From positions 7,346 through 71,345 of the forward strand of contig JAUYLN010000020.1 of the NCBI GenBank assembly GCA_030698885.1: a stretch of 64,000 nt of DNA, in the 5' to 3' direction. Under the pieces are notes generated by a model, which saw only the letters and a list, made by a program, of their open reading frames with translations, was not told the DNA's origin and made no database searches. The DNA comes from a bacterium (lineage in GTDB: Bacteria > Patescibacteriota > Minisyncoccia > 2-02-FULL-40-12 > IGHO2-01-FULL-4-A). Positions 1 to 64,000 of this stretch are shown one piece after another. Numbering within the stretch: the first letter of the stretch is position 1; every line of letters begins with the position of its first letter. Made by a program: the position numbers and the translations under genes.

Positions 1-984
1 TCTTTTAATTTATCGCAGACATTTTTGGCGTAGCCCATTTGTTCTTCGCCGATGTTCGCCACCTGAACCTGAACGGGGGAAAGCCATAGCGGAAGCCTGC
101 CTTCGGTGTGCTCAAGCAGGACGCCTATAAATCTTTCAAACGAACCGAACACGGCACGGTGAATAACCCAAGGCATTTTTTTATTGCCGTTTTCATCGGT
201 GTAAAAAGTTTCAAATTGTTTGGGTAACATTACTAAATCTAGCTGGGCCGTACCCATTTGCCAGTCGCGGTCCTGGGAATCCTTGAGGTGCGCTTCTATT
301 TTGGGTCCATAAAATGCTCCTTCGCCTTCCTGGACTTCATATTTTACTCCGGAGGCATCCATGGCTTTTTTTAATGCTTCTTCAGCCATATCCCATTCTT
401 CTTTTGTGCCGAGAGCTTTTTTGGGTCTGGTTGCAAGCACATAGCTGGTTTTAAAACTGAACATGTCGTAAAAGCTATCAATGGTTTTTACTATTTTTGA
501 CACTTCATTCTCAACTTGTTCGGGTGCAAGATAAATATGAGCATCATCCATGGTAATTTGCCGGACTCTGAATAATCCGCCAAGCGTGCCAGAAAGTTCA
601 TTTCGGTTCAGCCGGCCAATTTCAGCCAGGCGCAGAGGGAGCTCCCGGTAACTGCGGACTGTTGAATTAAAAACATAAGTGGATTCCGGGCAGTTCATCG
701 GCTTAATGACCAGATGCTCATTCTCATCTCTTGAATTGTCAAAATAGAACATATTTTCGCGGTAATGCTGCCAGTGTCCGGATTTTTCAAAAACCTCTCG
801 CTTAACAATAATTGGAGTTGAAATTTCGTGGTAGTTTTCGCGTTCATTTATTTCTCTGGCTACTCTCTCCAATTCTTTGAAAATTATCATTCCTTTCGGA
901 TGCCAAAAAGGAGCGCCGGGCGCTATTTCGTGAAAGCTAAACAAATCTAATTCGGTTCCTAAGTCTCTGTGGTCTTTTGCCATA
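1..984 (-). CDS. thrS: Threonyl-tRNA synthetase, partial (3' end lies beyond the window). The start maps directly into the catalytic core, so the N-terminal TGS/editing domains are absent.
   Basis: The minus-strand translation from the ATG at 984 reads MAKDHRDLGTELDLFSFHEIAPGAPFWHPKGMIIF...NCPESTYVF...RVRQITMDDAHIY..., which are class II ThrRS core motifs. The ORF runs off the window edge. Confidence 0.8.
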
Positions 985-1149
985 CCCGGTAGTGAAACTC
1001 CCAGTTGCCTTTTAGTTTTTTTTAACCATAAGGCGTTGAAAGTTTGTCTATGTTTATGTGTTGTTTAATTTAACTAGTATTCCCGGCCGGAAAACTTTTG
1101 TAAGTTCTACTACCGGGCATATCTAGATATTAGCAGAATACTCAGTATT

Positions 1150-1177
1150 AAAACAACCGCCTAGAGGCGGTTGTTTT
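1150..1177 (-). terminator. GC hairpin (aaaacaaccgcc-taga-ggcggttgtttt) downstream of dnaE
   Basis: A 12-bp perfect stem with flanking A/T runs lies between the dnaE 3' end and the thrS 5' region. Confidence 0.4.
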
Positions 1178-1212
1178 ATGCTTACTACTCACTACCAACT
1201 ACTTGCTACTAG

Positions 1213-4200
1213 CTAGGCTACCATCGCAATCGGTCTGACTTTGTCGCAGAGCAGTTTGGGCACCCCATCTCTTTCGTTAAGTTTGCCGCTGATAATTAAA
1301 ACGCTGTTCTCCTGAAAGACATCAGGGTGTCTTTCAAGCACATCCGGAAATACCACAACTTCAATTCTGGATGTCAGGTCTTCAAGCCACGAGAACATCA
1401 TGGGCTTGCCGGTTTTAGTTATTATTTTCTGTATTTTGGTTACCATTCCGCCTATTTTTACTGAGCCGCGATGAGAGGGTAGGTCTTTTATGTTTATCAA
1501 ATCTTTTTCAAAACTTAATTTCATCTGATAATCCTTAAGCGGATGGTCGGAGATAAACAACCCAAGCAGTTCTTTTTCCCACATTAATTTTTCAGCTCTG
1601 TTGACCGGCTGGGCATCGGCTAAACGGATTGGCGGCATTTTTGATTCAACACCGGGTGCGTCAAATAGGCTTGTTTGTTTTGAGGCGTGGGCTTTATGGC
1701 TGTCGCGGGCATAATTTAGCAGGTGGTCAAGGTTGGCCAATAATCTTCCTCTTTCTTCAAAAATATCCAAAGCCCCACAGCGGATTAAACTTTCAAGCGA
1801 TTTTTTATTAAAATCTTTATCATTAACTCTGATAAGCAAATCGTCTATGGTTTTGTACGGGCCATTATTCTTTCTTTCCTGAATTATGGCATCAACTATA
1901 TGCACCCCGATATTCTTAACCGCTGCCAGACCGAAACGAATGCGGGGCGTGATGTTTTCTCCCGGTACAACCGTAAATTTTCTTGAACTCTCATTTATTT
2001 GCGGCGGTAGAACTTGCATGTCCATGGCTTGGCATTCTTCTATAAGCATCGCAGTCCGTTCTATGTCTCCCGAGGCAGAATTCATCAGCGCGGCCATAAA
2101 TTCAACCGGATAGCTTGCTTTAAGATATGCGGTTTGATAGGCGATAGTGGCGTAACAGGCGGCATGTGATTTATTGAAGCCGTATCTGGCGAAGGGCTCT
2201 ATGAAGTTCCATATCTTTTCGGCGATTTGCTGGTCCAGGCCGTTGCCCATCGCACCGCTTATAAATTTTTCTTTTTGCTGGTCCAGGAGAGTTTTTATTT
2301 TTTTACCCACGGCCTTGATAAGAACATATCCTTGACCAAGGCTGAATCCCGCAACATTGTTGGCTATCTGCATAAGCTGTTCCTGGTAGACGATTATACC
2401 GTAAGTATTTTTTAGTATCGGTTCAAGGGTTGGATGTACATACTCTATCGGCTCTTTGCCGTGTTTGCGTGCCATATAGCGGGGGACCATGCCGGCATCC
2501 AGCGTGCCTGGACGATATAGCGATATCATGGCGATAATGTCTTCAATGCCGTCAGGCTTAAGCTCCTTCAGGTATCGTTTCATGCCCGAACTTTCTACCT
2601 GGAACACGCCGGTGGTTTTTCCTTGGCGCAGTAGTTTAAAAGTATTTTTGTCATCAAGCGGTATTTTATCTATGTCTATTTCTATGTTGTGATTTTCTTT
2701 TATCAGCTGAAGGGTGTCGTGAATAATGGTCAGGTTTGAAAGCCCCAGAAAGTCCATTTTCAAAAGTCCAAGGTCGGCAACAGCATTCATTTCGTATTGG
2801 GTGATAATATCACCTTCGTTGGTGCCTCGTTGAAGCGGAAGATAGTCTGTGAGTGGTCCCGGTGCTATCACGACGGCACAGGCATGAGTTGAGGAATGCC
2901 TGACTGTGCCTTCAAGACGTGAAGCCGAGTCTATGAGTTTTTTAACATCAGGATTAGTTGAATAATGCTGTCTTATTTCATCAACCTCTTCAATGCATTT
3001 TTTTAGGAAGCCGGATTTTTGGCCTTGATTAGGGGCAAGCGGTATAAGTTTGGCTATTTTATCGCAAAATTCATAAGAAAAACCAAGTGCTCTTCCGGCA
3101 TCACGGATGCTTCCTCTGGCCGCCATAGTACCGAAGGTTATGACCTGGGCAAAGTGGTCTTTGCCATATTTGTTGCGCACATATTCAAAAACCTCATCCC
3201 GCCTCATATCATCAAAATCAATATCAATATCGGGCATGCTGACCCTCTCTGGATTTAAGAACCTTTCAAAAAGGAGATTATAGTGTATAGGATCAATGTT
3301 TGTAATATTTAAGGCATAGGCGATTATACTGCCGGCGGCCGAACCTCTTCCGGGGCCGACGATTATGCCTTGGCCTTTGGCCCAGTTAACAAAATCCTGA
3401 ACGATAAGAAAATAACTTGCGAATCCTGTTTTCTGGATAACATCAAGCTCATACTCCAGTCTTTTTATTATTTCCGGTCCGGGTTCCGTGCCGTATCTTT
3501 TGATGAGGCCGGCAAAAGATAGTTCTCTTAAATACTGCTCGGCTGTTTTATTTTCCGGCAAAGGAAAGTTAGGCAACTTGTTGTTGCCTAACTCTATTTC
3601 AACATTGCACATGTCGGCAATCTTAGCCGTGTTCTCAAGAGCTTCTGGAATATCGGCAAATTTTTCCAGCATTTTTTCGGGCGGTAATATTGAGAAGTCA
3701 TCGTTTCTCAATGTAAGCCTGTCTTTGTCACTGACCTGGGTTCCGGTTTGTACGGCCAAGAGGACGTCATGGGCTTCGGCATCCTCGCTTTTGCAGTAAT
3801 GAGAATCTTGGGTAGCCGCCATAGGTATGCCTGTTTCTTTTGATAATCTGATTATTTCCGGGGTGGTAAAATTCTGGTCTTCAATAAAAGGATGTTGCTG
3901 GACCTCCAGATAAAAATTGCCGGAACCAAAAATTTCCTGATACTCCAGGGCTATTTTTTTAGCTTTGTCGTATTGTCTTGAGAGGATAGCGGTTGAAATT
4001 TCTCCGCCAAGGCAAGCCGAAAGACAGACTAGGCCCTCTGAGTGCTCTCGGAGTAGTTTTCTGTCTATTCTGGGTTTGTAGTAAAAGCCTTCCAGGTGAG
4101 ATGCCGTAACCAGCTTGATGAGGTTTTGATAGCCGGTATTATTTTTGGCAAGAAGAATAAGATGGTAATAATTTTTTACTCCTCGGCCGGGAGTTTTGTC

Positions 4201-4422
4201 ATACATGTCCCCGGTGATATACATCTCGCAGCCGATTATCGGTTTGATGCCAGCCTTTTTGGCTTTTTGATAAAACTCTATAGCTCCGTACATTACACCA
4301 TGGTCTGTGATTGCGGCCGCATCCATGCCAAGTTCCTTGACTCTTGCAACCAGCTCGTCAACCTTGGTCAGGCCGTCTAGCAAGGAGTAGTGAGTGTGGG
4401 TGTGGAGGTGAGCGAAGCGCAT
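1213..4422 (-). CDS. dnaE: DNA polymerase III alpha subunit
   Basis: The N-terminal PHP-domain motif MRFAHLHTHTHYSLLDG and full-length DnaE homology are present. The track ORF starts further upstream; the start was chosen at the Met preceding the PHP motif (alternative 4437). Confidence 0.85.
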   Translation of the reverse strand: MRFAHLHTHTHYSLLDGLTKVDELVARVKELGMDAAAITDHGVMYGAIEFYQKAKKAGIKPIIGCEMYITGDMYDKTPGRGVKNYYHLILLAKNNTGYQNLIKLVTASHLEGFYYKPRIDRKLLREHSEGLVCLSACLGGEISTAILSRQYDKAKKIALEYQEIFGSGNFYLEVQQHPFIEDQNFTTPEIIRLSKETGIPMAATQDSHYCKSEDAEAHDVLLAVQTGTQVSDKDRLTLRNDDFSILPPEKMLEKFADIPEALENTAKIADMCNVEIELGNNKLPNFPLPENKTAEQYLRELSFAGLIKRYGTEPGPEIIKRLEYELDVIQKTGFASYFLIVQDFVNWAKGQGIIVGPGRGSAAGSIIAYALNITNIDPIHYNLLFERFLNPERVSMPDIDIDFDDMRRDEVFEYVRNKYGKDHFAQVITFGTMAARGSIRDAGRALGFSYEFCDKIAKLIPLAPNQGQKSGFLKKCIEEVDEIRQHYSTNPDVKKLIDSASRLEGTVRHSSTHACAVVIAPGPLTDYLPLQRGTNEGDIITQYEMNAVADLGLLKMDFLGLSNLTIIHDTLQLIKENHNIEIDIDKIPLDDKNTFKLLRQGKTTGVFQVESSGMKRYLKELKPDGIEDIIAMISLYRPGTLDAGMVPRYMARKHGKEPIEYVHPTLEPILKNTYGIIVYQEQLMQIANNVAGFSLGQGYVLIKAVGKKIKTLLDQQKEKFISGAMGNGLDQQIAEKIWNFIEPFARYGFNKSHAACYATIAYQTAYLKASYPVEFMAALMNSASGDIERTAMLIEECQAMDMQVLPPQINESSRKFTVVPGENITPRIRFGLAAVKNIGVHIVDAIIQERKNNGPYKTIDDLLIRVNDKDFNKKSLESLIRCGALDIFEERGRLLANLDHLLNYARDSHKAHASKQTSLFDAPGVESKMPPIRLADAQPVNRAEKLMWEKELLGLFISDHPLKDYQMKLSFEKDLINIKDLPSHRGSVKIGGMVTKIQKIITKTGKPMMFSWLEDLTSRIEVVVFPDVLERHPDVFQENSVLIISGKLNERDGVPKLLCDKVRPIAMVA

Positions 4423-4546
4423 ACTTAATTTTACCATGAGTAAAAAATAACCAACAATTTTTGGGTTTTGTGGACAACGCCTATCAAAAACAGCAGATAT
4501 CAAACATCAAACATCATAACGACAAATCAAAAGTAAAAATTGTAAA

Positions 4547-4573
4547 CCCCCACACCCATGTATGGGTGTGGGG
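4547..4573. repeat. Perfect palindrome ccccacacccat-gt-atgggtgtgggg in the dnaE/ORF4661 divergent region
   Basis: Seen directly; a 12-bp perfect inverted repeat with a 2-nt loop. Confidence 0.6.
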
Positions 4574-4598
4574 TAAAGGAGAGCGCCCGCTATTAAGA

Positions 4599-4626
4599 TT
4601 GACAACTATCATTCTTTATGATAATG
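4599..4626 (+). promoter_or_regulatory. Sigma70-like promoter candidate (TTGACA ... gATAAT) for ORF 4661
   Basis: TTGACA at 4599-4604 is followed 15-16 nt later by GATAAT/ATAATG. AAGGAG lies 7 nt before the ATG at 4661. Confidence 0.4.
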
Positions 4627-4660
4627 TTTTGATAGCTCTTAAAAGACAAGGAGATTAAGC

Positions 4661-5101
4661 ATGAGATTATCGAGATATTATATCTTGACAGCTATTGTCG
4701 TAGCTTTATTTATTGCATTCGCGGGTTACTGCCACTCACGAGTGTACGTTTCGGCGGCGACAGTAGATGGTGCCGAGATAAAGATCAGGATAGATTACGT
4801 GAGCTTTTTTTCTTCTGATTTTTATGACATTGTTTATCACAGGAAGACAAAACTTGTTGTAGCGAAAATGGGCGTGGCATATATTTATGAAAATGAGCAA
4901 TTACTAAAGCCGGCTATCATTGGCGAAGGAGCCCCGGGTTTTATTATCGATGTTGAGGTTCAATATCCGGAATACTTTCTGGAGTTGATTAAGGAGCTAG
5001 ACCGAGCAAAGACCGAAGTTTTATTGAGAGTGAGGGCAGTTGAGGTTGAAAAGGCAATAATGGCCATTAAAAAGTTTAAGAAAAATAAGAGCAGTCATTA
5101 A
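4661..5101 (+). CDS. Hypothetical protein with an N-terminal TM anchor
   Basis: The ORF has a good SD (AAGGAG) and an N-terminal hydrophobic helix. No recognisable family. Confidence 0.4.
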   Translation: MRLSRYYILTAIVVALFIAFAGYCHSRVYVSAATVDGAEIKIRIDYVSFFSSDFYDIVYHRKTKLVVAKMGVAYIYENEQLLKPAIIGEGAPGFIIDVEVQYPEYFLELIKELDRAKTEVLLRVRAVEVEKAIMAIKKFKKNKSSH

Positions 5102-5202
5102 GAAAACAAAAAAGTAAAAAGAATTTAATTTGCCGAGAGTAATATAGGCCAGATTTATTTTTTTACATAATTCTCTTTCGTAACCGGCATCCTTTAATGC
5201 GT

Positions 5203-5235
5203 CGGGACCCCGTTTATACGGGGTCTTTTTGTTTC
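5203..5235 (+). terminator. Rho-independent terminator (gggaccccg-tttata-cggggtc + T-run)
   Basis: Stem-loop followed by tttttgttt downstream of ORF 4661. Confidence 0.6.
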
Positions 5236-5357
5236 GGAGTACTATAGTTGACAAATATTAAAAAGGTTGCTATAAACCCAATGATGCCTATTTATATGAT
5301 TCTACTGAATTTTTTAAAAAATAGGCGTCGTAGCTGTTTAAAAAAAGGAGTATCAAT

Positions 5358-5624
5358 GTGGAAGAGGCCTTAGCCGTCAACAAAGAGTTTATAAGTTTGT
5401 TTATTTCCTTGATAGGATGGGGAGGGTTTATTATTGTTTGCTTGATTTTCAGGGATTTTATTGTGGCCGCTCTTTCTAATGCGGCGGCATGGTTTTTACT
5501 CCAAGCAGATAAAAAAACCCAAGAAAGGCTGATTGTACATCTTGTAAATAAGAAAATGACATTGCGAGAACTATACAGAGAGCTCAAAAATGATTTTGAA
5601 GAAAAAGAGGAGGTAGCTAAATGA
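5358..5624 (+). CDS. Small membrane protein (hypothetical)
   Basis: GTG start 7 nt after AAGGAG. Two hydrophobic segments. Its stop overlaps the next start (ATGA). Confidence 0.35.
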   Translation: MEEALAVNKEFISLFISLIGWGGFIIVCLIFRDFIVAALSNAAAWFLLQADKKTQERLIVHLVNKKMTLRELYRELKNDFEEKEEVAK

Positions 5625-5872
5625 CCTTTCTAAGAATAATTCAGCTTTTGGTTTTTGTCACGTTTATTTATTCCATGGTTACTCAAGTCGTGGTTCCTCT
5701 TTGGAATGGAACAAAGCTGTTTCCGACTTTAAGAACCAAGGAAGGAAGACTAAAATCAGAGTTGACTGACCTAAGGCAGAAAGAAGCCGAGGCCTTACTG
5801 GCTAGACGGGTTAGTGAAGAAAAAGAGAGACTTTCCAAACTTCAGAATGATAATACGGTTAACCAGGGATAG
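5621..5872 (+). CDS. Small membrane/coiled-coil protein (hypothetical)
   Basis: Translationally coupled to the ORF upstream; N-terminal TM segment plus a charged C-terminus. Confidence 0.35.
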   Translation: MTFLRIIQLLVFVTFIYSMVTQVVVPLWNGTKLFPTLRTKEGRLKSELTDLRQKEAEALLARRVSEEKERLSKLQNDNTVNQG

Positions 5873-5897
5873 ATAAAAGAAAAAAGGAGGAAAAACG

Positions 5898-7175
5898 ATG
5901 GAAACGAAAAAAGTAATATCACTGATTGTGGCAGGCATTCTAATAGTCATCGGATTATCCATGCTAGGCAAATTAGTAGAAAACGTTGATGCCGAAGAAA
6001 TTTTGGTAATTCAGGATCCTGTTGATGGCGAACTGCATTGGCATGTAACTCCGGGACTTAAGGCTCAATGGTTTGGGAAGACAACTAAGTATCCAAAAAG
6101 AGGAACTTATAGGTTTGAATGCGAAGAATTCGTAACCAAGCAAGTCACTGACGAAGAAGGTAGCATGAGAGACGAGCAAGTATGTAATCCCGATAAGGAC
6201 CGCAGAATTAGGGTTAGATTCAATGATGGCGGTCATGCCACTATGACCGGCTCTATGCAGTTTGATATGCCCCTGGACGAACTTAATCTTACCAGGGCTC
6301 ACACCAAATTTGCCACTCCGGAGGCCATACAAAAGCAATTGATTGAGACCGTTATGAATAAGTCTATGTACATGACGGGCCCATTAATGAGCTCTAAAGA
6401 ATCTTATGCCGAGAAAAGAAACGCACTTATCAGTTTTGTGGAAGACCAAGTAGAGGGTGGTATATACAGAACGATTCAAAAAGAAATTAGAGTTCCCGAC
6501 CCAATTACAGGAGCTGACAAGACCATAACGGTGGTTGAGATAATGACAGGTGCTGATGGGTTACCTCAGAGACAGGAGTCGGCTCAGCTAACGGCATTTG
6601 GCATCAAGCCTTTCAACTTTACCATTACGGAAGTGGATTACGATGAAGAAGTAGAGGCACAGATTAAGCAACAGCAACAGCTTATTATGGATGTTCAGAC
6701 ATCCGTAGCTCAAGCAAAGAAGTCAGAGCAGAATGCTATAACTGTAGCTGAGCAAGGAAAAGCAGATGCAGCAGAATCTAAATGGAAGCAGGAAGTAATA
6801 AAGGCGCAGGCAGTAACAGAGGCCGAACAGGAGCTGGCAGTTGCGAAGCTACAAAGGGAAGCAGCCGAACAGACCAAGCAGAAAGAAATTTTGCTTGGTC
6901 AGGGCGAAGCTGAAAGAAAGCGTTTAGTTATGAATGCCGATGGGCAGTTGACCCAGAAGTTGGAGGTCTACTATAAAGTTCAGGAGCGCTGGGCCACGGC
7001 TTTTGAAAAACACCAAGGACCTCTGGTACCGAGTGTTGTTATGGGTGGAGGGCAGGATAGTTCAAGGAATGCCTCAAATACTACTTCCGATCTTGTTAAT
7101 TTACTTACTATCAAGACGGCTAAAGATTTGAGTCTTGATCTGAGTGTTCCAAAGGGAAATCAGGGAGCTCAATAA
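5898..7175 (+). CDS. SPFH/band-7 (flotillin-like) membrane protein, tentative
   Basis: Strong SD (AAAGGAGG), an N-terminal TM segment and a long Ala/Glu/Gln/Lys-rich coiled-coil (…ILLGQGEAERKR…) resemble flotillin/SPFH proteins. Confidence 0.5.
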   Translation: METKKVISLIVAGILIVIGLSMLGKLVENVDAEEILVIQDPVDGELHWHVTPGLKAQWFGKTTKYPKRGTYRFECEEFVTKQVTDEEGSMRDEQVCNPDKDRRIRVRFNDGGHATMTGSMQFDMPLDELNLTRAHTKFATPEAIQKQLIETVMNKSMYMTGPLMSSKESYAEKRNALISFVEDQVEGGIYRTIQKEIRVPDPITGADKTITVVEIMTGADGLPQRQESAQLTAFGIKPFNFTITEVDYDEEVEAQIKQQQQLIMDVQTSVAQAKKSEQNAITVAEQGKADAAESKWKQEVIKAQAVTEAEQELAVAKLQREAAEQTKQKEILLGQGEAERKRLVMNADGQLTQKLEVYYKVQERWATAFEKHQGPLVPSVVMGGGQDSSRNASNTTSDLVNLLTIKTAKDLSLDLSVPKGNQGAQ

Positions 7176-7273
7176 TTATTTTTTCATGCGACCAGATAGT
7201 GGTCGCTTTTTATTTTTATACTATTGCATTCGTATTTTGAAAGTGATAGTATTTTTTTATTCGCTAATCTTAC

Positions 7274-7657
7274 ATGAGCATTCAAGAGCTGAAAAAAATT
7301 GCAGAATCCGTTGGAGGGGTAGTTGTATTTGACGGTGATAAACCTTCTCTTATTATTTTGCCTTTTGATAAATATCAGGAGCAGTTAAGCGGTACTAAAG
7401 CCGTTGCCTCGTCTGAAGAGGCTGTTGCTAATGATATTAACGAGACGGAGAGAGACGAGCTGAAGCCCTCGTTAGCCAGTTATCAAAGCGAGCAATTAGC
7501 CCAAGGTAATGGCCAGAATTTTTATTCGGAAGCTGAAGAGGGTCCTTCTCGGGATAATCATGAGAATACAGACCAAGACTTAGTAGAGCAGTTAAATAGG
7601 GAGATAGAGGCCTTAAAAGACGAAGTTAGAATGAGGGAGGCCGAAGAGCTTGACTAA
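7274..7657 (+). CDS. Hypothetical acidic protein
   Basis: ORF with an acidic, low-complexity C-terminal half. No family recognised. Confidence 0.3.
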   Translation: MSIQELKKIAESVGGVVVFDGDKPSLIILPFDKYQEQLSGTKAVASSEEAVANDINETERDELKPSLASYQSEQLAQGNGQNFYSEAEEGPSRDNHENTDQDLVEQLNREIEALKDEVRMREAEELD

Positions 7658-7805
7658 CCATGGGCGTTCGGTTACAATTAAAAAACCCTAAATTTATTAA
7701 TAATTCGGGATTAATTTTCAGGATTACCATGCTAAATCTACAGCGGAGTCTCGTTTGACGGGACGGAGGGCGGTAGCTTTTGCTAGATAATCGTACTAAT
7801 AGAAA

Positions 7806-9008
7806 ATGGCAGATAAATTTGACAGGAGTAAGCCGCACTTAAATGTCGGCACAATAGGTCACGTTGACCATGGTAAAACCACCTTAACGGCGGCTATTTT
7901 GCATACCGCTAATTTGTTCAATGAGGAAGGCTATAAAGCCAGAAACGAAGGTGTTGACCAAATTGACAATGCGCCCGAGGAAAGAGCTCGTGGTATAACC
8001 ATAGCTTTGCATCATTCTGAATATGAAACTCCAAAGAGGCACTATGCTCACGTAGATGCTCCCGGGCACGCTGACTATATTAAAAATATGATAACCGGTG
8101 CTGCCCAGATGGACGGCGCAGTTTTGGTTGTTGCCGCCACCGATGGTCCGATGCCTCAAACCAGAGAGCACATACTTTTAGCCAGACAGGTGGGCGTACC
8201 TTCAATAATCGTTTTCATGAATAAGGTTGACCAGGTTGAAGACCCGGAATTGCTTGATTTGGTTGAAGCAGAAATCAGGGAGCTTTTGAACAAGTATCAG
8301 TTCCCCGGCGACACTACTCCTATAATAAGAGGTTCAGGCCTCAAAGCTTTAGAAGCTAAATCAAAAGATGATCCTGCCGCCAAGCCACTAAAGGAACTTT
8401 TGGACACATTAGATTCCTTTATTCCGGAACCGGTTCGTGAGAATGATAAGCCTTTCCTTATGCCTGTTGAGGATGTCTTCTCTATTGAGGGCCGAGGTAC
8501 TGTTGTTACCGGTAGAATTGAAAGGGGTCAAGTTGGTATTAACGAAGAAATAGAAGTAGTCGGTCTTAAAGATACTCAAAAGACTGTTGTCACAGGTATT
8601 GAAATGTTCAATAAGCAATTGGATAAAGGTATGGCCGGTGATAATGCCGGACTCCTATTGAGGGGCCTTAAGAAAGAAGATGTATCCCGCGGCCAAGTAT
8701 TGGCCAAGCCGGGTAGTATAACTCCTCATACCGATTTTGATGCTGAAGTTTATATATTATCCAAGGAAGAAGGAGGCCGACATACGCCATTCTTTAAAGG
8801 TTATAAACCGCAATTTTACTTTAGAACTACAGATGTTACAGGTGAGGTAACCTTGCCAGAGGGTACAGAAATGGTTATGCCCGGAGACACAATTACATTT
8901 AAAGTTAAGCTTATTGCCCCGATAGCCATGGAAGAAAAACAGAGGTTCGCTATCAGAGAAGGGGGTAAAACAGTGGGGGCCGGAGTCGTAACTAAAGTCG
9001 TAGCTTAA
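7806..9008 (+). CDS. tuf: Elongation factor Tu
   Basis: [26 protein letters not shown] and full-length EF-Tu homology. Confidence 0.95.
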
Positions 9009-9021
9009 TGAATTAAAGCAA

Positions 9022-9053
9022 GAACCCCCTTATCCTTAAGGATAAGGGGGTTC
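9022..9053 (+). promoter_or_regulatory. Perfect intercistronic stem-loop (gaacccccttatcc-ttaag-ggataagggggttc) between tuf and rpsJ. It has no U-tract and is probably a processing/stability hairpin rather than a terminator.
   Basis: 14-bp perfect inverted repeat seen directly; no T-run follows. Confidence 0.45.
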
Positions 9054-9074
9054 TCCAGCTAAAGCACTTAAAAA

Positions 9075-9416
9075 ATGCCGACACAAACGAAAAAAAAATC
9101 AGAGAGCCATGAACAGCAGAAAATCAGAATAAAGCTGAAGGCTTATGATAATAAGGTAATTGATAAATCTGCCAAACAGATTGTTGATACTATTGAAAGA
9201 AACGGGGGTAAAGTTGTTGGCCCGGTACCTTTGCCGACGGAGATCCATAAGTATACTGTTAACCGTTCAACCTTTATTGATAAGAATTCAAGAGAGCAGT
9301 TTGAAATGAGAGTTCACAAGAGATTAGTTGAGATACCGAACTATACGCCAAAGATAATTGATTCTTTGCAGAATCTTAGTTTGCCCGCAGGAGTTGATAT
9401 TGAAATTAAAATGTAA
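9075..9416 (+). CDS. rpsJ: 30S ribosomal protein S10
   Basis: Full-length S10 homology. Confidence 0.9.
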
Positions 9417-9639
9417 GTAGATATCCTGAGCTGAGCTCGGTATCCTTAGCGAATGGTTCGGGAATACTCACCACAAGTAGGGCATCCGAATAAAGTCATA
9501 AATAATAGAATGTAGGCATTGGCCGTTTTTATTTTAAAACGACTGTTGCGTGCATTTTATGCATAAGAAACCAATAATTTAGAAGTTAGATAGCAGAGTT
9601 TAGCTGATTTTTAATTACCCCAGCTAAATCTGGGATTTT

Positions 9640-10266
9640 ATGTTTTTACTAGGCAGAAAAATTGGTATGAGTCAGGTTTTTTCTGAAGATGGAAAAGTTA
9701 CGCCGGTAACTATTGTTGAAGCCGGACCGATTATTATAGTCCAAGTAAAAACCAAAGATAAAGATGGTTATAACGCAGTCCAGTTTGGATACGGAGAGAA
9801 TAAAAAAATAAAGAAACCTCAGTCCGGACATTCGGGAAAACTGGGTAATTTCAGGGTATTTAAAGAACTCAAAACTGATGATGTTAAAATTGGTACCGGT
9901 GAACAGGAAAAAGAAATAAAAAAAGGCGAAGTTATTGATACCGGAATATTTAATATAGGAGATGCCATTAAGGTCAGAGGACTAAGTAAGGCTAAGGGGT
10001 TTCAAGGTGTTGTTAAAAGGCATGGGTTCCATGGTGCTCCCGCAAGTCATGGTCACAAAAGCATGTTACGCCGTCCGGGATCAATCGGTCAGAGATTTCC
10101 TCAACATACGCTTCCCGGCATGAGAATGGCCGGCAGAATGGGAGGAGTGAACATTACAGTCCGAGGCCTTAAAGTTATGGCGATAGACAAAGCTAAAAAT
10201 TTAATGGCGATAAAGGGCGCAGTGCCGGGCAGAAGAGGAACATTATTAGAAATATCAAAAATGTAA
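9640..10266 (+). CDS. rplC: 50S ribosomal protein L3
   Basis: LLGRKIGMSQVF... and the L3 core motif; follows S10 after an unusual 223-bp spacer. Confidence 0.9.
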   Translation: MFLLGRKIGMSQVFSEDGKVTPVTIVEAGPIIIVQVKTKDKDGYNAVQFGYGENKKIKKPQSGHSGKLGNFRVFKELKTDDVKIGTGEQEKEIKKGEVIDTGIFNIGDAIKVRGLSKAKGFQGVVKRHGFHGAPASHGHKSMLRRPGSIGQRFPQHTLPGMRMAGRMGGVNITVRGLKVMAIDKAKNLMAIKGAVPGRRGTLLEISKM

Positions 10267-10336
10267 TCTACTGATTACTAATAAAATCACTAATATACTA
10301 ATTAGTACATTTGTATCCAATTCGTAATTAGTAGAT
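10267..10336 (+). repeat. Intergenic nested-palindrome element, copy A (rplC->rplD)
   Basis: TCTACTGATTACTAATAAAATCACTAATATAC...ATTCGTAATTAGTAGAT. It begins right after the TAA stop and ends 3 nt before the ATG. Confidence 0.85.
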
Positions 10337-10339
10337 GAA

Positions 10340-10996
10340 ATGAAGACAGATTTATACAATCAATCAGGAGAGGTGATAGGCGATGTCGAATTGCCCGACA
10401 AATTTTTTGGCGTTAAAGTTAATAACAACTTGGTGCATGAGGCTGTTGTAGCTCAGATGGCAAACAGGAGACAGGTTCTTGCCCACACTAAAGACAGAGG
10501 AGAGGTCAGGGGCGGAGGTATTAAACCTTGGAGACAAAAAGGTACAGGCAGGGCCAGGCACGGCTCCATCAGATCCCCAATCTGGGCTCATGGCGGAGTA
10601 GCTTTTGGACCGACCAAGAACAGGAATTTTTCCAAAAAAATAAATAAAAGGGCAAGGCAGGCTGCTGTGTTTATGGTGCTTTCTTCAAAATTGAAAAGTG
10701 AACACTTTATGGTTGTTGACCAGATAAAGCTAAACGAGGTTAAAACTAAGGAAGCAAATAACGTTTTATCTGTAATATCTGATAAATTTAAAAATTATAA
10801 AAAATCAAAAATTAAAAAGGACCCGGTGTTGATAGTGATGGCCGCCAAGAATCCGGAACTGCAGAGAACGTTTAGGAATCTGCCTTTTGTGGATGTTATG
10901 GGCGTTGATAGCTTGAATGTGGTAGATTTGCTAAAAAATAAGTATTTGTTAATGATGAAAGATTCAATTCAGGTGATGGAGAAACATTACAAGTAA
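10340..10996 (+). CDS. rplD: 50S ribosomal protein L4
   Basis: L4 homology (…GGGIKPWRQKGTGRARHGSIRSP…). Confidence 0.9.
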   Translation: MKTDLYNQSGEVIGDVELPDKFFGVKVNNNLVHEAVVAQMANRRQVLAHTKDRGEVRGGGIKPWRQKGTGRARHGSIRSPIWAHGGVAFGPTKNRNFSKKINKRARQAAVFMVLSSKLKSEHFMVVDQIKLNEVKTKEANNVLSVISDKFKNYKKSKIKKDPVLIVMAAKNPELQRTFRNLPFVDVMGVDSLNVVDLLKNKYLLMMKDSIQVMEKHYK

Positions 10997-11077
10997 TCTA
11001 CCAATTACTAATAAAATCACTAATATACTAACAGGAAATAGATTGGTAAATTCGTATCCAATTCGTAATTAGTAGAT
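10997..11077 (+). repeat. Intergenic nested-palindrome element, copy B (rplD->rplW)
   Basis: TCTACCAATTACTAATAAAATCACTAATATAC...ATTCGTAATTAGTAGAT, stop-to-start. Confidence 0.85.
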
Positions 11078-11080
11078 AAT

Positions 11081-11485
11081 ATGGGATTATTCAATAAAAA
11101 ATCTAAAAAAGAGGAAGAAGAAAAGCCGGAAAAAGCTACTGAAGTTATGCCGGAAGAAAAACAAGCCGAGCCCGGGGATGTGAAAGTGGTACTGCCGAAA
11201 GGCAAGAGTGCCAGCTCTTATAGTGTAATTTCAAACCCCTATGTTACGGAGAAATCTAGCATGCTTGCGCAGTTTAATCAGTACGTTTTTAAAGTTTCAA
11301 AAAATTCAAACAAAAAGGGAATCAAAGATTCAGTAGAAAAGCTTTATAACGTTAAAGTAGAAGATGTCAGAGTTGTTAATTTGCCCTCCAAGACAAGAAG
11401 AATAGGCAGGACGTTGGGCGTTAAAGCCGGTTATAAAAAGGCTATAGTTAGCCTAAGAGAGGGTGATAAAATTGAAGTCGTATAA
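11081..11485 (+). CDS. rplW: 50S ribosomal protein L23, with a ~45-aa Lys/Glu-rich N-terminal extension
   Basis: The C-terminal 90 aa match L23; the N-terminal extension is low-complexity. Confidence 0.85.
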   Translation: MGLFNKKSKKEEEEKPEKATEVMPEEKQAEPGDVKVVLPKGKSASSYSVISNPYVTEKSSMLAQFNQYVFKVSKNSNKKGIKDSVEKLYNVKVEDVRVVNLPSKTRRIGRTLGVKAGYKKAIVSLREGDKIEVV

Positions 11486-11601
11486 ATCTACCAATTACTA
11501 ATTTTATACTAATATACCAATAGAATTTATTAGTATATTAGTGATTTAATTCGTAATTCGTAGATTAAGTATATTAGTGACTTTATTAGTAATTAGTAGA
11601 T
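11486..11601 (+). repeat. Intergenic nested-palindrome element, copy C (rplW->rplB). A 1.5-unit copy with the 3' arm duplicated.
   Basis: It contains ...ATTCGTAATTCGTAGAT and a second ...ATTAGTAATTAGTAGAT. Confidence 0.85.
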
Positions 11602-11604
11602 AAC

Positions 11605-12444
11605 ATGGCAAAACATTACAAACCATATACAGCATCAAGAAGGCACATGACGGGTTATGATTTTTCAGGCCTGTCAAAAGTAGAGCCGTTAAAAAAATTA
11701 ACAGCCGGTTTTAAGCGTTCAGTAGGCAGGAACAATCAGGGTAGAATTACTACCAGGCATAAGGGTGGAGGAGTAAAAAGACTTTATAGGGCAGTAGACT
11801 TTAATCAAAACAAACTAAATATTTTGGCAAAAGTTGCGACCATTGAGTATGACCCGAATCGTTCAGCCCGTATCGCCAGACTTCATTATGCTGATGGAGA
11901 AAAAAGATATATTCTTGCACCGGATAATTTGAAAGTAGGAGATGCCGTTGTTGTAGGCGAGAAGACTGCTATAAAAATAGGTAACAGGATGAAGCTGAAG
12001 AATATTCTCCAGGGAACGATGGTCCATAATATTGAGATAAGTCCCGGCAGGGGCGGGCAACTGGCCAAATCAGCCGGAGCCGGTGCTATGGTTATGGCCA
12101 AAGAAGGCAATCATGTTCAAATACAATTACCGTCAGGAGAATTAAGAATGTTTAATGGTGAAGCGATGGCTTCCGTGGGTCAGTTATCAAATATTGAGCA
12201 CAATACGATTGTTATAGGAAAGGCAGGGCGTTCCAGGTGGATGGGCAGAAGGCCGGCGGTCCGTGGCAGTGCCATGAATCCGGTGGACCATCCACATGGT
12301 GGAGGAGAGGGCAGACAGGGCATCGGACTTAAGTATCCGAAGACGCCGTGGGGCAAGCATGCATTGGGAGTTAAGACCAGAGATAAAAAGAAGAAGAGCA
12401 GTAAATTTATAATAAGAAGAAGAAAGAAGAAGGCGAGGAAATAA
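11605..12444 (+). CDS. rplB: 50S ribosomal protein L2
   Basis: L2 homology (…HPHGGGEGR…). Confidence 0.95.
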
Positions 12445-12474
12445 TAAGTATTATCAGGCAGTAAGCTTTTTTCG

Positions 12475-12537
12475 GGTACGACATATTCGCCTGCTGGCGA
12501 ATTGTCTGGATCTCGCACCGTCGTGCTGCGATACACC
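12475..12537. repeat. Repeat GGTACGACAtATTCGCCTGCTGGCGAATTGTC...CGTCGTGCTGCG. A second copy at 41816-41878 lies downstream of fusA.
   Basis: The two copies lie downstream of rplB and fusA respectively. Confidence 0.6.
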
Positions 12538-12649
12538 CTAAAAAAGCCTACTGCCTGATGGAAGTTTAACAATTTACTTAAGAGGAAAGAGTGGTAATGG
12601 AATAAGGTAGATGTAATTGTAAATACAATTACATCCCGCTATTATTCGT

Positions 12650-12690
12650 AGATTCCTGCCTGCCGGCAGGCAGGCGAATGCCATTTGTAT
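12650..12690. repeat. GC-rich palindrome CCTGCCTGCCGGCAGGCAGG, a REP-like family member
   Basis: Perfect 20-bp palindrome. The same motif occurs at 35958-35980 and variants at 31067-31086 and 28165-28200. Confidence 0.6.
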
Positions 12691-12727
12691 ATTGGCATCG
12701 CGTAGCGAGCAAAGCGAGCGAAAAAAA

Positions 12728-12970
12728 TCAGACCCGTGGGGCCTGATTACAGTAAGCTTTAAAAATTTTGATCAAAGATAAGACAATGACGATTCCTAAA
12801 AACATCTTAATGGCGCCGAGATTGAACCAAAATAGATCCACGTCGCAATACCATACTTTGGCCAGCCCATTATCGGTTTGGCATATGTTTTCCATAATAG
12901 TACGGAAGAGATTTTCAAATTTAAAATATAAAAATATACATACAGCAAAGATTATCAATGGTAGTCTCAT
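12728..12970 (-). CDS. Small two-TM hydrophobic protein encoded antisense inside the r-protein operon (cassette 1)
   Basis: Minus strand: SD GGGAGA then ATG. The product has two hydrophobic helices. Its ends are conserved with the cassette at 15304-15799. Confidence 0.4.
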   Translation of the reverse strand: MRLPLIIFAVCIFLYFKFENLFRTIMENICQTDNGLAKVWYCDVDLFWFNLGAIKMFLGIVIVLSLIKIFKAYCNQAPRV

Positions 12971-13050
12971 TATCATTCTCCCAGTTGTCAAAAATCAAAA
13001 CTGATGATATTCTATCACGACTAAGCTATGTGTCAAATTAGTGTTTTGGT

Positions 13051-13115
13051 CATTGGGATTTGGAGCTTATTTAGGAATTAGAAATTAGGATTTAGAAATT
13101 AGAAATTCAAAGTTT
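13051..13115. repeat. AT-rich tandem repeat (GGAATTAGAAATTAGGATTTAGAAATTAGAAATT) upstream of rpsS. A related block lies at 45947-46062.
   Basis: Direct repeats of (a)gaaattag/ggatttag are seen in the sequence. Confidence 0.5.
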
Positions 13116-13168
13116 TATTAAATAAGAATTGATAAATATATAAAAAACAGATATTAAACTAAACTAAC

Positions 13169-13513
13169 ATGAGCAGATCACTAAAGAAGGGTCCTTTCGT
13201 GGATCCGAAATTACTGAAAAAAATAGGCAAGTTAAGAGCCGGCGACAAGACGGTTATTAAAACGTGGTCGCGTGCGTCAACGATAACGCCTGAAATGGTG
13301 GGCTTTACCTTTGGCGTGCACAACGGCAGAATACATTTACCGGTATTTGTGACCGAAGATATGGTCGGCCATAAGCTTGGCGAATTTTCTTTAACAAGAA
13401 AATTCGTAAGGCATGGTGGCAAGATGCAGAAAGAAATAGAAATCGCAGCCAAGCAGAAAGAGATAGATGCCGCCAAAGCTGCCAAAGTTGAGCCGGAGGC
13501 ACCTAAGAAGTAA
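13169..13513 (+). CDS. rpsS: 30S ribosomal protein S19, with a Lys/Ala/Glu-rich C-terminal extension
   Basis: S19 core homology. Confidence 0.9.
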
Positions 13514-13594
13514 TCTACCAATTACGAATTACATAACTAATATACGAATAATAAATAGATTAGTATATTAGTGATTTTATTCGTAATTAGTAGA
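13514..13594 (+). repeat. Intergenic nested-palindrome element, copy D (rpsS->rplV)
   Basis: TCTACCAATTACGAATT...GATTAGTATATTAGTGATTTTATTCGTAATTAGTAGA. Confidence 0.85.
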
Positions 13595-13599
13595 AATTT

Positions 13600-14118
13600 A
13601 TGGAAGTCAAAGCAAGCTTAAACAATTTAAGAATAAATCCCAGAAAAGTAAGATTGGTGGCTAACCTCATAAGAGGGTTAGATTTTGAGCAGGCAAAAAA
13701 CCAGCTTAACTTTATGATAAAAAGATCATCAAGTCCTATCTCTAAACTTCTTGATTCCGCGGCCGCTAATGCTGAAAATAATTTTAATTTAATCAGGAGT
13801 AATCTTTATATAAAGGAAATAACCGTTAATGAGGGCCGTAAGCTTAAAAGATTTAAAGCTAAGGGATTCGGACGGGCAATGCCAATACAGAAAAAAACTT
13901 CGCATATAAATGTTGTATTTGATGAAAGGGTGCCCGGACTTAAGCAGGAAGTAAGAAGCAAAAAAGAGGAGCAAAAGAGCGAAGAAGCCATGGACCACAA
14001 TCATGAGCACAAAGAAGAACCGAAATTCAAGAAAGAGATTAAAACTGAATCAAGGCAAAAGCAGAGCGATTTATTCGGAGGATTAAAGAAGAGAATGTTT
14101 AGAAGAAAAAGCATTTAA
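13600..14118 (+). CDS. rplV: 50S ribosomal protein L22, with a ~60-aa charged C-terminal extension
   Basis: The N-terminal 110 aa match L22. Confidence 0.9.
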   Translation: MEVKASLNNLRINPRKVRLVANLIRGLDFEQAKNQLNFMIKRSSSPISKLLDSAAANAENNFNLIRSNLYIKEITVNEGRKLKRFKAKGFGRAMPIQKKTSHINVVFDERVPGLKQEVRSKKEEQKSEEAMDHNHEHKEEPKFKKEIKTESRQKQSDLFGGLKKRMFRRKSI

Positions 14119-14200
14119 TCTACCAATTACTAATTTTATACGAATATACCTATGAAAGGCTTGATTAGTATATTAGTGATTTAATTCGTAATTAGTAGAT
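14119..14200 (+). repeat. Intergenic nested-palindrome element, copy E (rplV->rpsC)
   Basis: TCTACCAATTACTAATTTTATACGAATATACC...GTATATTAGTGATTTAATTCGTAATTAGTAGAT. Confidence 0.85.
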
Positions 14201-14203
14201 AAC

Positions 14204-14830
14204 ATGGGACAAAAAATATCACCAACATCATTAAGGATAGGAATTAGCAAGGACTGGTTGTCCAAGTGGTTTGGCGGCCGCAGATATAAGGAGTTGCTTG
14301 CCGAAGATTTTAAAGTCAGAACGATGTTGGCTAAAAAATTAAAGAGCATGAGTGTTGACAGGGTAGAGATAGAAAGAAGCCCCGATACGTATGCTGTCAC
14401 AGTCTATACTGCCAGGCCGGGACTTATTATAGGAAGAAGCGGAACAGGCGTGGAAGATGTAAAAGAGCAGATTAAAAAGATACTTAGCCGTAAAACTAAC
14501 GTAAGATTAGATATCCAAGAATATAAAAACCCTGAAACCTCTGCCAAAATAATGGCAGAATCAATGTCGGAACAGATTGAAAGAAGACTTCCATTCAGAA
14601 GAATTATGAAGCAAACTTTAATAAAAATAGTAGCGAGCAGAGACGTTAAGGGAGCAAAGATACAGATGTCGGGAAGATTGAATGGCGCCGAAATTGCAAG
14701 AACGGAACATTTGGAGCAGGGTAGTTTGCCTTTACAGACTTTGCGGGCAGATGTTGATTATGCCAGGGTAACGGCTCACACCACTTATGGAACGATAGGC
14801 ATAAAAGTCTGGATATACCGGGTCTACTAA
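14204..14830 (+). CDS. rpsC: 30S ribosomal protein S3
   Basis: S3 KH-domain homology. Confidence 0.9.
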   Translation: MGQKISPTSLRIGISKDWLSKWFGGRRYKELLAEDFKVRTMLAKKLKSMSVDRVEIERSPDTYAVTVYTARPGLIIGRSGTGVEDVKEQIKKILSRKTNVRLDIQEYKNPETSAKIMAESMSEQIERRLPFRRIMKQTLIKIVASRDVKGAKIQMSGRLNGAEIARTEHLEQGSLPLQTLRADVDYARVTAHTTYGTIGIKVWIYRVY

Positions 14831-14897
14831 TTACTAATTTGATACGAATATACTAATCTATTTTTTTATTAGTATATTAGTGATTTTATTCGTAGAT
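14823..14897 (+). repeat. Intergenic nested-palindrome element, copy F (rpsC->rplP). Its 5' arm overlaps the last codons and stop of rpsC, and its 3' arm is shortened.
   Basis: ...GTCTACTAATTACTAAT... runs through the rpsC stop; it ends ...TTCGTAGAT-TATG. Confidence 0.7.
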
Positions 14898-14898
14898 T

Positions 14899-15303
14899 AT
14901 GTTACAACCGAAAAGAATAAAACATAGAAAAGTACACAAGAGAAGGATGCATACCGTCGCGAGAAGGGGCAGTTATTTGAGCTTTGGCAATTTCGGGTTA
15001 AAGGCTACTGAGCCGGCTTATATAAAATCATCCCAGATAGAGTCAGCAAGAAGAGCCATAGCCAAATCAATAAAACGCGGAGGTAAGGTATGGATAAGAA
15101 TATTTCCGGATAAACCGTTTACGGCCAAGGGCGCGGAAGTAGGCATGGGTGCCGGAGCCGGAAGTTTATCTCATTTCGTTGCGCCGATAGAAGCCGGAAG
15201 AATAGTATTTGAAATGGCCGGTGTTACGGAAGATGTTGCCAAGGAGGCATTGAGGTTGGCAGGACATAAACTGCCGGTGAAGACGAGGTTTATTAAAAAA
15301 TAG
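14899..15303 (+). CDS. rplP: 50S ribosomal protein L16
   Basis: L16 homology. Confidence 0.9.
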
Positions 15304-15424
15304 TCGCTCCGACCTATCTGGCTTTTGTTTGGGTCATGCGAATCAGGAAAAATAAGAAGAAGGTAATAAAAATCAGGCCGGTGGGGCCTGATTATAACAA
15401 GCTAGTTAGTTATGAATTTTCGGA

Positions 15425-15655
15425 TTATAGCTTTTTTCTCACGAATAAATATAGGAGGGTCATTATCACCATAGTTGAAAGATCAATAGCTAATACTTCA
15501 TTTGTATTTAGGTCACCATGGCCTATCCCATATCCGAATAGGCTGAAAACATCGAAATTATTTAAATTGGAATTAAATATATAGCAGTTTATGGTATGAA
15601 ATAATAAAAGTGTGGCCACTAAAAGAAATGATGTATCAAGATGTATCTTGGCCAT
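15425..15655 (-). CDS. Small two-TM hydrophobic protein encoded antisense inside the r-protein operon (cassette 2)
   Basis: Minus strand: ...TTGACAACTGGGGAGGTTTGT-ATG, with SD GGAGG 5 nt before the ATG. It lies downstream of a conserved promoter-like block and is followed by the aatcaggccggtggggcctgatt hairpin. Confidence 0.4.
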   Translation of the reverse strand: MAKIHLDTSFLLVATLLLFHTINCYIFNSNLNNFDVFSLFGYGIGHGDLNTNEVLAIDLSTMVIMTLLYLFVRKKL

Positions 15656-15720
15656 ACAAACCTCCCCAGTTGTCAAAAATTAAAACTAATGCTATAGTAT
15701 CACAACTATGAAAAGTCATA

Positions 15721-15795
15721 AAGCTCTAAGGCCGTATAGCTATAAAGCTTAAAAAAGCTCTATGGCTCTACAGCTTTATGGCTTTAAGACCATAA
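15721..15795. repeat. Short tandem-repeat block (AAGCTCTAAGGCCGTATAGC...AAGCTCTATGGCTCTACAGCTTTATGGC) immediately upstream of rpmC
   Basis: The motif family (GCCGTAAAGC / AAGCTCTATGGC) is shared with 16237-16305 and 24551-24622. Confidence 0.6.
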
Positions 15796-15799
15796 AAAT

Positions 15800-15985
15800 A
15801 TGAAGTACAGTGAATTACAAAATAAGGGTGCAGAAGAGTTAAATAAAATGCTGGAAGAGCTGAAGATTAAGCTTGGAGAAATGAAGTTTCAGGTTGCCAG
15901 CAATGCCCTCAAAAATACCAACGAAATGGGCGCTGTAAAAAAAGATATTGCCCGAATTTTAACTATAATGCAGCAAACCGAATAA
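15800..15985 (+). CDS. rpmC: 50S ribosomal protein L29
   Basis: 61-aa L29-like protein positioned between rplP and rpsQ. Confidence 0.8.
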
Positions 15986-15986
15986 T

Positions 15987-16235
15987 ATGGAAAATCAAAA
16001 TAAAAAAAATAGGGTTTTGAAGGGTGTAGTAGTATCGGATAAGATGCAGAAGACTGCCGTTGTTGAGGTCTCAAGACTTATTAAGCATCCGAAATACAAA
16101 AAATATCATAAGGTCAGTAAAAGATTTAAGGCTCAAAATGATGACAATAAATATAAGACGGGAGAGAGGGTGTTAATTCAGGAAACAAGACCGATATCTA
16201 AAGATAAAAGATGGATTGTTATTGCTAAGCAATAA
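15987..16235 (+). CDS. rpsQ: 30S ribosomal protein S17
   Basis: S17 OB-fold homology; the ATG overlaps the rpmC stop. Confidence 0.9.
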
Positions 16236-16236
16236 A

Positions 16237-16305
16237 GCGGTAGCCCTAAAGCCGTAAGCCGTAAAGCTTTAAAGCTCTATGGCCATATGGCTCTATGGCT
16301 TTATA
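16237..16305. repeat. Short tandem-repeat block (GCCGTAAAGC / AAGCTCTATGGC family) upstream of rplN
   Basis: agccctaaagccgtaagccgtaaagctttaaagctctatggccatatggctctatggc. Confidence 0.6.
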
Positions 16306-16307
16306 TC

Positions 16308-16673
16308 TTGATTCAGTTAAGAAGTATAGTAAATGTAGCTGATAATAGCGGAGCCAAAAGAGTTGGCGTTTTTAAGGTTTTAGGAGGTTCCAGAAAAAGA
16401 TATGCCAGAATAGGTGATATTGTGGTTGTGTCAGTAAAAGAAGCTGAGCCAGGAAAACAGGTTAAGAAAAAAGAAGTGGTTAAGGCCGTGGTTGTCAGAC
16501 AGAGAAGTAATTTCAGGAGAAAAGACGGAAGCTATATCAGATTTGATGAGAATGCGGTTGTTATATTGGACGGAATGAATCCCAAGGGTGGACGTGTTTT
16601 CGGTCCGATACCAAGAGAAATAAAAGAGAAAGGTTTTGATCAGATTGCAAGCTTAGCCCAGGAAATAATATAA
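16308..16673 (+). CDS. rplN: 50S ribosomal protein L14. A TTG start is inferred from the conserved M-I-Q N-terminus; the track ORF begins at 16287 inside the tandem repeat.
   Basis: ...[16 protein letters not shown]... L14 motif. Confidence 0.8.
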
Positions 16674-16763
16674 ATCTACCAATTACGAATTAGATACTAA
16701 TATACAAACAAGAAATAAAGAAATAGATTGGTATATTGGTGACCTGATTAGTAATTAGTAGGT
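16674..16763 (+). repeat. Intergenic nested-palindrome element, copy G (rplN->rplX)
   Basis: ATCTACCAATTACGAATTAGATACTAATATAC...GGTATATTGGTGACCTGATTAGTAATTAGTAGGT. Confidence 0.85.
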
Positions 16764-16766
16764 AAT

Positions 16767-17072
16767 ATGAATATAAGAAAAGGCGACAATGTAATAATGA
16801 GAGGCGGAAAAGACCGAAGAAAGACCGGAAAAGTTTTGGCTGTACTGACAAAAGAAAACAGGGTAGTTATAGAAGGGCTTAATACTGTAAAGAGACATCT
16901 TAAAGCAAGGAAGCAAGGCCAGAAGGGGCAGGTAATAAATAAAGAGAGAGCGGTACCTCTATCTACGGTGCAGCTTGTTTGCAGTAAATGCGGTAAGCGG
17001 ACAAGGGTGGGGATTCAAGTAAGCGGGGACAAGAAGATAAGAGTTTGTAAAAAATGCGGAGGAGAAATTTAG
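16767..17072 (+). CDS. rplX: 50S ribosomal protein L24, with a C-terminal Cys4 zinc ribbon (CSKC...CKKC)
   Basis: An N-terminal KOW domain typical of L24. The C-terminus carries CxxC-x14-CxxC in place of the usual tail. Confidence 0.85.
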   Translation: MNIRKGDNVIMRGGKDRRKTGKVLAVLTKENRVVIEGLNTVKRHLKARKQGQKGQVINKERAVPLSTVQLVCSKCGKRTRVGIQVSGDKKIRVCKKCGGEI

Positions 17073-17153
17073 GTTTACCAATTACGAATTAGATACTAAT
17101 ATACGAATCGGAGTTCATTGGTATATTGGTGACCTGATTAGTAATTAGTAGAT
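17073..17153 (+). repeat. Intergenic nested-palindrome element, copy H (rplX->rplE)
   Basis: GTTTACCAATTACGAATTAGATACTAATATACG...GTATATTGGTGACCTGATTAGTAATTAGTAGAT. Confidence 0.85.
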
Positions 17154-17157
17154 GACC

Positions 17158-17709
17158 ATGAAAGAACCAAGATTACTAACTAAATATAGAAAAGAAGTAG
17201 CCCCTGCAATGCAGGCTAAGTTTAGCTATAAAAGTGTTATGGCCATACCAAAGATAGAAAAAATAATCCTTAATGTAGGTACGGGCAAGGCTGCAGTCGC
17301 AAAAGAGCAAAAACTTATGGATAAGATTGAGCAAGATTTGACCAAGATAACCGGTCAGAAGCCCTCAGTTAGAAAATCCAAAAAATCTATTTCCGGATTC
17401 AAGGTTCGTGAAGGAATGGATGTCGGCAAGATGGTTACCTTGCGTGGCAGAAGAATGTATGATTTTATGGACAGGTTGATATCTGTAGCCCTTCCAAGGT
17501 CAAGGGATTTTCACGGCCTGGATGCAAAGTCTTTTGATAAAAGTGGTAATTTTAATATGGGCATAAAAGAACAAAATATTTTTCCGGAAGTTGCCTATGA
17601 ATCATTGAAGGATATATTTGGTTTGCAGATAACAGTTACAACTACAGCAAAGAATAAAGAAGAAGGCAGGGAGCTGTTGAGCCTAATAGGTTTTCCAATA
17701 AAAAACTAA
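17158..17709 (+). CDS. rplE: 50S ribosomal protein L5. An alternative start at 17152 is formed by the last bases of the repeat.
   Basis: L5 homology. Spacing after the element matches other copies if the start is 17158. Confidence 0.85.
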   Translation: MKEPRLLTKYRKEVAPAMQAKFSYKSVMAIPKIEKIILNVGTGKAAVAKEQKLMDKIEQDLTKITGQKPSVRKSKKSISGFKVREGMDVGKMVTLRGRRMYDFMDRLISVALPRSRDFHGLDAKSFDKSGNFNMGIKEQNIFPEVAYESLKDIFGLQITVTTTAKNKEEGRELLSLIGFPIKN

Positions 17710-17795
17710 TCTACTAATTACTAATAAAATCACTAATATACGAAATACGAATAAAAATCATTAGTATATTAGTATCTAATTCGTAATTGGTAGAT
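17710..17795 (+). repeat. Intergenic nested-palindrome element, copy I (rplE->rpsZ)
   Basis: TCTACTAATTACTAATAAAATCACTAATATACG...TTAGTATATTAGTATCTAATTCGTAATTGGTAGAT. Confidence 0.85.
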
Positions 17796-17798
17796 GAT

Positions 17799-17984
17799 AT
17801 GCCGAAAAAATCAACAATTGCAAGGTCAAACAAGAAGCCAAAGTTTTCCAGCCGAACTGTTCTCAGGTGTTTTATATGCGGGCGTAAGCATGGCTTTATG
17901 AGAAAGTTTGGATTGTGCAGGATACATTTTAGAGAATTGGCCGGTGAGGGGTTACTTCCCGGAGTAAAGAAGTCGTCATGGTAA
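17799..17984 (+). CDS. rpsZ: 30S ribosomal protein S14, type Z (zinc-binding, 61 aa)
   Basis: MPKKS...[25 protein letters not shown], a CxxC...C zinc motif. Start taken at the conserved MPKK. Confidence 0.85.
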
Positions 17985-18055
17985 TCTACCAATTACCAAT
18001 AAAATCACTAATATACTAAATTAGTAAATTCGTACCAAATTCGTAATTAGTAGAT
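17985..18055 (+). repeat. Intergenic nested-palindrome element, copy J (rpsZ->rpsH)
   Basis: TCTACCAATTACCAATAAAATCACTAATATAC...AAATTCGTAATTAGTAGAT. Confidence 0.85.
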
Positions 18056-18061
18056 GATAAT

Positions 18062-18457
18062 ATGTATACATTAGGTAATATGCTAATACAATTAAAAAAT
18101 GCTCAATCCGTAGGACACGGGAGAGTTTTGGTGCCATTCTCCAAAATGAATTTGGCAGTGATAACCCTGCTTAAAGACGGCGGATTCATAGATGGTTTTG
18201 AAAAGAAAAAAAGAAAATTGAAAAAAAGCGAAGTTAATTTTATTGATGTTAAGCTAAATAGTGATGACGGTAAAAAAATAAATAATATAAAACTGGTATC
18301 AAAGCCTTCAAGAAGAATGTATATAGGTAAAAAAGAAATAAGACCCGTTATGGAAGGACATGGTATGCTTGTGGTTACTACGCCAAGAGGAGTTATTTCT
18401 GGAGAGGAAGCAAAAAAACAGGGAGTAGGCGGAGAGGCATTGTTTGAGGTCTGGTAA
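18062..18457 (+). CDS. rpsH: 30S ribosomal protein S8
   Basis: S8 homology. Confidence 0.9.
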   Translation: MYTLGNMLIQLKNAQSVGHGRVLVPFSKMNLAVITLLKDGGFIDGFEKKKRKLKKSEVNFIDVKLNSDDGKKINNIKLVSKPSRRMYIGKKEIRPVMEGHGMLVVTTPRGVISGEEAKKQGVGGEALFEVW

Positions 18458-18527
18458 TCTACCAATTACCAATAAAATCACTAATATACTAATTAGTAAA
18501 TTCGTACCAAATTCGTAATTAGTAGAT
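18458..18527 (+). repeat. Intergenic nested-palindrome element, copy K (rpsH->rplF), near-identical to copy J
   Basis: TCTACCAATTACCAATAAAATCACTAATATACTAATTAGTAAATTCGTACCAAATTCGTAATTAGTAGAT. Confidence 0.85.
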
Positions 18528-18532
18528 GATAC

Positions 18533-19078
18533 ATGAGCAGAATAGGTAAACAACCAATAAATATATCACAGGGAACAGAAGTCTTTATCGACGGCAGTTT
18601 GGTTCGGATAAAAGGACCCAAGGGAGAGCTTAGCATCAGTATCCCGCGACAGGCTACTGTTGAGAAAGATGATTCTGCCATTACCGTCAAAGTTAAGAAT
18701 AAAGAAGATAAAAAGCAAAGAGCAATTTGGGGACTGGTGCGTGCTCTACTGGCCAATATGGTTAAGGGAGTTAATGAGGGATTTGAAAAACAGCTGGAGT
18801 TTAGCGGAGTTGGCTTCAGGGCCGGCTTAAAAGGTCAAGACCTTGAGCTAAGCTTGGGGTTTTCTCATCCGGTTTTAATTAAGGCTCCGGCCGGCGTTGT
18901 TTTTAAAGTAGAGAAAAATACGATTACGGTTAGCGGTATAGATAAGCAGTTGGTTGGCCACGCCGCTGCCTTTATAAGGTCTAAGAAGCCGGTGGAACCA
19001 TATAAAGGAAAGGGCATTAAATATATCGGCGAGTATGTAAAAAGAAAAGCCGGCAAGAAAGCTGTAGCATCAGCATAA
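18533..19078 (+). CDS. rplF: 50S ribosomal protein L6
   Basis: L6 homology. Confidence 0.9.
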   Translation: MSRIGKQPINISQGTEVFIDGSLVRIKGPKGELSISIPRQATVEKDDSAITVKVKNKEDKKQRAIWGLVRALLANMVKGVNEGFEKQLEFSGVGFRAGLKGQDLELSLGFSHPVLIKAPAGVVFKVEKNTITVSGIDKQLVGHAAAFIRSKKPVEPYKGKGIKYIGEYVKRKAGKKAVASA

Positions 19079-19093
19079 ACTAAAAATAATATT

Positions 19094-19441
19094 ATGAAAC
19101 CATCAAAGCAAAAAAATAGAGAAAGACGCCATACTCGAATCAGAGCTAAGATTAAGGGTACTTTAGAGATACCGAGGGTTTCAGTTTTTAGAAGCAATAA
19201 AAATATTTTTGTTCAGTTTATTGATGATAAGTCCGGTAAAACACTGGTAAGTAATATTGTTAAGTCTTCAGAAGGAAAGGGTACTAAAACAGAGAAAGCC
19301 GCTACAATAGGCGAAACATTAGCCCAAAAAGCAATTCAGGCCGGAATAAGCAAGGTCGTATTTGATAGGGGCGGGTTTAATTATCACGGCAGAGTGAGGG
19401 CACTGGCGGAGGGCTTAAGAAAGGGAGGGCTGAAATTCTAG
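19094..19441 (+). CDS. rplR: 50S ribosomal protein L18
   Basis: L18 homology. Confidence 0.9.
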   Translation: MKPSKQKNRERRHTRIRAKIKGTLEIPRVSVFRSNKNIFVQFIDDKSGKTLVSNIVKSSEGKGTKTEKAATIGETLAQKAIQAGISKVVFDRGGFNYHGRVRALAEGLRKGGLKF

Positions 19442-19475
19442 AACTAAGCCATAGGCAATAAGTTGTACGATTTTC

Positions 19476-19508
19476 TTACAGCTTACAGCTTACAGCTTAC
19501 AGCTTTAG
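19476..19508. repeat. Heptamer tandem repeat (CAGCTTA) x ~4.5 between rplR and rpsE
   Basis: cttacagcttacagcttacagcttacagcttta, seen directly. Confidence 0.7.
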
Positions 19509-20101
19509 TGGAAAACAACAATCAACAACTAAATAGTGGGAGGCCCAGTAGGGGTGGAGGCAGGGGTGGAGGTGATCGTAGGCAAGGCAAGCGTCCCCCA
19601 AGAGAAAAGTCGGAATTTGATTCCAAGGTTTTAGATTTGGCCCGCGTAACCAGGGTTACCAAGGGCGGCAAGAGGTTCAGCTTCAGGGCCACGGTTGTTA
19701 TTGGCGACAGAAAGGGCAGTGTCGGTCTTGGTGTTGCTCAGGGCAGTGATGTTGCTCAGTCAGTACAAAAAGCCACTAACCAGGCCAAAAGATTTTTAAT
19801 GTATGTTCCAAAATTGGGCAGTTCTATACCACACAAAGTTGAAAATAAATATAGTTCTGCTTCGGTTTTACTAAAACCGGCTGTTAAGGGCAACGGCCTA
19901 AAGGCCGGTGGTCCGGTCAGGGCGGTTATAAGTCTTGCCGGCATAGAGGATTTGACTGCCAAGTTGCTTAACAGAACCAGAAATAAAATAAATATAGCAA
20001 GGGCAACCATGGGAGCGCTGGCAAAACTAAAAGTTTCAGCCAAGGATAAGCCCCTGCCTGTCGTGCAGGTAGGTGAATCTGCTCAAGAAAATAAAGCTTA
20101 A
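19508..20101 (+). CDS. rpsE: 30S ribosomal protein S5 with an Arg/Gly-rich N-terminal extension. The start is uncertain: GTG at 19508 just after the heptamer repeat is preferred, with TTG at 19463 as the alternative.
   Basis: S5 core ...RVTKGGKRFSFRATVVIGD... preceded by GRPSRGGGRGGGDRRQGKRPP. Confidence 0.75.
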   Translation: MENNNQQLNSGRPSRGGGRGGGDRRQGKRPPREKSEFDSKVLDLARVTRVTKGGKRFSFRATVVIGDRKGSVGLGVAQGSDVAQSVQKATNQAKRFLMYVPKLGSSIPHKVENKYSSASVLLKPAVKGNGLKAGGPVRAVISLAGIEDLTAKLLNRTRNKINIARATMGALAKLKVSAKDKPLPVVQVGESAQENKA

Positions 20102-20105
20102 AATT

Positions 20106-20567
20106 ATGCAGTTACATCAATTAAAACCATCAGGAAGCAATAAAAAGCGCAAACGAGTGGGCCGAGGCGGAAGCCGCGGTACTTATTCTGGCCGTGGCCA
20201 GAAAGGACAGAAATCAAGAGCCAGCACTTCAATAAGGCCTGATTTTAGGGGTGGAAGCGTACCACTTTGGAAAATATTTGGTAAAAAAAGAGGCTCAAGC
20301 AAAAAGGTTGATATAAAACACAGAGCGTTTAGAATAAGGAATAAGAAGCCTATCGTTGTTAAGCTGTCCCAGCTGAATCACTTTTTTAAAGATGGCGATA
20401 CGGTTACATTAAAAAATGTTATAAAGGCCGGACTGGCCGATAAATCCGGGGCCGGTATTAAAATTTTAAGCAACGGCGAGATAACAAAGAAGTTAAATTT
20501 TGTCAGATTGCCTATGTCGGCATCAGCAAAAAATAAAGTTACAGCTGCCGGAGGCACCGTCAAATAG
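20106..20567 (+). CDS. rplO: 50S ribosomal protein L15. There is no L30 gene between S5 and L15.
   Basis: MQLHQLKPSGSNKKRKRVGRGGSRG..., the L15 N-terminus. Only 4 nt separate it from the rpsE stop. Confidence 0.85.
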   Translation: MQLHQLKPSGSNKKRKRVGRGGSRGTYSGRGQKGQKSRASTSIRPDFRGGSVPLWKIFGKKRGSSKKVDIKHRAFRIRNKKPIVVKLSQLNHFFKDGDTVTLKNVIKAGLADKSGAGIKILSNGEITKKLNFVRLPMSASAKNKVTAAGGTVK

Positions 20568-20649
20568 ATTTACCAATTACCAATAAAATCACTAATATAC
20601 AAATAAGAAATGGATTCGTATATTAGTACCAGATTAGTAATTAGTAGAT
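20568..20649 (+). repeat. Intergenic nested-palindrome element, copy L (rplO->secY)
   Basis: ATTTACCAATTACCAATAAAATCACTAATATAC...GTATATTAGTACCAGATTAGTAATTAGTAGAT. Confidence 0.85.
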
Positions 20650-20653
20650 AATC

Positions 20654-21913
20654 ATGAATCGTTTTATAAAAATACTGAAGACTCCTGATATCAGAAACAA
20701 ACTGTTATTCATCATGGGCCTTTTGGTTGTATTCAGGGTCTTTGCTGCAGTTCCCATCCCAGGCATTGACACTTCAAGACTAAAAGAATTCTTTGATGAT
20801 AATCAGCTGTTCAGTCTCGTTAACACTTTTACCGGAGGTGGCCTGGACAGTCTCTCTATCGTCATGCTAGGCGTGGGTCCTTATATAACGGGCTCTATCG
20901 TTATGCAGCTTCTAACCTTTATATTTCCTCAACTGGAGCAAATGTATAAGTATGAAGGAGAAGCAGGCAGACAGAGATTTAATCAGTATTCAAGGTTGCT
21001 CACTGTTCCGCTAGCCGTTTTACAGGGCTATGGATTTATGGTGCTCCTCACCAGGCAAGGTGTTATAGACCCCCTGTCTTCTTTTCAGTGGATGACGGCG
21101 CTGTCTGTCGTTACTGCGGGAACTATTTTTCTGATGTGGCTAGGTGAGTTAATGTCAGAGAAAAATATCGGTAACGGTATTTCTATCATGATTTTTGCCG
21201 GTATTTTGTCCGGCTTTCCTAATGCTATCCGGCAGTCATTGTTCGTTTATGATTCTAGTCAGCTCACGACCTATGTAGGATTTGTTGTCATAGCTATAAT
21301 TGTCGTAGCCGGAGTTGTATATATTACAGAAGCCCAGCGCAATATTCCTATCAATTATGCTAAAAGGGTAAGGGGTTCCAAAGTCTTTGGCGGAGTATCT
21401 ACGTATCTGCCGATGCGCGTTAACAGCGCCGGAGTTATGCCTATAATATTTGCTTTATCCATTTTGCTTTTTCCGGGCATGATAGCTAACTTTTTTGCTA
21501 ATTCAAATGTGGCGGTCATATCAAGAGTCGCTAATTTTATTAATGATTTTTTGCAAAATCAAACTGTTTATGGCGTGCTTTATTTCCTGCTCGTAGTTTT
21601 GTTCACTTATTTCTATACCGCCGTTACGTTTGATCCGAAGTCAATTTCTGAAAATATTCAGAAGCAGGGGGGATATATTCCGGGAATACGTCCGGGTCAG
21701 CCGACTGCCCAATTTATGACCCATTTGTTAAACAGGGTTACACTGGTGGGTGCGGCATTTTTGGGTATTATTGCTGTTCTGCCTCAAATCGTAAGAGGCT
21801 TTACAGGAATAACCACATTTACAGTTGGCGGAACTTCCATTTTGATTGTTGTTTCGGTTGCTCTTGAAATAATGAAATCTATTGATGCCCAGCTAAGTAT
21901 GTATGAGTATTAA
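20654..21913 (+). CDS. secY: Preprotein translocase subunit SecY
   Basis: 10-TM SecY homology. Confidence 0.95.
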   Translation: MNRFIKILKTPDIRNKLLFIMGLLVVFRVFAAVPIPGIDTSRLKEFFDDNQLFSLVNTFTGGGLDSLSIVMLGVGPYITGSIVMQLLTFIFPQLEQMYKYEGEAGRQRFNQYSRLLTVPLAVLQGYGFMVLLTRQGVIDPLSSFQWMTALSVVTAGTIFLMWLGELMSEKNIGNGISIMIFAGILSGFPNAIRQSLFVYDSSQLTTYVGFVVIAIIVVAGVVYITEAQRNIPINYAKRVRGSKVFGGVSTYLPMRVNSAGVMPIIFALSILLFPGMIANFFANSNVAVISRVANFINDFLQNQTVYGVLYFLLVVLFTYFYTAVTFDPKSISENIQKQGGYIPGIRPGQPTAQFMTHLLNRVTLVGAAFLGIIAVLPQIVRGFTGITTFTVGGTSILIVVSVALEIMKSIDAQLSMYEY

Positions 21914-21966
21914 TAAAATTTAAAACATAAAGCGAAAAGCGTAAAACAAAAACACAAAGTCTAAAA

Positions 21967-21996
21967 TCAAAAACCGCTCCAAGGCGGTTTTTGATT
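21967..21996 (+). terminator. Rho-independent terminator after secY (aaaaaccgc-tccaa-ggcggttttt)
   Basis: Stem plus T-run. Confidence 0.65.
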
Positions 21997-22018
21997 TAAT
22001 AAATTTAGAGGTATAATG
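21991..22018 (+). promoter_or_regulatory. Promoter TTGATT-16 nt-TATAAT immediately upstream of adk. The predicted TSS is at or within a few nt of the ATG, i.e. a leaderless or near-leaderless mRNA.
   Basis: TATAAT at 22013-22018; ATG at 22026; no SD. Confidence 0.5.
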
Positions 22019-22025
22019 TGTGAGT

Positions 22026-22712
22026 ATGGCACAATACTCGGGTAAAAAAATAATTTCATTAATCGGGCCCATTGGTTCAGGTAAAGGAACGCAAGCTGAC
22101 AAATTAGCGGAAGAACTTAATATGCATCATTTTGATACCAGCCGTGTTTTGCGTAAGTTCTTGGCAGCTGCCTTGCCTGATGATCAAGAAGCCCGGAAAG
22201 AGAAAGAGCTTTATCAGGCCGGCGAACTTTTATCGCCACCTTTTGTGTGCAGGGTTCTTTTGGGTGAGATTAGGGTATTGCTGGCGGATATTAATGGAGT
22301 TGTTTTTAGCGGTTCACCAAGGACCGTATATGAATTTGAATGCGAGCTTCCGGCTTTTGATGAACTTGTCGGAGCGGAAAATGTTCACCTTTTTTATATT
22401 GAACTTAGCAAAGAGGAAGCCATAAAACGTAATAGCGCCAGATTGGTATGCGAGAAAAATAGGCATCCTATACCAAATTTACCCGGATACGAAGAGGCAA
22501 GAAAGCTTATGGTTTGCCCGAAGGATGGAAGCAGGCTTATTAAAAGAAGTCTTGATTCAGCAGAAATGATAGCAAAAAGATATGATGTTTATCTCCGCGA
22601 TACCAAGCCCATCCTTGATAAAGCTAAAGAATTAGGATATAAGTTTATAGAAATAAATGGTGACCAGACAATAGAGAAAGTCCATGAAGATATAAGGATG
22701 CACTTAAGTTAA
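22026..22712 (+). CDS. adk: Adenylate kinase (alternative start GTG 22020)
   Basis: P-loop GPIGSGKGTQA and NMP-kinase architecture; canonical position after secY. Confidence 0.8.
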   Translation: MAQYSGKKIISLIGPIGSGKGTQADKLAEELNMHHFDTSRVLRKFLAAALPDDQEARKEKELYQAGELLSPPFVCRVLLGEIRVLLADINGVVFSGSPRTVYEFECELPAFDELVGAENVHLFYIELSKEEAIKRNSARLVCEKNRHPIPNLPGYEEARKLMVCPKDGSRLIKRSLDSAEMIAKRYDVYLRDTKPILDKAKELGYKFIEINGDQTIEKVHEDIRMHLS

Positions 22713-22798
22713 AAGTTCACAAAGTTCGTAAGGTTAATAAAGTAAAGTCAAACAAAACTTTAAAAACTTTAAACTTTAAAACTTTATAAACTAGATTC

Positions 22799-23575
22799 TT
22801 GATTAACATAAAAACAGAAGAAGAAATAAAAATAATGAGAGAGGGCGGAAGAATATTGGCGAAGATACTTAAAGAGCTTGCCAATTTCGTGAAGCCCGGA
22901 ATATCCACGGAAGATATTGAAAAGCTCGCCGACGAGCTCATTTCTTTTTATAAGGTCAAACCGGCCTTTTTGGGTTTTAATGACTATCCGGCTTCAACCT
23001 GTATTTCTATAAACGAAGAAGTTGTTCATTGCGTACCTTCAGATAGAGTAATAAAAAGTGGTGATCTAGTCAGTATTGATATGGGCATAATTTTTAAAGG
23101 CTTTAATCTTGATTCTGCCATAACTGTTCCGGCTTTGGACAAAAAAGAGAATTATTCAGAGTGGTCATCTAAAAATCCTAAAAAAAGCAAGCTTCTTGAA
23201 GTGACAAAAAAATCCTTAAGCTTAGCATTGTCTAAAATGAAAGACGGAGCTAGTATAGGCGATATCGGCTACACCATTCAAAGTTTTGTTGAAAAAAACG
23301 GGTTGGTCATAGTAAAGGAGCTAACCGGACACGGTATAGGCAAGTCTTTGCATGAAGAACCCCAGATATTAAATTTCGGCCGCCCCAAAGAAGGCATTAA
23401 GCTCAAGGAAGGGATGACGGTTGCGATTGAACCGATAGTCAGCGTCGGTGAGTGGAGGTTGAAAAATAGTGCCGATGGTTTCGGCTATGAGACGAAAGAT
23501 GGGTCTTTATCGGCCCACTTTGAGCATACTGTGGCGATAACAAAGAATGGAGTAACAATACTGACGGAGGAATAG
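22799..23575 (+). CDS. map: Methionine aminopeptidase type I (TTG start)
   Basis: MAP pita-bread fold motifs (…GHGIGKSLHEEP…); canonical position after adk. Confidence 0.85.
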   Translation: MINIKTEEEIKIMREGGRILAKILKELANFVKPGISTEDIEKLADELISFYKVKPAFLGFNDYPASTCISINEEVVHCVPSDRVIKSGDLVSIDMGIIFKGFNLDSAITVPALDKKENYSEWSSKNPKKSKLLEVTKKSLSLALSKMKDGASIGDIGYTIQSFVEKNGLVIVKELTGHGIGKSLHEEPQILNFGRPKEGIKLKEGMTVAIEPIVSVGEWRLKNSADGFGYETKDGSLSAHFEHTVAITKNGVTILTEE

Positions 23576-23607
23576 GTGAATGACAAAAATGAACAAAAAT
23601 TAAAAAA

Positions 23608-24570
23608 ATGAGCAAAAATATGAAAAAGCAAATATTTCATCTTTATTTCAATGATGATTTTGACGGTGTAAGTTCGGCGGCCTTGTTTTCTTATTTTGTG
23701 AACAAAAAATGGCCCGGAAAATATAAGTTCAAGTATAATTTGGCGGTTTTTAAGCCGGGATATCAGAAGGAGTGGATTGGTAAAAAACTACCGGAGCCTT
23801 CAGCTGTTTTTGATTTTCGTTATCATCCGGATGCGGGGTGGTGGTTTGATCATCATGAGTCGAGTTTTATTTACGAATCACAAAAGAAAAATTTTAAAAA
23901 TACTGCCCAAAAAGCTTGGGACAAAAACCGTAAATCATGTTGTAGCTTAATTTTAAATCATCTGTCGGGCTATTTTAATTTTGAGTTTCCGGGTTATTTA
24001 AAAGAGCTTGCCAAAGAAGCAGATATTATTGATTCTGCCGGTTATAAATCTGCTAAGGAAGCCCTGGAGCCCAAAGAATCGGCTATAAAATTGAGCAACA
24101 TACTTCCGCTGGGCTTCAGCACTAAAGATGCAAAGGCGTGGATTGAAAGCTTAGCCTCTGGTCCGATGTCTGAAGTGATGAAATTAGATTTAACGAAGAA
24201 GAGAATGTTAAAAGCTGAAAGAATCATAAGTAAGGCCATTGAAGAAGCAAAAAATTTTTCAAAAGTCATCGGCGACACAGTCTTTTTGCCCGGGGGCAGG
24301 ATATTCAGCAGATTTGCCGTTTATTTAGTATATCCAAAAGCATATTATGCAGTGATAGTAAGCGATGTGGGGGAGTATTACCACATCGGGGCAGGCAAGA
24401 ATCCTTGGCTTGAAGTCAGGGACCAGAAAGATATTTCTGAAGTAATGAAAAAATTCGGCGGAGGAGGCCATGTCAATGTCGGTGCGACAGAAGTTAAGAC
24501 AAAGAAAGAAGCTTTACAAATTGCAGAAAAAGTGGTAGAAATATTGAACAGTAAAGCCGTAAAGCTGTAA
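23608..24570 (+). CDS. DHH/DHHA1-family phosphoesterase (NrnA-like)
   Basis: DGVSSAAL..., FDHHES (the DHH motif) and GGGGH (the DHHA1 GGGH motif). Confidence 0.55.
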   Translation: MSKNMKKQIFHLYFNDDFDGVSSAALFSYFVNKKWPGKYKFKYNLAVFKPGYQKEWIGKKLPEPSAVFDFRYHPDAGWWFDHHESSFIYESQKKNFKNTAQKAWDKNRKSCCSLILNHLSGYFNFEFPGYLKELAKEADIIDSAGYKSAKEALEPKESAIKLSNILPLGFSTKDAKAWIESLASGPMSEVMKLDLTKKRMLKAERIISKAIEEAKNFSKVIGDTVFLPGGRIFSRFAVYLVYPKAYYAVIVSDVGEYYHIGAGKNPWLEVRDQKDISEVMKKFGGGGHVNVGATEVKTKKEALQIAEKVVEILNSKAVKL

Positions 24571-24622
24571 GCCGTAAAGCCGTAAAGCTCTATGGCCGTA
24601 AAGCTCTATGGTCTCATAGCTT
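24551..24622. repeat. Short tandem-repeat block (GCCGTAAAGC / AAGCTCTATGGC family) upstream of the sugar-transferase gene
   Basis: gtaaagccgtaaagctgtaagccgtaaagccgtaaagctctatggccgtaaagctctatggtctcatagc. Confidence 0.6.
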
Positions 24623-26006
24623 GAGGCGTTCTGATTTAATCTTCAACGTAATATTGGTCCCGGTTGATTTTGCTATGCTGGCTCTTGCCGGCATAACTAC
24701 CTATCTTCTGCGCACAGAGATACTGACGGCTTTCAGGCCGGTTCTTTTTGAATTTAACCTGCCCTTTGAAAAGTATATTTTCCTGGCGCTTGGCGTGGCG
24801 GGTTTTTTTGTGGTTGTTTATGCTATATCCGGGCTGTATAACATCGGAGGCCCCAGGAATATTCTGGAAGAGTTTTTCAAGGTAGTTATTGCCTCGTCTG
24901 CGAGCATAATGACTATAATCGTTTATATATTCTTAAGGCAGGAACTTTTTGATTCCAGATTTCTAGTTCTTGGCGCATGGTTTTTTTCTATCATTTTTGT
25001 TTCACTGGGAAGGCTTATCGTGAGGCAGGTTCAGAAGAGTCTCGTTTCTAAACTTGATTACGGAATTCATAAAGTGCTTGTCATTGGCAATGACGATATA
25101 TCTTTCAAAATAATTAACGGCATGAATGACAACCACTCTCTGGGCTATAGGGTGGTTAAACAGCTTGTGAATCCGGAAGTGTCAGAAGTTAAGCTGGCTA
25201 TAGGCAATCCGGGCATAGACGAAGTGATTCTGGCTAATCCTAACTATCCTCAAGATAAAGTAGTTGAGATTGTAGATTTTTGCCATGAGAACCATCTTGT
25301 TTTCAAATTTGTTCCTAATATTTATCAGACTTTAACCGCAAATGCTTCAGCCGAAGCATTTGCCGGGGTGCCCTTAATTGAGCTTAGGAGGACTGCTCTA
25401 GACGGCTGGGGAAGCGTAGTTAAAAGACTGGTAGATGTTTTTGCTTCTGCGCTGGGCTTGATAATTCTATCGCCTTTGTTTTTGATTATAGCTTTTGCCA
25501 TTAAGTGGGAAACAGCCGGTCCGGTTTTTGTAAGACTTGAAAGAGTCAGCAGGAACAAAAGGTTTCAGTTGCTAAAGTTCAGGTCAATGATAAATAATGC
25601 GGATAAGTATAAGGAGATGCTCAAAGAAATGAATGAGCGTTCAGACGGCCCGCTTTTCAAAATGCGTTTTGATCCGCGCGTGACAAGAATTGGAAGATTC
25701 ATAAGGCGCACCAGAATAGATGAACTGCCTCAACTTTGGAATGTTTTGAGGGGGGAGATATCATTGGTTGGGCCAAGACCTCATGAGCCGTCAGAAATAG
25801 ATAAATACCAGAAGCATCACCGGAAAGTTCTGGCCTTAAAAGCCGGGGCTACGGGACTGGCCCAGATATCGGGCAGTTCTGATTTACCATTTGAAAAAGA
25901 AGTTGCCTTGGACACTCTTTATATTGAAAAATGGTCTCTATCTCAAGATATTAAAATTATCATTAGAACTGCCATCAAAATGTTCCGTGACCACTCGGCG
26001 GTTTGA
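24621..26006 (+). CDS. Polyprenyl-phosphate sugar phosphotransferase (WbaP/WcaJ 'bacterial sugar transferase' family). The start is uncertain.
   Basis: The C-terminal domain ...ISLVGPRPHEP...DTLYIEKWSLSQDIKII... with N-terminal TM helices. Confidence 0.75.
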   Translation: MRRSDLIFNVILVPVDFAMLALAGITTYLLRTEILTAFRPVLFEFNLPFEKYIFLALGVAGFFVVVYAISGLYNIGGPRNILEEFFKVVIASSASIMTIIVYIFLRQELFDSRFLVLGAWFFSIIFVSLGRLIVRQVQKSLVSKLDYGIHKVLVIGNDDISFKIINGMNDNHSLGYRVVKQLVNPEVSEVKLAIGNPGIDEVILANPNYPQDKVVEIVDFCHENHLVFKFVPNIYQTLTANASAEAFAGVPLIELRRTALDGWGSVVKRLVDVFASALGLIILSPLFLIIAFAIKWETAGPVFVRLERVSRNKRFQLLKFRSMINNADKYKEMLKEMNERSDGPLFKMRFDPRVTRIGRFIRRTRIDELPQLWNVLRGEISLVGPRPHEPSEIDKYQKHHRKVLALKAGATGLAQISGSSDLPFEKEVALDTLYIEKWSLSQDIKIIIRTAIKMFRDHSAV

Positions 26007-26108
26007 GATTACCTCTTGAGGTAAATTAAGCGTTTTTTAAAACGGCTCAACGATAACTATCGTTGAGCCGTTTTGATTTTTAATGTAAGTATATGCTAGT
26101 CTAACGAA

Positions 26109-27209
26109 ATGCGAGTAGCGCTAGTCCATGAATATCTAAACCAGTACGGCGGGGCAGAGAGGGTGCTTGAGATTTTGTGTGAAATTTTTCCTGATGCGCC
26201 GATATATACCCTGGTTTATGATGAAAAAGCCACGGGGGGAGTATTCAAAGATAAAGAGATACATACTTCTTTTATCCAGAAAATTCCTTTCAGCCGGAAG
26301 CATCATCGTGCATTCCCGCTTTTGATGCCCTTAGCTGTTGAGCAGTTTGATTTGTCATATTTTGATGTTGTTATTTCAAATGCTCACTCATTTGCGAAGG
26401 GTATTATCACAAAACCTCATACCCGCCACATTAGCTACTGCATGACTCCGACAAGATTTTTGTGGGATGACAGCCACAGGTATGTGGGCGAGTTCAGATA
26501 TTCCTGGCCTGTCAGAAAACTTTTGCCTTTATTCCTTAACTATCTCCGCATTTGGGATAAAGAGGCGGCGCTAAGAGTGGATGAATTCATCGCTAATTCT
26601 AATTTCGTTAAAACCAGAATAAAAAAGTATTATAACCGCGATGCTACTGTAATCCATCCTCCGGTTGAAGCGGATAAATACAAAATATCAAATAAGCAGG
26701 ATGATTACTTTTTGATGGTGGGGCGTATGGTGCCTTACAAAAAATTTGATTTGGCAGTTAAGGTTTTTAATGCGATTGAAAAACCGTTAAAAATCGTAGG
26801 TGACGGGCCGGAGAGAAAAAAACTTGAAAAAATTGCCCGTTCAACAAGCTCAGGGCAAGCCGGACAGAATATAGAATTTCTTGGGTTAGTCTCGGACTAC
26901 AAGATGCCGGAAATTTACTCAAAGGCACAGGCGTTAATATTTCCCCAAGAAGAAGATTTCGGACTTGTTCCTCTTGAGGCCATGGCCTCAGGCCGTCCTG
27001 TTATAGCTTACCGTGGCGGGGGAGCGCTTGAAACTATCGTTGAAGGTAAAACAGGAGTGTTCTTTGACGAACAGACAGAAATTGATATGGTTCAGGCTAT
27101 TGGTAAATTTAACTATACTGAATGGGACCCGGTTCAAATTCGCGAGCACGCCAAAAAATTTGATAAGTTAGTTTTTAAGCAGAAAATGGTAGAGCTATTG
27201 ACGAAATAA
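26109..27209 (+). CDS. Glycosyltransferase, GT4 family
   Basis: ...EDFGLVPLEAMASGRPVIA..., a GT-B C-terminal motif. Confidence 0.7.
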   Translation: MRVALVHEYLNQYGGAERVLEILCEIFPDAPIYTLVYDEKATGGVFKDKEIHTSFIQKIPFSRKHHRAFPLLMPLAVEQFDLSYFDVVISNAHSFAKGIITKPHTRHISYCMTPTRFLWDDSHRYVGEFRYSWPVRKLLPLFLNYLRIWDKEAALRVDEFIANSNFVKTRIKKYYNRDATVIHPPVEADKYKISNKQDDYFLMVGRMVPYKKFDLAVKVFNAIEKPLKIVGDGPERKKLEKIARSTSSGQAGQNIEFLGLVSDYKMPEIYSKAQALIFPQEEDFGLVPLEAMASGRPVIAYRGGGALETIVEGKTGVFFDEQTEIDMVQAIGKFNYTEWDPVQIREHAKKFDKLVFKQKMVELLTK

Positions 27210-27266
27210 TTTAATCCTGGTATATTATAAATAAGTTTATAGGTCTTTTAAAAAAGAGGGCACGGA

Positions 27267-28001
27267 ATGGAACTACTAAAATCTAGACTTGAAATAAATG
27301 CTCTTTTAGAGAATCTAACATTTTGCTGGGACAAGGAAATAGCGGCGGAGATTGTAAGGATTTTTCATAGACTGCCTTTTTCTGGCAAAGTACAGCTATC
27401 ATTTGGACATAAAAAACCAAGCAGACCGTTCAGCGGTTTCACTCAGGAGCATGGGGATGTGACAATAAAAGATAATGATAAGCTTAAGGTAAAAACTTTT
27501 GGAGAAAATGAAGAAGATTTTGAGCGTGTTGGTAATTTTAAAATCAAGAAGAAGAGAAGGGGTAGGGTCGCTTCCGGTATTCTTTTTTTTCCATTTGCAC
27601 AATCAGATATTGCTACCCAATCCTTTAATGAATCCAGGATTGAGTATGAGATTGATTTTATCAATAGCACCCTAGAACCATTTGCTTTTTTTAAAATTTA
27701 TTATGAACCAAAGGAGAGAGCCTTGTTCGGTGGACTTTCGGTTATTACTTTTAGTCGGCAAATAGAAAGAATTTTTTACGAGAAACCAATATATTTTATT
27801 GAAGAAAAAAATTGGGCTGGACCCGGTTTTTCTTTAAGAAAAATTATCTTAGATGCAATTGTCGGAATATTTTTTGTTTTTTTGATCGGACCTTTTCTAG
27901 GACTTGCATTCTGGCCTCGTTATCCGTTCTTTATTCTTTGGATGTTGATGTGCCTTGCCGTAAGGCTGTATTTCAAGAAAAATAAACCACCCACTAGCTA
28001 A
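27267..28001 (+). CDS. Hypothetical protein with C-terminal TM segments
   Basis: ORF with a plausible RBS and a C-terminal hydrophobic region. Confidence 0.35.
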   Translation: MELLKSRLEINALLENLTFCWDKEIAAEIVRIFHRLPFSGKVQLSFGHKKPSRPFSGFTQEHGDVTIKDNDKLKVKTFGENEEDFERVGNFKIKKKRRGRVASGILFFPFAQSDIATQSFNESRIEYEIDFINSTLEPFAFFKIYYEPKERALFGGLSVITFSRQIERIFYEKPIYFIEEKNWAGPGFSLRKIILDAIVGIFFVFLIGPFLGLAFWPRYPFFILWMLMCLAVRLYFKKNKPPTS

Positions 28002-28275
28002 CGCAGTCGGTGGTTTTAAATTTGATAAGCTGGCTCTAGATAGAAGATATTGGCTAGAGAGCGGAGATTCATCCCGTACGAAGTAGCTTGAATACAACCT
28101 TAAACAAAACTGTTTGTACTGCAAAGCTAAGTATTAACTTGTTGTCAGGGCTTTGAAATCTAACCTGGCAGGCAGGGATACTTCGTCCGGGATTCATCCA
28201 CAACTCTGCCGGCACAATTAAGAGTATAATTAAAGAGTGCCCGCAAAAAATAATATTTGGAGGGCTGTGTTTGAT

Positions 28276-30933
28276 GTGAGGCCGGTGATTAAGCCGGATG
28301 GTTTTGATTTTCAAAACTTGCCCCAAACTCTTGACCTGAAGAACGGAACGACGTTGATGACGGTATCGGCTGAAAATAAAAATGACGAAACTGTGATATT
28401 GGCCGATAAGGCACTTCCGAAAAAGCCGGGTTTGTTCTGGCACCGGCGTCCCAGGATAGTCAGCAAAAGAGACTTGTTCTTAAATCAGCTTGAAAGGGCC
28501 TCCGAGGTTCCGGTGGATATTAAATTAGAGCTAACCAAAGTTGGTGGAATTTTGCACGAACCGACTGCCGGAACTTTTTTGAGTTTTCAAAAAAGAAAAT
28601 CAGTTTTAGCAAGCCGTATCTTCCGCGATTATCCGGGCATGATTAGCATTGATGATATTGCAGCTGAGATAAGTCCCGAGCCACCGCCTCACTCCCAAGA
28701 GTTAGCCGGACTTAAGGTTAATCAGATAGCTTCCCTGACTGCTCTTTCAGGTGAGAACTTGCCCATGCATTCACCTGCCGGCAGTGAACTTGATTATTGG
28801 CTTCGGAGGTTCAAAGAAGATGGCCTAGTGACGGACAATAGGCCAGAAAAATTAAAGCATCCCAGCGACTATGTGGTTCCCGATAGTTTTGTACGGTCAA
28901 AAGCGGTAATGAGCGAAGTAGAAGCTGATTATGTCCAGGCGTCCAGGAAGTCCGGTAAATCCAAAAAAATAATTACTGTCATAGCTATAATAGCCGGCAT
29001 ACTCTCGGTATTATTTATTTTAAATTTTTTAGCTAACGATGGTCTGGGGGCAAAATCCAATGTTTTGCAAAACGGCAGTAATGCTATTGCGAATATCAAA
29101 GAGGCCCAGAAGAATCTTGAGAATTTTGATTTTGATAAAGCTGCCGATAATTTTGCTTTGGCTAATGACGATTTTTTAAAAGCTTCGCGCAAACTAAACG
29201 ACATAGGTTTTTCTCTGGTCTCTTTTTTTGTTAAATTACCCGGCCTGAGCATGCTCGGCGGAGAATCTTTTGATAAAATTACAGCGGCTAGCGATCTCCT
29301 GGGTGCCGGCCGGAATTTAACCAAGGCCGGGGAGGAGCTTTCCCTGGCATTCAGCGGACTTTATAAAACGGCGGTGCCGCTTTTTTTAGGCGGATACACG
29401 GCTGATGAGAATTCTGACGGCATTTACATCACGCTTAACCGGTTTAAAGAGGTTCTGGATTCCGCCAACTCTAAGATAGAGAGTTCGCGCCGGCTTTTGG
29501 CCAATATCAACCCTGACGTATTGCCGGAAGACAACAGGGAGTCCTTTTTTGATTTCAGAGAAAAGATGCCTTTGCTTGAAAAAGCTATTGACGATGCCGC
29601 CGGGTATTCTGATTTCTTACTTAATGTCGTCGGCAAGGATGGGACAAAAATATATCTGGTGTTATTCCAGAACAATAGTGAACTAAGAGCTACGGGGGGT
29701 TTTCCGGGTTCATATGCCCTTCTTACGTTCAAAGATGGCCGGCTTAACAAAATATTCGTAGATGATATTTATAATCCCGACGGCCAGATAAAAGATAAAA
29801 TAATCCCGCCCCTTCCGCTGGCTCACATAGTTTATAATTGGGAAACCAGAGATGCTAACTGGTTTGCGGACTTTCCGGCCTCGGCCCGAAAGGTGGCGGA
29901 TTTTTTTAAGAAAGGAAGCGGAGGCATTCAGGTTGATGGTGTTTTTACATTCACGCCGGATATTCTGGTGGAAATGCTGAAAGTTACCGGTCCTGTCGTT
30001 ATGCCTGATTATGGCCTAAATCTTGGCACTGATAATTTTCTCCAAGAAATACAGCTTGAAGTGGAGTCAAAAAACAATCCTACCCAGCCTAAAACGGTAC
30101 TAGTTGATTTCCAGCCCTTATTCCTTGAAAAATTAAAAAATCAGCCTAATGAGAAATGGGTTGAAATATTTAAGATAATGGCCAAAGCCACGGAAGAGAA
30201 AAAGATACTGACTTATTTTAAAGATGAAAACCTTGAAAATTTTGCCAAGAAAAAAGATATAGCGGGGGACTTAAAAAATGTGAACGGAGATTTTTTATCC
30301 GTAGTTTTTTCTAATATTAAAGGCTCTAAGACGGATGTCGTTACAGATAATTTTATTGACCTGTCAACTGTAATTGATGGCAGCAAAATACAGCATGAAC
30401 TAATCATAAACAGGATACATAGCGGTGGCGACAGCCCCTTTAGATTTTATAATCTGCAGAATCCGGCATATGTCAGGGTCTATGTGCCAAGGGGAGCGGT
30501 TCTTGAAGATATATCAGGAAATGCTATCGTTGATTATCATCCGCTGGTTAATTATGGTTTAGAAGGTTATGTTCCGGACCCTGATTTGGCTAAGATAGAA
30601 AATAGTACATATCACCCCTTTAATGGCGTAGATGTATTTGAAGAATCAGGCAAAACCGTGTTTGGTTTCTGGATGCTGACAAATCCTAAATCAAGCTCTA
30701 AGGCTATAATAAAGTATTCACTAAAAAATTCCTCATCGGATAAATATTCTCTTTATTGGCAAAAGCAAAGCGGTACCATCGGAGATAAAAATAAGATAAA
30801 TGCCAGTTTCAGATTAATCGGGGATGGGATTGTAGCTGATGCCGTTCCGGAGCTGAAAGCTGCGGGATATTATCTGGTGTTTAATTCAGATTTGGCCGTA
30901 GATAGGGAGATTAAATTTAATATCAAGTATTAG
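28276..30933 (+). CDS. Large membrane-anchored protein, DUF4012-like (tentative). GTG start chosen 9 nt after TGGAGGG; the track ORF begins at 28237.
   Basis: An internal TM segment plus the motif LVLFQNNSELRATGGFPGSYALL typical of DUF4012 proteins (recalled from memory). Confidence 0.5.
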   Translation: MRPVIKPDGFDFQNLPQTLDLKNGTTLMTVSAENKNDETVILADKALPKKPGLFWHRRPRIVSKRDLFLNQLERASEVPVDIKLELTKVGGILHEPTAGTFLSFQKRKSVLASRIFRDYPGMISIDDIAAEISPEPPPHSQELAGLKVNQIASLTALSGENLPMHSPAGSELDYWLRRFKEDGLVTDNRPEKLKHPSDYVVPDSFVRSKAVMSEVEADYVQASRKSGKSKKIITVIAIIAGILSVLFILNFLANDGLGAKSNVLQNGSNAIANIKEAQKNLENFDFDKAADNFALANDDFLKASRKLNDIGFSLVSFFVKLPGLSMLGGESFDKITAASDLLGAGRNLTKAGEELSLAFSGLYKTAVPLFLGGYTADENSDGIYITLNRFKEVLDSANSKIESSRRLLANINPDVLPEDNRESFFDFREKMPLLEKAIDDAAGYSDFLLNVVGKDGTKIYLVLFQNNSELRATGGFPGSYALLTFKDGRLNKIFVDDIYNPDGQIKDKIIPPLPLAHIVYNWETRDANWFADFPASARKVADFFKKGSGGIQVDGVFTFTPDILVEMLKVTGPVVMPDYGLNLGTDNFLQEIQLEVESKNNPTQPKTVLVDFQPLFLEKLKNQPNEKWVEIFKIMAKATEEKKILTYFKDENLENFAKKKDIAGDLKNVNGDFLSVVFSNIKGSKTDVVTDNFIDLSTVIDGSKIQHELIINRIHSGGDSPFRFYNLQNPAYVRVYVPRGAVLEDISGNAIVDYHPLVNYGLEGYVPDPDLAKIENSTYHPFNGVDVFEESGKTVFGFWMLTNPKSSSKAIIKYSLKNSSSDKYSLYWQKQSGTIGDKNKINASFRLIGDGIVADAVPELKAAGYYLVFNSDLAVDREIKFNIKY

Positions 30934-31166
30934 AGGCCATACGCTAAATTCCGGAGCCACAAAGATAAAGTGGCTTTCCGTAATTTAGCCACAGCGATTC
31001 CTCCGCCATGTGGCTTCGCTAAAGCGTAGCTGGCGGATGAACCTTCGACGAGAGGGTTTGCCCAATTTCCCTGCCTGTGGCAGGCAGGTTCGTTATCCCG
31101 CCATGGCGGGATGCCTCGAACTTGGCCAAACGTAAGGCCTCTATACAAAACAACTTTAATAAGTAG
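30934..31166. repeat. GC-rich structured intergenic island with several hairpins and a CCTGCCTGtGGCAGGCAGG palindrome
   Basis: GC content is much higher than the surroundings. Stems include ccgccatggcggg, tccgcca/tggcgga and AGGCC...GGCCT ends. Confidence 0.5.
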
Positions 31167-32783
31167 ATGGACATATCATCTTCAAAAATTTCATCTGGAA
31201 TTTTTCGCGGCAGCATAACGCTGGCCGTTTTTTCTTTGGTGTCGCGCCTGACCGGTCTTCTGCGGGACCGTATTCTGGCCGGGCGTTTTGGCGCCGGGGA
31301 AACTCTGGATATTTATTATGCCGCATTCAAAATTCCTGATTTCATATTCCACCTGGTGATTATCGGTGCTGTTTCCGCGGCCTTTATTCCTACATTTATA
31401 AATTATTATGAACGGGACAAAAATGAAGGCTGGAGGCTGGCGAGTAATTTTTTAAATACCGCTCTTTTCTTTGTGATAACCGCTTCGCTTATTTTAATAA
31501 TTTTTATCCCGGATTTAATGCCTCTGGTAGCGCCGGGATTTGGACCTTTGCAAACAGCTTATGCCGTAGACCTGACGAGGATTATGTTTTTGAGTCCGGT
31601 TATTTTTGCCATTTCAACTGTTTTGGGTTCCATTCTTCAGTCTTTAAGAAGATTTCTGGCTTTTGCCATTGCCCCTTCTTTCTATAATTTTGGAATTATT
31701 TTCGGAGCTTTATATCTTGAGCCCAGTCTTGGCCTCTCCGGTCTTGGCTGGGGAGTTATCATCGGAGCATTGCTCCATCTTCTGATACAGCTTCCGGCGG
31801 TATTTAGGGCGGGATTCAGGTGGTTTGCTGTTTTTGATTTTGCCGACTCCGGTTTAAGAAAGGTTTTTAAGTTAATGATGCCAAGAACTTTAGGCCTTGC
31901 TGTAACTCATATAAATCTGATAATTATTACGGCTATAGCATCAACCATAACAGTTGGCAGCATATCTATTTTTAATTTCGCCAATAATCTCCAGTTCCTG
32001 CCCATTTCAATGATAGGCGTTTCAATATCTATTGCTATTTTTCCGACGCTGTCCTCTTTATCGGGTCGGGATAATGAAGCTTTTATCAATGATTACTTGA
32101 GCGCTATGAAGCAAATAATATTTTTTGGCGTGCCTGTATCTTTTGCCATGTTTATTTTTAGAGAACCGATAGTGGCTCTTTTGCTTGGGGTTGGCAGGTT
32201 CGGCCCCGAAGATATAGGGCTGACTGCTGCCGCGGTAGGTATTTTCGCATTCAGTGCGTTAGCCATATCTCTCGTATCTCTGATTAATAGAGCATTTTAT
32301 GCTTTTCATAATACGGTTATCCCCTTAGTTGTCGGTGCTATTTCTGTTTCCCTTAATATAGTCTTATCATTTTTGCTTGTGGGCTGGTTTAAGATTGAAG
32401 AATTTTCTTTGTTCTGGCAAAAAATTCTTGGAGTTAGCGATGGTCCTGCATTTTCCATAATAGGCTTGGCGCTTGCCTGGAGCCTTTCTCATGTTCTGTA
32501 TTCTGTTTTAATCCACCTAAAATTTATAAAATTTGCCGGTATTAAAAAATCCGGTATCTGGCAATATATGAGCAAAACGATAGGCGCCTCCCTATTGTCT
32601 TGTGGTATATTAATTTTTGCCCTCCCGTATATTCCAAAAATATCTGTTTTATCCGGTTTTGTTTCTCAGTTTCTTTCGCTTTCATTGGATGTATTGATTT
32701 TCGGAATTATGGCCTTTGTTTTTTGCAGGATATTCGGAATTAAGGAAGCAGTTATTCCCTCGCGATTTCTTAGGAGGGTTTAG
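31167..32783 (+). CDS. murJ: Lipid II flippase MurJ (MviN)
   Basis: 14-TM protein with an N-terminal ...LTGLLRDRILAGRFGAGETLDIYYAAFKIPDF... MurJ signature. Confidence 0.75.
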   Translation: MDISSSKISSGIFRGSITLAVFSLVSRLTGLLRDRILAGRFGAGETLDIYYAAFKIPDFIFHLVIIGAVSAAFIPTFINYYERDKNEGWRLASNFLNTALFFVITASLILIIFIPDLMPLVAPGFGPLQTAYAVDLTRIMFLSPVIFAISTVLGSILQSLRRFLAFAIAPSFYNFGIIFGALYLEPSLGLSGLGWGVIIGALLHLLIQLPAVFRAGFRWFAVFDFADSGLRKVFKLMMPRTLGLAVTHINLIIITAIASTITVGSISIFNFANNLQFLPISMIGVSISIAIFPTLSSLSGRDNEAFINDYLSAMKQIIFFGVPVSFAMFIFREPIVALLLGVGRFGPEDIGLTAAAVGIFAFSALAISLVSLINRAFYAFHNTVIPLVVGAISVSLNIVLSFLLVGWFKIEEFSLFWQKILGVSDGPAFSIIGLALAWSLSHVLYSVLIHLKFIKFAGIKKSGIWQYMSKTIGASLLSCGILIFALPYIPKISVLSGFVSQFLSLSLDVLIFGIMAFVFCRIFGIKEAVIPSRFLRRV

Positions 32784-32912
32784 ACAGGGCCTTTTTTTGT
32801 TTTACGGCAGATGTTATGGTTATCGGATTATTGGTTCAAATAAGTCAATAATGATTAACGCGTTTGGCCCTCCATGAGCGGAGGAGCTCTACGGCGAAAG
32901 CATATAAGCCAC

Positions 32913-34706
32913 ATGGAAAATATAAGAAATTTCGTAATTATAGCTCATATAGACCACGGCAAATCCACTTTAGCGGACAGGTTTTTAGAGTTGACCGGAA
33001 CTGTGGAGAAAAGGCAGATGCAAGAACAATATCTGGACCAGATGGAGCTTGAGCGCGAGCGGGGAATAACCATCAAGCTACAGCCTGTACGAATGAGCTA
33101 CTCACTACACACTACCAACTACCAACTAAATCTGATTGATACTCCAGGTCACGTTGATTTTTCATACGAAGTCTCGCGCTCCTTAGCCGCAGTTGAAGGA
33201 GCAGTTTTACTCGTCGATGCCACTAAAGGTATTCAGGCCCAGACTCTTGCTAATTTTAATTTTGCCCGAGAACAGGGGCTGGTTATAATTCCGGTCATTA
33301 ATAAGGTTGATTTGCCCAATGCCAGAGTTTCCGAAGTTGAGGAAGAAATAAAAAACCTTTTAAATTCAGAAGCTAAAATTTTTAAAATATCGGCAAAGAC
33401 AGGCGAGGGTGTGGCGGATATTTTAGAAGAAGTGATAAGACTGGTTCCGCCTCCATCCGGTAATAAATATCAGGAAGATACCGGCGACAGATTCAGGGCT
33501 GTAATTTTTGATTCTGATTTTGACAGCTACAAGGGAGTTATCGCTTTTGTGAGGGTTTTTGGAGGCAGACTGAAAGCCGGCCAGCAAATATCTTTTTCGG
33601 CGGCAAAAGCCAGAAGTTCGGTAGTTGAGGTGGGTTACTTTATGCCTCTCTTAACCAAGGCAGATTCCATAGAAGCAGGTCAGATAGGATATATAGCCAC
33701 GGGCCTTAAAGATCCGGCTACGGTCAGGGTGGGCGATACTGTGGGCATATGGAATGAACCGGTTGAGGCTTTGCCGGGATACAAAGAGCCCCGGCCGATG
33801 GTATTTGCAAGTTTTTATCCGGAAGCCGGAGATGACTATGACTCGCTCAAAGATGCATTGTCCAAAGTTAAATTAACGGATGCTTCGTTAAGTTATGAAC
33901 CTGAATCTTCTCCAGGCCTTGGCAGGGGATTTCGGCTTGGGTTTTTAGGTATGCTTCATATTGAAATAGTGAGCGAAAGGCTTCATCGCGAGCATAAGCT
34001 GGGGCTTATCATAAGTACGCCATCGGTGGAATATCATGTTGTACAAAAAAACGGAAAGGTGGCAGTAATAAGGTCCGCTTCTGCCATGCCTGACCCGAGT
34101 TATATAGAAAAAATAGAAGAACCGATGGTTTTGCTTGAAATTTTAAGTCCGGCTTCTTATCTTGGTTCTCTGATGAATCTGTTGGCGGAATTAAGAAGCC
34201 AATATTTGGATACGGATTATATCGGCAAAGAGATAGTGGTGCTTAAATATAAAGTTCCGTTGGCGGAAATTGTAACTGATTTTTATGACAAACTAAAAAG
34301 CATCAGTTCGGGCTATGCCTCAATGAGCTACGAACCCTCTGAATATCAGCATTCAGATTTGGTTCGGTTGGATATTTTAGTTGCCGGCGACCCGGTTGAG
34401 CCGTTTGCCAAAATTGTGCCTAGAGAGAAGGCGCATAACGAAGGCAAGAACATTGTGGAGCGGCTTAAAAAGGTCATTCCGCCTCAGCTGTTCGTGGTTG
34501 CCTTGCAGGCGGCCATAGGGGGCAAGATTATTGCCCGTGAATCAATAAGCGCGAAGCGCAAGGACGTTACCGGGTATTTATACGGTGGAGATATTACCAG
34601 AAAGAAGAAGTTATTGGAAAAGCAAAAACGGGGCAAAAAGAAGATGAAAGAAATCGGCAAAGTTAATATTCCACAAAAAGTGTTTTTGGAGATGTTGAAG
34701 AGATAG
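32913..34706 (+). CDS. lepA: Elongation factor 4 (LepA)
   Basis: MENIRNFVIIAHIDHGKSTLADR... and a LepA C-terminal domain. Start set at the conserved Met (the track ORF starts at 32874). Confidence 0.9.
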   Translation: MENIRNFVIIAHIDHGKSTLADRFLELTGTVEKRQMQEQYLDQMELERERGITIKLQPVRMSYSLHTTNYQLNLIDTPGHVDFSYEVSRSLAAVEGAVLLVDATKGIQAQTLANFNFAREQGLVIIPVINKVDLPNARVSEVEEEIKNLLNSEAKIFKISAKTGEGVADILEEVIRLVPPPSGNKYQEDTGDRFRAVIFDSDFDSYKGVIAFVRVFGGRLKAGQQISFSAAKARSSVVEVGYFMPLLTKADSIEAGQIGYIATGLKDPATVRVGDTVGIWNEPVEALPGYKEPRPMVFASFYPEAGDDYDSLKDALSKVKLTDASLSYEPESSPGLGRGFRLGFLGMLHIEIVSERLHREHKLGLIISTPSVEYHVVQKNGKVAVIRSASAMPDPSYIEKIEEPMVLLEILSPASYLGSLMNLLAELRSQYLDTDYIGKEIVVLKYKVPLAEIVTDFYDKLKSISSGYASMSYEPSEYQHSDLVRLDILVAGDPVEPFAKIVPREKAHNEGKNIVERLKKVIPPQLFVVALQAAIGGKIIARESISAKRKDVTGYLYGGDITRKKKLLEKQKRGKKKMKEIGKVNIPQKVFLEMLKR

Positions 34707-34893
34707 TACTCGGCCAGCCATAGTTTTTAATTTTCGTTTCACTCGCGGGTAAATAATATTGTAATTTTCTCATTTTCCTAGATAAAAAACTGGTTCCCGT
34801 TCCGACCAGTTTTTTATTACGTAAAATCTCAAAAATTACAATTTATTTACGGCCACTCGCTCAAATAAATTAAAAACTTTGGCTGGCCTCGTT
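34707..34893. mobile_element. MITE-like element: ~60-bp terminal inverted repeats (34710-34768 / 34833-34891) flanking a terminator-like core hairpin (34784-34816)
   Basis: TIR-R is the reverse complement of TIR-L with few mismatches. A solo TIR copy lies at 41921-41980. Confidence 0.6.
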
Positions 34894-35251
34894 CTAGTTT
34901 TACGGCTATATAATTGCCTCAGTTATTTTTTTGCCGATTTCCGAAGGTGGTGAGGTGGGGGGATAGGATAGCCCCCGCCGTTTTTAGCGGGAGCCACTAT
35001 ACAAACGGCTCAACGATAATTATCGTTGAGCCGTTTGTGGTTAACCGAGGGCCGCTCTCGTTAATTTTTACGTATAGTCTACAGCTTACTGTTTATAGCT
35101 GTTATACTATTAATAAAAGGCGGGCCTGCCTACCGAAGTTTTATACGAAGGCGGGGAGAATTAGAAGTAGAACAAAAGAAACTATCGTCAAGACAGCGAT
35201 AATTATTCCGAACCAGCGCACGAATTTTTTATTGCCGATAACCATAGATGA

Positions 35252-35332
35252 TCTACTAATTACTAATTTCATACTAATATACTAATCTATTTCTTATTCG
35301 TATATTAGTGATTTTATTAGTAATTGGTAGAT
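35252..35332 (+). repeat. Intergenic nested-palindrome element, copy M (upstream of the ftsB-like gene)
   Basis: TCTACTAATTACTAATTTCATACTAATATAC...GTATATTAGTGATTTTATTAGTAATTGGTAGAT. Confidence 0.8.
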
Positions 35333-35357
35333 AAACGATAAGTTTCATTATATCCTT

Positions 35358-35720
35358 ATGAACAAACTTTTTCAATCACCGCTCCTGACTGTGCCCCTGA
35401 TTTTAATCATGGGATTTTTGCTTTTGCAGATAATAAAAATAAATCCCGAAAAATCCGACCTGGACAAAAAAGTAGCTAATCTTGAGGGACAGATAAGTAA
35501 ACAGGAGCAGTTGCTGCAAGAACTTGAGAAAGAAGCTGACTATTACCAAAGTGATAGCTATAAAGAAAGACAGGCCCGTATCAGATTGAACTATAAAAAG
35601 CCCGGCGAAAAAGTGATACTAGTTTATGACAGTCCGGTTGATGTGGAGAAGCAGGCTTCAAAATCCGAAGAGGCATTGCCATTTTGGAGAAATTGGCTAG
35701 AATATTTATTCGGAGAATAA
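35358..35720 (+). CDS. Septum-formation initiator FtsB/DivIC-like protein
   Basis: N-terminal TM segment, a coiled coil, and ...KERQARIRLNYKKPGEKVI..., which resembles the FtsB/DivIC C-terminal motif. Confidence 0.5.
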   Translation: MNKLFQSPLLTVPLILIMGFLLLQIIKINPEKSDLDKKVANLEGQISKQEQLLQELEKEADYYQSDSYKERQARIRLNYKKPGEKVILVYDSPVDVEKQASKSEEALPFWRNWLEYLFGE

Positions 35721-35763
35721 TCTTATATATTGCGAGAAGCAGGCCGTAGCTCGCAGAGCGTAG

Positions 35764-35834
35764 GCGGGTGTGGTTCAATGGTAGAATGCGACCTTCCCAA
35801 GGTTGAGACGAGGGTTCGATTCCCTTCACCCGCT
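35764..35834 (+). tRNA. tRNA-Gly (anticodon CCC)
   Basis: Cloverleaf with GCGGGTG acceptor, D-arm GTTCAATGGTAGAAT, anticodon loop TT-CCC-AA, T-arm GGGTTCGATTCCC, and discriminator T. No CCA is encoded. Confidence 0.8.
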
Positions 35835-35837
35835 CAT

Positions 35838-35873
35838 AAACTAAAAAGTGCCCAAAGGGGCACTTTTTAGTTT
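35838..35873 (+). terminator. Hairpin terminator after tRNA-Gly (aaactaaaaagtgccc-aaa-gggcactttttagttt)
   Basis: 16-bp stem followed by a T-rich tail. Confidence 0.6.
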
Positions 35874-35876
35874 ATA

Positions 35877-36085
35877 GGGGGAAGCAAGCAAGTGGTCCTG
35901 CTTGTGTAGGGTATCGAACGCCGGAGCGATGTTGTGAGCGAATTGGGCGCGAATAACCCTGCCTGCCGGCAGGCAGGCGTGAGGCGGTGCCCAGACCGAG
36001 GTGAGCGACCGGCGAGCCGAGAGTCGAGGGAGATTCCCTTCGCTCGCTCCAAATAAAAACCCCGCGAAAGCGGGATTTATTATGG
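35877..36085. repeat. GC-rich island containing CCTGCCTGCCGGCAGGCAGG. It is either a candidate structured ncRNA or a REP-cluster; it ends at a small GC hairpin (cccgc-gaaa-gcggg) with flanking A/T runs.
   Basis: A ~200-nt GC-rich segment in an AT-rich genome immediately after a tRNA and its terminator. The ORF-track minus-strand ORFs here look spurious. Confidence 0.4.
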
Positions 36086-36094
36086 CAAGGAAGA

Positions 36095-36319
36095 CTAAGC
36101 TTTTGGCTTCCATACAGGACAGCGGGTTATTGTCATTGCAATATTCTCTTTTACACAAATTTGATAGAGCTGGTTCGCTATGTAGCAGTGGTCGGGTTTG
36201 CCAGGTTTCATGTTTCCGCAATTTAAACATAGGCATTCTTTTTTCCGCAGGGATTCAGTTGTTGGGTTAACCCAGACAGTTTCATGGTGGTGAGATTCTT
36301 GCCTTGGCTCTTGTGTCAT
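36095..36319 (-). CDS. Small Cys-rich hypothetical protein (CLCLNCGN...C...C)
   Basis: ORF translationally coupled (ATGA overlap) with ORF 36316-36600. Four Cys residues suggest a metal-binding role. Confidence 0.35.
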   Translation of the reverse strand: MTQEPRQESHHHETVWVNPTTESLRKKECLCLNCGNMKPGKPDHCYIANQLYQICVKENIAMTITRCPVWKPKA

Positions 36320-36600
36320 TTTGCCTCCTGGTCCTTGAATCTTCTGAGGAATTTTTCGCCATCATGCAGAATGTTGGGAAAAATAAGAAACCTTAATGGT
36401 TTATCGTGTTTGCACTCGTAGCTTTGTCCGTTATGAATGGCCCGAGTTATAAATGCCTGGTCGAGTAAAGCGGGACCGTAAATAACATCCGCGCCATCTT
36501 TTATCATAGCTTCAAGCTCTTCCTGGTTTACAGATTGGTATTCTTCCTTGGCTTGTCCGGCTTCTGCTTCAAGCAATGTATTAATCGTCTCTCCTAACAT
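36316..36600 (-). CDS. Hypothetical protein
   Basis: 94-aa ORF, first gene of a two-gene minus-strand unit. Confidence 0.35.
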   Translation of the reverse strand: MLGETINTLLEAEAGQAKEEYQSVNQEELEAMIKDGADVIYGPALLDQAFITRAIHNGQSYECKHDKPLRFLIFPNILHDGEKFLRRFKDQEAK

Positions 36601-36675
36601 TTGTTTGGATTCTCCCGCTATTGAATTTTCAAGCTTTCTGGCTTAATATTAACATTAGTTTTGACGTTCGTCAAA

Positions 36676-36748
36676 GCCGCCTTAGCTCAGCTGGTAGAGC
36701 AGCACTTTCGTAAAGTGAAGGTCCCCAGTTCGAATCTGGGAGGCGGCT
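36676..36748 (+). tRNA. tRNA-Thr (anticodon CGT)
   Basis: Acceptor GCCGCCT/AGGCGGC, D-arm GCTCAGCTGGTAGAGC, anticodon loop TT-CGT-AA, T-arm CCCAGTTCGAATCTGGG. Confidence 0.8.
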
Positions 36749-36755
36749 CAAAGCA

Positions 36756-37809
36756 TATGAAATATAAAAACCTTTTTGTTACCGGTGGAGCGGGTTTTAT
36801 AGGCAATCATTTTATAAGGTATTTTTTAAAAAAATACCCGGATTTTGAGATTATTAATCTTGATAAGCTCACTTACTCCGGCAACTTAGCAAATCTTAGC
36901 GACGTTAAAAAAGATAAAGAGCTATTGAAGAGATATAAATTTGTCAGAGGCGATATTGCCGACCAAAAAAGAGTTGAAAGCGTTTTTAAGAAATATAAAC
37001 CTGATTACATGGTTAATTTTGCAGCTGAAACCCACGTTGATAGGAGTATCCATGTTGGCGCAAAGGAGTTCATAGACACAAATGTGTATGGGGTGTTCGT
37101 ACTGCTGGAAGCGATTAAAAAGTTCGGGATTCAAAGGGCCGTGTTTGTATCCACGGATGAGGTATACGGCAGTCTTTCAATAGGGTCTAAAAATAAATTT
37201 ACCGAGAATACTCAATTCCAGCCTAATGTACCATACTCAGCAACAAAAGCCGGAGGCGATTTATTATGCCGGGCCTATCATTTTACTTGGAAGTTGCCCC
37301 TGGTGGTAACTCATTGTTCTAATAACTATGGCGAATATCAATATCCGGAAAAGCTAATTCCATTTTTTACCTTACGAGCCAGCGAGAATAAAAACCTTCC
37401 TTTGTATGGAGATGGAAAGAATGTCCGAGACTGGATTTATGTGCTTGATCATGTGAGGGGTGTTGAGCTGGCCCTCCTTAAAGGAAAGCCGGGCGAGGTG
37501 TATAATTTTGGCGCGGATAACGAGGTACAAAATATTGAAATAGCAAGGCTGATTTTAAATATGTTGGGTAAATCAGAGAACCTTCTGACTTTTGTCGCTG
37601 ATCGCCCCGGCCATGACCGAAGATATGCGGTAGATTCCCGAAAGGCCAGACAAGAGCTTGGCTGGAAACCCAAATATAGTTTTAAAAAAATGTTGCCAAA
37701 AACCGTAAAATGGTATTTGGATAATAAAAAATGGGTTCGGGATGTCCAGAAAAAGACGGGCGTTATTAACGCCCATATCGATTTATGGAAACCCCATAAT
37801 CTTAAGTAG
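36756..37809 (+). CDS. rfbB: dTDP-glucose 4,6-dehydratase
   Basis: MKYKNLFVTGGAGFIGNHF..., the Rossmann motif, and RmlB homology. The track ORF is extended upstream across the tRNA. Confidence 0.85.
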
Positions 37810-37811
37810 GT

Positions 37812-38546
37812 ATGAAAGGAATAATACTTGCCGGAGGTCACGGTACCCGCCTATATCCGTTAACTCGTATCACATCAAAGCAGTTATTGCCGATATATGA
37901 CAGGCCGATGATATTTTATCCGCTACAGGTTCTGTTAATGGCGGGTATAAAGGAAATTTTGATTATCGTGGCCCCGGAAAGAGCCGGTGATTTTTTGAAT
38001 TTATTGGGTTCCGGTAAGAATTTTGGAGCTAAGTTTACTTATGAGATTCAGGATAAACCTGAAGGAATAGCGCAGGCCTTTATAATCGGCGCTGATTTTA
38101 TTGGAGACGATAGCGTGGCCCTAATCTTAGGAGATAATATTTTTGAAGATGACCTCTCGGAAACTATCAGGAATTTTAAAAAGGGCGGCAAAATTTTTAT
38201 TAGAGAAGTTAGTGATCCTGAGAGATTCGGAGTGGTTAAACTTGATAAGCTCGGGAAGCCTCAGAGGATTATTGAAAAACCTAAAAAATTTATTTCTAGC
38301 TATGCGATTACCGGTCTTTATGTTTTTGATAATAGGGTTGTGAAGATTGCGGAAAACCTGAAACCATCTAAGAGGGGCGAACTGGAGATAACAGATATAC
38401 AAGCGCGGTATCTGAAGATGGGTGAGTTAACGGTCCATACCATCAGAGGAGAGTGGATTGATACGGGCACATTTGACTCTTTGCTGAAGGCTTCAAATTG
38501 GGCCCGGCGACAAGCTAAAAGCAAAGCATCCGGCAGGCCTATATAG
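37812..38546 (+). CDS. Sugar-phosphate nucleotidyltransferase, RmlA-like (glucose-1-phosphate thymidylyltransferase family), short form
   Basis: MKGIILAGGHGTRLYPLT...KQLLPIYDRPMIFYPL... Confidence 0.7.
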   Translation: MKGIILAGGHGTRLYPLTRITSKQLLPIYDRPMIFYPLQVLLMAGIKEILIIVAPERAGDFLNLLGSGKNFGAKFTYEIQDKPEGIAQAFIIGADFIGDDSVALILGDNIFEDDLSETIRNFKKGGKIFIREVSDPERFGVVKLDKLGKPQRIIEKPKKFISSYAITGLYVFDNRVVKIAENLKPSKRGELEITDIQARYLKMGELTVHTIRGEWIDTGTFDSLLKASNWARRQAKSKASGRPI

Positions 38547-38625
38547 GCCCAAAATAGATCATTTGACCCGCTTCCCGCCTTCTGCTATTATGTAGACAGG
38601 CTTAGGGCCTTTATTTTATTCTTAG

Positions 38626-38706
38626 TCTACCAATTACGAATTTTGTACTAATATACTAATAGAATTTAAATTCGTATATTAGTGATTTAATTAGTAATTA
38701 GTAGAT
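38626..38706 (+). repeat. Intergenic nested-palindrome element, copy N (upstream of rpsL)
   Basis: TCTACCAATTACGAATTTTGTACTAATATAC...GTATATTAGTGATTTAATTAGTAATTAGTAGAT. Confidence 0.85.
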
Positions 38707-38709
38707 AAT

Positions 38710-39120
38710 ATGCCGACTTTTAACCAATTAATGAAACACCCAAGAAGGGTAGCAAAAGCGAAGGATACTTCGCCTGCTTTGTCATTTAGCTTCAACACCA
38801 TACACAACAGACCGACATACAGTCCGGCTCCGTTTAAAAGAGGAGTCGTAACTCAGGTTAGAACTGTAACTCCGAAAAAGCCTAACTCCGCCTTGAGAAA
38901 AGTTGCCCGTATAAGGCTGACAAACGGTATGGAAGTAACAGCGTATATTCCGGGCGAAGGCCACAATATTCAGGAACATGCTGTAGTGATGATAAGAGGC
39001 GGAAGAGTAAAGGATTTGCCGGGTGTCAGGTATCACATTGTCCGAGGCAGATTAGATGCTGCCGGAGTTGAGAAGCGAAGGCAACAGCGTTCTAAGTACG
39101 GCGCCAAGCGCCCCAAATAA
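38710..39120 (+). CDS. rpsL: 30S ribosomal protein S12
   Basis: S12 homology (...[11 protein letters not shown]...). Confidence 0.95.
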
Positions 39121-39201
39121 TCTACCAATTACTAATCGGGTACTAATGTACGAATAAAATCAGGATTAGTATATTAGTGATTTAATTAGTAATTAGTAGA
39201 T
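39121..39201 (+). repeat. Intergenic nested-palindrome element, copy O (rpsL->rpsG)
   Basis: TCTACCAATTACTAATCGGGTACTAATGTACG...GATTAGTATATTAGTGATTTAATTAGTAATTAGTAGAT. Confidence 0.85.
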
Positions 39202-39206
39202 AATAT

Positions 39207-39674
39207 ATGCGACGTCCAATCAAAAAAAGAGCAGAAGCAGAGCCGGATGCAAAATATTCATCACCATTGGTGGTGCGTCTTATCAACCAGGTAATGAAAA
39301 AAGGCAAAAAGTCTATTGCTCAAAAAATAGTTTATAGCGCCATGGAAAAACTTGAAAGGCAAAGTAAAAAACCTGCCCTTGAGGCGTTGGTAGAGGCGCT
39401 AGATAATGCCGGTCCCCAGGTTGAGCTAAGGTCGCGAAGAGTCGGCGGAGCCAATTATCAGGTTCCTCATGAGGTCCGAGGAGACAGAAAAGTTACTTTA
39501 GCTTTGCGCTGGATATTGATTGCAGCCAGAAGCCAGAAAGGCAAACCCATGGATGAAAGACTGGCTGAAGAGTTAAATAATGCCATAAACAATACCGGAC
39601 TAGCCATTAAGAAGAAATTAGATACACACAAGATGGCGGATGCTAATAAGGCATTTGCCCATTTCTCTTGGTAA
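39207..39674 (+). CDS. rpsG: 30S ribosomal protein S7
   Basis: S7 homology. Confidence 0.95.
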
Positions 39675-39675
39675 T

Positions 39676-41787
39676 ATGGAACGAGATTATCCGATTGAAA
39701 AAATTAGGAACATAGGAATTATCGCCCACATAGACGCCGGAAAGACTACGGTTTCCGAGCGTGTTTTATTTTACACAGGCCTTTCTTACAAAATAGGAGA
39801 GGTGCATGAGGGCGCGGCCGTAATGGACTGGATGGAACAGGAAAGAGAGCGCGGTATTACCATTACCTCTGCCGCCGTTACTACTTACTGGATACCGACC
39901 TATGCGAATCATAATAAAGAATTTGAACGCAGGATAAATATCATTGATACTCCCGGCCACGTGGATTTTACGGTTGAAGTAGAGCGCTCGCTTCGTGTTC
40001 TGGATGGTGGAGTAGTTGTGTTTGACGGAGTCGCCGGCGTTGAGCCCCAATCCGAGACTGTTTGGCGTCAGGCCGAAAAATATCATGTACCAAGAATGTG
40101 TTTTATAAATAAGCTTGACCGCATGGGAGCTTCCTTTGAGCGTTCTTACCGTTCAATACTTGAAAGACTCACGCCGAATGCCATTCGCATGCAGATACCG
40201 GACGGCGAGGAAGATAAGTTTATGGGAGTAGTTAATCTGCTTGAAATGAAATATTTTAAATTTGAAGGCGCTCACGGAGAAAGTGTTGTTGAGGCGGATA
40301 TTCCATCCGAGGAACTTAAAACAAGAGCCCAGGAGTTAAGGGCCGAGCTTATTGAAAAAATAGTTGAGAATGATGATAAGGCTATGGCTGATTATCTTGA
40401 AGGCAGGGAAGTCCCGGTTGACGAGCTTAAAAAAATACTTCGCAAAGCAGTTCTGGGCAACAAACTAGTACCGGTTTTTGCCGGCTCTGCCTTAAAAAAT
40501 AGAGGGGTTCAATTCATGCTGGATGGCGTGGTTGATTATCTCCCGTCGCCCTTGGATGTGCCTGCTGTAACCGGCACCGATCCGAAAACTGATGAGAAAA
40601 TAACAAGAGAAGCCAAAGACGAAGAGCCATTTGCCGCACTGGCTTTCAAGATTGCCACAGATCCATTCGTCGGTCAGCTGACATTCTTCAGGGTATACTC
40701 AGGCCAGCTGTCGGCGGGTTCTTACGCCTTAAACAGTACATCGCGAAATCAGGAAAGAATCGGCAGAATAGTCAGAATGAAATCTAATGACAGGGAAGAA
40801 ATAAAAGAAGTATTTGCCGGAGGCATTGCTGCCGCGGTGGGCCTTAAAGGCACCAAAACTGGCGATACATTATGTGATCCGGAGCATCCTATAATTCTTG
40901 AAAATATTGTTTTTCCGGAGCCTGTCATATCTCTTCGTATTGAGCCAAAAAGTAAAGCTGACCAGGAAAAAATGGGCATGGCTTTAAGCAAGCTTGTAAT
41001 GGAAGACCCAACTTTTAGGGTTAAGGGCGACATAGAAACAGGAGAAACTATAATCAGCGGAATGGGCGAGCTTCATTTGGATATTTTGGTGGACAGAATG
41101 AAAAGGGAGTTTAAGGTGGAAGCTAATATCGGCAGGCCACAAGTCGCGTATAAAGAAACTATCAAAAGCAATGCCGAAGCCGAAGGTAAATATATTAAAC
41201 AATCCGGCGGACGCGGTCAGTATGGACATGTCAGGATGAGAATTGAACCGCTTGAGCGTGGCAAGGGATTTGAGTTTGTAAATGCTATAAAAGGAGGCGC
41301 GATTCCGCAAGAATTTATCCCGGCTGTTGAAAAGGGTGCTCACGAAGCTGTGGATAAGGGCGTTATCGCGGGATTTCCGCTGGTTGACGTGAAAGCCACG
41401 GTTTATGACGGTTCCTATCACGAAGTTGATTCATCTGAAGTAGCTTTCAAGATTGCAGCTTCAATGGCTCTGCAGGAAGCCGCAAAGCGTGCCAAGCCTA
41501 TTTTGCTTGAGCCTGTTATGAAGGTAGAAGTAATCATGCCTGATGAATTCATGGGCGAAATAACCGGTGATTTAAGTTCCCGCAGAGGCAGGATAGAACA
41601 GATGGGCGACCGCTCGCCGCTTAATCTAAAAGTTATTGATGCTAAAGTTCCGCTTTCCGGCATGTTCGGTTATGCCACAACCTTGCGTTCACTCACTCAG
41701 GGCAGGGGAACATATACGATGGAGTTTGATAATTATGAAGAAGTTCCCGCTAATGTTGCTGCTCAAGTAACAGAAGGAAAGAAATAG
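39676..41787 (+). CDS. fusA: Elongation factor G
   Basis: [25 protein letters not shown]... Start set at the conserved Met 2 nt after the rpsG stop (the track ORF starts at 39640). Confidence 0.95.
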
Positions 41788-41815
41788 TCGCTCGTGCATA
41801 CTATCAACTTTTAAA

Positions 41816-41878
41816 GGTACGACACATCCGCCTGCTGGCGGATTGTCTTTTGTTCGCGCCGTCGCGCTCCACAGAACC
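41816..41878. repeat. Second copy of the GGTACGACA...CGCCTGCTGGCG... repeat (first copy at 12475-12537)
   Basis: Near-identical to the copy downstream of rplB. Confidence 0.6.
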
Positions 41879-41920
41879 TTTAAAAATTAATAGTATGCCA
41901 CTCGCTTGGGGTGGAGGGAT

Positions 41921-41980
41921 AAAATTACAATTTATTTACAACCGCTCGCTCAAATAAATTAAAAACTATGGCTGGCCTCG
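41921..41980. repeat. Solo copy of the MITE terminal repeat (AAAATTACAATTTATTTACAACCGCTCGCTCAAATAAATTAAAAACTATGGCTGGCCTCG)
   Basis: ~90% identical to TIR-R at 34833-34891. Confidence 0.6.
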
Positions 41981-42018
41981 CTTGGGCTGGGTAAGGCCTT
42001 ATACTGATTTTGCTATTT

Positions 42019-42066
42019 GCCCGCCTAAATTTTCACAAGGAAAGTTTGGCGGGCCTTTTGTTTTTT
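42019..42066 (+). terminator. Rho-independent terminator after fusA (gcccgcc...ggcgggc + T-run)
   Basis: 7-bp GC stem with a long loop and ccttttgtttttt tail. Confidence 0.6.
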
Positions 42067-42165
42067 ATAACTAGTTTATACAAAGGGCATCTTTGTAATT
42101 ACAAAGATGCCCTTTGTTGTGCCTGATACTGGATACTTAATACTTAATACGATATAATAATTTTA

Positions 42166-42882
42166 ATGAGACTATCCATAATAATTCCCGCTTACAATGA
42201 ATCAAAAAGAATTGAGAAGACGCTTCTTAGCGTCCATGAGTATTTATCCAAGCAAGATTATGAGTACGAGATATTAGTAGTGAATGATGGCTCAAAAGAT
42301 AATACAGCTGAGGTAGTTAAAAATCTTGAATCGCAGGTCAGGGGTTTAAAACTTATAGATAATAAAGAAAATCACGGCAAGGGCTGGGCGGTAAAACAGG
42401 GGATGCTTCAAGCAAAAGGCGAGGCGAGATTATTTATGGATGCTGATAACTCTACAACCGTTGACCAGGTTGCCGGTTTTTTGCCGTTTTTCGGGGAAGG
42501 ATTTGATATTGTTATCGGTTCCCGCCGGATTAAGGGCTCTGATATTGCGGTGCATCAGCCGTGGTTCAGGGATTTTCTCGGCGGAGCATTCAGACTTATA
42601 GTCCACATTTTGGTTCCGCTGGGAGTTACTGACTCTCAGGCGGGATTTAAAGTATTTTCGGCCAAAGCTACGGAGGCGATATTTCCAAGGCAGACAATAT
42701 TTCGCTGGGCGTTTGATGTTGAAATTTTGGCAATTGCCCGTAAAATGAAGTTTAAGATAAAAGAAGCACCGATAAAGTGGGTTAATGACACTGAAAGTAA
42801 GGTTAAACTGTCGGGCATGATAAAAATGTTGTTTGAAGTTATTCAGGTAAGATTGAATTTGTGGGGCGGGAAATATAAGTAA
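42166..42882 (+). CDS. Glycosyltransferase family 2 (polyprenyl-phosphate glycosyltransferase-like)
   Basis: MRLSIIIPAYNESKRI...VNDGSKD... Confidence 0.75.
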   Translation: MRLSIIIPAYNESKRIEKTLLSVHEYLSKQDYEYEILVVNDGSKDNTAEVVKNLESQVRGLKLIDNKENHGKGWAVKQGMLQAKGEARLFMDADNSTTVDQVAGFLPFFGEGFDIVIGSRRIKGSDIAVHQPWFRDFLGGAFRLIVHILVPLGVTDSQAGFKVFSAKATEAIFPRQTIFRWAFDVEILAIARKMKFKIKEAPIKWVNDTESKVKLSGMIKMLFEVIQVRLNLWGGKYK

Positions 42883-42964
42883 TCTACTAATTACTAATAA
42901 AATCACTAATATACGAATAAGATTAAAATTTAGTATATTCGTATCAGATTAGTAATTGGTAGAT
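42883..42964 (+). repeat. Intergenic nested-palindrome element, copy P (GT2->galT-like)
   Basis: TCTACTAATTACTAATAAAATCACTAATATACG...GTATATTCGTATCAGATTAGTAATTGGTAGAT. Confidence 0.85.
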
Positions 42965-42969
42965 GATTC

Positions 42970-43971
42970 ATGAATGAATTCCGACAAGATATAGTTTCCG
43001 GGGAGTGGGTGCTTTTTGCGCCTGATCGTGCTAAGCGTGGCATCAGGGTTTTGCAATGCGAAGAATTGAACAGAGATAAAGAAAAATGCCCCTTTGAAGA
43101 TTTAGAAGGTAACGGCAATACGGTTCTTAAAACATACGACTGGGACGGTTGGGACGGTTGGTTTGCAAAGGTTATAAATAATAAATATCCCGCTGTTGCG
43201 AGAAACTGTATTGACGAAGAGGCGGAAATTAAAAAAATTGGCCCCTTCAGAAGCACCGAGGCCCGGGGTGCGCACGAGGTAATAGTTTACGGCAATCACG
43301 ACAAACTGATGATGGAGTTTGATGAGAAAGAAATGGCCCAAGTATTCAGGATATATAAAGACCGTTATGAAGTTATAACCAAAGAATGTGCCAGTGAATT
43401 TATTCTGATATTTAATAATCACGGTTCAAAAGCCGGAGGCTCCCTATATCATCCCCATTCACAGATAATATCAACCCCCGTTATGCCACCGGATGTTGAA
43501 GCGAGCGTTAAGGGTTCGGAAAGATATTATATGGAATATAAGGAGAAGGTTTATGATGCCATGATTAGGTACGAGATGCAGGAGGGTAAGAGAATAATAG
43601 CGGAAAATGATGATTTTGTGGCATTCTGTCCTTTTGCTTCCAAGACTCCTTACGAGATGAGGGTTTTTCCAAAAGAGGATGGCGCGCACTTCAATGATAT
43701 ATCTGAAAATAATATCATTAATCTGGGCGATATAGTCAGTAAGATACTAAAAAAAATGGATAAAGTTTTAAAGAGGCCGGACTATAATTTTTTCATTCAC
43801 ACTTCGCCCTTGCATCGCCGCTGGGAAAAGCCCGAATATTTTTATACATGGCATATAGAGATATTGCCCAAGATATCTTTAGTCGGCGGTTTTGAAATAG
43901 GTAGTGGCATTTATGTGAATGTCATTGATCCGGATGATGCCGCAAGGCAGATGCGAGACGCTGAAATATAA
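42970..43971 (+). CDS. Galactose-1-phosphate uridylyltransferase-like (GalT/HIT superfamily)
   Basis: An N-terminal Cys/His cluster and ...GSLYHPHSQI..., an HxHxQ nucleotidyl-transfer motif. Confidence 0.6.
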   Translation: MNEFRQDIVSGEWVLFAPDRAKRGIRVLQCEELNRDKEKCPFEDLEGNGNTVLKTYDWDGWDGWFAKVINNKYPAVARNCIDEEAEIKKIGPFRSTEARGAHEVIVYGNHDKLMMEFDEKEMAQVFRIYKDRYEVITKECASEFILIFNNHGSKAGGSLYHPHSQIISTPVMPPDVEASVKGSERYYMEYKEKVYDAMIRYEMQEGKRIIAENDDFVAFCPFASKTPYEMRVFPKEDGAHFNDISENNIINLGDIVSKILKKMDKVLKRPDYNFFIHTSPLHRRWEKPEYFYTWHIEILPKISLVGGFEIGSGIYVNVIDPDDAARQMRDAEI

Positions 43972-44033
43972 TCTACTAATTACTCGTATGTTCCTTATTA
44001 GTATATTGGTGATTTTATTGGTAATTAGTAGAT
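43972..44033 (+). repeat. Intergenic nested-palindrome element, copy Q (galT-like->tpiA), short form
   Basis: TCTACTAATTACTCGTATG...TTAGTATATTGGTGATTTTATTGGTAATTAGTAGAT. Confidence 0.8.
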
Positions 44034-44037
44034 TTAC

Positions 44038-44799
44038 ATGAAAAAACTAATCATCGCAAACTGGAAAGATAACCCTGCAACCGCCAAAGAGGCGGAAGAG
44101 CTTTTTTATTTTTACTATGATGCCTATTCGGAATTAAGAGATAAGATAGACCTAGTCGTTTGCCCGCCAGCAGTCTATATTCAGGAGTTGGCTGCAATAT
44201 CAAAGAGCATGCCTCTGGGCGCCCAGGATGTGTCCTGGGAGAGTTCGGTGGGTCCTCATACCGGAGAAATTACTGCTGATGTTTTGAAAAATTTAGGCGT
44301 GGAGTACGTTTTGGTCGGACATTCAGAGCGCAGATACGGCATAGGCGAGAGCGATGAGGTTATAAGCAAAAAACTAAAGGCAGCCCTTTCTGCCGGATTA
44401 ACCCCGGTGCTTATCGTAGGAGAAAGGAATAATCAGGATGACCGTAAAAAAATAATTGAAGAGCAGTTAGCGATTGACCTGGATGCCCTGGATCCGGAAA
44501 GCGTATCAAAGATTATTCTGGCTTATGAGCCGGTGTGGGCTATCAGTACAAGCCAAGATGGTCATCCGGACACACCCCAAAACGCATTTGATGCACTTGG
44601 CGAAATTAAGAATTTCGTCTTTGAAACTTACCGGGTCAGGCCGGATGCGTATAGGTCCGTTTATGGCGGAAGCATTACCGAAGGCAATGTAGCTGCTTTT
44701 CTGGGTCATGATGAAATAAATGGCGCCCTGATAGGAGGAGCAAGCCTTCGCAAAGAAGAGTTCTCCAGTATTTTAAAGATAGTCAGCGAGCTTAAATGA
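44038..44799 (+). CDS. tpiA: Triosephosphate isomerase
   Basis: ...VLVGHSERR... and the TIM barrel motifs. Confidence 0.9.
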   Translation: MKKLIIANWKDNPATAKEAEELFYFYYDAYSELRDKIDLVVCPPAVYIQELAAISKSMPLGAQDVSWESSVGPHTGEITADVLKNLGVEYVLVGHSERRYGIGESDEVISKKLKAALSAGLTPVLIVGERNNQDDRKKIIEEQLAIDLDALDPESVSKIILAYEPVWAISTSQDGHPDTPQNAFDALGEIKNFVFETYRVRPDAYRSVYGGSITEGNVAAFLGHDEINGALIGGASLRKEEFSSILKIVSELK

Positions 44800-45923
44800 T
44801 AAAATACATTGATGAATTAAGGGAGGACGAGCTAAAAGATAAAAAAGTTCTGTTGCGGACGGATTTTGATGTCCCTTTCGTGAATGGCCGGATTCAGGAA
44901 GATTTCCGCATTAAAGCCCAAAAAGAAACCATTGATTATCTTATCGGTCTGGGAGCAAAAGTGGTTATGGTTGCTCATATTTCTGCCATCGATTCTTTTG
45001 AAGAGCTTGTTCCCCAGCTTCGTATAATACTAGGTCGCGAATTTGGATTTATAAAAAAGTTAGAGCAATTAGGTCAATTAGAGCAATTAGGTCAATTGAT
45101 TTTGTTAGATAACATCCGCCAGGATTCCCGCGAAGAGAAAAATAACGAGGGGTTTGCCCAAGAGCTATCTGAGGGTTTTGATATTTATGTAAATAATGCT
45201 TTTGCCGTTTCTCATCGTAACCATGCTTCGGTTTCGGCCGTTACCAAAAAACTGCCAGCATATGGCGGATTATTGATAAAAAAAGAGATAGCAGGCTTAT
45301 CCCGTGCCATTGATTGTCCGGCCGAAGGCAAGATATTAGTTCTAGGCGGAGCCAAGATATCTACCAAAATGCCCGTCATTGCCAATTTTTTTGATAAAGC
45401 CGAGAAGATATTGGTCGGAGGGGCAATAGCAAACAATTTTTTTAAAGTTCTGGGAATTGATGTAGGCTCTTCATTAGTTGATAATAATGTTTCTGTAAAT
45501 ATTAAAAGCGAAAAGGTAATCTTGCCGGAAGATATATTGATAGCTGACAAAAAAACCAACGAGATGGAGGATGGCGCCAGTTCGCTCAAGAATGTTAAGG
45601 AGGGCTATTTCATAGCTGACATTGGGCCTAAAAGCGTTCAAAAATTTTGCGAGATAATAAAAGGGGCTAAGATGGTCATCTGGAATGGCCCGATGGGATA
45701 TGCTGAAATAGAAAAGTTTTCACACGCTACCCATATGATAGCCAAGGCTGTTGCTGATTCCGAAGCGGAAAGCATTGTCGGGGGAGGCGATACAGTGGCA
45801 TTAGTCAGAGAATTGAATATAATGGATAAGTTCAGCTATGTTTCAACCGGTGGCGGGGCGATGCTGGAGTTTCTGACTGGAAACAAACTGCCGGGACTTG
45901 AAGTGTTGGGATACTATAATTAA
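44796..45923 (+). CDS. pgk: Phosphoglycerate kinase, containing an in-frame 18-bp tandem duplication that encodes LEQLGQ-LEQLGQ
   Basis: PGK N- and C-domain motifs. Its ATG overlaps the tpiA stop. Confidence 0.9.
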   Translation: MIKYIDELREDELKDKKVLLRTDFDVPFVNGRIQEDFRIKAQKETIDYLIGLGAKVVMVAHISAIDSFEELVPQLRIILGREFGFIKKLEQLGQLEQLGQLILLDNIRQDSREEKNNEGFAQELSEGFDIYVNNAFAVSHRNHASVSAVTKKLPAYGGLLIKKEIAGLSRAIDCPAEGKILVLGGAKISTKMPVIANFFDKAEKILVGGAIANNFFKVLGIDVGSSLVDNNVSVNIKSEKVILPEDILIADKKTNEMEDGASSLKNVKEGYFIADIGPKSVQKFCEIIKGAKMVIWNGPMGYAEIEKFSHATHMIAKAVADSEAESIVGGGDTVALVRELNIMDKFSYVSTGGGAMLEFLTGNKLPGLEVLGYYN

Positions 45924-46062
45924 TTGACATTGTGTCAATTAATTAAAATCCTAAGTCCAAAATCCTAAATTCTAAATAAAATTGAAATTATAAATGGTTT
46001 GAAAATTGGGATTTTAGATATTGGGATTTGTTTAGAAATTAGATATTAGGATTTAGAAATTT
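45919..46062. repeat. Palindrome TAATTAATTGACA-TTG-TGTCAATTAATTA at the pgk stop, followed by a long imperfect inverted repeat of the AGGATTTAGAAATT family
   Basis: Left arm aatcctaagtccaaaatcctaaattctaaat; right arm atttagaaattagatattaggatttagaaattt. Confidence 0.55.
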
Positions 46063-46094
46063 GGGGGCAGTATAAATATAAATTATTTTTAAAT

Positions 46095-46553
46095 ATGGTT
46101 AAGGCCGATATAAATAACAAGGAATTATATATAATCCACACTGATGGCGGTTCGCGGGGCAATCCCGGCCCGTCTGCTATTGGCGTGGTCATAGCCGATT
46201 ACGACGGTTCGCTTAAGAAAGAATATTCGGAGTACATAGGCGAAACAACGAATAACGAAGCCGAATACCAGGCCATAATTTTTGCTTTGAAAAAATTAAA
46301 ACAGCTTATCGGTAAGGAAAAAGCTTCAAATGCGAAGCTGGAATTTCATGTGGACAGCGAGCTTGCAGTTAAACAGCTAAACGGTGAATATAAACTGAAT
46401 GATAAAAATATTCAGAGATTTTTTATTGAGATTTGGAATAATAAATTAGATTACGGTGAGGTAACTTTTAAGCATGTGCCCAGAGAAGACAATAAAGAAG
46501 CCGACAAATTGGTAAATGCGGCCTTAGATAAAGAATTAAACAAATTATTTTAA
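46095..46553 (+). CDS. rnhA: Ribonuclease H (RNase HI-like)
   Basis: ...IIHTDGGSRGNPGPSAIGVV...NNEAEYQAII...HVPREDNKEADKL..., the DEDD catalytic residues. Confidence 0.75.
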   Translation: MVKADINNKELYIIHTDGGSRGNPGPSAIGVVIADYDGSLKKEYSEYIGETTNNEAEYQAIIFALKKLKQLIGKEKASNAKLEFHVDSELAVKQLNGEYKLNDKNIQRFFIEIWNNKLDYGEVTFKHVPREDNKEADKLVNAALDKELNKLF

Positions 46554-46557
46554 ATAA

Positions 46558-46639
46558 TCTACCAATTACGAATTAAATCACTAATATACGAATGAGAAGT
46601 CTTGATTAGTATATTGGTATAAAATTAGTAATTAGTAGG
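46558..46639 (+). repeat. Intergenic nested-palindrome element, copy R (rnhA->DoxX)
   Basis: TCTACCAATTACGAATTAAATCACTAATATACG...GATTAGTATATTGGTATAAAATTAGTAATTAGTAGG. Confidence 0.85.
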
Positions 46640-46648
46640 CATTGCACT

Positions 46649-47041
46649 ATGTTTAAAAAAGTATTCAGTTGCTCTGATTATAATCTGGCCATGCTTTTGG
46701 GCCGTATCGGAGCGGGCTCGGTTTTTCTAGCCCATGGCTTGCAGAAGTTGGGGAACCTGGACGGCACTTCAATGTTCATGGCCAGTCTTGGTCTGCCTTC
46801 ATTTTTCGGCCCATTTATTATGGCTGTTGAAGTTTTGGGCGGACTTGCCCTTATAGTCGGGGCATTTTCAAGAATCGCCGGCCTTGTTTTGGCCGTGGAT
46901 ATGGCTTTTGCCATTTGCCTGGTCAAATTCTCAAAGGGTTTTATCGGCGGTTATGAGTTTGAGTTGTTGTTATTGCTTGTCGCGCTCGGTATTCATCTGG
47001 CCGGTCCCGGAAAGTATGCTGTCGGTAAAGATTGGTGGTAG
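46649..47041 (+). CDS. DoxX-family membrane protein
   Basis: Four TM segments; ...MLLGRIGAGSVFLAHGLQKL... is DoxX-like. Confidence 0.55.
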   Translation: MFKKVFSCSDYNLAMLLGRIGAGSVFLAHGLQKLGNLDGTSMFMASLGLPSFFGPFIMAVEVLGGLALIVGAFSRIAGLVLAVDMAFAICLVKFSKGFIGGYEFELLLLLVALGIHLAGPGKYAVGKDWW

Positions 47042-47055
47042 ATGTTAATATAGTT

Positions 47056-47087
47056 AAAAACCGTCCCGTCAAACGGGACGGTTTTTT
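47056..47087 (+). terminator. Rho-independent terminator (aaaaaccgtcccg-tcaaa-cgggacggtttttt)
   Basis: Perfect 13-bp stem plus T-run. Confidence 0.7.
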
Positions 47088-47105
47088 AGTTCGGGCAGAT
47101 TGCTG

Positions 47106-47135
47106 TTGACAAATATCCGATAGTCCTGCTATATT
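47106..47135 (+). promoter_or_regulatory. Sigma70-type promoter TTGACA-18 nt-TATATT (with TGn) for ORF 47173
   Basis: Consensus -35, extended -10, and SD AAGGAG 7 nt before the ATG. Confidence 0.55.
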
Positions 47136-47172
47136 ATTGGTGCTTAGAAAGTTACCTTAACAAGGAGTTGCC

Positions 47173-47577
47173 ATGGGCATGACTAGAAAAACCTTTTTAG
47201 TGGCGATAATTTCAGCTCCGGTCATTGCTATTAAGTCTTTAATGGCACAGCCGTTCTCAATAAATAACTCAAGGAAAATTGGTTCGGTATCCTATATTTC
47301 TAATGAAGATTTTATTGGAAAATATTACAAAGAGCTTGGGTATCCGCCCAAAGGCATGCTCAGGATTATTTGCGGAGATATGGTTAGCTGGCTTATGGTA
47401 TGGGTAAAGGGTGATTATGGAAATCTTGAAAATGCCAAAAAAGCTGCCGACGAATGCTGTTGTTTTGATACTAGCGGCAGCATGTACTGGGCCAGTGTGT
47501 ATGATCACAAGGGTCGTAGAATATATCAAGGGGCAAACAGAAGAAAGGCAAACAGAAGAAATACTAGTTTGGCCTGA
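47173..47577 (+). CDS. Hypothetical secreted protein (signal peptide, CCC motif)
   Basis: Monocistronic unit with its own promoter, SD and terminator. Confidence 0.4.
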   Translation: MGMTRKTFLVAIISAPVIAIKSLMAQPFSINNSRKIGSVSYISNEDFIGKYYKELGYPPKGMLRIICGDMVSWLMVWVKGDYGNLENAKKAADECCCFDTSGSMYWASVYDHKGRRIYQGANRRKANRRNTSLA

Positions 47578-47589
47578 TTAATTTCAAAT

Positions 47590-47616
47590 CCCCGCACCTT
47601 TCAACGGCGCGGGTTT
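47590..47616 (+). terminator. Terminator hairpin (cccgcacc-tttcaac-ggcgcggg + T-run)
   Basis: Stem-loop followed by tttttaatt. Confidence 0.5.
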
Positions 47617-47636
47617 TTAATTGCCGTGAGATAACA

Positions 47637-47662
47637 TTCTCACATTCTTAAGAATGTGAGAA
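47637..47662. promoter_or_regulatory. Perfect 26-bp palindrome TTCTCACATTCTTAAGAATGTGAGAA, a candidate dimeric transcription-factor operator
   Basis: Seen directly; it lies in the convergent gap between ORF 47173 and the sortase gene. Confidence 0.45.
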
Positions 47663-47821
47663 CGAAAGATTCTTTTATCTTTAATTTGCGTGTCTGCCCG
47701 CCTCTGGAGGGAATAGGCGAATAAAGTAAGTTGTGGCTAGGGATAGCCTATAACTAACTTGTTTAGTTAAATTCGAGGTTCCGATAAATCATATAAAATA
47801 ATTCTAACTATATAACATAAC

Positions 47822-47879
47822 AACACAGCAAAAGACATCCTTAAAAACTTGAGAATTTAAGGATGTCTTTTGCTGTGTT
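47822..47879. terminator. Long perfect inverted repeat (24-bp stem) acting as a bidirectional terminator downstream of the sortase
   Basis: aacacagcaaaagacatccttaaa ... tttaaggatgtcttttgctgtgtt. Confidence 0.6.
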
Positions 47880-47937
47880 TAGGGGCGCTAGGGACGAGAG
47901 ACCTTGGATAAGTATATAATTTAGCAAGTAAATTATA

Positions 47938-48588
47938 TTAGATGCGTTCGGCGATTATGATGAGACGCTGTTTAGATGTGAAAAGAGGGGAGCAGGTGAT
48001 TAAGGTGAGCCGGGGTGAGTCGGTGGGATTTAGAACGGAAAGGTCGGTAGGTTCAACGACTTTGCTTTCTATGACCCGGTATCGGTAAGTTGCTCCCTGC
48101 CATGAAAGCTCAAACTCTTCGCCCACCGTCAGTTTGTCCAGATTATAAAAAGTATTGCCGATTGGGGGTAGGAATTTAAAGCGATGGCCGAAAATGACAG
48201 TATTGCCTCCCTTGTCGGGAGTTGAAGTATGCGGGAACATCCATCCGCCCTTGGCGAGGGTTCTGACGCTATCGCTTAAGAATATGGGCATATTAATTCC
48301 AATTTGAGGTATAGAGAGGCGATTATTAATATTCTTAAGTTCATAGTCCGGCACTGGAGTGGCCGTGTTTGACGCGGGAGTCGGAGCTATTTCTTGGCCG
48401 GGTACTACGAACTGGTCGTTTATGGTTATGGCAGAGTTTATCTCCTGTTCTGAAAGCGTATCCAAAAAAGCATAGTCATCCAAAAAGCCAAACGAAAGCA
48501 GGGGAATACCGATTCCAAGCAGAGACAAGGTTATTAGCACGAACCCCAGTTTTTTATATATTTTATGTTGGTCTGTATTTTTAGGCAC
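47938..48588 (-). CDS. Sortase-family transpeptidase (GTG start)
   Basis: An N-terminal TM anchor and ...RLTLITCSP..., the TLxTC active-site motif with the catalytic Cys. Confidence 0.75.
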   Translation of the reverse strand: MPKNTDQHKIYKKLGFVLITLSLLGIGIPLLSFGFLDDYAFLDTLSEQEINSAITINDQFVVPGQEIAPTPASNTATPVPDYELKNINNRLSIPQIGINMPIFLSDSVRTLAKGGWMFPHTSTPDKGGNTVIFGHRFKFLPPIGNTFYNLDKLTVGEEFELSWQGATYRYRVIESKVVEPTDLSVLNPTDSPRLTLITCSPLFTSKQRLIIIAERI

Positions 48589-48595
48589 TTATTAG

Positions 48596-48624
48596 AGTAT
48601 TAAGTAGTAAGTATAAAGTATAAG
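48596..48624. repeat. Variant of the pilin-associated repeat (AGTATTAAGTAGTAAGTATAAAGTATAAG) directly upstream of the sortase start
   Basis: It shares AGTATTAAG...GTAGTAAGTAT with the repeats at 54428, 55990, 56487, 58163 and 58664. Confidence 0.55.
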
Positions 48625-48650
48625 AACGTAAAAACTAAATCTATTATAAC

Positions 48651-48679
48651 AAATAAAGAGCGCATTGCGCTCTTTATTT
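48651..48679 (-). terminator. Terminator hairpin aaataaagagcgc-attg-gcgctctttattt after the surface-protein gene (minus strand)
   Basis: Perfect stem with flanking T/A runs. Confidence 0.6.
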
Positions 48680-48691
48680 GTTGAACCTGTT

Positions 48692-48718
48692 CCTTAATAC
48701 TTAACCCTTACTACTTAT
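48692..48718. repeat. Inverted variant of the pilin-associated repeat (CCTTAATACTTAACCCTTACTACTTAT) overlapping the surface-protein stop codon
   Basis: Reverse complement: ATAAGTAGTAAGGGTTAAGTATTAAGG. Confidence 0.55.
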
Positions 48719-49962
48719 TTATTCAGCCACACATTTGCCTTCTTTGGCATAAGCTCGTAGCCGAACATTAATGAGAGCAAGCCGGTCATAAAGAATGAAA
48801 TCATAAGCGATAAGAATATTCTGTCAAAACCGGTTAATGATACATCCGGAAGCTGGTCCATCTCGCCAAGTACAGCCGGGGTCGGAGTTGCTGGCGGGGT
48901 TGCTGTTGGGGTGGGAGATACGGTTTCAGCTCCAAGGACTGCCGAAGAGTTGGTTGTCGGGAAGAATCCGCCTCCACCTCCACCGCCTCCACCACCTCCA
49001 TTGGGCGTCGGGGTTGGGGTAGGAGTTGCAGATGGGGTAGGGGTTGGAGTGGGAGATGTCTGTGTGTTATTTAAACCAAAGTGTGCATTTATGGTTTGAT
49101 GGCTTGTTACGGTAAAAGTACAAACCGGATTTGTAGGATCGCTGACGCAGGGGCCAGAAGTCCAAGAGCCATCAAAGTTGGATCCTTCGTCAGGAGTGGC
49201 GTTCAAAGTAACTTCTGTTCCTTCTTCATATGTCTCTGAACAGTCGCTTTCCTCTGAATTGCTGTCGCAATTTATTAATTCATCTTCGTCATTAATAACG
49301 CCATCACCATCTCCGCTAGTTGTAATATCTACTGTGTAAGTTGGCGTCGGGGTTGGGGTAGGGGTATCACTTGGAGTTGGTGATGGAGTCGGAGTGTCAG
49401 AAGGAGTAGGGCTTGGGGTCGGTGTGTCTGAGGGGCTGGGGGTAGGAGTCGGTGTATTACTTGGGGCTGGCGTCGGGGTTGGTGTCGGGTCTACATCAAC
49501 GCAGATAGTTACAGAAGAAACTGCGTCTGCCTGATTGTCCTGTCCTGGTACTGTTTGATGATAAATACGAGCTGTAATAGTAAAAGGACCATCCGTAAGA
49601 TAGGTGTGAGTTGCACCGAAAGAACGTGTTTCTGTTCCGTGGTCTGGGTTTTGATTTAAACTAAATGTACTTGCCTCAGTTTGGTCATTAGTATTGCCAT
49701 CTCCCCAATCTATTTGTACGTGATATTGGCCAAGTTGACCCTGGGGGGCTGTTGCAGTTGCCGTTCCCGAGACTGTTACTTCACCACCGATGTTGCAATC
49801 GTCACCGCTAATAGGACTAGTGATATTAACTGAAGTTGCCGCAAATACACTAAACGGTATGGCCTGCAATGTCATGGACATTACGAATGTTAATATGAAA
49901 AAACTGGCCAAAAACTTTGGCCTACGACCTGTTGAGAAAAATCCTATATTGCTATTTTTCAT
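48715..49962 (-). CDS. Secreted cell-surface protein with Pro/Thr linker repeats, a Gly11 run and a C-terminal hydrophobic anchor plus KK tail. It is a candidate sortase substrate.
   Basis: Signal peptide; (TPTPSPSDTP)n; GGGGGGGGGGG; C-terminus ...LPDVSLTG...hydrophobic...PKK. Confidence 0.6.
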   Translation of the reverse strand: MKNSNIGFFSTGRRPKFLASFFILTFVMSMTLQAIPFSVFAATSVNITSPISGDDCNIGGEVTVSGTATATAPQGQLGQYHVQIDWGDGNTNDQTEASTFSLNQNPDHGTETRSFGATHTYLTDGPFTITARIYHQTVPGQDNQADAVSSVTICVDVDPTPTPTPAPSNTPTPTPSPSDTPTPSPTPSDTPTPSPTPSDTPTPTPTPTYTVDITTSGDGDGVINDEDELINCDSNSEESDCSETYEEGTEVTLNATPDEGSNFDGSWTSGPCVSDPTNPVCTFTVTSHQTINAHFGLNNTQTSPTPTPTPSATPTPTPTPNGGGGGGGGGGGFFPTTNSSAVLGAETVSPTPTATPPATPTPAVLGEMDQLPDVSLTGFDRIFLSLMISFFMTGLLSLMFGYELMPKKANVWLNK

Positions 49963-50348
49963 GAATTTTCGCCCTTTTCTTGCCTTTTTGGCCCGAAACA
50001 GGGGAAGTTATTTAAAGTTATTATTATTTTAACAGAATATAATCATATTGTCAAATTAATGCGCCCGGATACGTATTTGACAGTTTCTTCATTAAATCAT
50101 CACGGTGACGGTATCATATAACGCCTATATACTTTGGTTTAGTATAAAACCACTTTATTCCATCATGATGACTAATCATTAATAATAGATGAAGATTATC
50201 CACGGAGCAACAAGGTTTATCAAGGTTTGACTTTCTTCATGAAGAGTGTATATTTCTATGATTCCCTCAACTTTTAAAAACCAATATTAATTGGCTCATT
50301 TAGCAACAAAGAGTTAGCTGAAGGGCATTATGTTGGAGAAAAATACAA

Positions 50349-52799
50349 ATGAATAAGTACATTGCGGTTTGTCTGCTTGCGGGCGTGTTGGTTTTGGGTG
50401 GTATAAGTTTGGCTTATGGCGAGTCTTCACCAACCTTAACTACAGATAAAGATGATTATTTGATAGGAGAGACTGCCACTATCTCCGGCCTGTCATTTAA
50501 CCCATCAGAGAATTTTAATATTAAAGTATATGGGGGAAGCGATGCTGATGGAACTTACACCGAAACAAATGATGTCGTTGCAAGCGATGAAAATGGCAAA
50601 TTTATTTATTCATATACTCTTGATTTAGTTTACAGGCCCTTATATGTGGTTGCGGTCAGTGATTTAAATGGTGTTGAATTGGCAAGAACCACATTCACTG
50701 ATGCACCACCCGCAGTAAGCCTTGAACAATGTAGAAATGGAGCGGTGGGGACACCTAATAATTGTGAAGATCTAGGCGGTGGAAGCGGCTGGGTTTCCGG
50801 TAATGTTGGAGCCTCGCAGGGGCATTACTTAGAAGGACACTCCATTCCATATAGGGCAGTTTTAACAAACCTTCCGGTTAATACGCCAATAACTCTAACT
50901 CTGGGATATGATATAAAACATAGCGGTGCTCATGCTATAGACTATTTGACTCATTTTGATCGTCTTGATCCACATACCCAGTTCAGTCATTCTGCCGAAA
51001 GTGTAAATCCGACTGATGGTGTTTCGGGATTTTCTGCAACCACAACGACCTTTACTGTTCTGGCGCCTGATACTATAAATTCTCCGGTTTTTGGGCAACC
51101 AGCTACAAGCTTCAATGCATTACTTGCTGGCGAGAGGGTTATGACATTATTTGGAGGAACTATTTCTGGCATCTCGTATGATACTGATGGTGATTTAACT
51201 GCTGCACAATCTGAAACTAGGATTACCGTTACATTTAGTGTTGATGATTCTACTGCAGTTCTCGCATGGGGTGGCCATATAGCTACCCAAGAAGATTGGG
51301 GCGTTGGTCAATCTGCAGGAGGAATTAGCGGTTCTCCTTACCATATGCGTTTAATTGACTGGAATTTAAATAATCTCGGCAACACAGATCGCTCTCTTTC
51401 TGCGGCAGTAATTCTTGTTCCCCAACAGGCCACACTTACTCTTTTGAAGGATGTAGTTAATGACAATGGCGGAACAGCTTTGGATACTGCCTGGACTCTT
51501 TCCGCAAACGGTCCTACTCCGGTTTCCGGAGTTGAAGGCGATGTAGCAGTTACAGATGCTTTAGTTGATGCCGGAGAATATACTCTTTCAGAATCAAGCG
51601 GCCCTTCAGGTTATACTGCTTCTTCATATAGTTGTGTTGTGAATGGCGAAAATCCCGTTGTCGGTAATTCATTAACTCTTGCTCCTGAAGATGTCGCAGT
51701 TTGTACTATCACCAATGATGACGATGCCCCTTCCCTTACTTTGGTAAAGGAAGTTGTTAATGATAACGGTGGAACCGCAGTGGCAGGCGACTGGACACTT
51801 ACTGCGACCGGCTACGATTCAGTTTCTCCTGATGCAGGCACTTATGACCTTTCAGAATCAGGCCCTGACAATTACACTCAGACCTCTTTGACCTGCGATA
51901 ATGCCGAAGGACAGGTTACTTCAGTAACTCTCGGTCTTGGTGAGGATGTCACCTGCACATTTGTAAATGATGATCAGCCTGCTAAGTTGACTATAATAAA
52001 AGATTCAGATCCGAATGATACCCAGGATTTCAATTTCTCGGGTACATTAGGCGCATTCGTATTGGATAATGATGAAGGAGTGCAGGATGTAGAGGATAGT
52101 GCCACTCCAGACAGAAAGACATTTGATGACTTATCAGCAAACCAAGTTTATACCGTAACCGAAGGACCGCAGCCAAGCACATATTGGACATTTGTCGGGG
52201 TTAGCTGTGTGGATACAAATACTCAAGAAGTATATCCGGCAACCGTTGATGGCCAGAGCATATCAGTTGAGCTTGTTTTAGATGGAGACGTTACCTGCAC
52301 ATTCGTAAATCATAAAGACAGCCCATCCAGAACTCTTGGTTTCTGGAAGACACATACTGAATATACGACCAGTATATTTGAGAATCAGCTGGGGAGCAGC
52401 ATAACCTTGGGTGATGGAGGAGAGCACCAGGATGTGATTGCTTCACCGTCCGCATTATTCGGTGCGTGGTATTCAAACGTTTCACAGAAATCAATTGGTA
52501 AAGGCAAGAATGCACGAAGATCCACGGTTGACCAGGCCAGAATGCAGTTGGCATGGCAGTGGTTGGCGGCAAAACTAAACTGTGCGGCATTCGGATGCCC
52601 AAGTGATGTGCAGACGTTGCTTAGTGATGCCAGCACGGTTTACGCAGTAGGTGATGTAGGCGCAATGCTTAACTATGCCGGTCAGCTTGATATCTTTAAT
52701 AATGCCAGCGACTCAATCGTTATAGATGGTGATGTTGGCAAGGCAACTCCGAAATTATCACAGACTCTCGCAGATCTTCTGTTCTGGGACACACCATAA
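50349..52799 (+). CDS. Large secreted protein with three tandem beta-sandwich-like repeats (LTL[V/L]K[E/D]VVNDNGGTA...)
   Basis: Signal peptide; repeated ~100-aa units seen in the translation; no obvious C-terminal sorting signal. Confidence 0.6.
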   Translation: MNKYIAVCLLAGVLVLGGISLAYGESSPTLTTDKDDYLIGETATISGLSFNPSENFNIKVYGGSDADGTYTETNDVVASDENGKFIYSYTLDLVYRPLYVVAVSDLNGVELARTTFTDAPPAVSLEQCRNGAVGTPNNCEDLGGGSGWVSGNVGASQGHYLEGHSIPYRAVLTNLPVNTPITLTLGYDIKHSGAHAIDYLTHFDRLDPHTQFSHSAESVNPTDGVSGFSATTTTFTVLAPDTINSPVFGQPATSFNALLAGERVMTLFGGTISGISYDTDGDLTAAQSETRITVTFSVDDSTAVLAWGGHIATQEDWGVGQSAGGISGSPYHMRLIDWNLNNLGNTDRSLSAAVILVPQQATLTLLKDVVNDNGGTALDTAWTLSANGPTPVSGVEGDVAVTDALVDAGEYTLSESSGPSGYTASSYSCVVNGENPVVGNSLTLAPEDVAVCTITNDDDAPSLTLVKEVVNDNGGTAVAGDWTLTATGYDSVSPDAGTYDLSESGPDNYTQTSLTCDNAEGQVTSVTLGLGEDVTCTFVNDDQPAKLTIIKDSDPNDTQDFNFSGTLGAFVLDNDEGVQDVEDSATPDRKTFDDLSANQVYTVTEGPQPSTYWTFVGVSCVDTNTQEVYPATVDGQSISVELVLDGDVTCTFVNHKDSPSRTLGFWKTHTEYTTSIFENQLGSSITLGDGGEHQDVIASPSALFGAWYSNVSQKSIGKGKNARRSTVDQARMQLAWQWLAAKLNCAAFGCPSDVQTLLSDASTVYAVGDVGAMLNYAGQLDIFNNASDSIVIDGDVGKATPKLSQTLADLLFWDTP

Positions 52800-52815
52800 T
52801 CTTGTTACTCTAGAT

Positions 52816-52851
52816 CACCAAAAACCGCCCCGAGACGGGCGGTTTTTGGTG
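52816..52851 (+). terminator. Rho-independent terminator (caccaaaaaccgcccg-agac-gggcggtttttggtg)
   Basis: 16-bp perfect stem plus T-run. Confidence 0.7.
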
Positions 52852-53034
52852 ATGAAACTCTTCATGAAGATTCCATAAACTTGAGATTAAATAAAGCTTA
52901 GCATATAATAACATAATTAATTTTGGCCCGCAAAACAGTGATAGGACAGCATACTTGCCAAAAATAACAAATTGTGATATTATATATACAGTAAAAAGGC
53001 TTAATGCCTTTTTGCGTTAAAAGCGCTATTATCA

Positions 53035-53197
53035 GAACTTGTCCAAAAACCCTCTTTCGTCGCGAAATTGCAGAATTTTGAGCGAGACACTCCGGCGGAA
53101 AACGAAGCATATCCTTTGATATGGTGAGTTTGAGCCGTTGGGTGTCGCAGCCGAAATTCTGCAATTGCAGCAGAATACGGGGTTTTTGGACAAGTTC
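53035..53197. promoter_or_regulatory. Nested long-range inverted repeats in the pilB leader: GAACTTGTCCAAAAACCC ... GGGTTTTTGGACAAGTTC (outer) and CGAAATTGCAGAATT ... AATTCTGCAATTGCAG (inner)
   Basis: Two perfect or near-perfect inverted-repeat pairs ~130 bp apart, ending 10 nt before the pilB ATG. Confidence 0.5.
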
Positions 53198-53207
53198 AAG
53201 GCCTTTT

Positions 53208-54425
53208 ATGACCAAAACTAAGTCAGAAAAAGAAATAAAAAAGGGGGCAGAAATATCAGTTATCACACTGGTGGACTCTTTGATTGAAGATGCCCACCAG
53301 GTAAATGCTTCCGATATTCATATTGATGCCGGCGAAAAATCGGCCAGGGTCAGGTTCAGGGTTGATGGCGTTTTACAGGATATGTTTGAATTGCCATTGG
53401 GCCTGATGCCTGAAATTATTTCCAGAATAAAAATATTGACCAACCTAAGAACTGATGAGCACAAGGTTCCGCAGGACGGTCGTTTCAGGCTAGTCATTGA
53501 AAAAATCGGACCGGTTGATGTCAGGGTGGCCATTACCCCGACTTATCACGGTGAAAGCGCCGTTTTGCGTTTATTGTCTTCCGACCAGTCCGGCCAATAT
53601 AGTCTTGAGTCTTTGGGTTTTGAAGAGCATGACAGAGAAAAAATATTGAAAGCCGTTCAGAATCCTTACGGAATGATTTTGGTTACCGGACCGACCGGCT
53701 CAGGTAAAACAACCACTCTTTATACGATATTAAAAATTTTAAATACAAATGATGTTTCAATCATTACGATTGAAGACCCGATTGAATATGCCATTGATAA
53801 TATAAAGCAGGTTCCGGTCAGTGCCAGAACCGGTCTAACCTTTGCCAGCGGTCTGCGCTCCATGTTGAGGCAGGACCCGGACATTATCATGGTGGGTGAG
53901 ATTAGGGATGAGGACACTGCCGGCCTTGCGGTCAATACCGCTTTGACCGGTCACCTTTTACTTTCAACATTGCATACAAATGATGCGGCTACGACTTTGC
54001 CCAGATTGTTAGACATGAAGATAGAGCCATATTTGGCTTCGTCCACTGTTAACGTTGCCATCGGCCAGAGATTGGTCAGAAGGATCTGCGAAGGCTGTAA
54101 GGTTCAGAAAAATATTACCGAAACTGAGTACGAGAGCCTTGTAGAGGTTTTGGGTAAAAACATAGTCGGATCAAGTAAAAAGTTTTATAAAGGTTCAGGT
54201 TGCGATAAATGCAATCTGACCGGTTATCGCGGAAGATTAGTAATAGACGAAGTTATGGTCATTGATGACGAGATAAGGGAGGCTATCTTAAAAAAAGGTT
54301 CTTCAAGCGATATAAAAAATATTGCAATAAAGAATGGCATGACCACGATGATAGAAGACGGAATTAGAAAAGCCGCGAAAGGAATGACGACGATACAGGA
54401 AGTGCTGAGAGTGATACATGAATAA
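53208..54425 (+). CDS. Type IV pilus/type II secretion assembly ATPase (PilB/GspE family, short N-terminus)
   Basis: Walker A GPTGSGKTTTLY, Asp/His boxes and a tetracysteine motif CEGC...CDKC. Start set at MTKTKSEK (the track ORF starts at 53121 inside the inverted repeats). Confidence 0.8.
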   Translation: MTKTKSEKEIKKGAEISVITLVDSLIEDAHQVNASDIHIDAGEKSARVRFRVDGVLQDMFELPLGLMPEIISRIKILTNLRTDEHKVPQDGRFRLVIEKIGPVDVRVAITPTYHGESAVLRLLSSDQSGQYSLESLGFEEHDREKILKAVQNPYGMILVTGPTGSGKTTTLYTILKILNTNDVSIITIEDPIEYAIDNIKQVPVSARTGLTFASGLRSMLRQDPDIIMVGEIRDEDTAGLAVNTALTGHLLLSTLHTNDAATTLPRLLDMKIEPYLASSTVNVAIGQRLVRRICEGCKVQKNITETEYESLVEVLGKNIVGSSKKFYKGSGCDKCNLTGYRGRLVIDEVMVIDDEIREAILKKGSSSDIKNIAIKNGMTTMIEDGIRKAAKGMTTIQEVLRVIHE

Positions 54426-54427
54426 TT

Positions 54428-54460
54428 CTAAGTATTAAGGAATAAGTAGTAAGTATTAAG
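54428..54460 (+). repeat. Pilin-associated repeat (CTAAGTATTAAGGAATAAGTAGTAAGTATTAAGC) directly upstream of the four-helix-bundle gene
   Basis: Same unit as upstream of each pilin gene. The first ~20 nt of the downstream CDS are also conserved. Confidence 0.8.
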
Positions 54461-54461
54461 C

Positions 54462-54842
54462 ATGGATACAAAAACAAAAATTGAAAGCTTTACCGATTTA
54501 AAGGCATGGAAAGAAGGGCATAGGCTTGTCCTGGACGTTTATAAGATTAGCAGGGAGTTTCCCAGAGAAGAGATGTTCGGCTTGGCCAATCAATTAAGGC
54601 GTGCAGTCGTATCAATCACATCAAACTTGGCCGAAGGATTTAGTAGAACATCCTATAAGGACAAGATAAAGTTTTATTCTATATCATTAGGGTCTTTAAC
54701 TGAAGTGCAAAACCAGTTATTGATATCCCGAGACATTAATTATTTGAACAAAGAAAAATTTGATATTTTAGCACAACAAACAATTTTGGTAAGTAAGTTG
54801 GTTAATGGTTTAATTAAAAAATTAAAAACCCTTAATACTTAA
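54462..54842 (+). CDS. Four-helix-bundle protein (TIGR02436 / 23S-rRNA-intervening-sequence-protein family)
   Basis: ...FTDLKAWKEGHRLVLDVYKISREFPREEMFGLANQLRRAVVSITSNLAEGFSR...ISLGSLTEVQNQL... matches the family signature. Confidence 0.6.
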   Translation: MDTKTKIESFTDLKAWKEGHRLVLDVYKISREFPREEMFGLANQLRRAVVSITSNLAEGFSRTSYKDKIKFYSISLGSLTEVQNQLLISRDINYLNKEKFDILAQQTILVSKLVNGLIKKLKTLNT

Positions 54843-54860
54843 TACTTGCTACTTAATACT
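54831..54860 (-). repeat. Inverted copy of the pilin-associated repeat (CTTAATACTTAATACTTGCTACTTAATACT) overlapping the 4HB stop codon
   Basis: Reverse complement AGTATTAAGTAGCAAGTATTAAGTATTAAG. Together with 54428-54460 it brackets the 4HB gene with inverted repeats. Confidence 0.7.
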
Positions 54861-54867
54861 ATTCGTC

Positions 54868-55989
54868 ATGAGCTTCATTAAATCAAACAACCCAACATTT
54901 AATAAGGAAATTTCATTTAGCTTGCCTAAGTGGATGCCTTTCGGCAGATTGTCGGTCAAAGACCAGGCGGTTTTTGCCAAGAGATTATCGTTTTTGATAA
55001 AGGCCGGCGTGCCGATATTGGACGGCATCAGGATGTTAAACAAGCAGACTAAGTCCGGTTCCAAAAAGAGGATATTGGAGCAGGTTTTAAGCGACGTTTC
55101 ACAGGGCCAGCTTTTGTCCGCCAGCTTTGCCAAATCCCAGAAAGTATTCGGCGAATTCGGCATTAGCATGATAAAAGTCGGTGAAGAGGGCGGTATTTTG
55201 GATGAAAACCTGAGCTATCTTGCCGAAGAGTTGAGAAAGAGCCATCGCTTGAGGAAAAAGATAAAAGGCGCGTTGGCCTATCCGGCTTTTGTTACTTTTG
55301 CTACTATCGGCATAACCGGTTTTATAACCGCTTTTATATTCCCTAAAATTTTGCCTATTTTTGCTAATTTTGGAGCCGAACTTCCGGTAACAACCAAGGC
55401 CCTCATAATTATAAGCACATTTCTTCTTCATTATGGCCTAGCGCTTTTAGCTGGCCTTTTTGTCTTATCTATTTTTCTATACGGAGTGTATCTTAAGGCG
55501 GGGCCATTCAGGATGACTGTGGACAGAGGCGTTCTCTCTTTGCCGATATTCGGCAAAATGATTAAAGATTACCAGATGGCAAGTTTTTGCCGAACTTTTG
55601 GGCTGCTTCTAAAGAGCCAGCTGGATGTTGTTAAGGCAACTCAGATTACAGCTCACACGCTTTCAAATCATGTTTATCAAAGAGAAATTAAGGCCCTCTC
55701 GGTTAACATTACAAAGGGTAAAAATATCGCTGAGTACATAAGCCAGAATCCTTATTTGTTTCCGGAAATGGTTTTACAGACCTTATCGGTCGGCGAATCA
55801 ACCGGTCATTTAAGCGACAGCTTGCTTTATCTTTCCGATTATTACGAGAACGAAGTTGAAGAAACAACCAGGAATTTATCAAGCACTCTTGAGCCGGCCC
55901 TGATGGTAGTCATGGGTGTCGTGGTTGGATTCGTGGCTTTAGCTGTTATCACTCCGATTTATCAGATAACTCAAAATATTCATCCGTAA
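54868..55989 (+). CDS. Type IV pilus/type II secretion platform protein (PilC/GspF family)
   Basis: Three TM segments with two GspF-like cytoplasmic domains. Confidence 0.8.
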   Translation: MSFIKSNNPTFNKEISFSLPKWMPFGRLSVKDQAVFAKRLSFLIKAGVPILDGIRMLNKQTKSGSKKRILEQVLSDVSQGQLLSASFAKSQKVFGEFGISMIKVGEEGGILDENLSYLAEELRKSHRLRKKIKGALAYPAFVTFATIGITGFITAFIFPKILPIFANFGAELPVTTKALIIISTFLLHYGLALLAGLFVLSIFLYGVYLKAGPFRMTVDRGVLSLPIFGKMIKDYQMASFCRTFGLLLKSQLDVVKATQITAHTLSNHVYQREIKALSVNITKGKNIAEYISQNPYLFPEMVLQTLSVGESTGHLSDSLLYLSDYYENEVEETTRNLSSTLEPALMVVMGVVVGFVALAVITPIYQITQNIHP

Positions 55990-56023
55990 CTAAGTATTAA
56001 GGGATAAATAGTAAGTATTAAGC
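55990..56023 (+). repeat. Pilin-associated repeat (CTAAGTATTAAGGGATAAATAGTAAGTATTAAGC)
   Basis: It starts right after the pilC stop and ends at the pilin ATG. Confidence 0.8.
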
Positions 56024-56485
56024 ATGAATACAAAAACAAAAAACAATCAGTGGGGGTTCACTGCCGTAGAGGTTTTAATGGTTATTGGAATTTTTTCGCT
56101 TCTGGCCGGCCTGGGTCTTTTTATCAGTATGGATTTCTACAGAAGTTATTCTTTCAGGTCTGACAGGGATATGACCATCAGTATTCTGGAAAGAGCCAGA
56201 GCTCAGTCTTTGGCCAATATTAATGAATCGGCCCACGGTGTTCGCTTTGATTCCGGTTCATCCAAGTTAATATTATTTCAGGGTAATTCATATGATGACA
56301 GAGACACCTCGCTTGACCAGGAAATATCTTTAAATTCAGGCATAGCAGTAACCGGCATAAATGAGGTTGTGTTTGAACAACTGACGGGTAATGCAGTATA
56401 TTCTGGAGCCGGAAATATGATTTTAAGCTACGGAGCCCAAACCGCGACGATATCATTTAATGGAGAGGGGAGGATAAATTACTAG
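56024..56485 (+). CDS. Type IV prepilin/pseudopilin (class III signal MNTKTKNNQWG|FTAVE)
   Basis: Leader ending in Gly, mature N-terminus F-x-x-x-E5 followed by a hydrophobic helix. Confidence 0.7.
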   Translation: MNTKTKNNQWGFTAVEVLMVIGIFSLLAGLGLFISMDFYRSYSFRSDRDMTISILERARAQSLANINESAHGVRFDSGSSKLILFQGNSYDDRDTSLDQEISLNSGIAVTGINEVVFEQLTGNAVYSGAGNMILSYGAQTATISFNGEGRINY

Positions 56486-56486
56486 C

Positions 56487-56518
56487 AAGTATTAAGGGAT
56501 AAGTAGTAAGTATTAAGC
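56487..56518 (+). repeat. Pilin-associated repeat (CAAGTATTAAGGGATAAGTAGTAAGTATTAAGC)
   Basis: Located between the stop of pilin 1 and the ATG of the next gene. Confidence 0.8.
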
Positions 56519-58171
56519 ATGAATACAAAAATAAAAAACAATCAGAGGGGGTTCATCCCGCACCTTTCTGGCAATTGCCTTCGGCATAACAGGCCTCTTT
56601 GCGGCGTTTGCCAAAAAGGTGCGGGATTCAGCACTATTGAGATAGTGCTGGCTTTTGCGATAATCATTGTCGTGCTGTCGGCTATAATTTTAGTTGTGTT
56701 CGGCAATCAGACTGTTGCCGTGGATAATGAGATAAATAACGAGGCATTGTACAAAGCGAAAGAAATTGTTGAGACGGCCCGTGCTGATGCCAAGGAGGAT
56801 TTTTATGGTTTAGCCGGGAGTACCTCTCTTGATGATATTTACACAAAAGTTCTAGGTATATCTGATATTAATCTTTGCAAAAAAAGCATTACCGGAACGG
56901 TTTCATGGCAGACTGAACCTGACAGGCCTCTTGAAATATCTATCAACAGCGAAGTCTCAAGTATTTTTGACGCCCTTGCCCTGGGTGGCGACTGCGGTTC
57001 TGATACCCCCCCGATAAGCGAGTGGTGGTTTCCGAGGACATTTAAGGATTATGACCTAAAGACAATAGAGCCTCCGGCAGAACAGTCGGGGAATGCTGGT
57101 GTTCCGGCAACAAGTATTGATGTCGTTAAGCAGGGGGGCAGTAAATACGCAGTCTTAAGTACCGCACATAATTCAGAAAATGATATCTGGATAATTAATG
57201 TTGACGATAGTTTAAATGCATTTATAGTGAGTTCGCTTGAAACAGAAAGCGTTGGTCTTAATACTGCGGATGTGGCAGGAGGCCTTGCTTATGCCTTAAG
57301 CGTAGGTTCACCCACGACACAACCTTCCGAATTACAAATTATAGATATAAGTACAGTTAGCGCGCCCGCACTCTTGGCTACCAAGTCTTTGGATATTTTC
57401 GGTGCAGATGCCGAGAATTCACCGAATGCAAATACTATTTATTACTTTGACGAAAAAATATATGTCGGTACGCATAAAACAGGAGGCAAAGAATTTCAGA
57501 TTTTTAGTGGTGTTGCACCATATGAGAAGGTTGCAGAGCTAGAGATAAACCACAACATTAATGACATAGTTGTCAGGGGTGATTATGCCTATTTGGCTAC
57601 ATCGGATGATGGCTATGCAATAAATGGTGGGGCAGGTGAGCTTATGGTTGTTAACATAAATCCGTTAAGCCCAGAAGAATATATGGTTCACCCTGATGTA
57701 ACTGGCATGTGGTACGATGCCACCAAGGGTTTTGACGCTATAAGTCTTTATTTGCTAGGCAATAAGATTTATTTAGGCAGGCAGGGCGGTAATTATGTTA
57801 AAACAGAAGCGTTCAATTTTATGATATTAGACATAACTGACCCGCATGCAATCACGGAGCTTGGTTCAAAATTTATTCCTACTAACGAATCACCAAATAA
57901 GGCCGCGGGGATTAAGGATTTTCAAATAGTGAGCGATTTTGCATTTATTGCAACAGATGTAGATAACTTGGACTTTCAGGTTTATAGAGTAAGCGATCCA
58001 ACTAATATTCTAAATTGCAGTGAGCTGACTCCTCCTCCTGCGTCTAACTGTGGTAAATATGATTTTCCGGCAAAAATGGTAGATCTCGAATTTAGCGATA
58101 ACCTCATTTATGCAGCCATTGAAAGTAATGCAACTTTCAGGATAATTTTTGATGATATAACCAAGTATTAA
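56519..58171 (+). CDS. Large (550-aa) pilin-like protein, a putative tip or minor pilin. It has an unusually long leader containing two G|F junctions and an in-frame 13-bp-stem hairpin.
   Basis: MNTKIKNNQRG-FIPHL...QKGAG|FSTIEIVLAF: the second junction has E5 and a hydrophobic helix. The C-terminal ~450 aa form a globular domain. Confidence 0.6.
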   Translation: MNTKIKNNQRGFIPHLSGNCLRHNRPLCGVCQKGAGFSTIEIVLAFAIIIVVLSAIILVVFGNQTVAVDNEINNEALYKAKEIVETARADAKEDFYGLAGSTSLDDIYTKVLGISDINLCKKSITGTVSWQTEPDRPLEISINSEVSSIFDALALGGDCGSDTPPISEWWFPRTFKDYDLKTIEPPAEQSGNAGVPATSIDVVKQGGSKYAVLSTAHNSENDIWIINVDDSLNAFIVSSLETESVGLNTADVAGGLAYALSVGSPTTQPSELQIIDISTVSAPALLATKSLDIFGADAENSPNANTIYYFDEKIYVGTHKTGGKEFQIFSGVAPYEKVAELEINHNINDIVVRGDYAYLATSDDGYAINGGAGELMVVNINPLSPEEYMVHPDVTGMWYDATKGFDAISLYLLGNKIYLGRQGGNYVKTEAFNFMILDITDPHAITELGSKFIPTNESPNKAAGIKDFQIVSDFAFIATDVDNLDFQVYRVSDPTNILNCSELTPPPASNCGKYDFPAKMVDLEFSDNLIYAAIESNATFRIIFDDITKY

Positions 58172-58194
58172 GGGATAAGTAGTAAGTATTAAGC
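58163..58194 (+). repeat. Pilin-associated repeat (CAAGTATTAAGGGATAAGTAGTAAGTATTAAGC)
   Basis: Immediately upstream of the pilin ATG at 58195. Confidence 0.8.
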
Positions 58195-58665
58195 ATGAAT
58201 ACAAAAAGAAAAAACAATCAGAGGGGATTCACTTTGGTGGAGGTGCTCATCTACACGGTTTTAATTATGTTTATACTTGGCGGAATGCTTTTGGCCGTCT
58301 ATAACATTGTTGAAGGAAGTACGGCCCTTGGCCAGGATGTGATTATTCAAGAAGAGGCAAATTTTCTGCTTCGTAAAATTGAGTGGGCATTGAGCGGGGC
58401 CAGCGATATCAATACTCCGAATTCAGGAAATAGCGGGAATGTGCTTTCGGTTGATAAAGATTTAAACACCATACAGTTTAATCTTGATTCAGGTAATTTA
58501 AGGATTGATAAGGGGAGCGGTCCGATAATACTAAACAGCGAGTATGTTACGGTTTCCAGTTTGAGCTTTGAGCATATTCCCGCAAGCGGAACCGGTCCAG
58601 CAGCGGTTCGTGCCGAATTTTATGTTGACGATAAATACTTCAATTTAACGAAGTACCTTCGTTAA
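58195..58665 (+). CDS. Type IV prepilin/pseudopilin (MNTKRKNNQRG|FTLVE)
   Basis: Class III signal with E5 and a hydrophobic N-terminal helix. Confidence 0.7.
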   Translation: MNTKRKNNQRGFTLVEVLIYTVLIMFILGGMLLAVYNIVEGSTALGQDVIIQEEANFLLRKIEWALSGASDINTPNSGNSGNVLSVDKDLNTIQFNLDSGNLRIDKGSGPIILNSEYVTVSSLSFEHIPASGTGPAAVRAEFYVDDKYFNLTKYLR

Positions 58666-58695
58666 GTATTAAGGGATAAGTAGCAAGTATTAAGC
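58664..58695 (+). repeat. Pilin-associated repeat (TAAGTATTAAGGGATAAGTAGCAAGTATTAAGC)
   Basis: Overlaps the stop of pilin 3 and ends at the ATG of pilin 4. Confidence 0.8.
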
Positions 58696-59100
58696 ATGAA
58701 TACAAAAATAAAAAACAATCAGGAGGGATTTATCGCGCTGGTGTCAGCAATCGTAATATCTCTTGTATTGATGGCGATAGTTTTCTCCCTAAGTTTTAGG
58801 GGATTTTTCGGGCGCTTCAATCTTCTGGACAGCGAATTTAAAGAAAGAAGCATCGCTGTCGCTGAAGCTTGCGGTGACAATGCATTGCTTCGCTTGGCCC
58901 AAGATATAAACTATGCAGGCAGTGAGAGCTTTGATATAGGAGATGATACTTGTAAAGTTTTGCCGATAAATAATATATTAAGTCCCAGGGTTATCTATGC
59001 TACGGCTAATGTATATTCAGCTGTTACAAATCTGAAGATAACGGTTGATGAAGCCACTCTCTCCGTCAGCTCTTGGCAAGAAATTCCGAAACGGCCCTAG
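58696..59100 (+). CDS. Minor pilin-like protein lacking Glu5 (MNTKIKNNQEG|FIALVS)
   Basis: Same conserved leader, but the mature +5 residue is Val rather than Glu; it could be a GspK/PilX-like minor pilin. Confidence 0.55.
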   Translation: MNTKIKNNQEGFIALVSAIVISLVLMAIVFSLSFRGFFGRFNLLDSEFKERSIAVAEACGDNALLRLAQDINYAGSESFDIGDDTCKVLPINNILSPRVIYATANVYSAVTNLKITVDEATLSVSSWQEIPKRP

Positions 59101-59191
59101 TTGACAATTAGGCATATTTTCTGTTATTATCACAACAGGTTTAAAGACCTCGTTTTTTTATAATAAAAAGAGAGAAAAGGAGTGAAAAATA

Positions 59192-60865
59192 ATGGTGAAA
59201 ACAATTTTAAGAAGCACCGCTCTTGCGCTTTTGTTCTCTGCTTTGGTTTTTTCGCAAAACTTTCCAAAGCCGGTCGGATATGTAAACGATTTTGCTGACA
59301 TTTTGCCTGCCGAGATTGAGACTCAACTTTCGGCAAAATTAAGCGACTATCAGCAAAAAACCTCCATAGAAATTGCTGTAGTTACCGTTCAGTCCCTGGA
59401 AGGCTATGAAGTTGATGATTATACCAACCGTTTGGCTAATGCATGGGGTGTTGGCGATAGGGCTAAAGATAACGGAATTGTTTTTCTCATAGCGCCCAAT
59501 GACAGAGATGTCAGAATTGAAGTCGGCTATGGCCTTGAGCCTGATTTGACGGATGGCGCATCCGGAAATATTCTTGACCAGTTCGTTGTCCCGTATTTTC
59601 GGGATAACAATATGGCCGGTGGAGTTGTGGCCGGAGTAGACGGCATTATTGCTCACCTTGGAGATACGCCTATTCAGGCACGCCTTGAAGAAAGAAAAAT
59701 AGCCGAAGAAAAAAATCGGTTGGCCCGTGAAGAAGCCAGTAGGAATTTCAAAAATATCATGACGATATTTGGTATTTTTCTGGCTATAGCCACACCCATT
59801 TTTGGCCTTTTGTGGTTAGGGATTAGGTATGCCAGGCGGGTAAAGTATTTAAAAAAGGTTGACCTGGAAAATAAAGCGAAACTAAAAGTGTTCAGCTCAC
59901 GGCTTAGTAGCGGGAATTCAAATTTTAGAGAAGCAATGGAATTATTAAAGGAGCTTAAGTCAGTCAGTCCGGAGACAGTTTGGTCCAATCTTAATAAAAG
60001 AGTAGAAAGCTTTGACGATGATTATGTCGTAGCCGATGAGGATCTTAACAGAATGGGGCTCGGTATAGTTGTCATAGCGGCTAGAGGGTGGAAGGCTTCT
60101 GAATTAGTGTCGGCCAGACTAGAAGAAATCGAGCCGAAAGTAGATAATATTTATTCCTTAAAGTCCGACATTGAGACAAAAATAAAAGAAGTTACAAGAG
60201 CAAAAAAGAAAAGTATGGAAATTCTAAAAACTTTGCCGGCTGCGTATATGGTAGCCAGCGAAAACTCTTTACATGATGATGTAACTACGGAAACCAAGAA
60301 TAGGCTAGAGGAGGTATCCTTAAAGCTTAAAGAAGCTTCGAGGGTGGCCACAGGTGTGGGTAATGAAAATAAGGTGGTTAATATAGAGGAGAGAAATCCG
60401 GATTGGATAAGTATTCTGGCGATTCTTGTCGGGATTGCGCTGTCCCTGAAGAGTATTAATAGTCAAATAACTACCGATAAAGAAAATGCCAATAAGGCCA
60501 GGACTGAAGGCCCGAAGCTTCTAAAAGAATTGCCCGAGCTTATCGCTTCTGTGGCGGAAAAAGTTTCCGGTTCGGATGTAGGTCAGGAAGCCAAAGATTT
60601 ACTGGGTAATGCCAGGAAGCAGTTTAAAAAAGCGGAAGAATCATTAAATCTGGGCTGGCTCGTTGTGTTTCCTTTTTTGGCCTCCGCTTCTTCCTTGCTG
60701 TCACAGGCAGAAGAAAAAGCTAAAAAAGATAACAAAAAAGCATATGACAGGCGCAATCCGAAGCTTTCCAGTGGCCCTACTTACCGACCTCCTAGCGGTG
60801 GAAGTGGATTTGGTGGTTTTAGCGGGGGTAGTTTTGGAGGTGCAGGGGCCAGTCGGAAGTGGTAG
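59192..60865 (+). CDS. TPM-domain (TLP18.3/Psb32/MOLO-1 phosphatase-like) membrane protein with a long coiled C-terminal region and a Gly-rich tail
   Basis: Signal peptide, then ...GYVNDFADILPAEIETQLSAKL...VVTVQSLEG...IEVGYGLE..., the TPM domain, followed by a TM segment. Confidence 0.65.
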   Translation: MVKTILRSTALALLFSALVFSQNFPKPVGYVNDFADILPAEIETQLSAKLSDYQQKTSIEIAVVTVQSLEGYEVDDYTNRLANAWGVGDRAKDNGIVFLIAPNDRDVRIEVGYGLEPDLTDGASGNILDQFVVPYFRDNNMAGGVVAGVDGIIAHLGDTPIQARLEERKIAEEKNRLAREEASRNFKNIMTIFGIFLAIATPIFGLLWLGIRYARRVKYLKKVDLENKAKLKVFSSRLSSGNSNFREAMELLKELKSVSPETVWSNLNKRVESFDDDYVVADEDLNRMGLGIVVIAARGWKASELVSARLEEIEPKVDNIYSLKSDIETKIKEVTRAKKKSMEILKTLPAAYMVASENSLHDDVTTETKNRLEEVSLKLKEASRVATGVGNENKVVNIEERNPDWISILAILVGIALSLKSINSQITTDKENANKARTEGPKLLKELPELIASVAEKVSGSDVGQEAKDLLGNARKQFKKAEESLNLGWLVVFPFLASASSLLSQAEEKAKKDNKKAYDRRNPKLSSGPTYRPPSGGSGFGGFSGGSFGGAGASRKW

Positions 60866-60980
60866 ATTAATGGGGAGGGAGCTCATATTGGGCTTTGACC
60901 ATTCGGTTTTAAAAACAATGGCGGTAGAAATACCGCCTTTTTATTTTGACTTTACGTGATTTATTTGTTATAATTAATTT

Positions 60981-61424
60981 GCTTTGGTGTGTTGGGTGGC
61001 TACTGTGGAGAGGCCCGCCTATGCCCTTTGGGCTTAGGCGAGGCGCTTCGCAGAGGAAAGTCCGGACACCATGCCGCCTCTTTTGGCGGCAAACGGTAGC
61101 AGGTAACGCCTGTCGCGGGTAACCGCCGAGATGCGAACAGTGACGCTTTAATCCGAAAGGATTAAGCATCCTGCTTTGGCAGGATGAATCCAGTTATAAA
61201 TTATTGTCATCTATCTTATCCCTAAAGGATGAGCAGTTGGCTTAAGACTGGAGTGAAACGGCTAAATTCTTACTGGGGTGCAAGGCCGAGCCTGGCTATT
61301 TTAAAAATAGTCGGGAGTGCCGCTATTGCCCTGAGTTTATCGAAGGGCTTGAGGCTGTCAGCGATGTCAGTCCCAGATAAATTGCCACACAAATACAGGA
61401 TCCGGCTTACAGACACACCAAAGC
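60981..61424 (+). ncRNA. rnpB: RNase P RNA (bacterial type)
   Basis: P1 pairing GCTTTGGTGTG...CACACCAAAGC; P4 GAGGAAAGTCCGGAC...; GCAGGTAACGCCTG; GAGTGAAACGGC...; 3' ACAGGATCCGGCTTACAG. Confidence 0.7.
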
Positions 61425-61534
61425 AAATCAAAATCCGTCTTATGGCGGATTTTGATTTGCTTTGTCAATATTACTAACATTGTATTCGGAGTTATTATTT
61501 ATCCAGTCAGAACCTTAACAAGGAGAATCATAGT

Positions 61535-62630
61535 GAGAGTTCTAATAGTTGGTACAGGAACTATCGCTAAGCCTTTAATAAGACTTTGTCTTATTAAAAG
61601 AAAGAAGTTGGGCATAACCGAACTTATTTTTAACAAGCATCAGCCTTTGCTTGAATCGCGGGGAACATTGAAAGATTTTCATGATATGGGAGCTAAGCTA
61701 TCTGTTTTCCCGGAAAAAATGGCGGAGTTTAGAGATATGCTTTTCGGTTATGGCTTTGGTCCTGATTATACTTTTAGTGAAGCCATTGATATCGCAGATG
61801 TCGTAATAGACTGCACCGATAAGGGCATTGCCAGAAAATTAAAGGAGGAATATTATTTCAAGCAAAAAGGTGGAAAACTGTTTATTGCTCAAGGTTCGGA
61901 AAAGGGCTTCGGTATTCCTTATGCCTTTGATATTAATGATGCAGTTTTAATGGAAGATGAGCCAAAGTATCTGCAAATCGTCAGCTGTAATACCCATCAA
62001 GTTCTGTGCCTGCTTAAGACTTTGGCCTTTGATCCGGAGAATGCCGGTCCCTGGAATTTTGATAATTTAGTCAGAGCGCGTTTTGACATTACAAGAAGGG
62101 CGGCCGATATTTCTCAGGAAGATTCAACGATTGGGATTAGGGTGGGCGAACCAAGTGACCTAGTTTTCGGAACCCATCAAGGCAAAGACGCTCATGATGT
62201 TTTAAACACGTTGACCGAAAAAACATTTGACATTCATACAACAGCCGATATATCAAATAATTGTTTTACACACGTTGTTAATTTTAGGGTTACTCTAAAA
62301 GAAAAAGTAAGCCGTGATGAAATTGAAAGAAGGTTCAGGATAAATCCTCTTACTGCCATTACGTATCTGATGGATAATAACAGGGTATTTTCTGAGGGCA
62401 GAGACAGGGGATTTTCCGGCCGGATATTGAACCAGACCGTTGTTTGTTTGCCTTCTCTTGAGGTAAGGGAGGATGGTCATAAAGTTATCGGTAGGTGCTT
62501 TACGCCACAAGATGGCAATCCTCTTTTATCATCTGTTGCTGCCTTGCTTTGGTCCCAGGAGCCGTTCAATTATAGGCAGAAGCTTAAAAATATATTTTTT
62601 AAACGGCCGTTTCTTTTTGACGAGGTGTGA
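61535..62630 (+). CDS. Glyceraldehyde-3-phosphate dehydrogenase, type II (archaeal-type), tentative
   Basis: GTG start 7 nt after AAGGAG; Rossmann motif VLIVGTGTIAKP; active site IVSCNTHQV (SCNT, as in archaeal GAPDH). The track ORF start at 61452 would overlap rnpB. Confidence 0.45.
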
Positions 62631-62631
62631 T

Positions 62632-63450
62632 ATGCACATAGGCGGAGACATCGTAAGAGAAGATATAAAAAATGGCGGTTCGGGAGGCGATGCTGAGGTT
62701 ATCGTCCAGGTCAGGAATTTTTTTCCGGGCATAGGTGGATGCATCAAAACAAAACAGACTACATATGTTGCCTTAAGAAAAGAGCAAAAATCAGGACGTG
62801 TGACCGGTTCCGGGCATAAAACATTTTTACGCCACCTGCTTATTAAAAAACTGGATGACTTTTTCTGTCGAAACCGTGTTTATTTAGGCCCGCACGTTAC
62901 CCGCCCCTTCGGTTCAGCTTCTATTTCCGATACAGGCCGGAATGCGGAAAAAATTGAAGCGTCTATTTATGAATGGGTTTGGGGCCAGGATAGTTTCCCG
63001 TGGAGAATACAGGACAGCAAGGGCAACTCATTTCCCGTGGTACTAAAGGAATGGGATTTATTCAAGTCCGTTTTTTCCGGCATTGGTATTATTCTGGATG
63101 ATGATATTGTTAACGTAGATAACGGCAATATCTCACAGAATATTGTCCATCAGCTTTGTTCTTTTAATGACATAAATTCAGGTGAGCTTAACTTATGTTG
63201 GCACAGGATAGACTTTGGTGCTGATTCTCTGTTTATTGATTATGATAAGCTTGGCGGGTTTTTTAAAAAAGAATCCGATAAATTGAAAAATTTGCTGGGC
63301 ATACATCGCTATGAACTTATTTGGCTGGCATATAGAACCTTATCTCCGGATATCATAGTGAGTGAAAGGGAGGCGGGGAGGCTCGAGATGCTGGTCCGCG
63401 AATTCCGTAAATCTTCTCTCCGCCATCTTGATGCAGAGATTGTATTATAA
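62632..63450 (+). CDS. Hypothetical protein (272 aa)
   Basis: The ATG lies 2 nt after the GAPDH stop; the upstream part of the track ORF (62473) overlaps the GAPDH gene. Confidence 0.35.
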   Translation: MHIGGDIVREDIKNGGSGGDAEVIVQVRNFFPGIGGCIKTKQTTYVALRKEQKSGRVTGSGHKTFLRHLLIKKLDDFFCRNRVYLGPHVTRPFGSASISDTGRNAEKIEASIYEWVWGQDSFPWRIQDSKGNSFPVVLKEWDLFKSVFSGIGIILDDDIVNVDNGNISQNIVHQLCSFNDINSGELNLCWHRIDFGADSLFIDYDKLGGFFKKESDKLKNLLGIHRYELIWLAYRTLSPDIIVSEREAGRLEMLVREFRKSSLRHLDAEIVL

Positions 63451-63454
63451 AAAT

Positions 63455-63486
63455 CAAAAACCACGAATCAGGCGTGGTTTTTTTGT
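63455..63486. terminator. Bidirectional terminator hairpin (aaaaaccacg-aatcag-gcgtggttttttt) between convergent genes
   Basis: Stem with A-run upstream and T-run downstream. Confidence 0.6.
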
Positions 63487-63491
63487 TTGTT

Positions 63492-64000
63492 CTAAAATGC
63501 CACTCCGATGAATGAGTGGCCGGCCATGATGTAGTATAATAGCCGGGCGATTGGCGGTACTACCATTATCGCGACGAGAAGTGCAAAAAAAGTTCCGAAC
63601 ATTGAGAACTGCATCATCATGAAGCGGCTTCGCGGGAAAAAGTCCATCAATAATTTAGAGCCGTCCAACGGCGGTATCGGTATTAAATTAAATAATGCTA
63701 AAAATATATTTATGTACACTACCCAGCTGATAGCGATATAAAACGGTCCGGCAACCGGAATAAAACGGATAAGAATACCGAACATGATGGCGATTATGAA
63801 GTTAGCGGCCGGGCCGGCAAAGCCAACCTTAGCTGAACCATATTTTTTGTCACTCAAAAGTAATGGGTTATAGGGAACCGGTTTGGCCCAGCCGATAAAT
63901 GCACCCAATTTACCAGCAAATAAATATGGTCCAAACAGCAAAAGAAGCGGTATTATAACCGTTCCCCATTTGTCTATGTGTTTGAGCGGATTCAGGGTGA
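63492..64000 (-). CDS. Site-2 protease (M50 family) membrane metalloprotease, partial (5' end lies beyond the window)
   Basis: ...NLIPIPPLDGSKL... matches the M50 LDG motif region within a multi-TM protein. The ORF is open to the window edge. Confidence 0.6.
   Translation of the reverse strand, partial: TLNPLKHIDKWGTVIIPLLLLFGPYLFAGKLGAFIGWAKPVPYNPLLLSDKKYGSAKVGFAGPAANFIIAIMFGILIRFIPVAGPFYIAISWVVYINIFLALFNLIPIPPLDGSKLLMDFFPRSRFMMMQFSMFGTFFALLVAIMVVPPIARLLYYIMAGHSFIGVAF

Follow-up and report, generated by a model that had tools for sequence, protein, structure and literature searches.

Between a gene for an assembly ATPase of the PilB/GspE family and a pilC-type gene for a platform protein, the window (the whole stretch of 64,000 nucleotides that was analysed) contains a gene for a four-helix-bundle (4HB) protein. 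Together with a short repeat array at each end, this gene forms a unit which we refer to as the cassette. It takes up nearly the whole pilB–pilC spacer, starting 3 nt past the pilB stop codon (54425) and ending 7 nt before the pilC ATG (54868). The upstream ATPase is nearest to the GspE and PilB models, yet stays below both equivalog cut-offs (TIGR02538, 478.8 bits). The downstream PilC is 69% identical to PilC of L002, the closest relative with the same synteny, and 80% identical to that of locus L081. All features are listed in Table 1.

Table 1. Positions of the cassette, its neighbours and related repeat arrays in the window
Feature	Position	Strand	Remarks
Solo right-type array	42133..42150	.	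ATACTTA x2.6; just upstream of gene 42166..42882
ORF-less hairpin of TAAGTAT-type arrays around a terminator-like GC stem	48595..48724	.	Between two minus-strand genes; -44.9 kcal/mol, z=-8.2
PilB/GspE-family assembly ATPase gene	53121..54425	+	Upstream neighbour; T2SSE E=3e-124
Whole cassette, 432 bp	54429..54860	+	Left heptamer array, 4HB ORF and right inverted array
Left arm	54429..54461	+	TAAGTAT TAAGGAA TAAGTAG TAAGTAT TAAGC; abuts ATG directly; TRF period 7, 4.6 copies
4HB ORF, 126 aa	54462..54842	+	PF05635 / TIGR02436, 23S rRNA IVS protein family
Right arm, inverted array	54831..54860	+	CTTAATA x4.3; overlaps last three sense codons and stop codon of 4HB ORF
pilC / GspF-family platform protein gene	54868..55989	+	Downstream neighbour; two T2SSF domains, E=4e-53
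Solo left-type array and shared 5' coding module, pilin-like gene 1	55991..56059	+	ATGAATACAAAAACAAAAAACAATCAG...; N_methyl 20.6 bits, just under the 21.2 cut-off
Solo left-type array and shared 5' module, pilin-like gene 2	56486..56554	+	
Solo left-type array and shared 5' module, pilin-like gene 3	58162..58230	+	N_methyl motif
Solo left-type array and shared 5' module, pilin-like gene 4	58663..58731	+	

The 4HB gene and its product

The original prediction had placed the 126-residue product in the family of proteins encoded by 23S rRNA intervening sequences (IVS), and profile searches agree. PF05635 scored 123.3 bits (cut-off 33.8, E=6e-36, profile positions 2–106 of 106) and TIGR02436 117.1 bits (cut-off 24, E=4e-34, positions 2–109 of 109), both above the curated cut-offs over the full length. 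The AlphaFold monomer model (mean pLDDT 90.5) has four long helices, comprising residues 10–30, 41–61, 65–91 and 97–125, while residues 1–8 are disordered. The family profile matches the PDB entries 2GSC (XCC0516; E=2e-25) and 2RLD (2e-6). According to the model, the protein has a four-helix up-down bundle fold related to that of the solved members. The 2GSC entry holds five chains, and a homopentamer is reported for the family (PMC4990558). An alignment of the window protein with 27 homologues from Patescibacteria, which are 63–72% identical to it, contains 39 columns that are invariant among the 28 sequences. This strong conservation argues for a real function of the protein.

Other roles and origins were considered. 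PADLOC gave no match for the protein, and a role in a defence system was rejected on this basis. The single PHROG match is weak (PHROG 3206, ‘Avd protein of DGR’), and no close relative that might act as a vector was found among the viral contigs of IMG/VR, so that a phage origin of the cassette was also rejected. An rRNA context was rejected as well: the flanks are pilB and pilC, and an Rfam search of the window detected two tRNAs only and no rRNA. Likewise, none of 14 homologous loci checked with Rfam lies in rRNA. The 4HB gene is the sole ORF of the cassette, which contains no recombinase or transposase gene, and no further copy of it was found in the window by tblastn. No strong promoter or terminator flanks the cassette, and none is convincing as a signal of its own. 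A promoter-like site is located at 52881–52909, upstream of the pilB-type gene.

Heptamer arrays at the cassette ends and at the pilin genes

Each cassette arm is a tandem array of 4.3–4.6 units of 7 nt, with TAAGTAT as the heptamer. The gene had been described as bounded by inverted repeats, and this is confirmed: positions 54431–54460 and 54831–54860, 30 nt each, are 87% complementary. The arm duplex has a predicted energy of -27.0 kcal/mol (z=-6.1 against 1000 shuffles), and the pairing recurs in the MFE structure of 54420–54870 as well as in the centroid structure. The predicted stem is AU-rich and consists of helices of 9, 6 and 11 bp separated by two internal loops. Folded alone, the left arm is unstructured, and the fold energy of the whole cassette is unexceptional (z=-1.33), with only the terminal stem standing out. 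Terminal inverted repeats which pair into a long stem around an ORF are a property of IVS elements that the cassette shares; insertion into a helix of a 23S or 16S rRNA gene is one that it lacks.

The sequence of the locus was recovered by an independent assembly, in which a Logan contig (SRR13727534) matches window positions 53870–54860 in 991 of 991 nt and breaks off precisely where the right arm ends. There is no clear target-site duplication at the cassette ends, where only a 3-nt TTC occurs on both sides, which is not significant.

The left arm recurs with at most two mismatches directly upstream of four pilin-like genes (at 55993, 56488, 58164 and 58665), giving five matches in the window where none is expected. 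The similarity between the 4HB ORF and the pilin genes runs from about -32 to +19 of the 4HB ORF, with three mismatches to pilin 1, and the shared 5' module is therefore real. With the four arrays in front of the pilin genes, the right arm is predicted to pair as well as with the left arm (-24 to -27.2 kcal/mol). For pilin 2, we considered that the module had been grafted on in front of another prepilin motif; this was dropped, as an in-frame 75-nt hairpin insertion within the leader-coding region fits better. Elsewhere, the window holds 12 further palindromic elements and other array families without a 4HB gene.

Related cassettes in Patescibacteria and in other phyla

The position of the cassette differs between close relatives. 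In L002, a plain 23-nt spacer separates pilB from pilC, and the cassette is found one junction further on, between pilC and pilin 1. In L081, a heptamer hairpin lacking an ORF occupies the pilB–pilC junction. A 4HB gene is absent from all 44 PilC loci taken from metagenomes. The place within the pil operon is thus not kept, in contrast to what would be expected of a core component of the pilus, and because the junction differs in the closest relatives we regard the cassette as a movable element rather than a part of the pilus. This upholds the original prediction, which had favoured a mobile cassette over a core pilus component. A 4HB gene between pilB and pilC does occur in L054, a distant Parcubacterium. 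The window 4HB protein is 67% identical to that of L002 and 64% identical to that of L054, at PilC identities of 69% and 35%, respectively. To judge from these values, similarity to the window 4HB protein does not track host distance.

To place the cassette in a wider context, we surveyed 80 homologous 4HB genes from 79 Patescibacteria loci. An inverted-repeat score of at least 10 was obtained for 73 of the 80 genes, as compared with three of 395 controls (median 16 versus 6). The period-7 self-match of the flanks is 0.57, against 0.23–0.35 at the other periods tested (4–10), and reaches at least 0.6 in the 42 nt around the start in 41 of the 80 homologues (51%). In most of the 80 homologues the heptamer arrays extend into the start codon and the first codons; arrays also reach into the stop codon. 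Other genes of the same loci are preceded by period-7 sequence in 44 of 404 cases (11%), which corresponds to an approximately 4.6-fold enrichment for the 4HB genes. In view of these 11%, the arrays may be a host feature in which the 4HB gene merely sits.

The complementarity of left and right arms has a median of 16 within a locus and 9 across loci, with duplex energies of -28.4 and -13.1 kcal/mol, respectively. They are also polar, with G on the left and C on the right in 370 pairs and the reverse in 53. We checked for RNA-level selection on the stem by comparing G.U with A.C mismatches. The mismatches show no wobble bias (54 G.U, 57 A.C), so that nothing indicates that it is the sense RNA, and not the symmetry of the DNA, which is under selection. 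The heptamer units vary between cassettes (GAATTAT, GTATTAT, AGTATTA, GGGTGTA, AAGGTTC and others) at a protein identity of about 65%. Co-divergence of protein and arm type was examined as well, and the effect is negligible (identity 0.658 versus 0.633).

The neighbouring genes lie on the same strand in nearly all cases (upstream 76/78, downstream 74/77), at gaps of about 20 nt. They belong to 95 and 78 different Pfam families on the two sides and include ATP synthase alpha/beta and gamma, the small and large chains of carbamoyl-phosphate synthase, GyrB/GyrA-type domains, PFOR, thymidylate synthase and T4SS proteins, the last being the commonest downstream neighbours (PrgI, 6/77). Six of the 79 loci are pilus loci. 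Further arrays of the same type or ORF-less hairpins occur nearby at 16 of 78 loci. Judged from these sequences, the cassette of the window is one instance of a family-wide architecture.

The survey also bears on the origin of the module shared with the pilin genes. The 4HB gene of L002 already starts with ATGAATACAAGTACAAAAA behind an AGTAGTA-type array, and the four pilins of L002 have four different leaders and no arrays. Because of this pattern, and because arrays run into the 4HB starts in most of the 80 homologues, the module is most simply explained as native to the 4HB cassette, from which it probably spread to the four pilin genes in this lineage. The N-terminus of the 4HB protein had been considered as fused to a pilin 5' cassette. 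The sharing itself is real, but the direction was more likely from the cassette to the pilins.

ORF-bearing IVS elements have also been reported in the 23S rRNA of Leptospira, Brucella and Xanthomonas. In the one of Coxiella, heptamers precede the ATG of the S23p ORF and the ends pair into a stem of 28 bp; RNase III cleaves this element in vitro (PMC4990558). It resembles the cassette in several respects: both encode a protein of the PF05635 (‘S23p’) family, both end in inverted repeats with a stem of about 28–30 bp, tandem heptamers lie directly upstream of the ATG (GACAGAT in Coxiella, TAAGTAT here), and the sizes are 428 and 432 nt, respectively (PMC4990558). The differences concern the host site, which here is an mRNA spacer between protein genes and not helix 25 or 45 of 23S rRNA; the ORF, which is decaying in Coxiella but intact and highly conserved here; and the excision by RNase III, which was demonstrated for the Coxiella element only and is a proposal here. 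The cassette had been described as captured. Its mobility is supported, but it is not merely captured, as it has the same build as the ORF-bearing rRNA IVS and an architecture found throughout the family.

Outside Patescibacteria, plasmid homologues of the 4HB gene (Cyanobacteria, Bacteroidota, Azospirillum) are flanked by short tandem arrays in 13 of 13 cases. As in 73 of the 80 Patescibacteria homologues, inverted heptamer arrays take in the start and stop codons of the 4HB gene in most of 13 spot checks from other phyla, and in Xanthomonas XCC0516, a neighbour of bccP/accB, a GGGAATC array covers the start codon. Xanthomonas, Nostoc and Beggiatoaceae also contain many heptamer arrays and inverted pairs that stand alone (PMC4692102, PMC4679880). 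Known types are the cyanobacterial STRR-type arrays, GGGAATC of Xanthomonas, GGGGA(C/T)T of Nostoc, and TAACTGA of Beggiatoaceae, Cyanobacteria and Bacteroidetes. Like the arrays described here, they are 7-nt tandem repeats which often lie right before start codons and often form convergent inverted pairs (PMC4692102, PMC4679880), and such arrays flank the plasmid 4HB genes of Nostoc, Calothrix and others. The unit in our cassette differs in being AT-rich and unlike theirs in sequence. Both publications deal with the repeats alone, which they regard as G-quadruplex or translational elements; the 4HB/IVS family is mentioned in neither (PMC4692102, PMC4679880). A full-text literature search retrieved no paper that connects this family with heptamer arrays or with insertions in operons.

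There is some resemblance to MITEs and to REP/REPIN elements with RAYT, since a coding version and many ORF-less hairpins share arms within one genome, and all are intergenic and vary between close relatives. In the 4HB protein, however, no domain of a transposase or nuclease can be recognised, tandem heptamer arrays take the place of unique inverted terminal repeats, and there is no established target-site duplication.

Proposed mechanism and alternative explanations

Taken as a whole, the region 54429–54860 is probably a self-contained cassette of the IVS type in the pilB–pilC spacer, not a pilus component, for which we propose excision at the RNA level and movement at the DNA level. Our best guess for the mechanism is co-transcription, pairing of the arms and excision by RNase III. 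The cassette would be co-transcribed with the pil operon, using no promoter or terminator of its own. In the transcript, the AUG and the stop codon of the cassette would come to lie in a stem of about 26 bp formed by the two arms. RNase III could then cut this stem, as was shown experimentally for the 23S rRNA IVS of Coxiella; the 4HB mRNA would be freed, and pilB and pilC would end up on separate messages. The insertion may be tolerated for this very reason. As DNA, the cassette or its ORF would move or be exchanged between array-bearing junctions, probably by recombination at the arrays. In this lineage, the four pilin genes would have received copies of the left arm and the first codons in their cleavable leader regions.

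A direct link of the 4HB protein to the pilins is conceivable, although we consider it rather unlikely. The protein could be a trans-acting partner of the heptamer arrays which, by binding them in RNA or DNA form, controls array-bearing genes at the level of processing, translation or stability. In that case, the cassette would make up a small regulon with the four pilin genes that have an array in front, and the 4HB gene would matter for pilin expression. The same left-type array precedes the 4HB gene and all four pilin genes, one right arm pairs equally well with all five, and arrays of the same type are found with cassettes at 16 of 78 other loci. Conservation of the protein is high, its relatives form pentameric rings (2GSC; PMC4990558), and one relative, Avd, is a nucleic-acid-handling accessory protein (PHROG match). 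Yet the heptamers vary widely while the protein stays about 65% identical, with an identity that barely follows the arm class (0.658 versus 0.633), and the pilins of L002, the closest relative, lack arrays in the presence of a cassette. Cassettes do occur in pilus loci (6/79), and T4SS proteins are the commonest downstream neighbours (PrgI, 6/77), but most cassettes lie in operons unrelated to pili. Somewhat less probable still is an explanation at the DNA level alone. The arrays and inverted pairs would be intergenic features of the host which result from slippage and recombination, the 4HB ORF would be a passenger in hairpin loops, and the arms would have no role in RNA. The equal numbers of G.U and A.C mismatches are in line with this, as are the missing co-divergence of arm type and protein, the 12 further palindromes and other array families in the window without a 4HB gene, and the stand-alone heptamer arrays that abound in Xanthomonas, Nostoc and Beggiatoaceae (PMC4692102, PMC4679880). 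Arrays do precede 11% of the other genes in the same loci, but 4HB genes are enriched about 4.6-fold over these. The polar orientation (370 pairs versus 53), the start and stop codons which the 4HB gene takes from the arrays, and the stem of the homologous rRNA IVS, a proven RNase III substrate, also speak against a passenger ORF.

Two further explanations have very little probability. An integral, vertically inherited component or chaperone of the type IV pilus machinery of this lineage would agree with the tight packing of the gene, in the same orientation, among the pil genes, and with the arrangement in the distant L054. It is at odds with the absence of a 4HB gene from the junction in L002 and L081 and from 44 of 44 other PilC loci, and with the same cassette adjoining ATP synthase, carbamoyl-phosphate synthase, gyrase, PFOR, thymidylate synthase and other genes. 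Lower still we rate an Avd accessory gene, or its remnant, from a diversity-generating retroelement (DGR) that targets pilus or surface proteins. Avd belongs to the same four-helix-bundle superfamily, and variable surface proteins are encoded nearby. The profile matches are weak, however (bAvd PF22296, 21.5 bits; NF033474, 22.8 bits; PHROG 3206), the first two being far under their curated cut-offs (40 and 80 bits). The cassette adjoins pilB and pilC and not a reverse transcriptase gene, the sole RVT_3 match in the window (46095–46553) is an RNase H-type protein, and no TR/VR pair or long direct repeat pair was seen around the cassette. The 79 loci have housekeeping neighbours, with no reverse-transcriptase family among the 25 commonest on either side.

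Beyond the IVS-type cassette as such, 4HB genes and heptamer arrays could be two halves of one widespread, undescribed system, a view that we put forward tentatively. The cassette would be its autonomous form, and ORF-less hairpins and solo arrays (STRR-type, GGGAATC of Xanthomonas, hairpins of Patescibacteria) would be non-autonomous derivatives or cis-sites. The 7-nt arrays would be the target of the protein, which would spread, maintain or process them. The rRNA IVS would be a special case, and the four pilin genes an instance in which 5' ends were rewritten. Loose ends that date back decades are the role of the rRNA IVS ORF and the 7-nt repeats across the intergenic regions of cyanobacteria, xanthomonads, Bacteroidetes and others; a third is that Patescibacteria assemblies break at, and abound in, small genes for a ‘four helix bundle protein’. 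The physical embedding of 4HB start and stop codons in inverted heptamer arrays suggests that the three are one phenomenon. The cassettes also affect annotation, as they can produce fused or array-encoded N-termini. They split core operons, among them those for ATP synthase, carbamoyl-phosphate synthase and gyrase as well as pil and cas genes, and may account for the reported ‘CRISPR association’ of the 4HB family.

A four-helix-bundle gene with inverted heptamer arms

The protein encoded in the pilB–pilC spacer is a member of the PF05635/TIGR02436 family and passed every sequence and fold test. In a profile search it matched PF05635 (23S_rRNA_IVP) end-to-end with 123.3 bits (cut-off 33.8, E = 6e-36) and TIGR02436 ('four helix bundle protein') with 117.1 bits (cut-off 24), confirming the predicted family. 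The family profile also matched PDB 2GSC (Xanthomonas XCC0516) with E = 2e-25. An AlphaFold model made from 28 sequences (pLDDT 90.5) has four long helices, with disorder in residues 1–8 only. The alignment of these sequences contains 39 invariant columns; at the level of sequence, conservation this strong implies that the four-helix-bundle (4HB) protein does something. The original prediction had also placed the gene between pilB and pilC and within inverted repeats; both points hold, as detailed in the table.

Both arms consist of heptamers in tandem. The left arm (TAAGTAT, TAAGGAA, TAAGTAG, TAAGTAT and TAAGC, in this order) abuts the ATG of the 4HB gene, and the right arm, its inverse, covers the stop codon and the last three sense codons. 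Folded separately, the single arms are unstructured. Their duplex has −27.0 kcal/mol (z = −6.1, 1000 shuffles), and the MFE structure as well as the centroid structure of the entire 451-nt region contains the pairing, although this region as a whole is not exceptionally stable (z = −1.33). A Logan contig from an independent assembly (SRR13727534) is identical to window positions 53870–54860 and terminates precisely where the right arm ends, which would be expected of an assembler that breaks at repeated arrays.

Features of the cassette, the pil operon and further arrays in the window
Feature	Position	Strand	Remarks
T2SSE ATPase gene (PilB/GspE family)	53121..54425		upstream neighbour
Whole cassette	54429-54860		begins 3 nt past pilB stop, finishes 7 nt short of pilC ATG
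Arms	54431-54460, 54831-54860		30 nt each, 87% complementary
4HB ORF	54462..54842	+	126 aa
PilC gene (two-domain T2SSF protein)	54868..55989		downstream neighbour
Four pilin-like genes after pilC	starts 56024, 56519, 58195, 58696
Promoter-like site	52881-52909
GC-rich hairpin, pilin-like gene 2	56555-56627		75 nt; 11-mer of one arm recurs at 47591
Large predicted surface protein	48715-49962	-	415 aa; long Pro/Thr/Ser repeats and Gly run; just 5' of pil operon
Predicted surface protein	50349-52799	+	816 aa; SpaA-type prealbumin-fold domains; just 5' of pil operon
ORF-less hairpin	48595-48724		TAAGTAT arrays enclosing terminator-like stem; −44.9 kcal/mol, z = −8.2
Solo array	42133-42150
~85-nt element, copies 1–6	10993-11082, 11484-11604, 14822-14900, 17706-17798, 17988-18063, 18453-18534
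~85-nt element, copies 7–12	35250-35340, 38622-38711, 39117-39208, 42878-42971, 43967-44039, 46553-46648
TTAGAAA/AAATCCT heptamer family	13071-13107, 45946-46061		imperfect inverted pair at 45.9–46.1 kb
8-mer array family	15757-15783, 16233-16304, 24551-24611		GTAAAGCC/GCTCTATG
CTTACAG array	19475-19505		perfect, 4.4 units

Homologous cassettes in operons and on plasmids

At E ≤ 1e-5, 2678 relatives of the 4HB protein were found. The top 120 are 64–76% identical to it and, where the source is named, come from Patescibacteria/CPR lineages or unclassified bacteria; many of them are carried on very short contigs. Among GTDB species representatives at least 587 relatives were found, from which the best 79 loci (80 genes) were kept. 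Inverted flanking repeats scoring at least 10 accompany 73 of the 80 4HB genes compared with 3/395 control window pairs (median scores 16 and 6). In the 42 nt around the 4HB start the mean self-match is 0.57 at period 7, against 0.23–0.35 at periods 4–6 and 8–10. The unit varies among loci within the general form G-W-A-T-N-A-N: GAATTAT and its variants are commonest, followed by GTATTAT and then AGTATTA, the window type. Arms match better within one cassette than between cassettes (medians 16 and 9), duplex energy being −28.4 kcal/mol with the own partner and −13.1 with a shuffled one, and their orientation is polar (G left and C right in 370 pairs, the opposite in 53). The arrays encode the start codon and first residues of 4HB proteins, e.g. 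ATGAATCAAGAA for MNQE, as well as the last residues and the stop, e.g. ATAATTCATAATTCATGA for IIHNS and the stop codon. Heptamer-periodic sequence precedes 41/80 (51%) 4HB genes and 44/404 (11%) other genes of the same loci; arrays are thus about 4.6-fold enriched at 4HB genes, yet are also found at other genes. In 16 of the 78 other loci, additional arrays with the heptamer type of the cassette occur at a distance of up to 4 kb, mostly as short hairpins finishing just ahead of the next gene's ATG.

In some cassettes the arrays are nested: one heptamer pair lies within an outer inverted pair of another heptamer. In locus L013 (about 3625–3670 and 4061–4110) CTCAAAN lies outside GAATCAA, and the flanks on the Anabaena sp. 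90 plasmid are likewise nested. Such nesting suggests that array hairpins were layered or repeatedly inserted into.

Since neighbouring genes are on the same strand (upstream in 76/78 loci, downstream in 74/77) with gaps of usually about 20 nt, the cassettes fit tightly within operons. Upstream, the neighbours belong to 95 Pfam families, and downstream to 78. Recurrent upstream and downstream families are ATP synthase alpha/beta and gamma, the carbamoyl-phosphate synthase small and large chains, and GyrB-type and GyrA-type domains; in these family tallies per side, the pairs would fit insertions at subunit junctions such as atpA/atpG, carA/carB and gyrB/gyrA. PFOR subunits, thymidylate synthase, T4SS PrgI, pilin and TraG recur as well. 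An rRNA location was found for none of the 14 loci checked.

A tblastn search against plasmids returned 28 records, mainly from Nostocales, other cyanobacteria and Riemerella. Each of the 13 records inspected carries short tandem arrays, mostly of 7-nt units, on one flank or on both, with inverted pairs in at least 10. Examples of the units are GGGTGTA/TACACCC (Calothrix), GGGAGTA (Nostoc edaphicum), CAGGAGT (N. punctiforme), AAGGTTY (Riemerella) and GACAGAG/GACGGAG (Azospirillum). Plasmids of Picosynechococcus (L127), Pseudanabaena (L128) and Anabaena sp. 90 (L133) carry cassettes in cas operons (between cas10/cmr2 and cmr3, between cas6 and cas4, or beside cas4), which may explain why 23S_rRNA_IVP is listed among 'CRISPR-associated' domains (PMC10910872).

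Turnover and a shared 5' module in the pil operon

Type IV pilus loci hold the cassette in 6 of the 79 loci, at differing junctions: pilB–pilC (L054), pilC–pilin (L002, L019), and beside or between pilins (L079, L022, L041). Their 4HB proteins are 60–71% identical to that of the window, apparently irrespective of host distance (4HB identity is 67% in L002 and 64% in L054, PilC identity 69% and 35%). In L002, a Yanofskybacteria MAG with the synteny pilB-pilC-4HB-pilin 1–4, the pilB–pilC spacer is a plain 23 nt, and the cassette occupies the position of a solo array in the window, between pilC and pilin 1. The closest PilC relative (80% identical), on metagenome contig L081, has an ORF-less hairpin of a different heptamer, ACATTTG, between pilB and pilC (336–446; −33.3 kcal/mol, z = −3.1) and a second one with an AAAGCGC-type unit between pilC and pilin 1 (1665–1790). 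None of 44 PilC loci recovered from metagenomes has a 4HB gene, and a PilB-like gene lies upstream in 35 of the 41 having the PilC N-terminus. This makes the pilB–pilC insertion lineage-specific, with array elements being rapidly gained, lost and exchanged at the junctions of the pil operon. A pilus component is rejected by the same comparisons, and the predicted mobile cassette is supported by its varying placement among close relatives.

The left-arm sequence (at most 2 mismatches) is also found directly 5' of all four pilin genes (five matches, none expected). Among the pilins the identity extends over about 36 coding nt (MNTK.KNNQ.GF), while pilins and 4HB gene share 19 coding nt (ATGGATACAAAAACAAAAA). 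The 4HB gene of L002 begins with ATGAATACAAGTACAAAAA, preceded by an AGTAGTA-type array, and the L002 pilins have four distinct leaders without arrays. For this reason the module of array and first codons would most simply be native to the cassette and have spread onto the pilins in the window lineage. The predicted fusion of the 4HB N-terminus to a pilin 5' cassette is thus real as sharing, but its direction is probably the reverse.

Prepilin peptidase removes the leaders of pilins, which would explain the tolerance of array-encoded residues there. Pilins with array-encoded starts are found in other loci too. The start codon of L002 pilin 1 lies within the right arm of the cassette, and one L022 pilin begins inside an array. 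In L019 (3995–4921) the 4HB ORF reads via the right array (IQNSKFKIQNS) straight into a pilin (NSG/FTLLELIVV), a fusion of 308 aa. PF05635 is joined to T4SS_pilin in two database proteins, P0080 and P0082, each 221 aa long. A GC-rich hairpin (CCCGCACCTTT...AAAGGTGCGGG, −43 kcal/mol, z = −4.5) lies in frame within the leader-coding region of pilin-like gene 2 and extends the leader to about 37 aa before the G/FSTIEIV motif.

Proposed mechanism and related elements

The cassette is a conserved protein gene with its ends embedded in inverted heptamer arrays, inserted co-directionally at tight operon junctions and variable between close relatives. It is probably transcribed together with the pil operon; a promoter-like site is present in the window, and no convincing promoter or terminator was found adjoining the cassette. 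In the RNA the arms would pair and conceal the AUG and stop codon of the cassette. By analogy with homologous rRNA elements, RNase III may cleave the arm stem; pilB and pilC would then persist as separate messages, and the host operon would withstand the insertion. Arm mismatches show no excess of G.U over A.C (54 and 57), which counts against selection at the RNA level.

Among known systems, an accessory protein (Avd) of a diversity-generating retroelement is rejected, the 4HB protein scoring far under cut-off with both Avd models (PF22296, 21.5 bits, cut-off 40; NF033474, 22.8 bits, cut-off 80). An ORF-bearing intervening sequence (IVS) of rRNA would work alike, but the window cassette is without the rRNA location that defines an IVS. 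The Coxiella 23S rRNA IVS (428 nt) has three to four GACAGAT heptamers directly before the S23p ATG and a 28-bp terminal stem cleaved by RNase III in vitro (PMC4990558), and PF05635 is occasionally present in rRNA insertions of Patescibacteria (PMC11270868).

No recombinase is encoded in the cassette. The 4HB protein and the arm type do not diverge together, and in a single genome one heptamer type is common to the cassette and ORF-less copies; spread by recombination at arrays, or by insertion into pre-existing array hairpins, would fit this. The most interesting possibility is that the 4HB protein acts on the arrays themselves. The two may form one system, a reading less likely than not that would be of high interest if true. 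Full-text literature searches found no published account of the IVS-type cassette within operons or of the 4HB–array link. Intergenic heptamer arrays have been described without mention of the PF05635/TIGR02436 family (PMC4692102, PMC4679880), and no full text linking STRR or heptanucleotide repeats to it was found. For XCC0516, the protein of PDB 2GSC, a supplement (Rehm et al., 2015) records a GGGAATC array 'overlapping the start codon', 6 nt from bccP.

The window also contains twelve copies of a palindromic intergenic element of about 85 nt (consensus TAATCTACCAATTACTAATAAAATCACTAATATACTAAT...ATTAGTATATTAGTGATTTAATTCGTAATTAGTAGAT), with arms of TACTAAT/ATTAGTA-type units, and further short-unit array families. 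Most copies finish no more than about 10 nt from the next ATG, several adjoin ribosomal-protein genes (among those checked: L23, L16, S8, S12, S7), and one copy folds with −26.9 kcal/mol (z = −5.2).

Follow-up and report, generated by a model that had tools for sequence, protein, structure and literature searches.

The gene for the 550-residue pilin-like protein carries an in-frame insertion at its leader junction, and this segment is in all probability (about 0.8) one copy of a dispersed, non-autonomous, MITE-like palindromic family. In the window, the 64-kb stretch of DNA that was analyzed as a whole, the sequence reads as a palindromic element of 71 nt with a copy of TTCA on each side (Table 1). 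The net addition to the gene is exactly 75 nt (25 codons), located after the leader cassette MNTKIKNNQRG|F and before the second junction KGAG|FSTIE, and the frame is kept. The original prediction had described an in-frame hairpin insertion in the leader; the sequences it quoted were found and no stop interrupts the reading frame, although its count of 26 inserted codons was one too high, the listed peptide having 24 residues and the 25th codon being the duplicated Phe. The perfect 13-nt inverted repeat it had reported also exists, at 56555-56567 / 56615-56627 (ATCCCGCACCTTT / AAAGGTGCGGGAT) and not at 56567-56579 / 56614-56626. These arms lengthen to 25 nt with 88% complementarity (56555-56579 / 56603-56627). 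In the pilin frame the element encodes the peptide (I)PHLSGNCLRHNRPLCGVCQKGAG, and its last three bases, GGA, together with the right TTCA copy re-create Gly(-1)|Phe(+1). RNA structure prediction, which had been proposed as a check, yielded a stable hairpin of -43 kcal/mol (z = -4.5), with none of 200 shuffled sequences folding equally well.

Table 1. Coordinates of the inserted element, its surroundings and the unoccupied target in the neighboring pilin gene
Feature	Position	Strand	Basis or content
Host gene, 550-aa pilin-like protein	56519..58171	+	Translation; orthologues of 475-564 aa with PF08309 (LVIVD repeats)
Leader cassette	56495..56554	+	24 nt 5' untranslated plus leader codons 1-12 (MNTKIKNNQRGF)
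First (original) Gly-Phe junction, GGG TTC	56549-56554	+	Sequence read
Left TTCA target copy (Phe codon TTC plus A)	56552..56555	+	Sequence read
Palindromic element, 71 nt	56556..56626	+	Sequence, inverted repeats, RNA fold
Left terminal inverted repeat of element, TCCCGCACCTTT	56556-56567	+	Sequence read
GGCAATTGCC in GC-rich interior of element	56570-56579	+	Sequence read
Right terminal inverted repeat of element, AAAGGTGCGGGA	56615-56626	+	Sequence read
Right TTCA target copy	56627..56630	+	Sequence read
Second junction, GGA TTC	56624-56629	+	Translation
Second junction and N-terminal hydrophobic helix, G|FSTIEIVLAFAIIIVVLSA	56624..56683	+	Translation
Glu+5 codon of second junction	56639-56641	+	Translation
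Unoccupied TTCA target in neighboring pilin gene (56024-56485)	56057..56060	+	Alignment; orthologous site occupied in contig L114

The exact arm is present at just these two places in the 64 kb, and the window holds a single intact copy of the element. Near-matches at 29803-29901, 30856-30868 and 47589-47601 were rejected as further copies, their arms being poor or unpaired; the third of them is just an ordinary hairpin resembling a terminator. Close inverted repeats are frequent in the window (45 pairs), and most of those examined are intergenic. Because such repeats are common here, the inverted repeat alone is unremarkable; what is notable is its site in leader-coding sequence and its membership in a family.

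The host gene sits in a pilB-pilC-pilin cluster, and a syntenic cluster (T2SSE-T2SSF-pilin-LVIVD protein-pilins) is found on contig L135. Four leader cassettes precede the pilin-like genes at 56024, 56519, 58195 and 58696; their identity is 80-92% across about 75 nt, part of which is untranslated. The other three pass from GG(G/A)TT(C/T)A straight into mature sequence, and the leader is lengthened from 11 residues without the insert to 36 residues with it. As had been claimed, there is a double junction of which the second is canonical: AG|FSTIEIVLAFAIIIVVLSA combines Gly-1, Phe+1, Glu+5 and a hydrophobic helix in the translation, the hallmarks of a type IV prepilin. Since the first junction, RG|FIPHL, is without Glu+5 and without a hydrophobic helix, we would expect the prepilin peptidase to cut at the second junction, leaving the mature protein probably unaltered by the insert. 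The Pfam N_methyl model (PF07963) found no match in the host protein with the insert in place; upon in silico deletion of the insert it aligned to residues 6-31 with 17.3 bits, below the 21.2-bit cut-off. Note that the three paralogues in the window gave 20.6 bits (below the cut-off), 31 bits and no match. Inspection of the reading frames of at least 100 residues in 44-53 kb, and of the listed ORFs in 54-60 kb, turned up no PilD gene.

Of the 14 orthologues read (P0002-P0015; 33-64% identity), two (P0003 and P0009) are N-terminally truncated. The inserted segment, whose uniform presence in orthologues the original prediction had named as the outcome that would speak against it, was absent from all 12 with a complete N-terminus. 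Their leaders are short (10-42 residues), with G|FSTLE following immediately. A filled counterpart of an empty site was found on contig L114, which belongs to a close relative and shares about 81% identity with the window across aligned columns. L114 has a copy of the element (91% identical, counted from the alignment) that immediately follows ...CAGAGGGGGTTCA and matches the window copy in orientation and frame. This copy occupies the orthologue of the neighboring pilin gene at 56024, at the same position in the cassette. At that site the window shows one TTCA and a precise 75-nt gap, versus two TTCA copies in the filled L114 site. Relative to the L114 copy, one stem pair has been lost in the window copy.

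The element belongs to a large family. Scanning metagenomes with both 12-nt termini as the pattern, a design that fixes the required bases and so does not sample divergence of the termini, returned at least 120 loci, with fewer than 3 expected by chance. The matches listed comprise at least 117 distinct elements, 31-110 nt long, whose variable interiors span 7-86 nt. Of the 131 copies among them, 69 are flanked by the same 4 nt on both sides (51 TTTA/TAAA and 15 TTCA/TGAA). Left and right flanks agree in type, again among the matches listed, in 51 + 15 copies versus 4 mixed ones (Fisher p = 5e-12). Several contigs carry two or three copies (L031, L064 and L076 hold 2-3 or more). A genome-collection scan with one 20-nt arm gave 14 loci, with the partner arm only in two CPR genomes; these two named carriers are a Patescibacteria MAG and a Saccharibacteria MAG. 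The remaining 12 (Proteobacteria, Desulfotignum and others) were dismissed as chance or coding matches without a partner arm. The viral contigs scanned contained no copy.

Most family copies are intergenic. In-frame copies were found inside nine Pfam-confirmed proteins: MnmA, iPGM, Ham1, ArgRS, MurG, Tgt, HrcA, UvrC and an ABC ATPase. For 10 of 11 in-gene copies, the length plus 4 is divisible by 3 (p = 1.3e-4). The family termini translate in three frames, as IPHL...KGAG, SRTF...KVRD and NPAPF...KRCGI, the last two being used in other host proteins. Copies also lie in a structural RNA: the RNase P RNA of L064 contains three, whose hairpins align as the whole helices P3 and P12 and are without TTYA flanks. 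In addition, the hairpins form the central arm of a conserved intergenic four-way-junction composite of about 130-230 nt (uAAGUGAGG...GCUCAUUAA). Rfam and the searchable literature (queried with the sequence string and with CPR, MITE and palindrome) yielded no description of the family. These are widespread in CPR (Patescibacteria) and represent apparently undescribed, tiny palindromic mobile elements.

These observations bear out the suggestion that a small inserted element is tolerated since the leader is cleaved off: orthologues are without the segment, the window and L114 form a filled/empty pair, and the palindromic family is dispersed with target-site duplications. The following sequence of events would account for the gene. 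The family, with its invariant 12-13-nt termini, duplicates a 4-bp TTYA target and would be mobilized by some enzyme; one element entered the TTC-A spanning the Phe(+1) codon of the cleavage junction, lengthening the leader and rebuilding a canonical G|FSTIE behind itself. The peptidase would then cut at the second junction and the element-encoded peptide would be discarded with the leader, so that the mature protein stays unchanged. The insertion would be harmless, and nearly neutral, because the added length (71 + 4 = 75 nt) is divisible by three, no stop occurs in frame, and the GGA end is followed by the duplicated TTC.

Several observations weigh against an insertion of this kind. Neither a transposase nor an autonomous element with these termini (arm pair 0.4-3.5 kb apart, up to 2 mismatches) was found in the small sample of about 0.8 Mb of fetched loci, and among the reading frames of contig L031, which is rich in copies, there is no obvious transposase. 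The presence of only one intact copy in 64 kb is a further point, as are the L064 RNase P RNA helices without TTYA flanks, which simple cut-and-paste insertion leaves unexplained. Finally, the element occupies gene 2 in the window but gene 1 in L114, a difference that may stem from exchange between homogenized leader cassettes and not from a second transposition.

Known RNA classes do not describe the segment. Neither the gathering threshold nor a cut-off of E <= 5 gives an Rfam match at the site, and ARAGORN finds no tRNA there; for family copies in 20 other loci, Rfam returned only sub-threshold, microRNA-like hairpin noise. An intrinsic (Rho-independent) terminator was rejected, as the hairpin is followed by TTCAGCACTATTG and not by a U-tract, and no terminator was called at 56555-56640. 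A mobile terminator would be expected to follow upstream gene ends in the U-tail orientation; the bias is the opposite, with genes reading through the TAAA/TGAA orientation. REP/BIME identity was set aside, given the intragenic copies, the flank duplications and interiors of up to 86 nt.

The original prediction had also offered an RNA structure that regulates pilin translation. The hairpin could be a selected cis-regulatory RNA in the 5' coding region (acting by pausing, mRNA stabilization or processing) that tunes a minor or tip pilin and was maybe co-opted from the mobile family. Its high stability would fit such a role, as would the recurrence of small GC-rich hairpins, related or other, in pilin leader-coding regions of at least four lineages, namely the window, L114 genes 1 and 2, and the orthologous minor-pilin leaders of other CPR bacteria (P0118/L135 and P0109/L137). 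Gene-sense intergenic copies moreover lie within operons directly after stop codons, like mRNA-stabilizing REP elements. However, as expected of a generic repeat, this hairpin is also found in RNAs, spacers and genes for unrelated proteins, and it is missing from every orthologue read with a complete N-terminus. It begins at +37, outside the initiation footprint, and the predicted accessibility of -20 to +15 is unchanged (0.49 with versus 0.52 without the hairpin). The lack of a U-tract and the stem pair lost relative to L114 also argue against regulation, and recurrence in pilin leaders is accounted for by leader tolerance and the TTCA target, with no function needed: the preferred target lies within the prepilin G-F-T/S codons (GGN TTC A..). 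We regard a regulatory role as quite unlikely. A broader proposal, also unlikely, is that the TCCCGCACC hairpins are a CPR-wide counterpart of the Rickettsia protein-coding palindromes, actively reshaping both proteins and structural RNAs, with the basal stem a functional RNA module (protein-binding, processing or folding clamp) selected in pilin leaders. This proposal draws on the stand-ins for RNase P P3 and P12, the central arm of the four-way-junction composite and the recurrence of related hairpins in prepilin leaders.

It is very unlikely that the element was copied into the gene from its neighbor by recombination or gene conversion between leader cassettes, as opposed to fresh transposition. 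The window cassettes are alike over their untranslated sequence as well, whereas the two cassettes of L114 differ from each other, which suggests concerted evolution in the lineage of the window. The window and L114 copies are also of the same sub-lineage, given their shared, unusually GC-rich interior (55% versus a family median of 29%). Such an exchange has to contend with the exact right boundary: after the second TTCA each gene has its own mature sequence, with ~8 nt of homology there, and window gene 1 must also have lost the element precisely. Moreover, it concerns the route into the gene only and not the nature of the element. Least probable is selection on the peptide, with the 25 extra residues serving as a functional leader extension (for example, as a long leader resembling type IVb or through a cytoplasmic motif with Cys). 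The frame is open, the peptide is basic, as leaders are, and it is nearly identical in L114 and P0106 (2 of 24 residues differ). Nevertheless, both differences between the two copies alter the amino acid, the segment shows no conservation among orthologues, and the ends IPHL...KGAG are merely one of the three frame translations of the family termini.

Read as a MITE-like insertion, the odd gene model, with its 36-residue leader and two G|F junctions, is explained as a harmless mobile-element scar, which helps annotators to place the true mature N-terminus. The analysis also brings to light an abundant palindromic family in CPR/Patescibacteria. Its TTYA target preference coincides with the prepilin G-F-T/S codons, which makes the junctions of signal peptides natural landing sites; a prepilin junction is rebuilt with each insertion into it. 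The in-frame entry into essential genes and RNase P RNA parallels the protein-coding palindromes so far deemed a peculiarity of Rickettsia; both Rickettsia and the CPR hosts have reduced genomes.

Compared with class III (type IV prepilin) signal peptides, the host protein has the same second-junction features and a basic leader. It differs in that its 36-residue leader arises from an insert, versus 10-42 residues (mostly 10-20) in the orthologues read, and in holding a vestigial first G|F without Glu+5 or helix. With REP/BIME sequences and their RAYT proteins, the family shares short GC-rich hairpins set in spacers of higher AT content, where they immediately follow stop codons between co-directional genes. 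In contrast, it is without the conserved 5' GTAG-type tetranucleotide and has flank duplications, a variable interior and intragenic copies. No RAYT gene was seen in the fetched loci.

Rickettsia palindromic elements (RPEs; Ogata et al. 2000, 2002) are described, in the summaries of PMC10969869 and PMC1779305, as small palindromic repeats found in frame in unrelated housekeeping genes. Our family likewise consists of small palindromes without coding capacity of their own, inserted repeatedly and in frame in unrelated housekeeping genes of reduced-genome bacteria (nine proteins, frame kept in 10 of 11 copies), where the short added peptide is tolerated. RPEs, too, are not known to have a mobilizing enzyme. 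The differences are the host clade, CPR/Patescibacteria, the size (31-110 nt versus roughly 100-150 bp), the invariant termini, the clear 4-bp TTYA duplication, the prevalence of intergenic copies and, in the pilin, a location in the cleaved leader that probably leaves the mature protein unaltered. No sequence relation is apparent or expected. The element thus appears to behave like an RPE, while membership in the RPE families is unlikely because the host phylum differs and the element is shorter.

The family also resembles the bacterial MITEs, which include Correia/CREE (Neisseria), ERIC, BOX, RUP and Nezha (review PMC10969869). The element is small and without transposase coding (71 nt here; 31-110 nt in the elements listed), shares the terminal inverted repeats TCCCGCACCTTT / AAAGGTGCGGGA with at least 117 distinct elements, and has a target-site duplication evident from the filled versus empty site of the window/L114 pair and from the family flanks. 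Many copies dispersed over different contigs, hairpin-forming transcripts and a mainly intergenic location with occasional in-frame intragenic copies are further common traits. Unlike these MITEs, the family has no parent insertion sequence identified in about 0.8 Mb of fetched loci, and it has copies inside RNase P RNA helices. The target is TTYA, versus TA for Correia, and its members extend down to 31 nt, essentially the two termini alone.

The open reading frame at 56519-58171 encodes a 550-residue pilin-like protein with the N-terminus MNTKIKNNQRGF-IPHLSGNCLRHNRPLCGVCQKGAG-FSTIEIVLAFAIIIVVL... Direct reading of the window at 56519-56640 agreed with the sequence quoted in the original prediction, which had described an in-frame, hairpin-containing insertion within the leader. 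The 13-nt perfect inverted repeat reported there exists (ATCCCGCACCTTT / AAAGGTGCGGGAT), but at 56555-56567 / 56615-56627 and not at 56567-56579 / 56614-56626; the inverted repeat of the element extends into 25-nt arms (88% complementary). Because the two Phe codons, at 56552 and 56627, are 75 nt apart, the insertion comprises 25 codons, one fewer than had been claimed. RNA structure prediction returned a self-contained hairpin of -43 kcal/mol (z-score -4.5; 0 of 200 shuffles as stable), with a GC content of ~0.53 versus roughly 0.30-0.45 in the neighbouring sequence. The window holds 45 close inverted-repeat pairs, most of those examined being intergenic. What is unusual about this hairpin is its site within leader-coding sequence, together with its family membership, and not the repeat per se.

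Positions of the hairpin element, of related features and of comparison loci (window positions unless a contig is named)
Feature	Position	Description
Element	56556-56626	71-nt hairpin, TTCA on both sides
Cassette, gene starting at 56024	56000-56073	
Cassette, gene starting at 56519	56495-56568	
Cassette, gene starting at 58195	58171-58244	
Cassette, gene starting at 58696	58672-58745	
Inverted pair of cassette motif TAAGTAGTAAGTAT[AT]AAG	48601-48621 / 48697-48717	
Imperfect inverted repeat	53035-53197	56 nt, 75% complementary; just upstream of/overlapping 5' end of annotated pilB-like ORF
Gene between pilB-like and pilC-like genes	54462-54842	presumably four-helix-bundle '23S rRNA-intervening-sequence protein' type, by sequence recognition
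Second palindromic family	10267-46639	AT-rich, ~18 copies, 60-115 nt; e.g. 11487-11600, 13514-13594, 35252-35331, 39121-39200, 42883-42963
Leader, L114 orthologue of 550-aa gene	L114, about 965-850, reverse strand	lengthened by different GC-rich hairpin/repeats
Leader hairpin, protein P0118	L135, 3021-3057	GGGTTTA/TCCCCCACATAACGAATTTATGCGGGGGA/TTCACT, giving MDKNKRGF-IPHITNLCGG-FTLWE
Leader, protein P0109	L137, 2001-2130	43 residues, two hairpins
RNase P class A RNA	L064, 666-1195	530 nt, 188 bits, three TCCCGCACC hairpins; reverse complement also in L078
Copy between two 16S rRNA model matches	L016, 527-560	34 nt
Secreted-protein genes, 5' ends overlapped by hairpins	L031, 3383-4828 (minus strand) and 2697-3224	contig has at least three copies with both arms, plus four solo arms
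Composite loci	L020, L023, L033, L038, L041, L043, L053, L060, L065, L072, L082, L100, L106, L107, L122, L124, L131, L132	

The segment is an insertion. We read 14 orthologues of the 550-residue protein (33-64% identity), 12 of which have a complete N-terminus; P0003 and P0009 are cut short at the N-terminus and give no information on the leader. The protein has an identical counterpart, annotated as hypothetical, in an NCBI MAG, and the named relatives are CPR bacteria (Yanofskybacteria, Taylorbacteria, Paceibacterota, Patescibacteria). None of the 12 carries the segment. Their leaders measure 10-42 residues, mostly 10-20, and canonical junctions lead straight into the mature sequence (e.g. 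MKDVSISKQSG/FSTLELL, MNQNSKFKIQNSSG/FSTLELL). A filled/empty pair was provided by metagenome contig L114 (Ga0209542_10252166), which is syntenic with the window and ~81% identical over aligned columns. Its first pilin gene, orthologous to the window gene at 56024, reads MKFNTKNNQRGF-IPHLSGNCLHHNRSLCGVCQKGAG-FTAVEIL, and the alignment has a clean 75-nt gap on the window side. The empty site is ...GGGGTTCACTGCC, with a single TTCA; the filled site is ...GGGGGTTCA[TCCCGC...GCGGGA]TTCACCGCC. The window and L114 copies have the same orientation and frame, are both unusually GC-rich in the interior, and differ at 6 of 71 positions, counted from the alignment. The stem is perfect over 19 bp in L114 and has one mismatch in the window copy (A for G at 56615). 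The L114 orthologue of the 550-residue gene lacks the element and has a different 36-residue leader with another small hairpin and CTTTGCGCT repeats. Occupation of the second gene in the window but of the first in L114 could, judged from these sequences, reflect either another transposition event or exchange among the cassettes.

The element belongs to a dispersed family. Scanning public metagenome contigs for TCCCGCACCTTT, a gap of 7-67 nt and AAAGGTGCGGGA yielded at least 120 loci; for 24 fixed bases we estimate at most ~2 chance matches even in 5e12 bases. Among the matches listed, mainly from groundwater and sediment metagenomes, there were 131 copies representing at least 117 distinct elements of 31-110 nt (mode in the 60s), with variable, mostly AT-rich interiors (median GC 0.29). 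Several contigs carried 2-3 copies or more. Searching one genome per species for one 20-nt arm produced 14 loci; the partner arm was present only in two CPR genomes, a Patescibacteria MAG (92 nt, intergenic) and a Saccharibacteria MAG (31 nt). No Rfam family matched the TCCCGCACC elements, literature searches found no description of them, and the fetched loci contained no autonomous partner element.

Among the matches listed, 69 of 131 copies had identical 4-nt flanks, 51 of them TTTA/TAAA and 15 TTCA/TGAA. Left and right flanks agreed in these 51 and 15 cases versus 4 mixed (Fisher p = 5e-12); the flanks are thus concordant and not independently T-rich. The base behind the right flank was T in 49 of 55 copies, which suggests TTYA-T as a candidate preferred target. 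Read in the sense of the gene, the flanks are TAAA or TGAA. Of the 28 intergenic copies that were informative among the matches listed, 8 had the upstream stop codon formed by the flank itself, and neighbours were mostly co-directional. Intergenic copies therefore lie inside operons, directly behind stop codons. A mobile terminator was ruled out by the absence of U-tracts behind the elements in gene-sense orientation.

In several loci the element is spanned by long open frames. Hosts identified by Pfam were MnmA, cofactor-independent phosphoglycerate mutase, Ham1/RdgB, arginyl-tRNA synthetase, MurG, tRNA-guanine transglycosylase, HrcA, UvrC and an ABC ATPase. Translation of the termini gives IPHL...KGAG, SRTF...KVRD or NPAPF...KRCGI, according to frame; in Ham1/RdgB, IPHL...KGAGF splits the conserved GFGYDPIF/IP with duplication of TTTA. 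Among the matches listed, length plus 4 was divisible by three in 10 of 11 in-gene copies versus 46% of the others (p = 1.3e-4 against 1/3). In the RNase P RNA on contig L064, the three hairpins aligned as helix P3, helix P12 and a 3' insertion before the 3' strand of P4. They had neither TTYA flanks nor a residual host stem, and from the alignment this looks like helix replacement, not loop insertion. CPR RNase P RNAs with large extensions of their helices are on record, without an element explanation (PMC8172020). The 16S-associated copy on contig L016 falls within a weak match to group I introns (34 bits, under the cut-off). On contig L031, one hairpin yields an N-terminal extension (MIKKINPAPCSQRGFQPSHCSHKVFLPNRSKLRGIPRCGI...) ahead of a signal-peptide helix; this may reflect a wrongly called start or a further insertion into a leader region.

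The prepilin motif G-F-T/S, encoded GGN TTC A.., contains the preferred target TTCA. With ...GGT GCG GGA at the end of the element, insertion in this frame gives ...K-G-A-G and then the duplicated TTC (Phe), rebuilding G/F. By direct reading, the second junction, KGAG/FSTIE, fits the class III signal-peptide pattern (Gly-1, Phe+1, Ser, Thr, Ile, Glu+5, then 14 hydrophobic/small residues), and the first, RG/FIPHL, fails it. Pfam N_methyl did not match the native N-terminus and scored 17.3 bits after in-silico deletion of the 75 nt, below the cut-off of 21.2 bits. The added peptide is basic and would thus suit a leader that stays in the cytoplasm. Two more distantly related orthologues of the neighbouring pilin in CPR bacteria (P0118 and P0109) have related small GC-rich hairpins at the equivalent leader position, and other CPR pilin leaders are lengthened by differing small GC-rich hairpins or repeats (e.g. 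MQNNNSKLKTKNSSSRAGRGTPKLCALRFKLCASKG/FSTIE, MKLPKIFQQRGKKSPLVPFCKRGIQILPSFYKGGSGRIFSKKG/FTLIE). We take this recurrence to mark a hot spot at which insertions are tolerated and the target sequence is available.

A ~75-nt cassette (80-92% identity) is common to four pilin-like genes of the window and combines an untranslated stretch of 24-32 nt (AAGTATTAAGGGATAAGTAGTAAGTATTAAGC) with the leader codons MNTK.KNNQ.G(F). In the three genes other than that at 56519 it runs via GG(G/A)TT(C/T)A directly into mature sequence. Unlike the four genes here, the two of the relative L114 show no such homogenisation, which suggests, as far as sequence comparison goes, concerted evolution or a common regulatory/translation-initiation signal. 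As to the repeat at the pilB-like ORF, the first ~29 annotated residues (MVSLSRWVSQPKFCNCSRIRGFWTSSRPF) are probably part of the repeat and not of the protein.

In at least 19 loci the TCCCGCACC hairpin forms the central arm of a conserved intergenic composite, in the order uAAGUGAGG, hairpin A, CCGAACUUA, TCCCGCACC hairpin, UUAAUUCGC, hairpin C, GCUCAUUAA. Eleven copies, trimmed and aligned, measured 133-230 nt. Compensatory changes (covariation) occur in hairpins A and C, and the composite is located downstream of a stop codon and ahead of the next ribosome-binding site. It had no Rfam match; candidate identities are a composite MITE and a structured RNA not yet described. Separately, the window contains a second palindromic family with arms (A)TCTACCAATTAC[TG]AAT ... 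ATT[AC]GTAATT[AG]GTAGA(T); four of five copies read were intergenic, ending a few bases upstream of an ATG. It has no sequence relation to the TCCCGCACC family.

The original prediction had offered two explanations, a small inserted element, tolerated since the leader peptide is removed, and an RNA structure regulating translation. The orthologues without the segment, the filled/empty pair and the dispersed family bear out the former. Co-option of the hairpin for an effect on mRNA stability or translation speed appears improbable: the hairpin begins only at +37, the predicted unpaired probability from -20 to +15 hardly changes (0.49 with the insert versus 0.52 without), no terminator-like site was called at the hairpin, orthologues lack it, and one stem pair has decayed in the window copy. 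The regulatory explanation was not upheld. The single window copy is probably neutral.

In conclusion, the inserted element is a member of a new, MITE-like family of a known kind, belonging to none of the described families that were testable. The TCCCGCACC family is apparently undescribed; it is abundant, and its copies affect essential genes and RNAs of CPR bacteria. In function it is analogous to the Rickettsia palindromic elements (PMC10969869).
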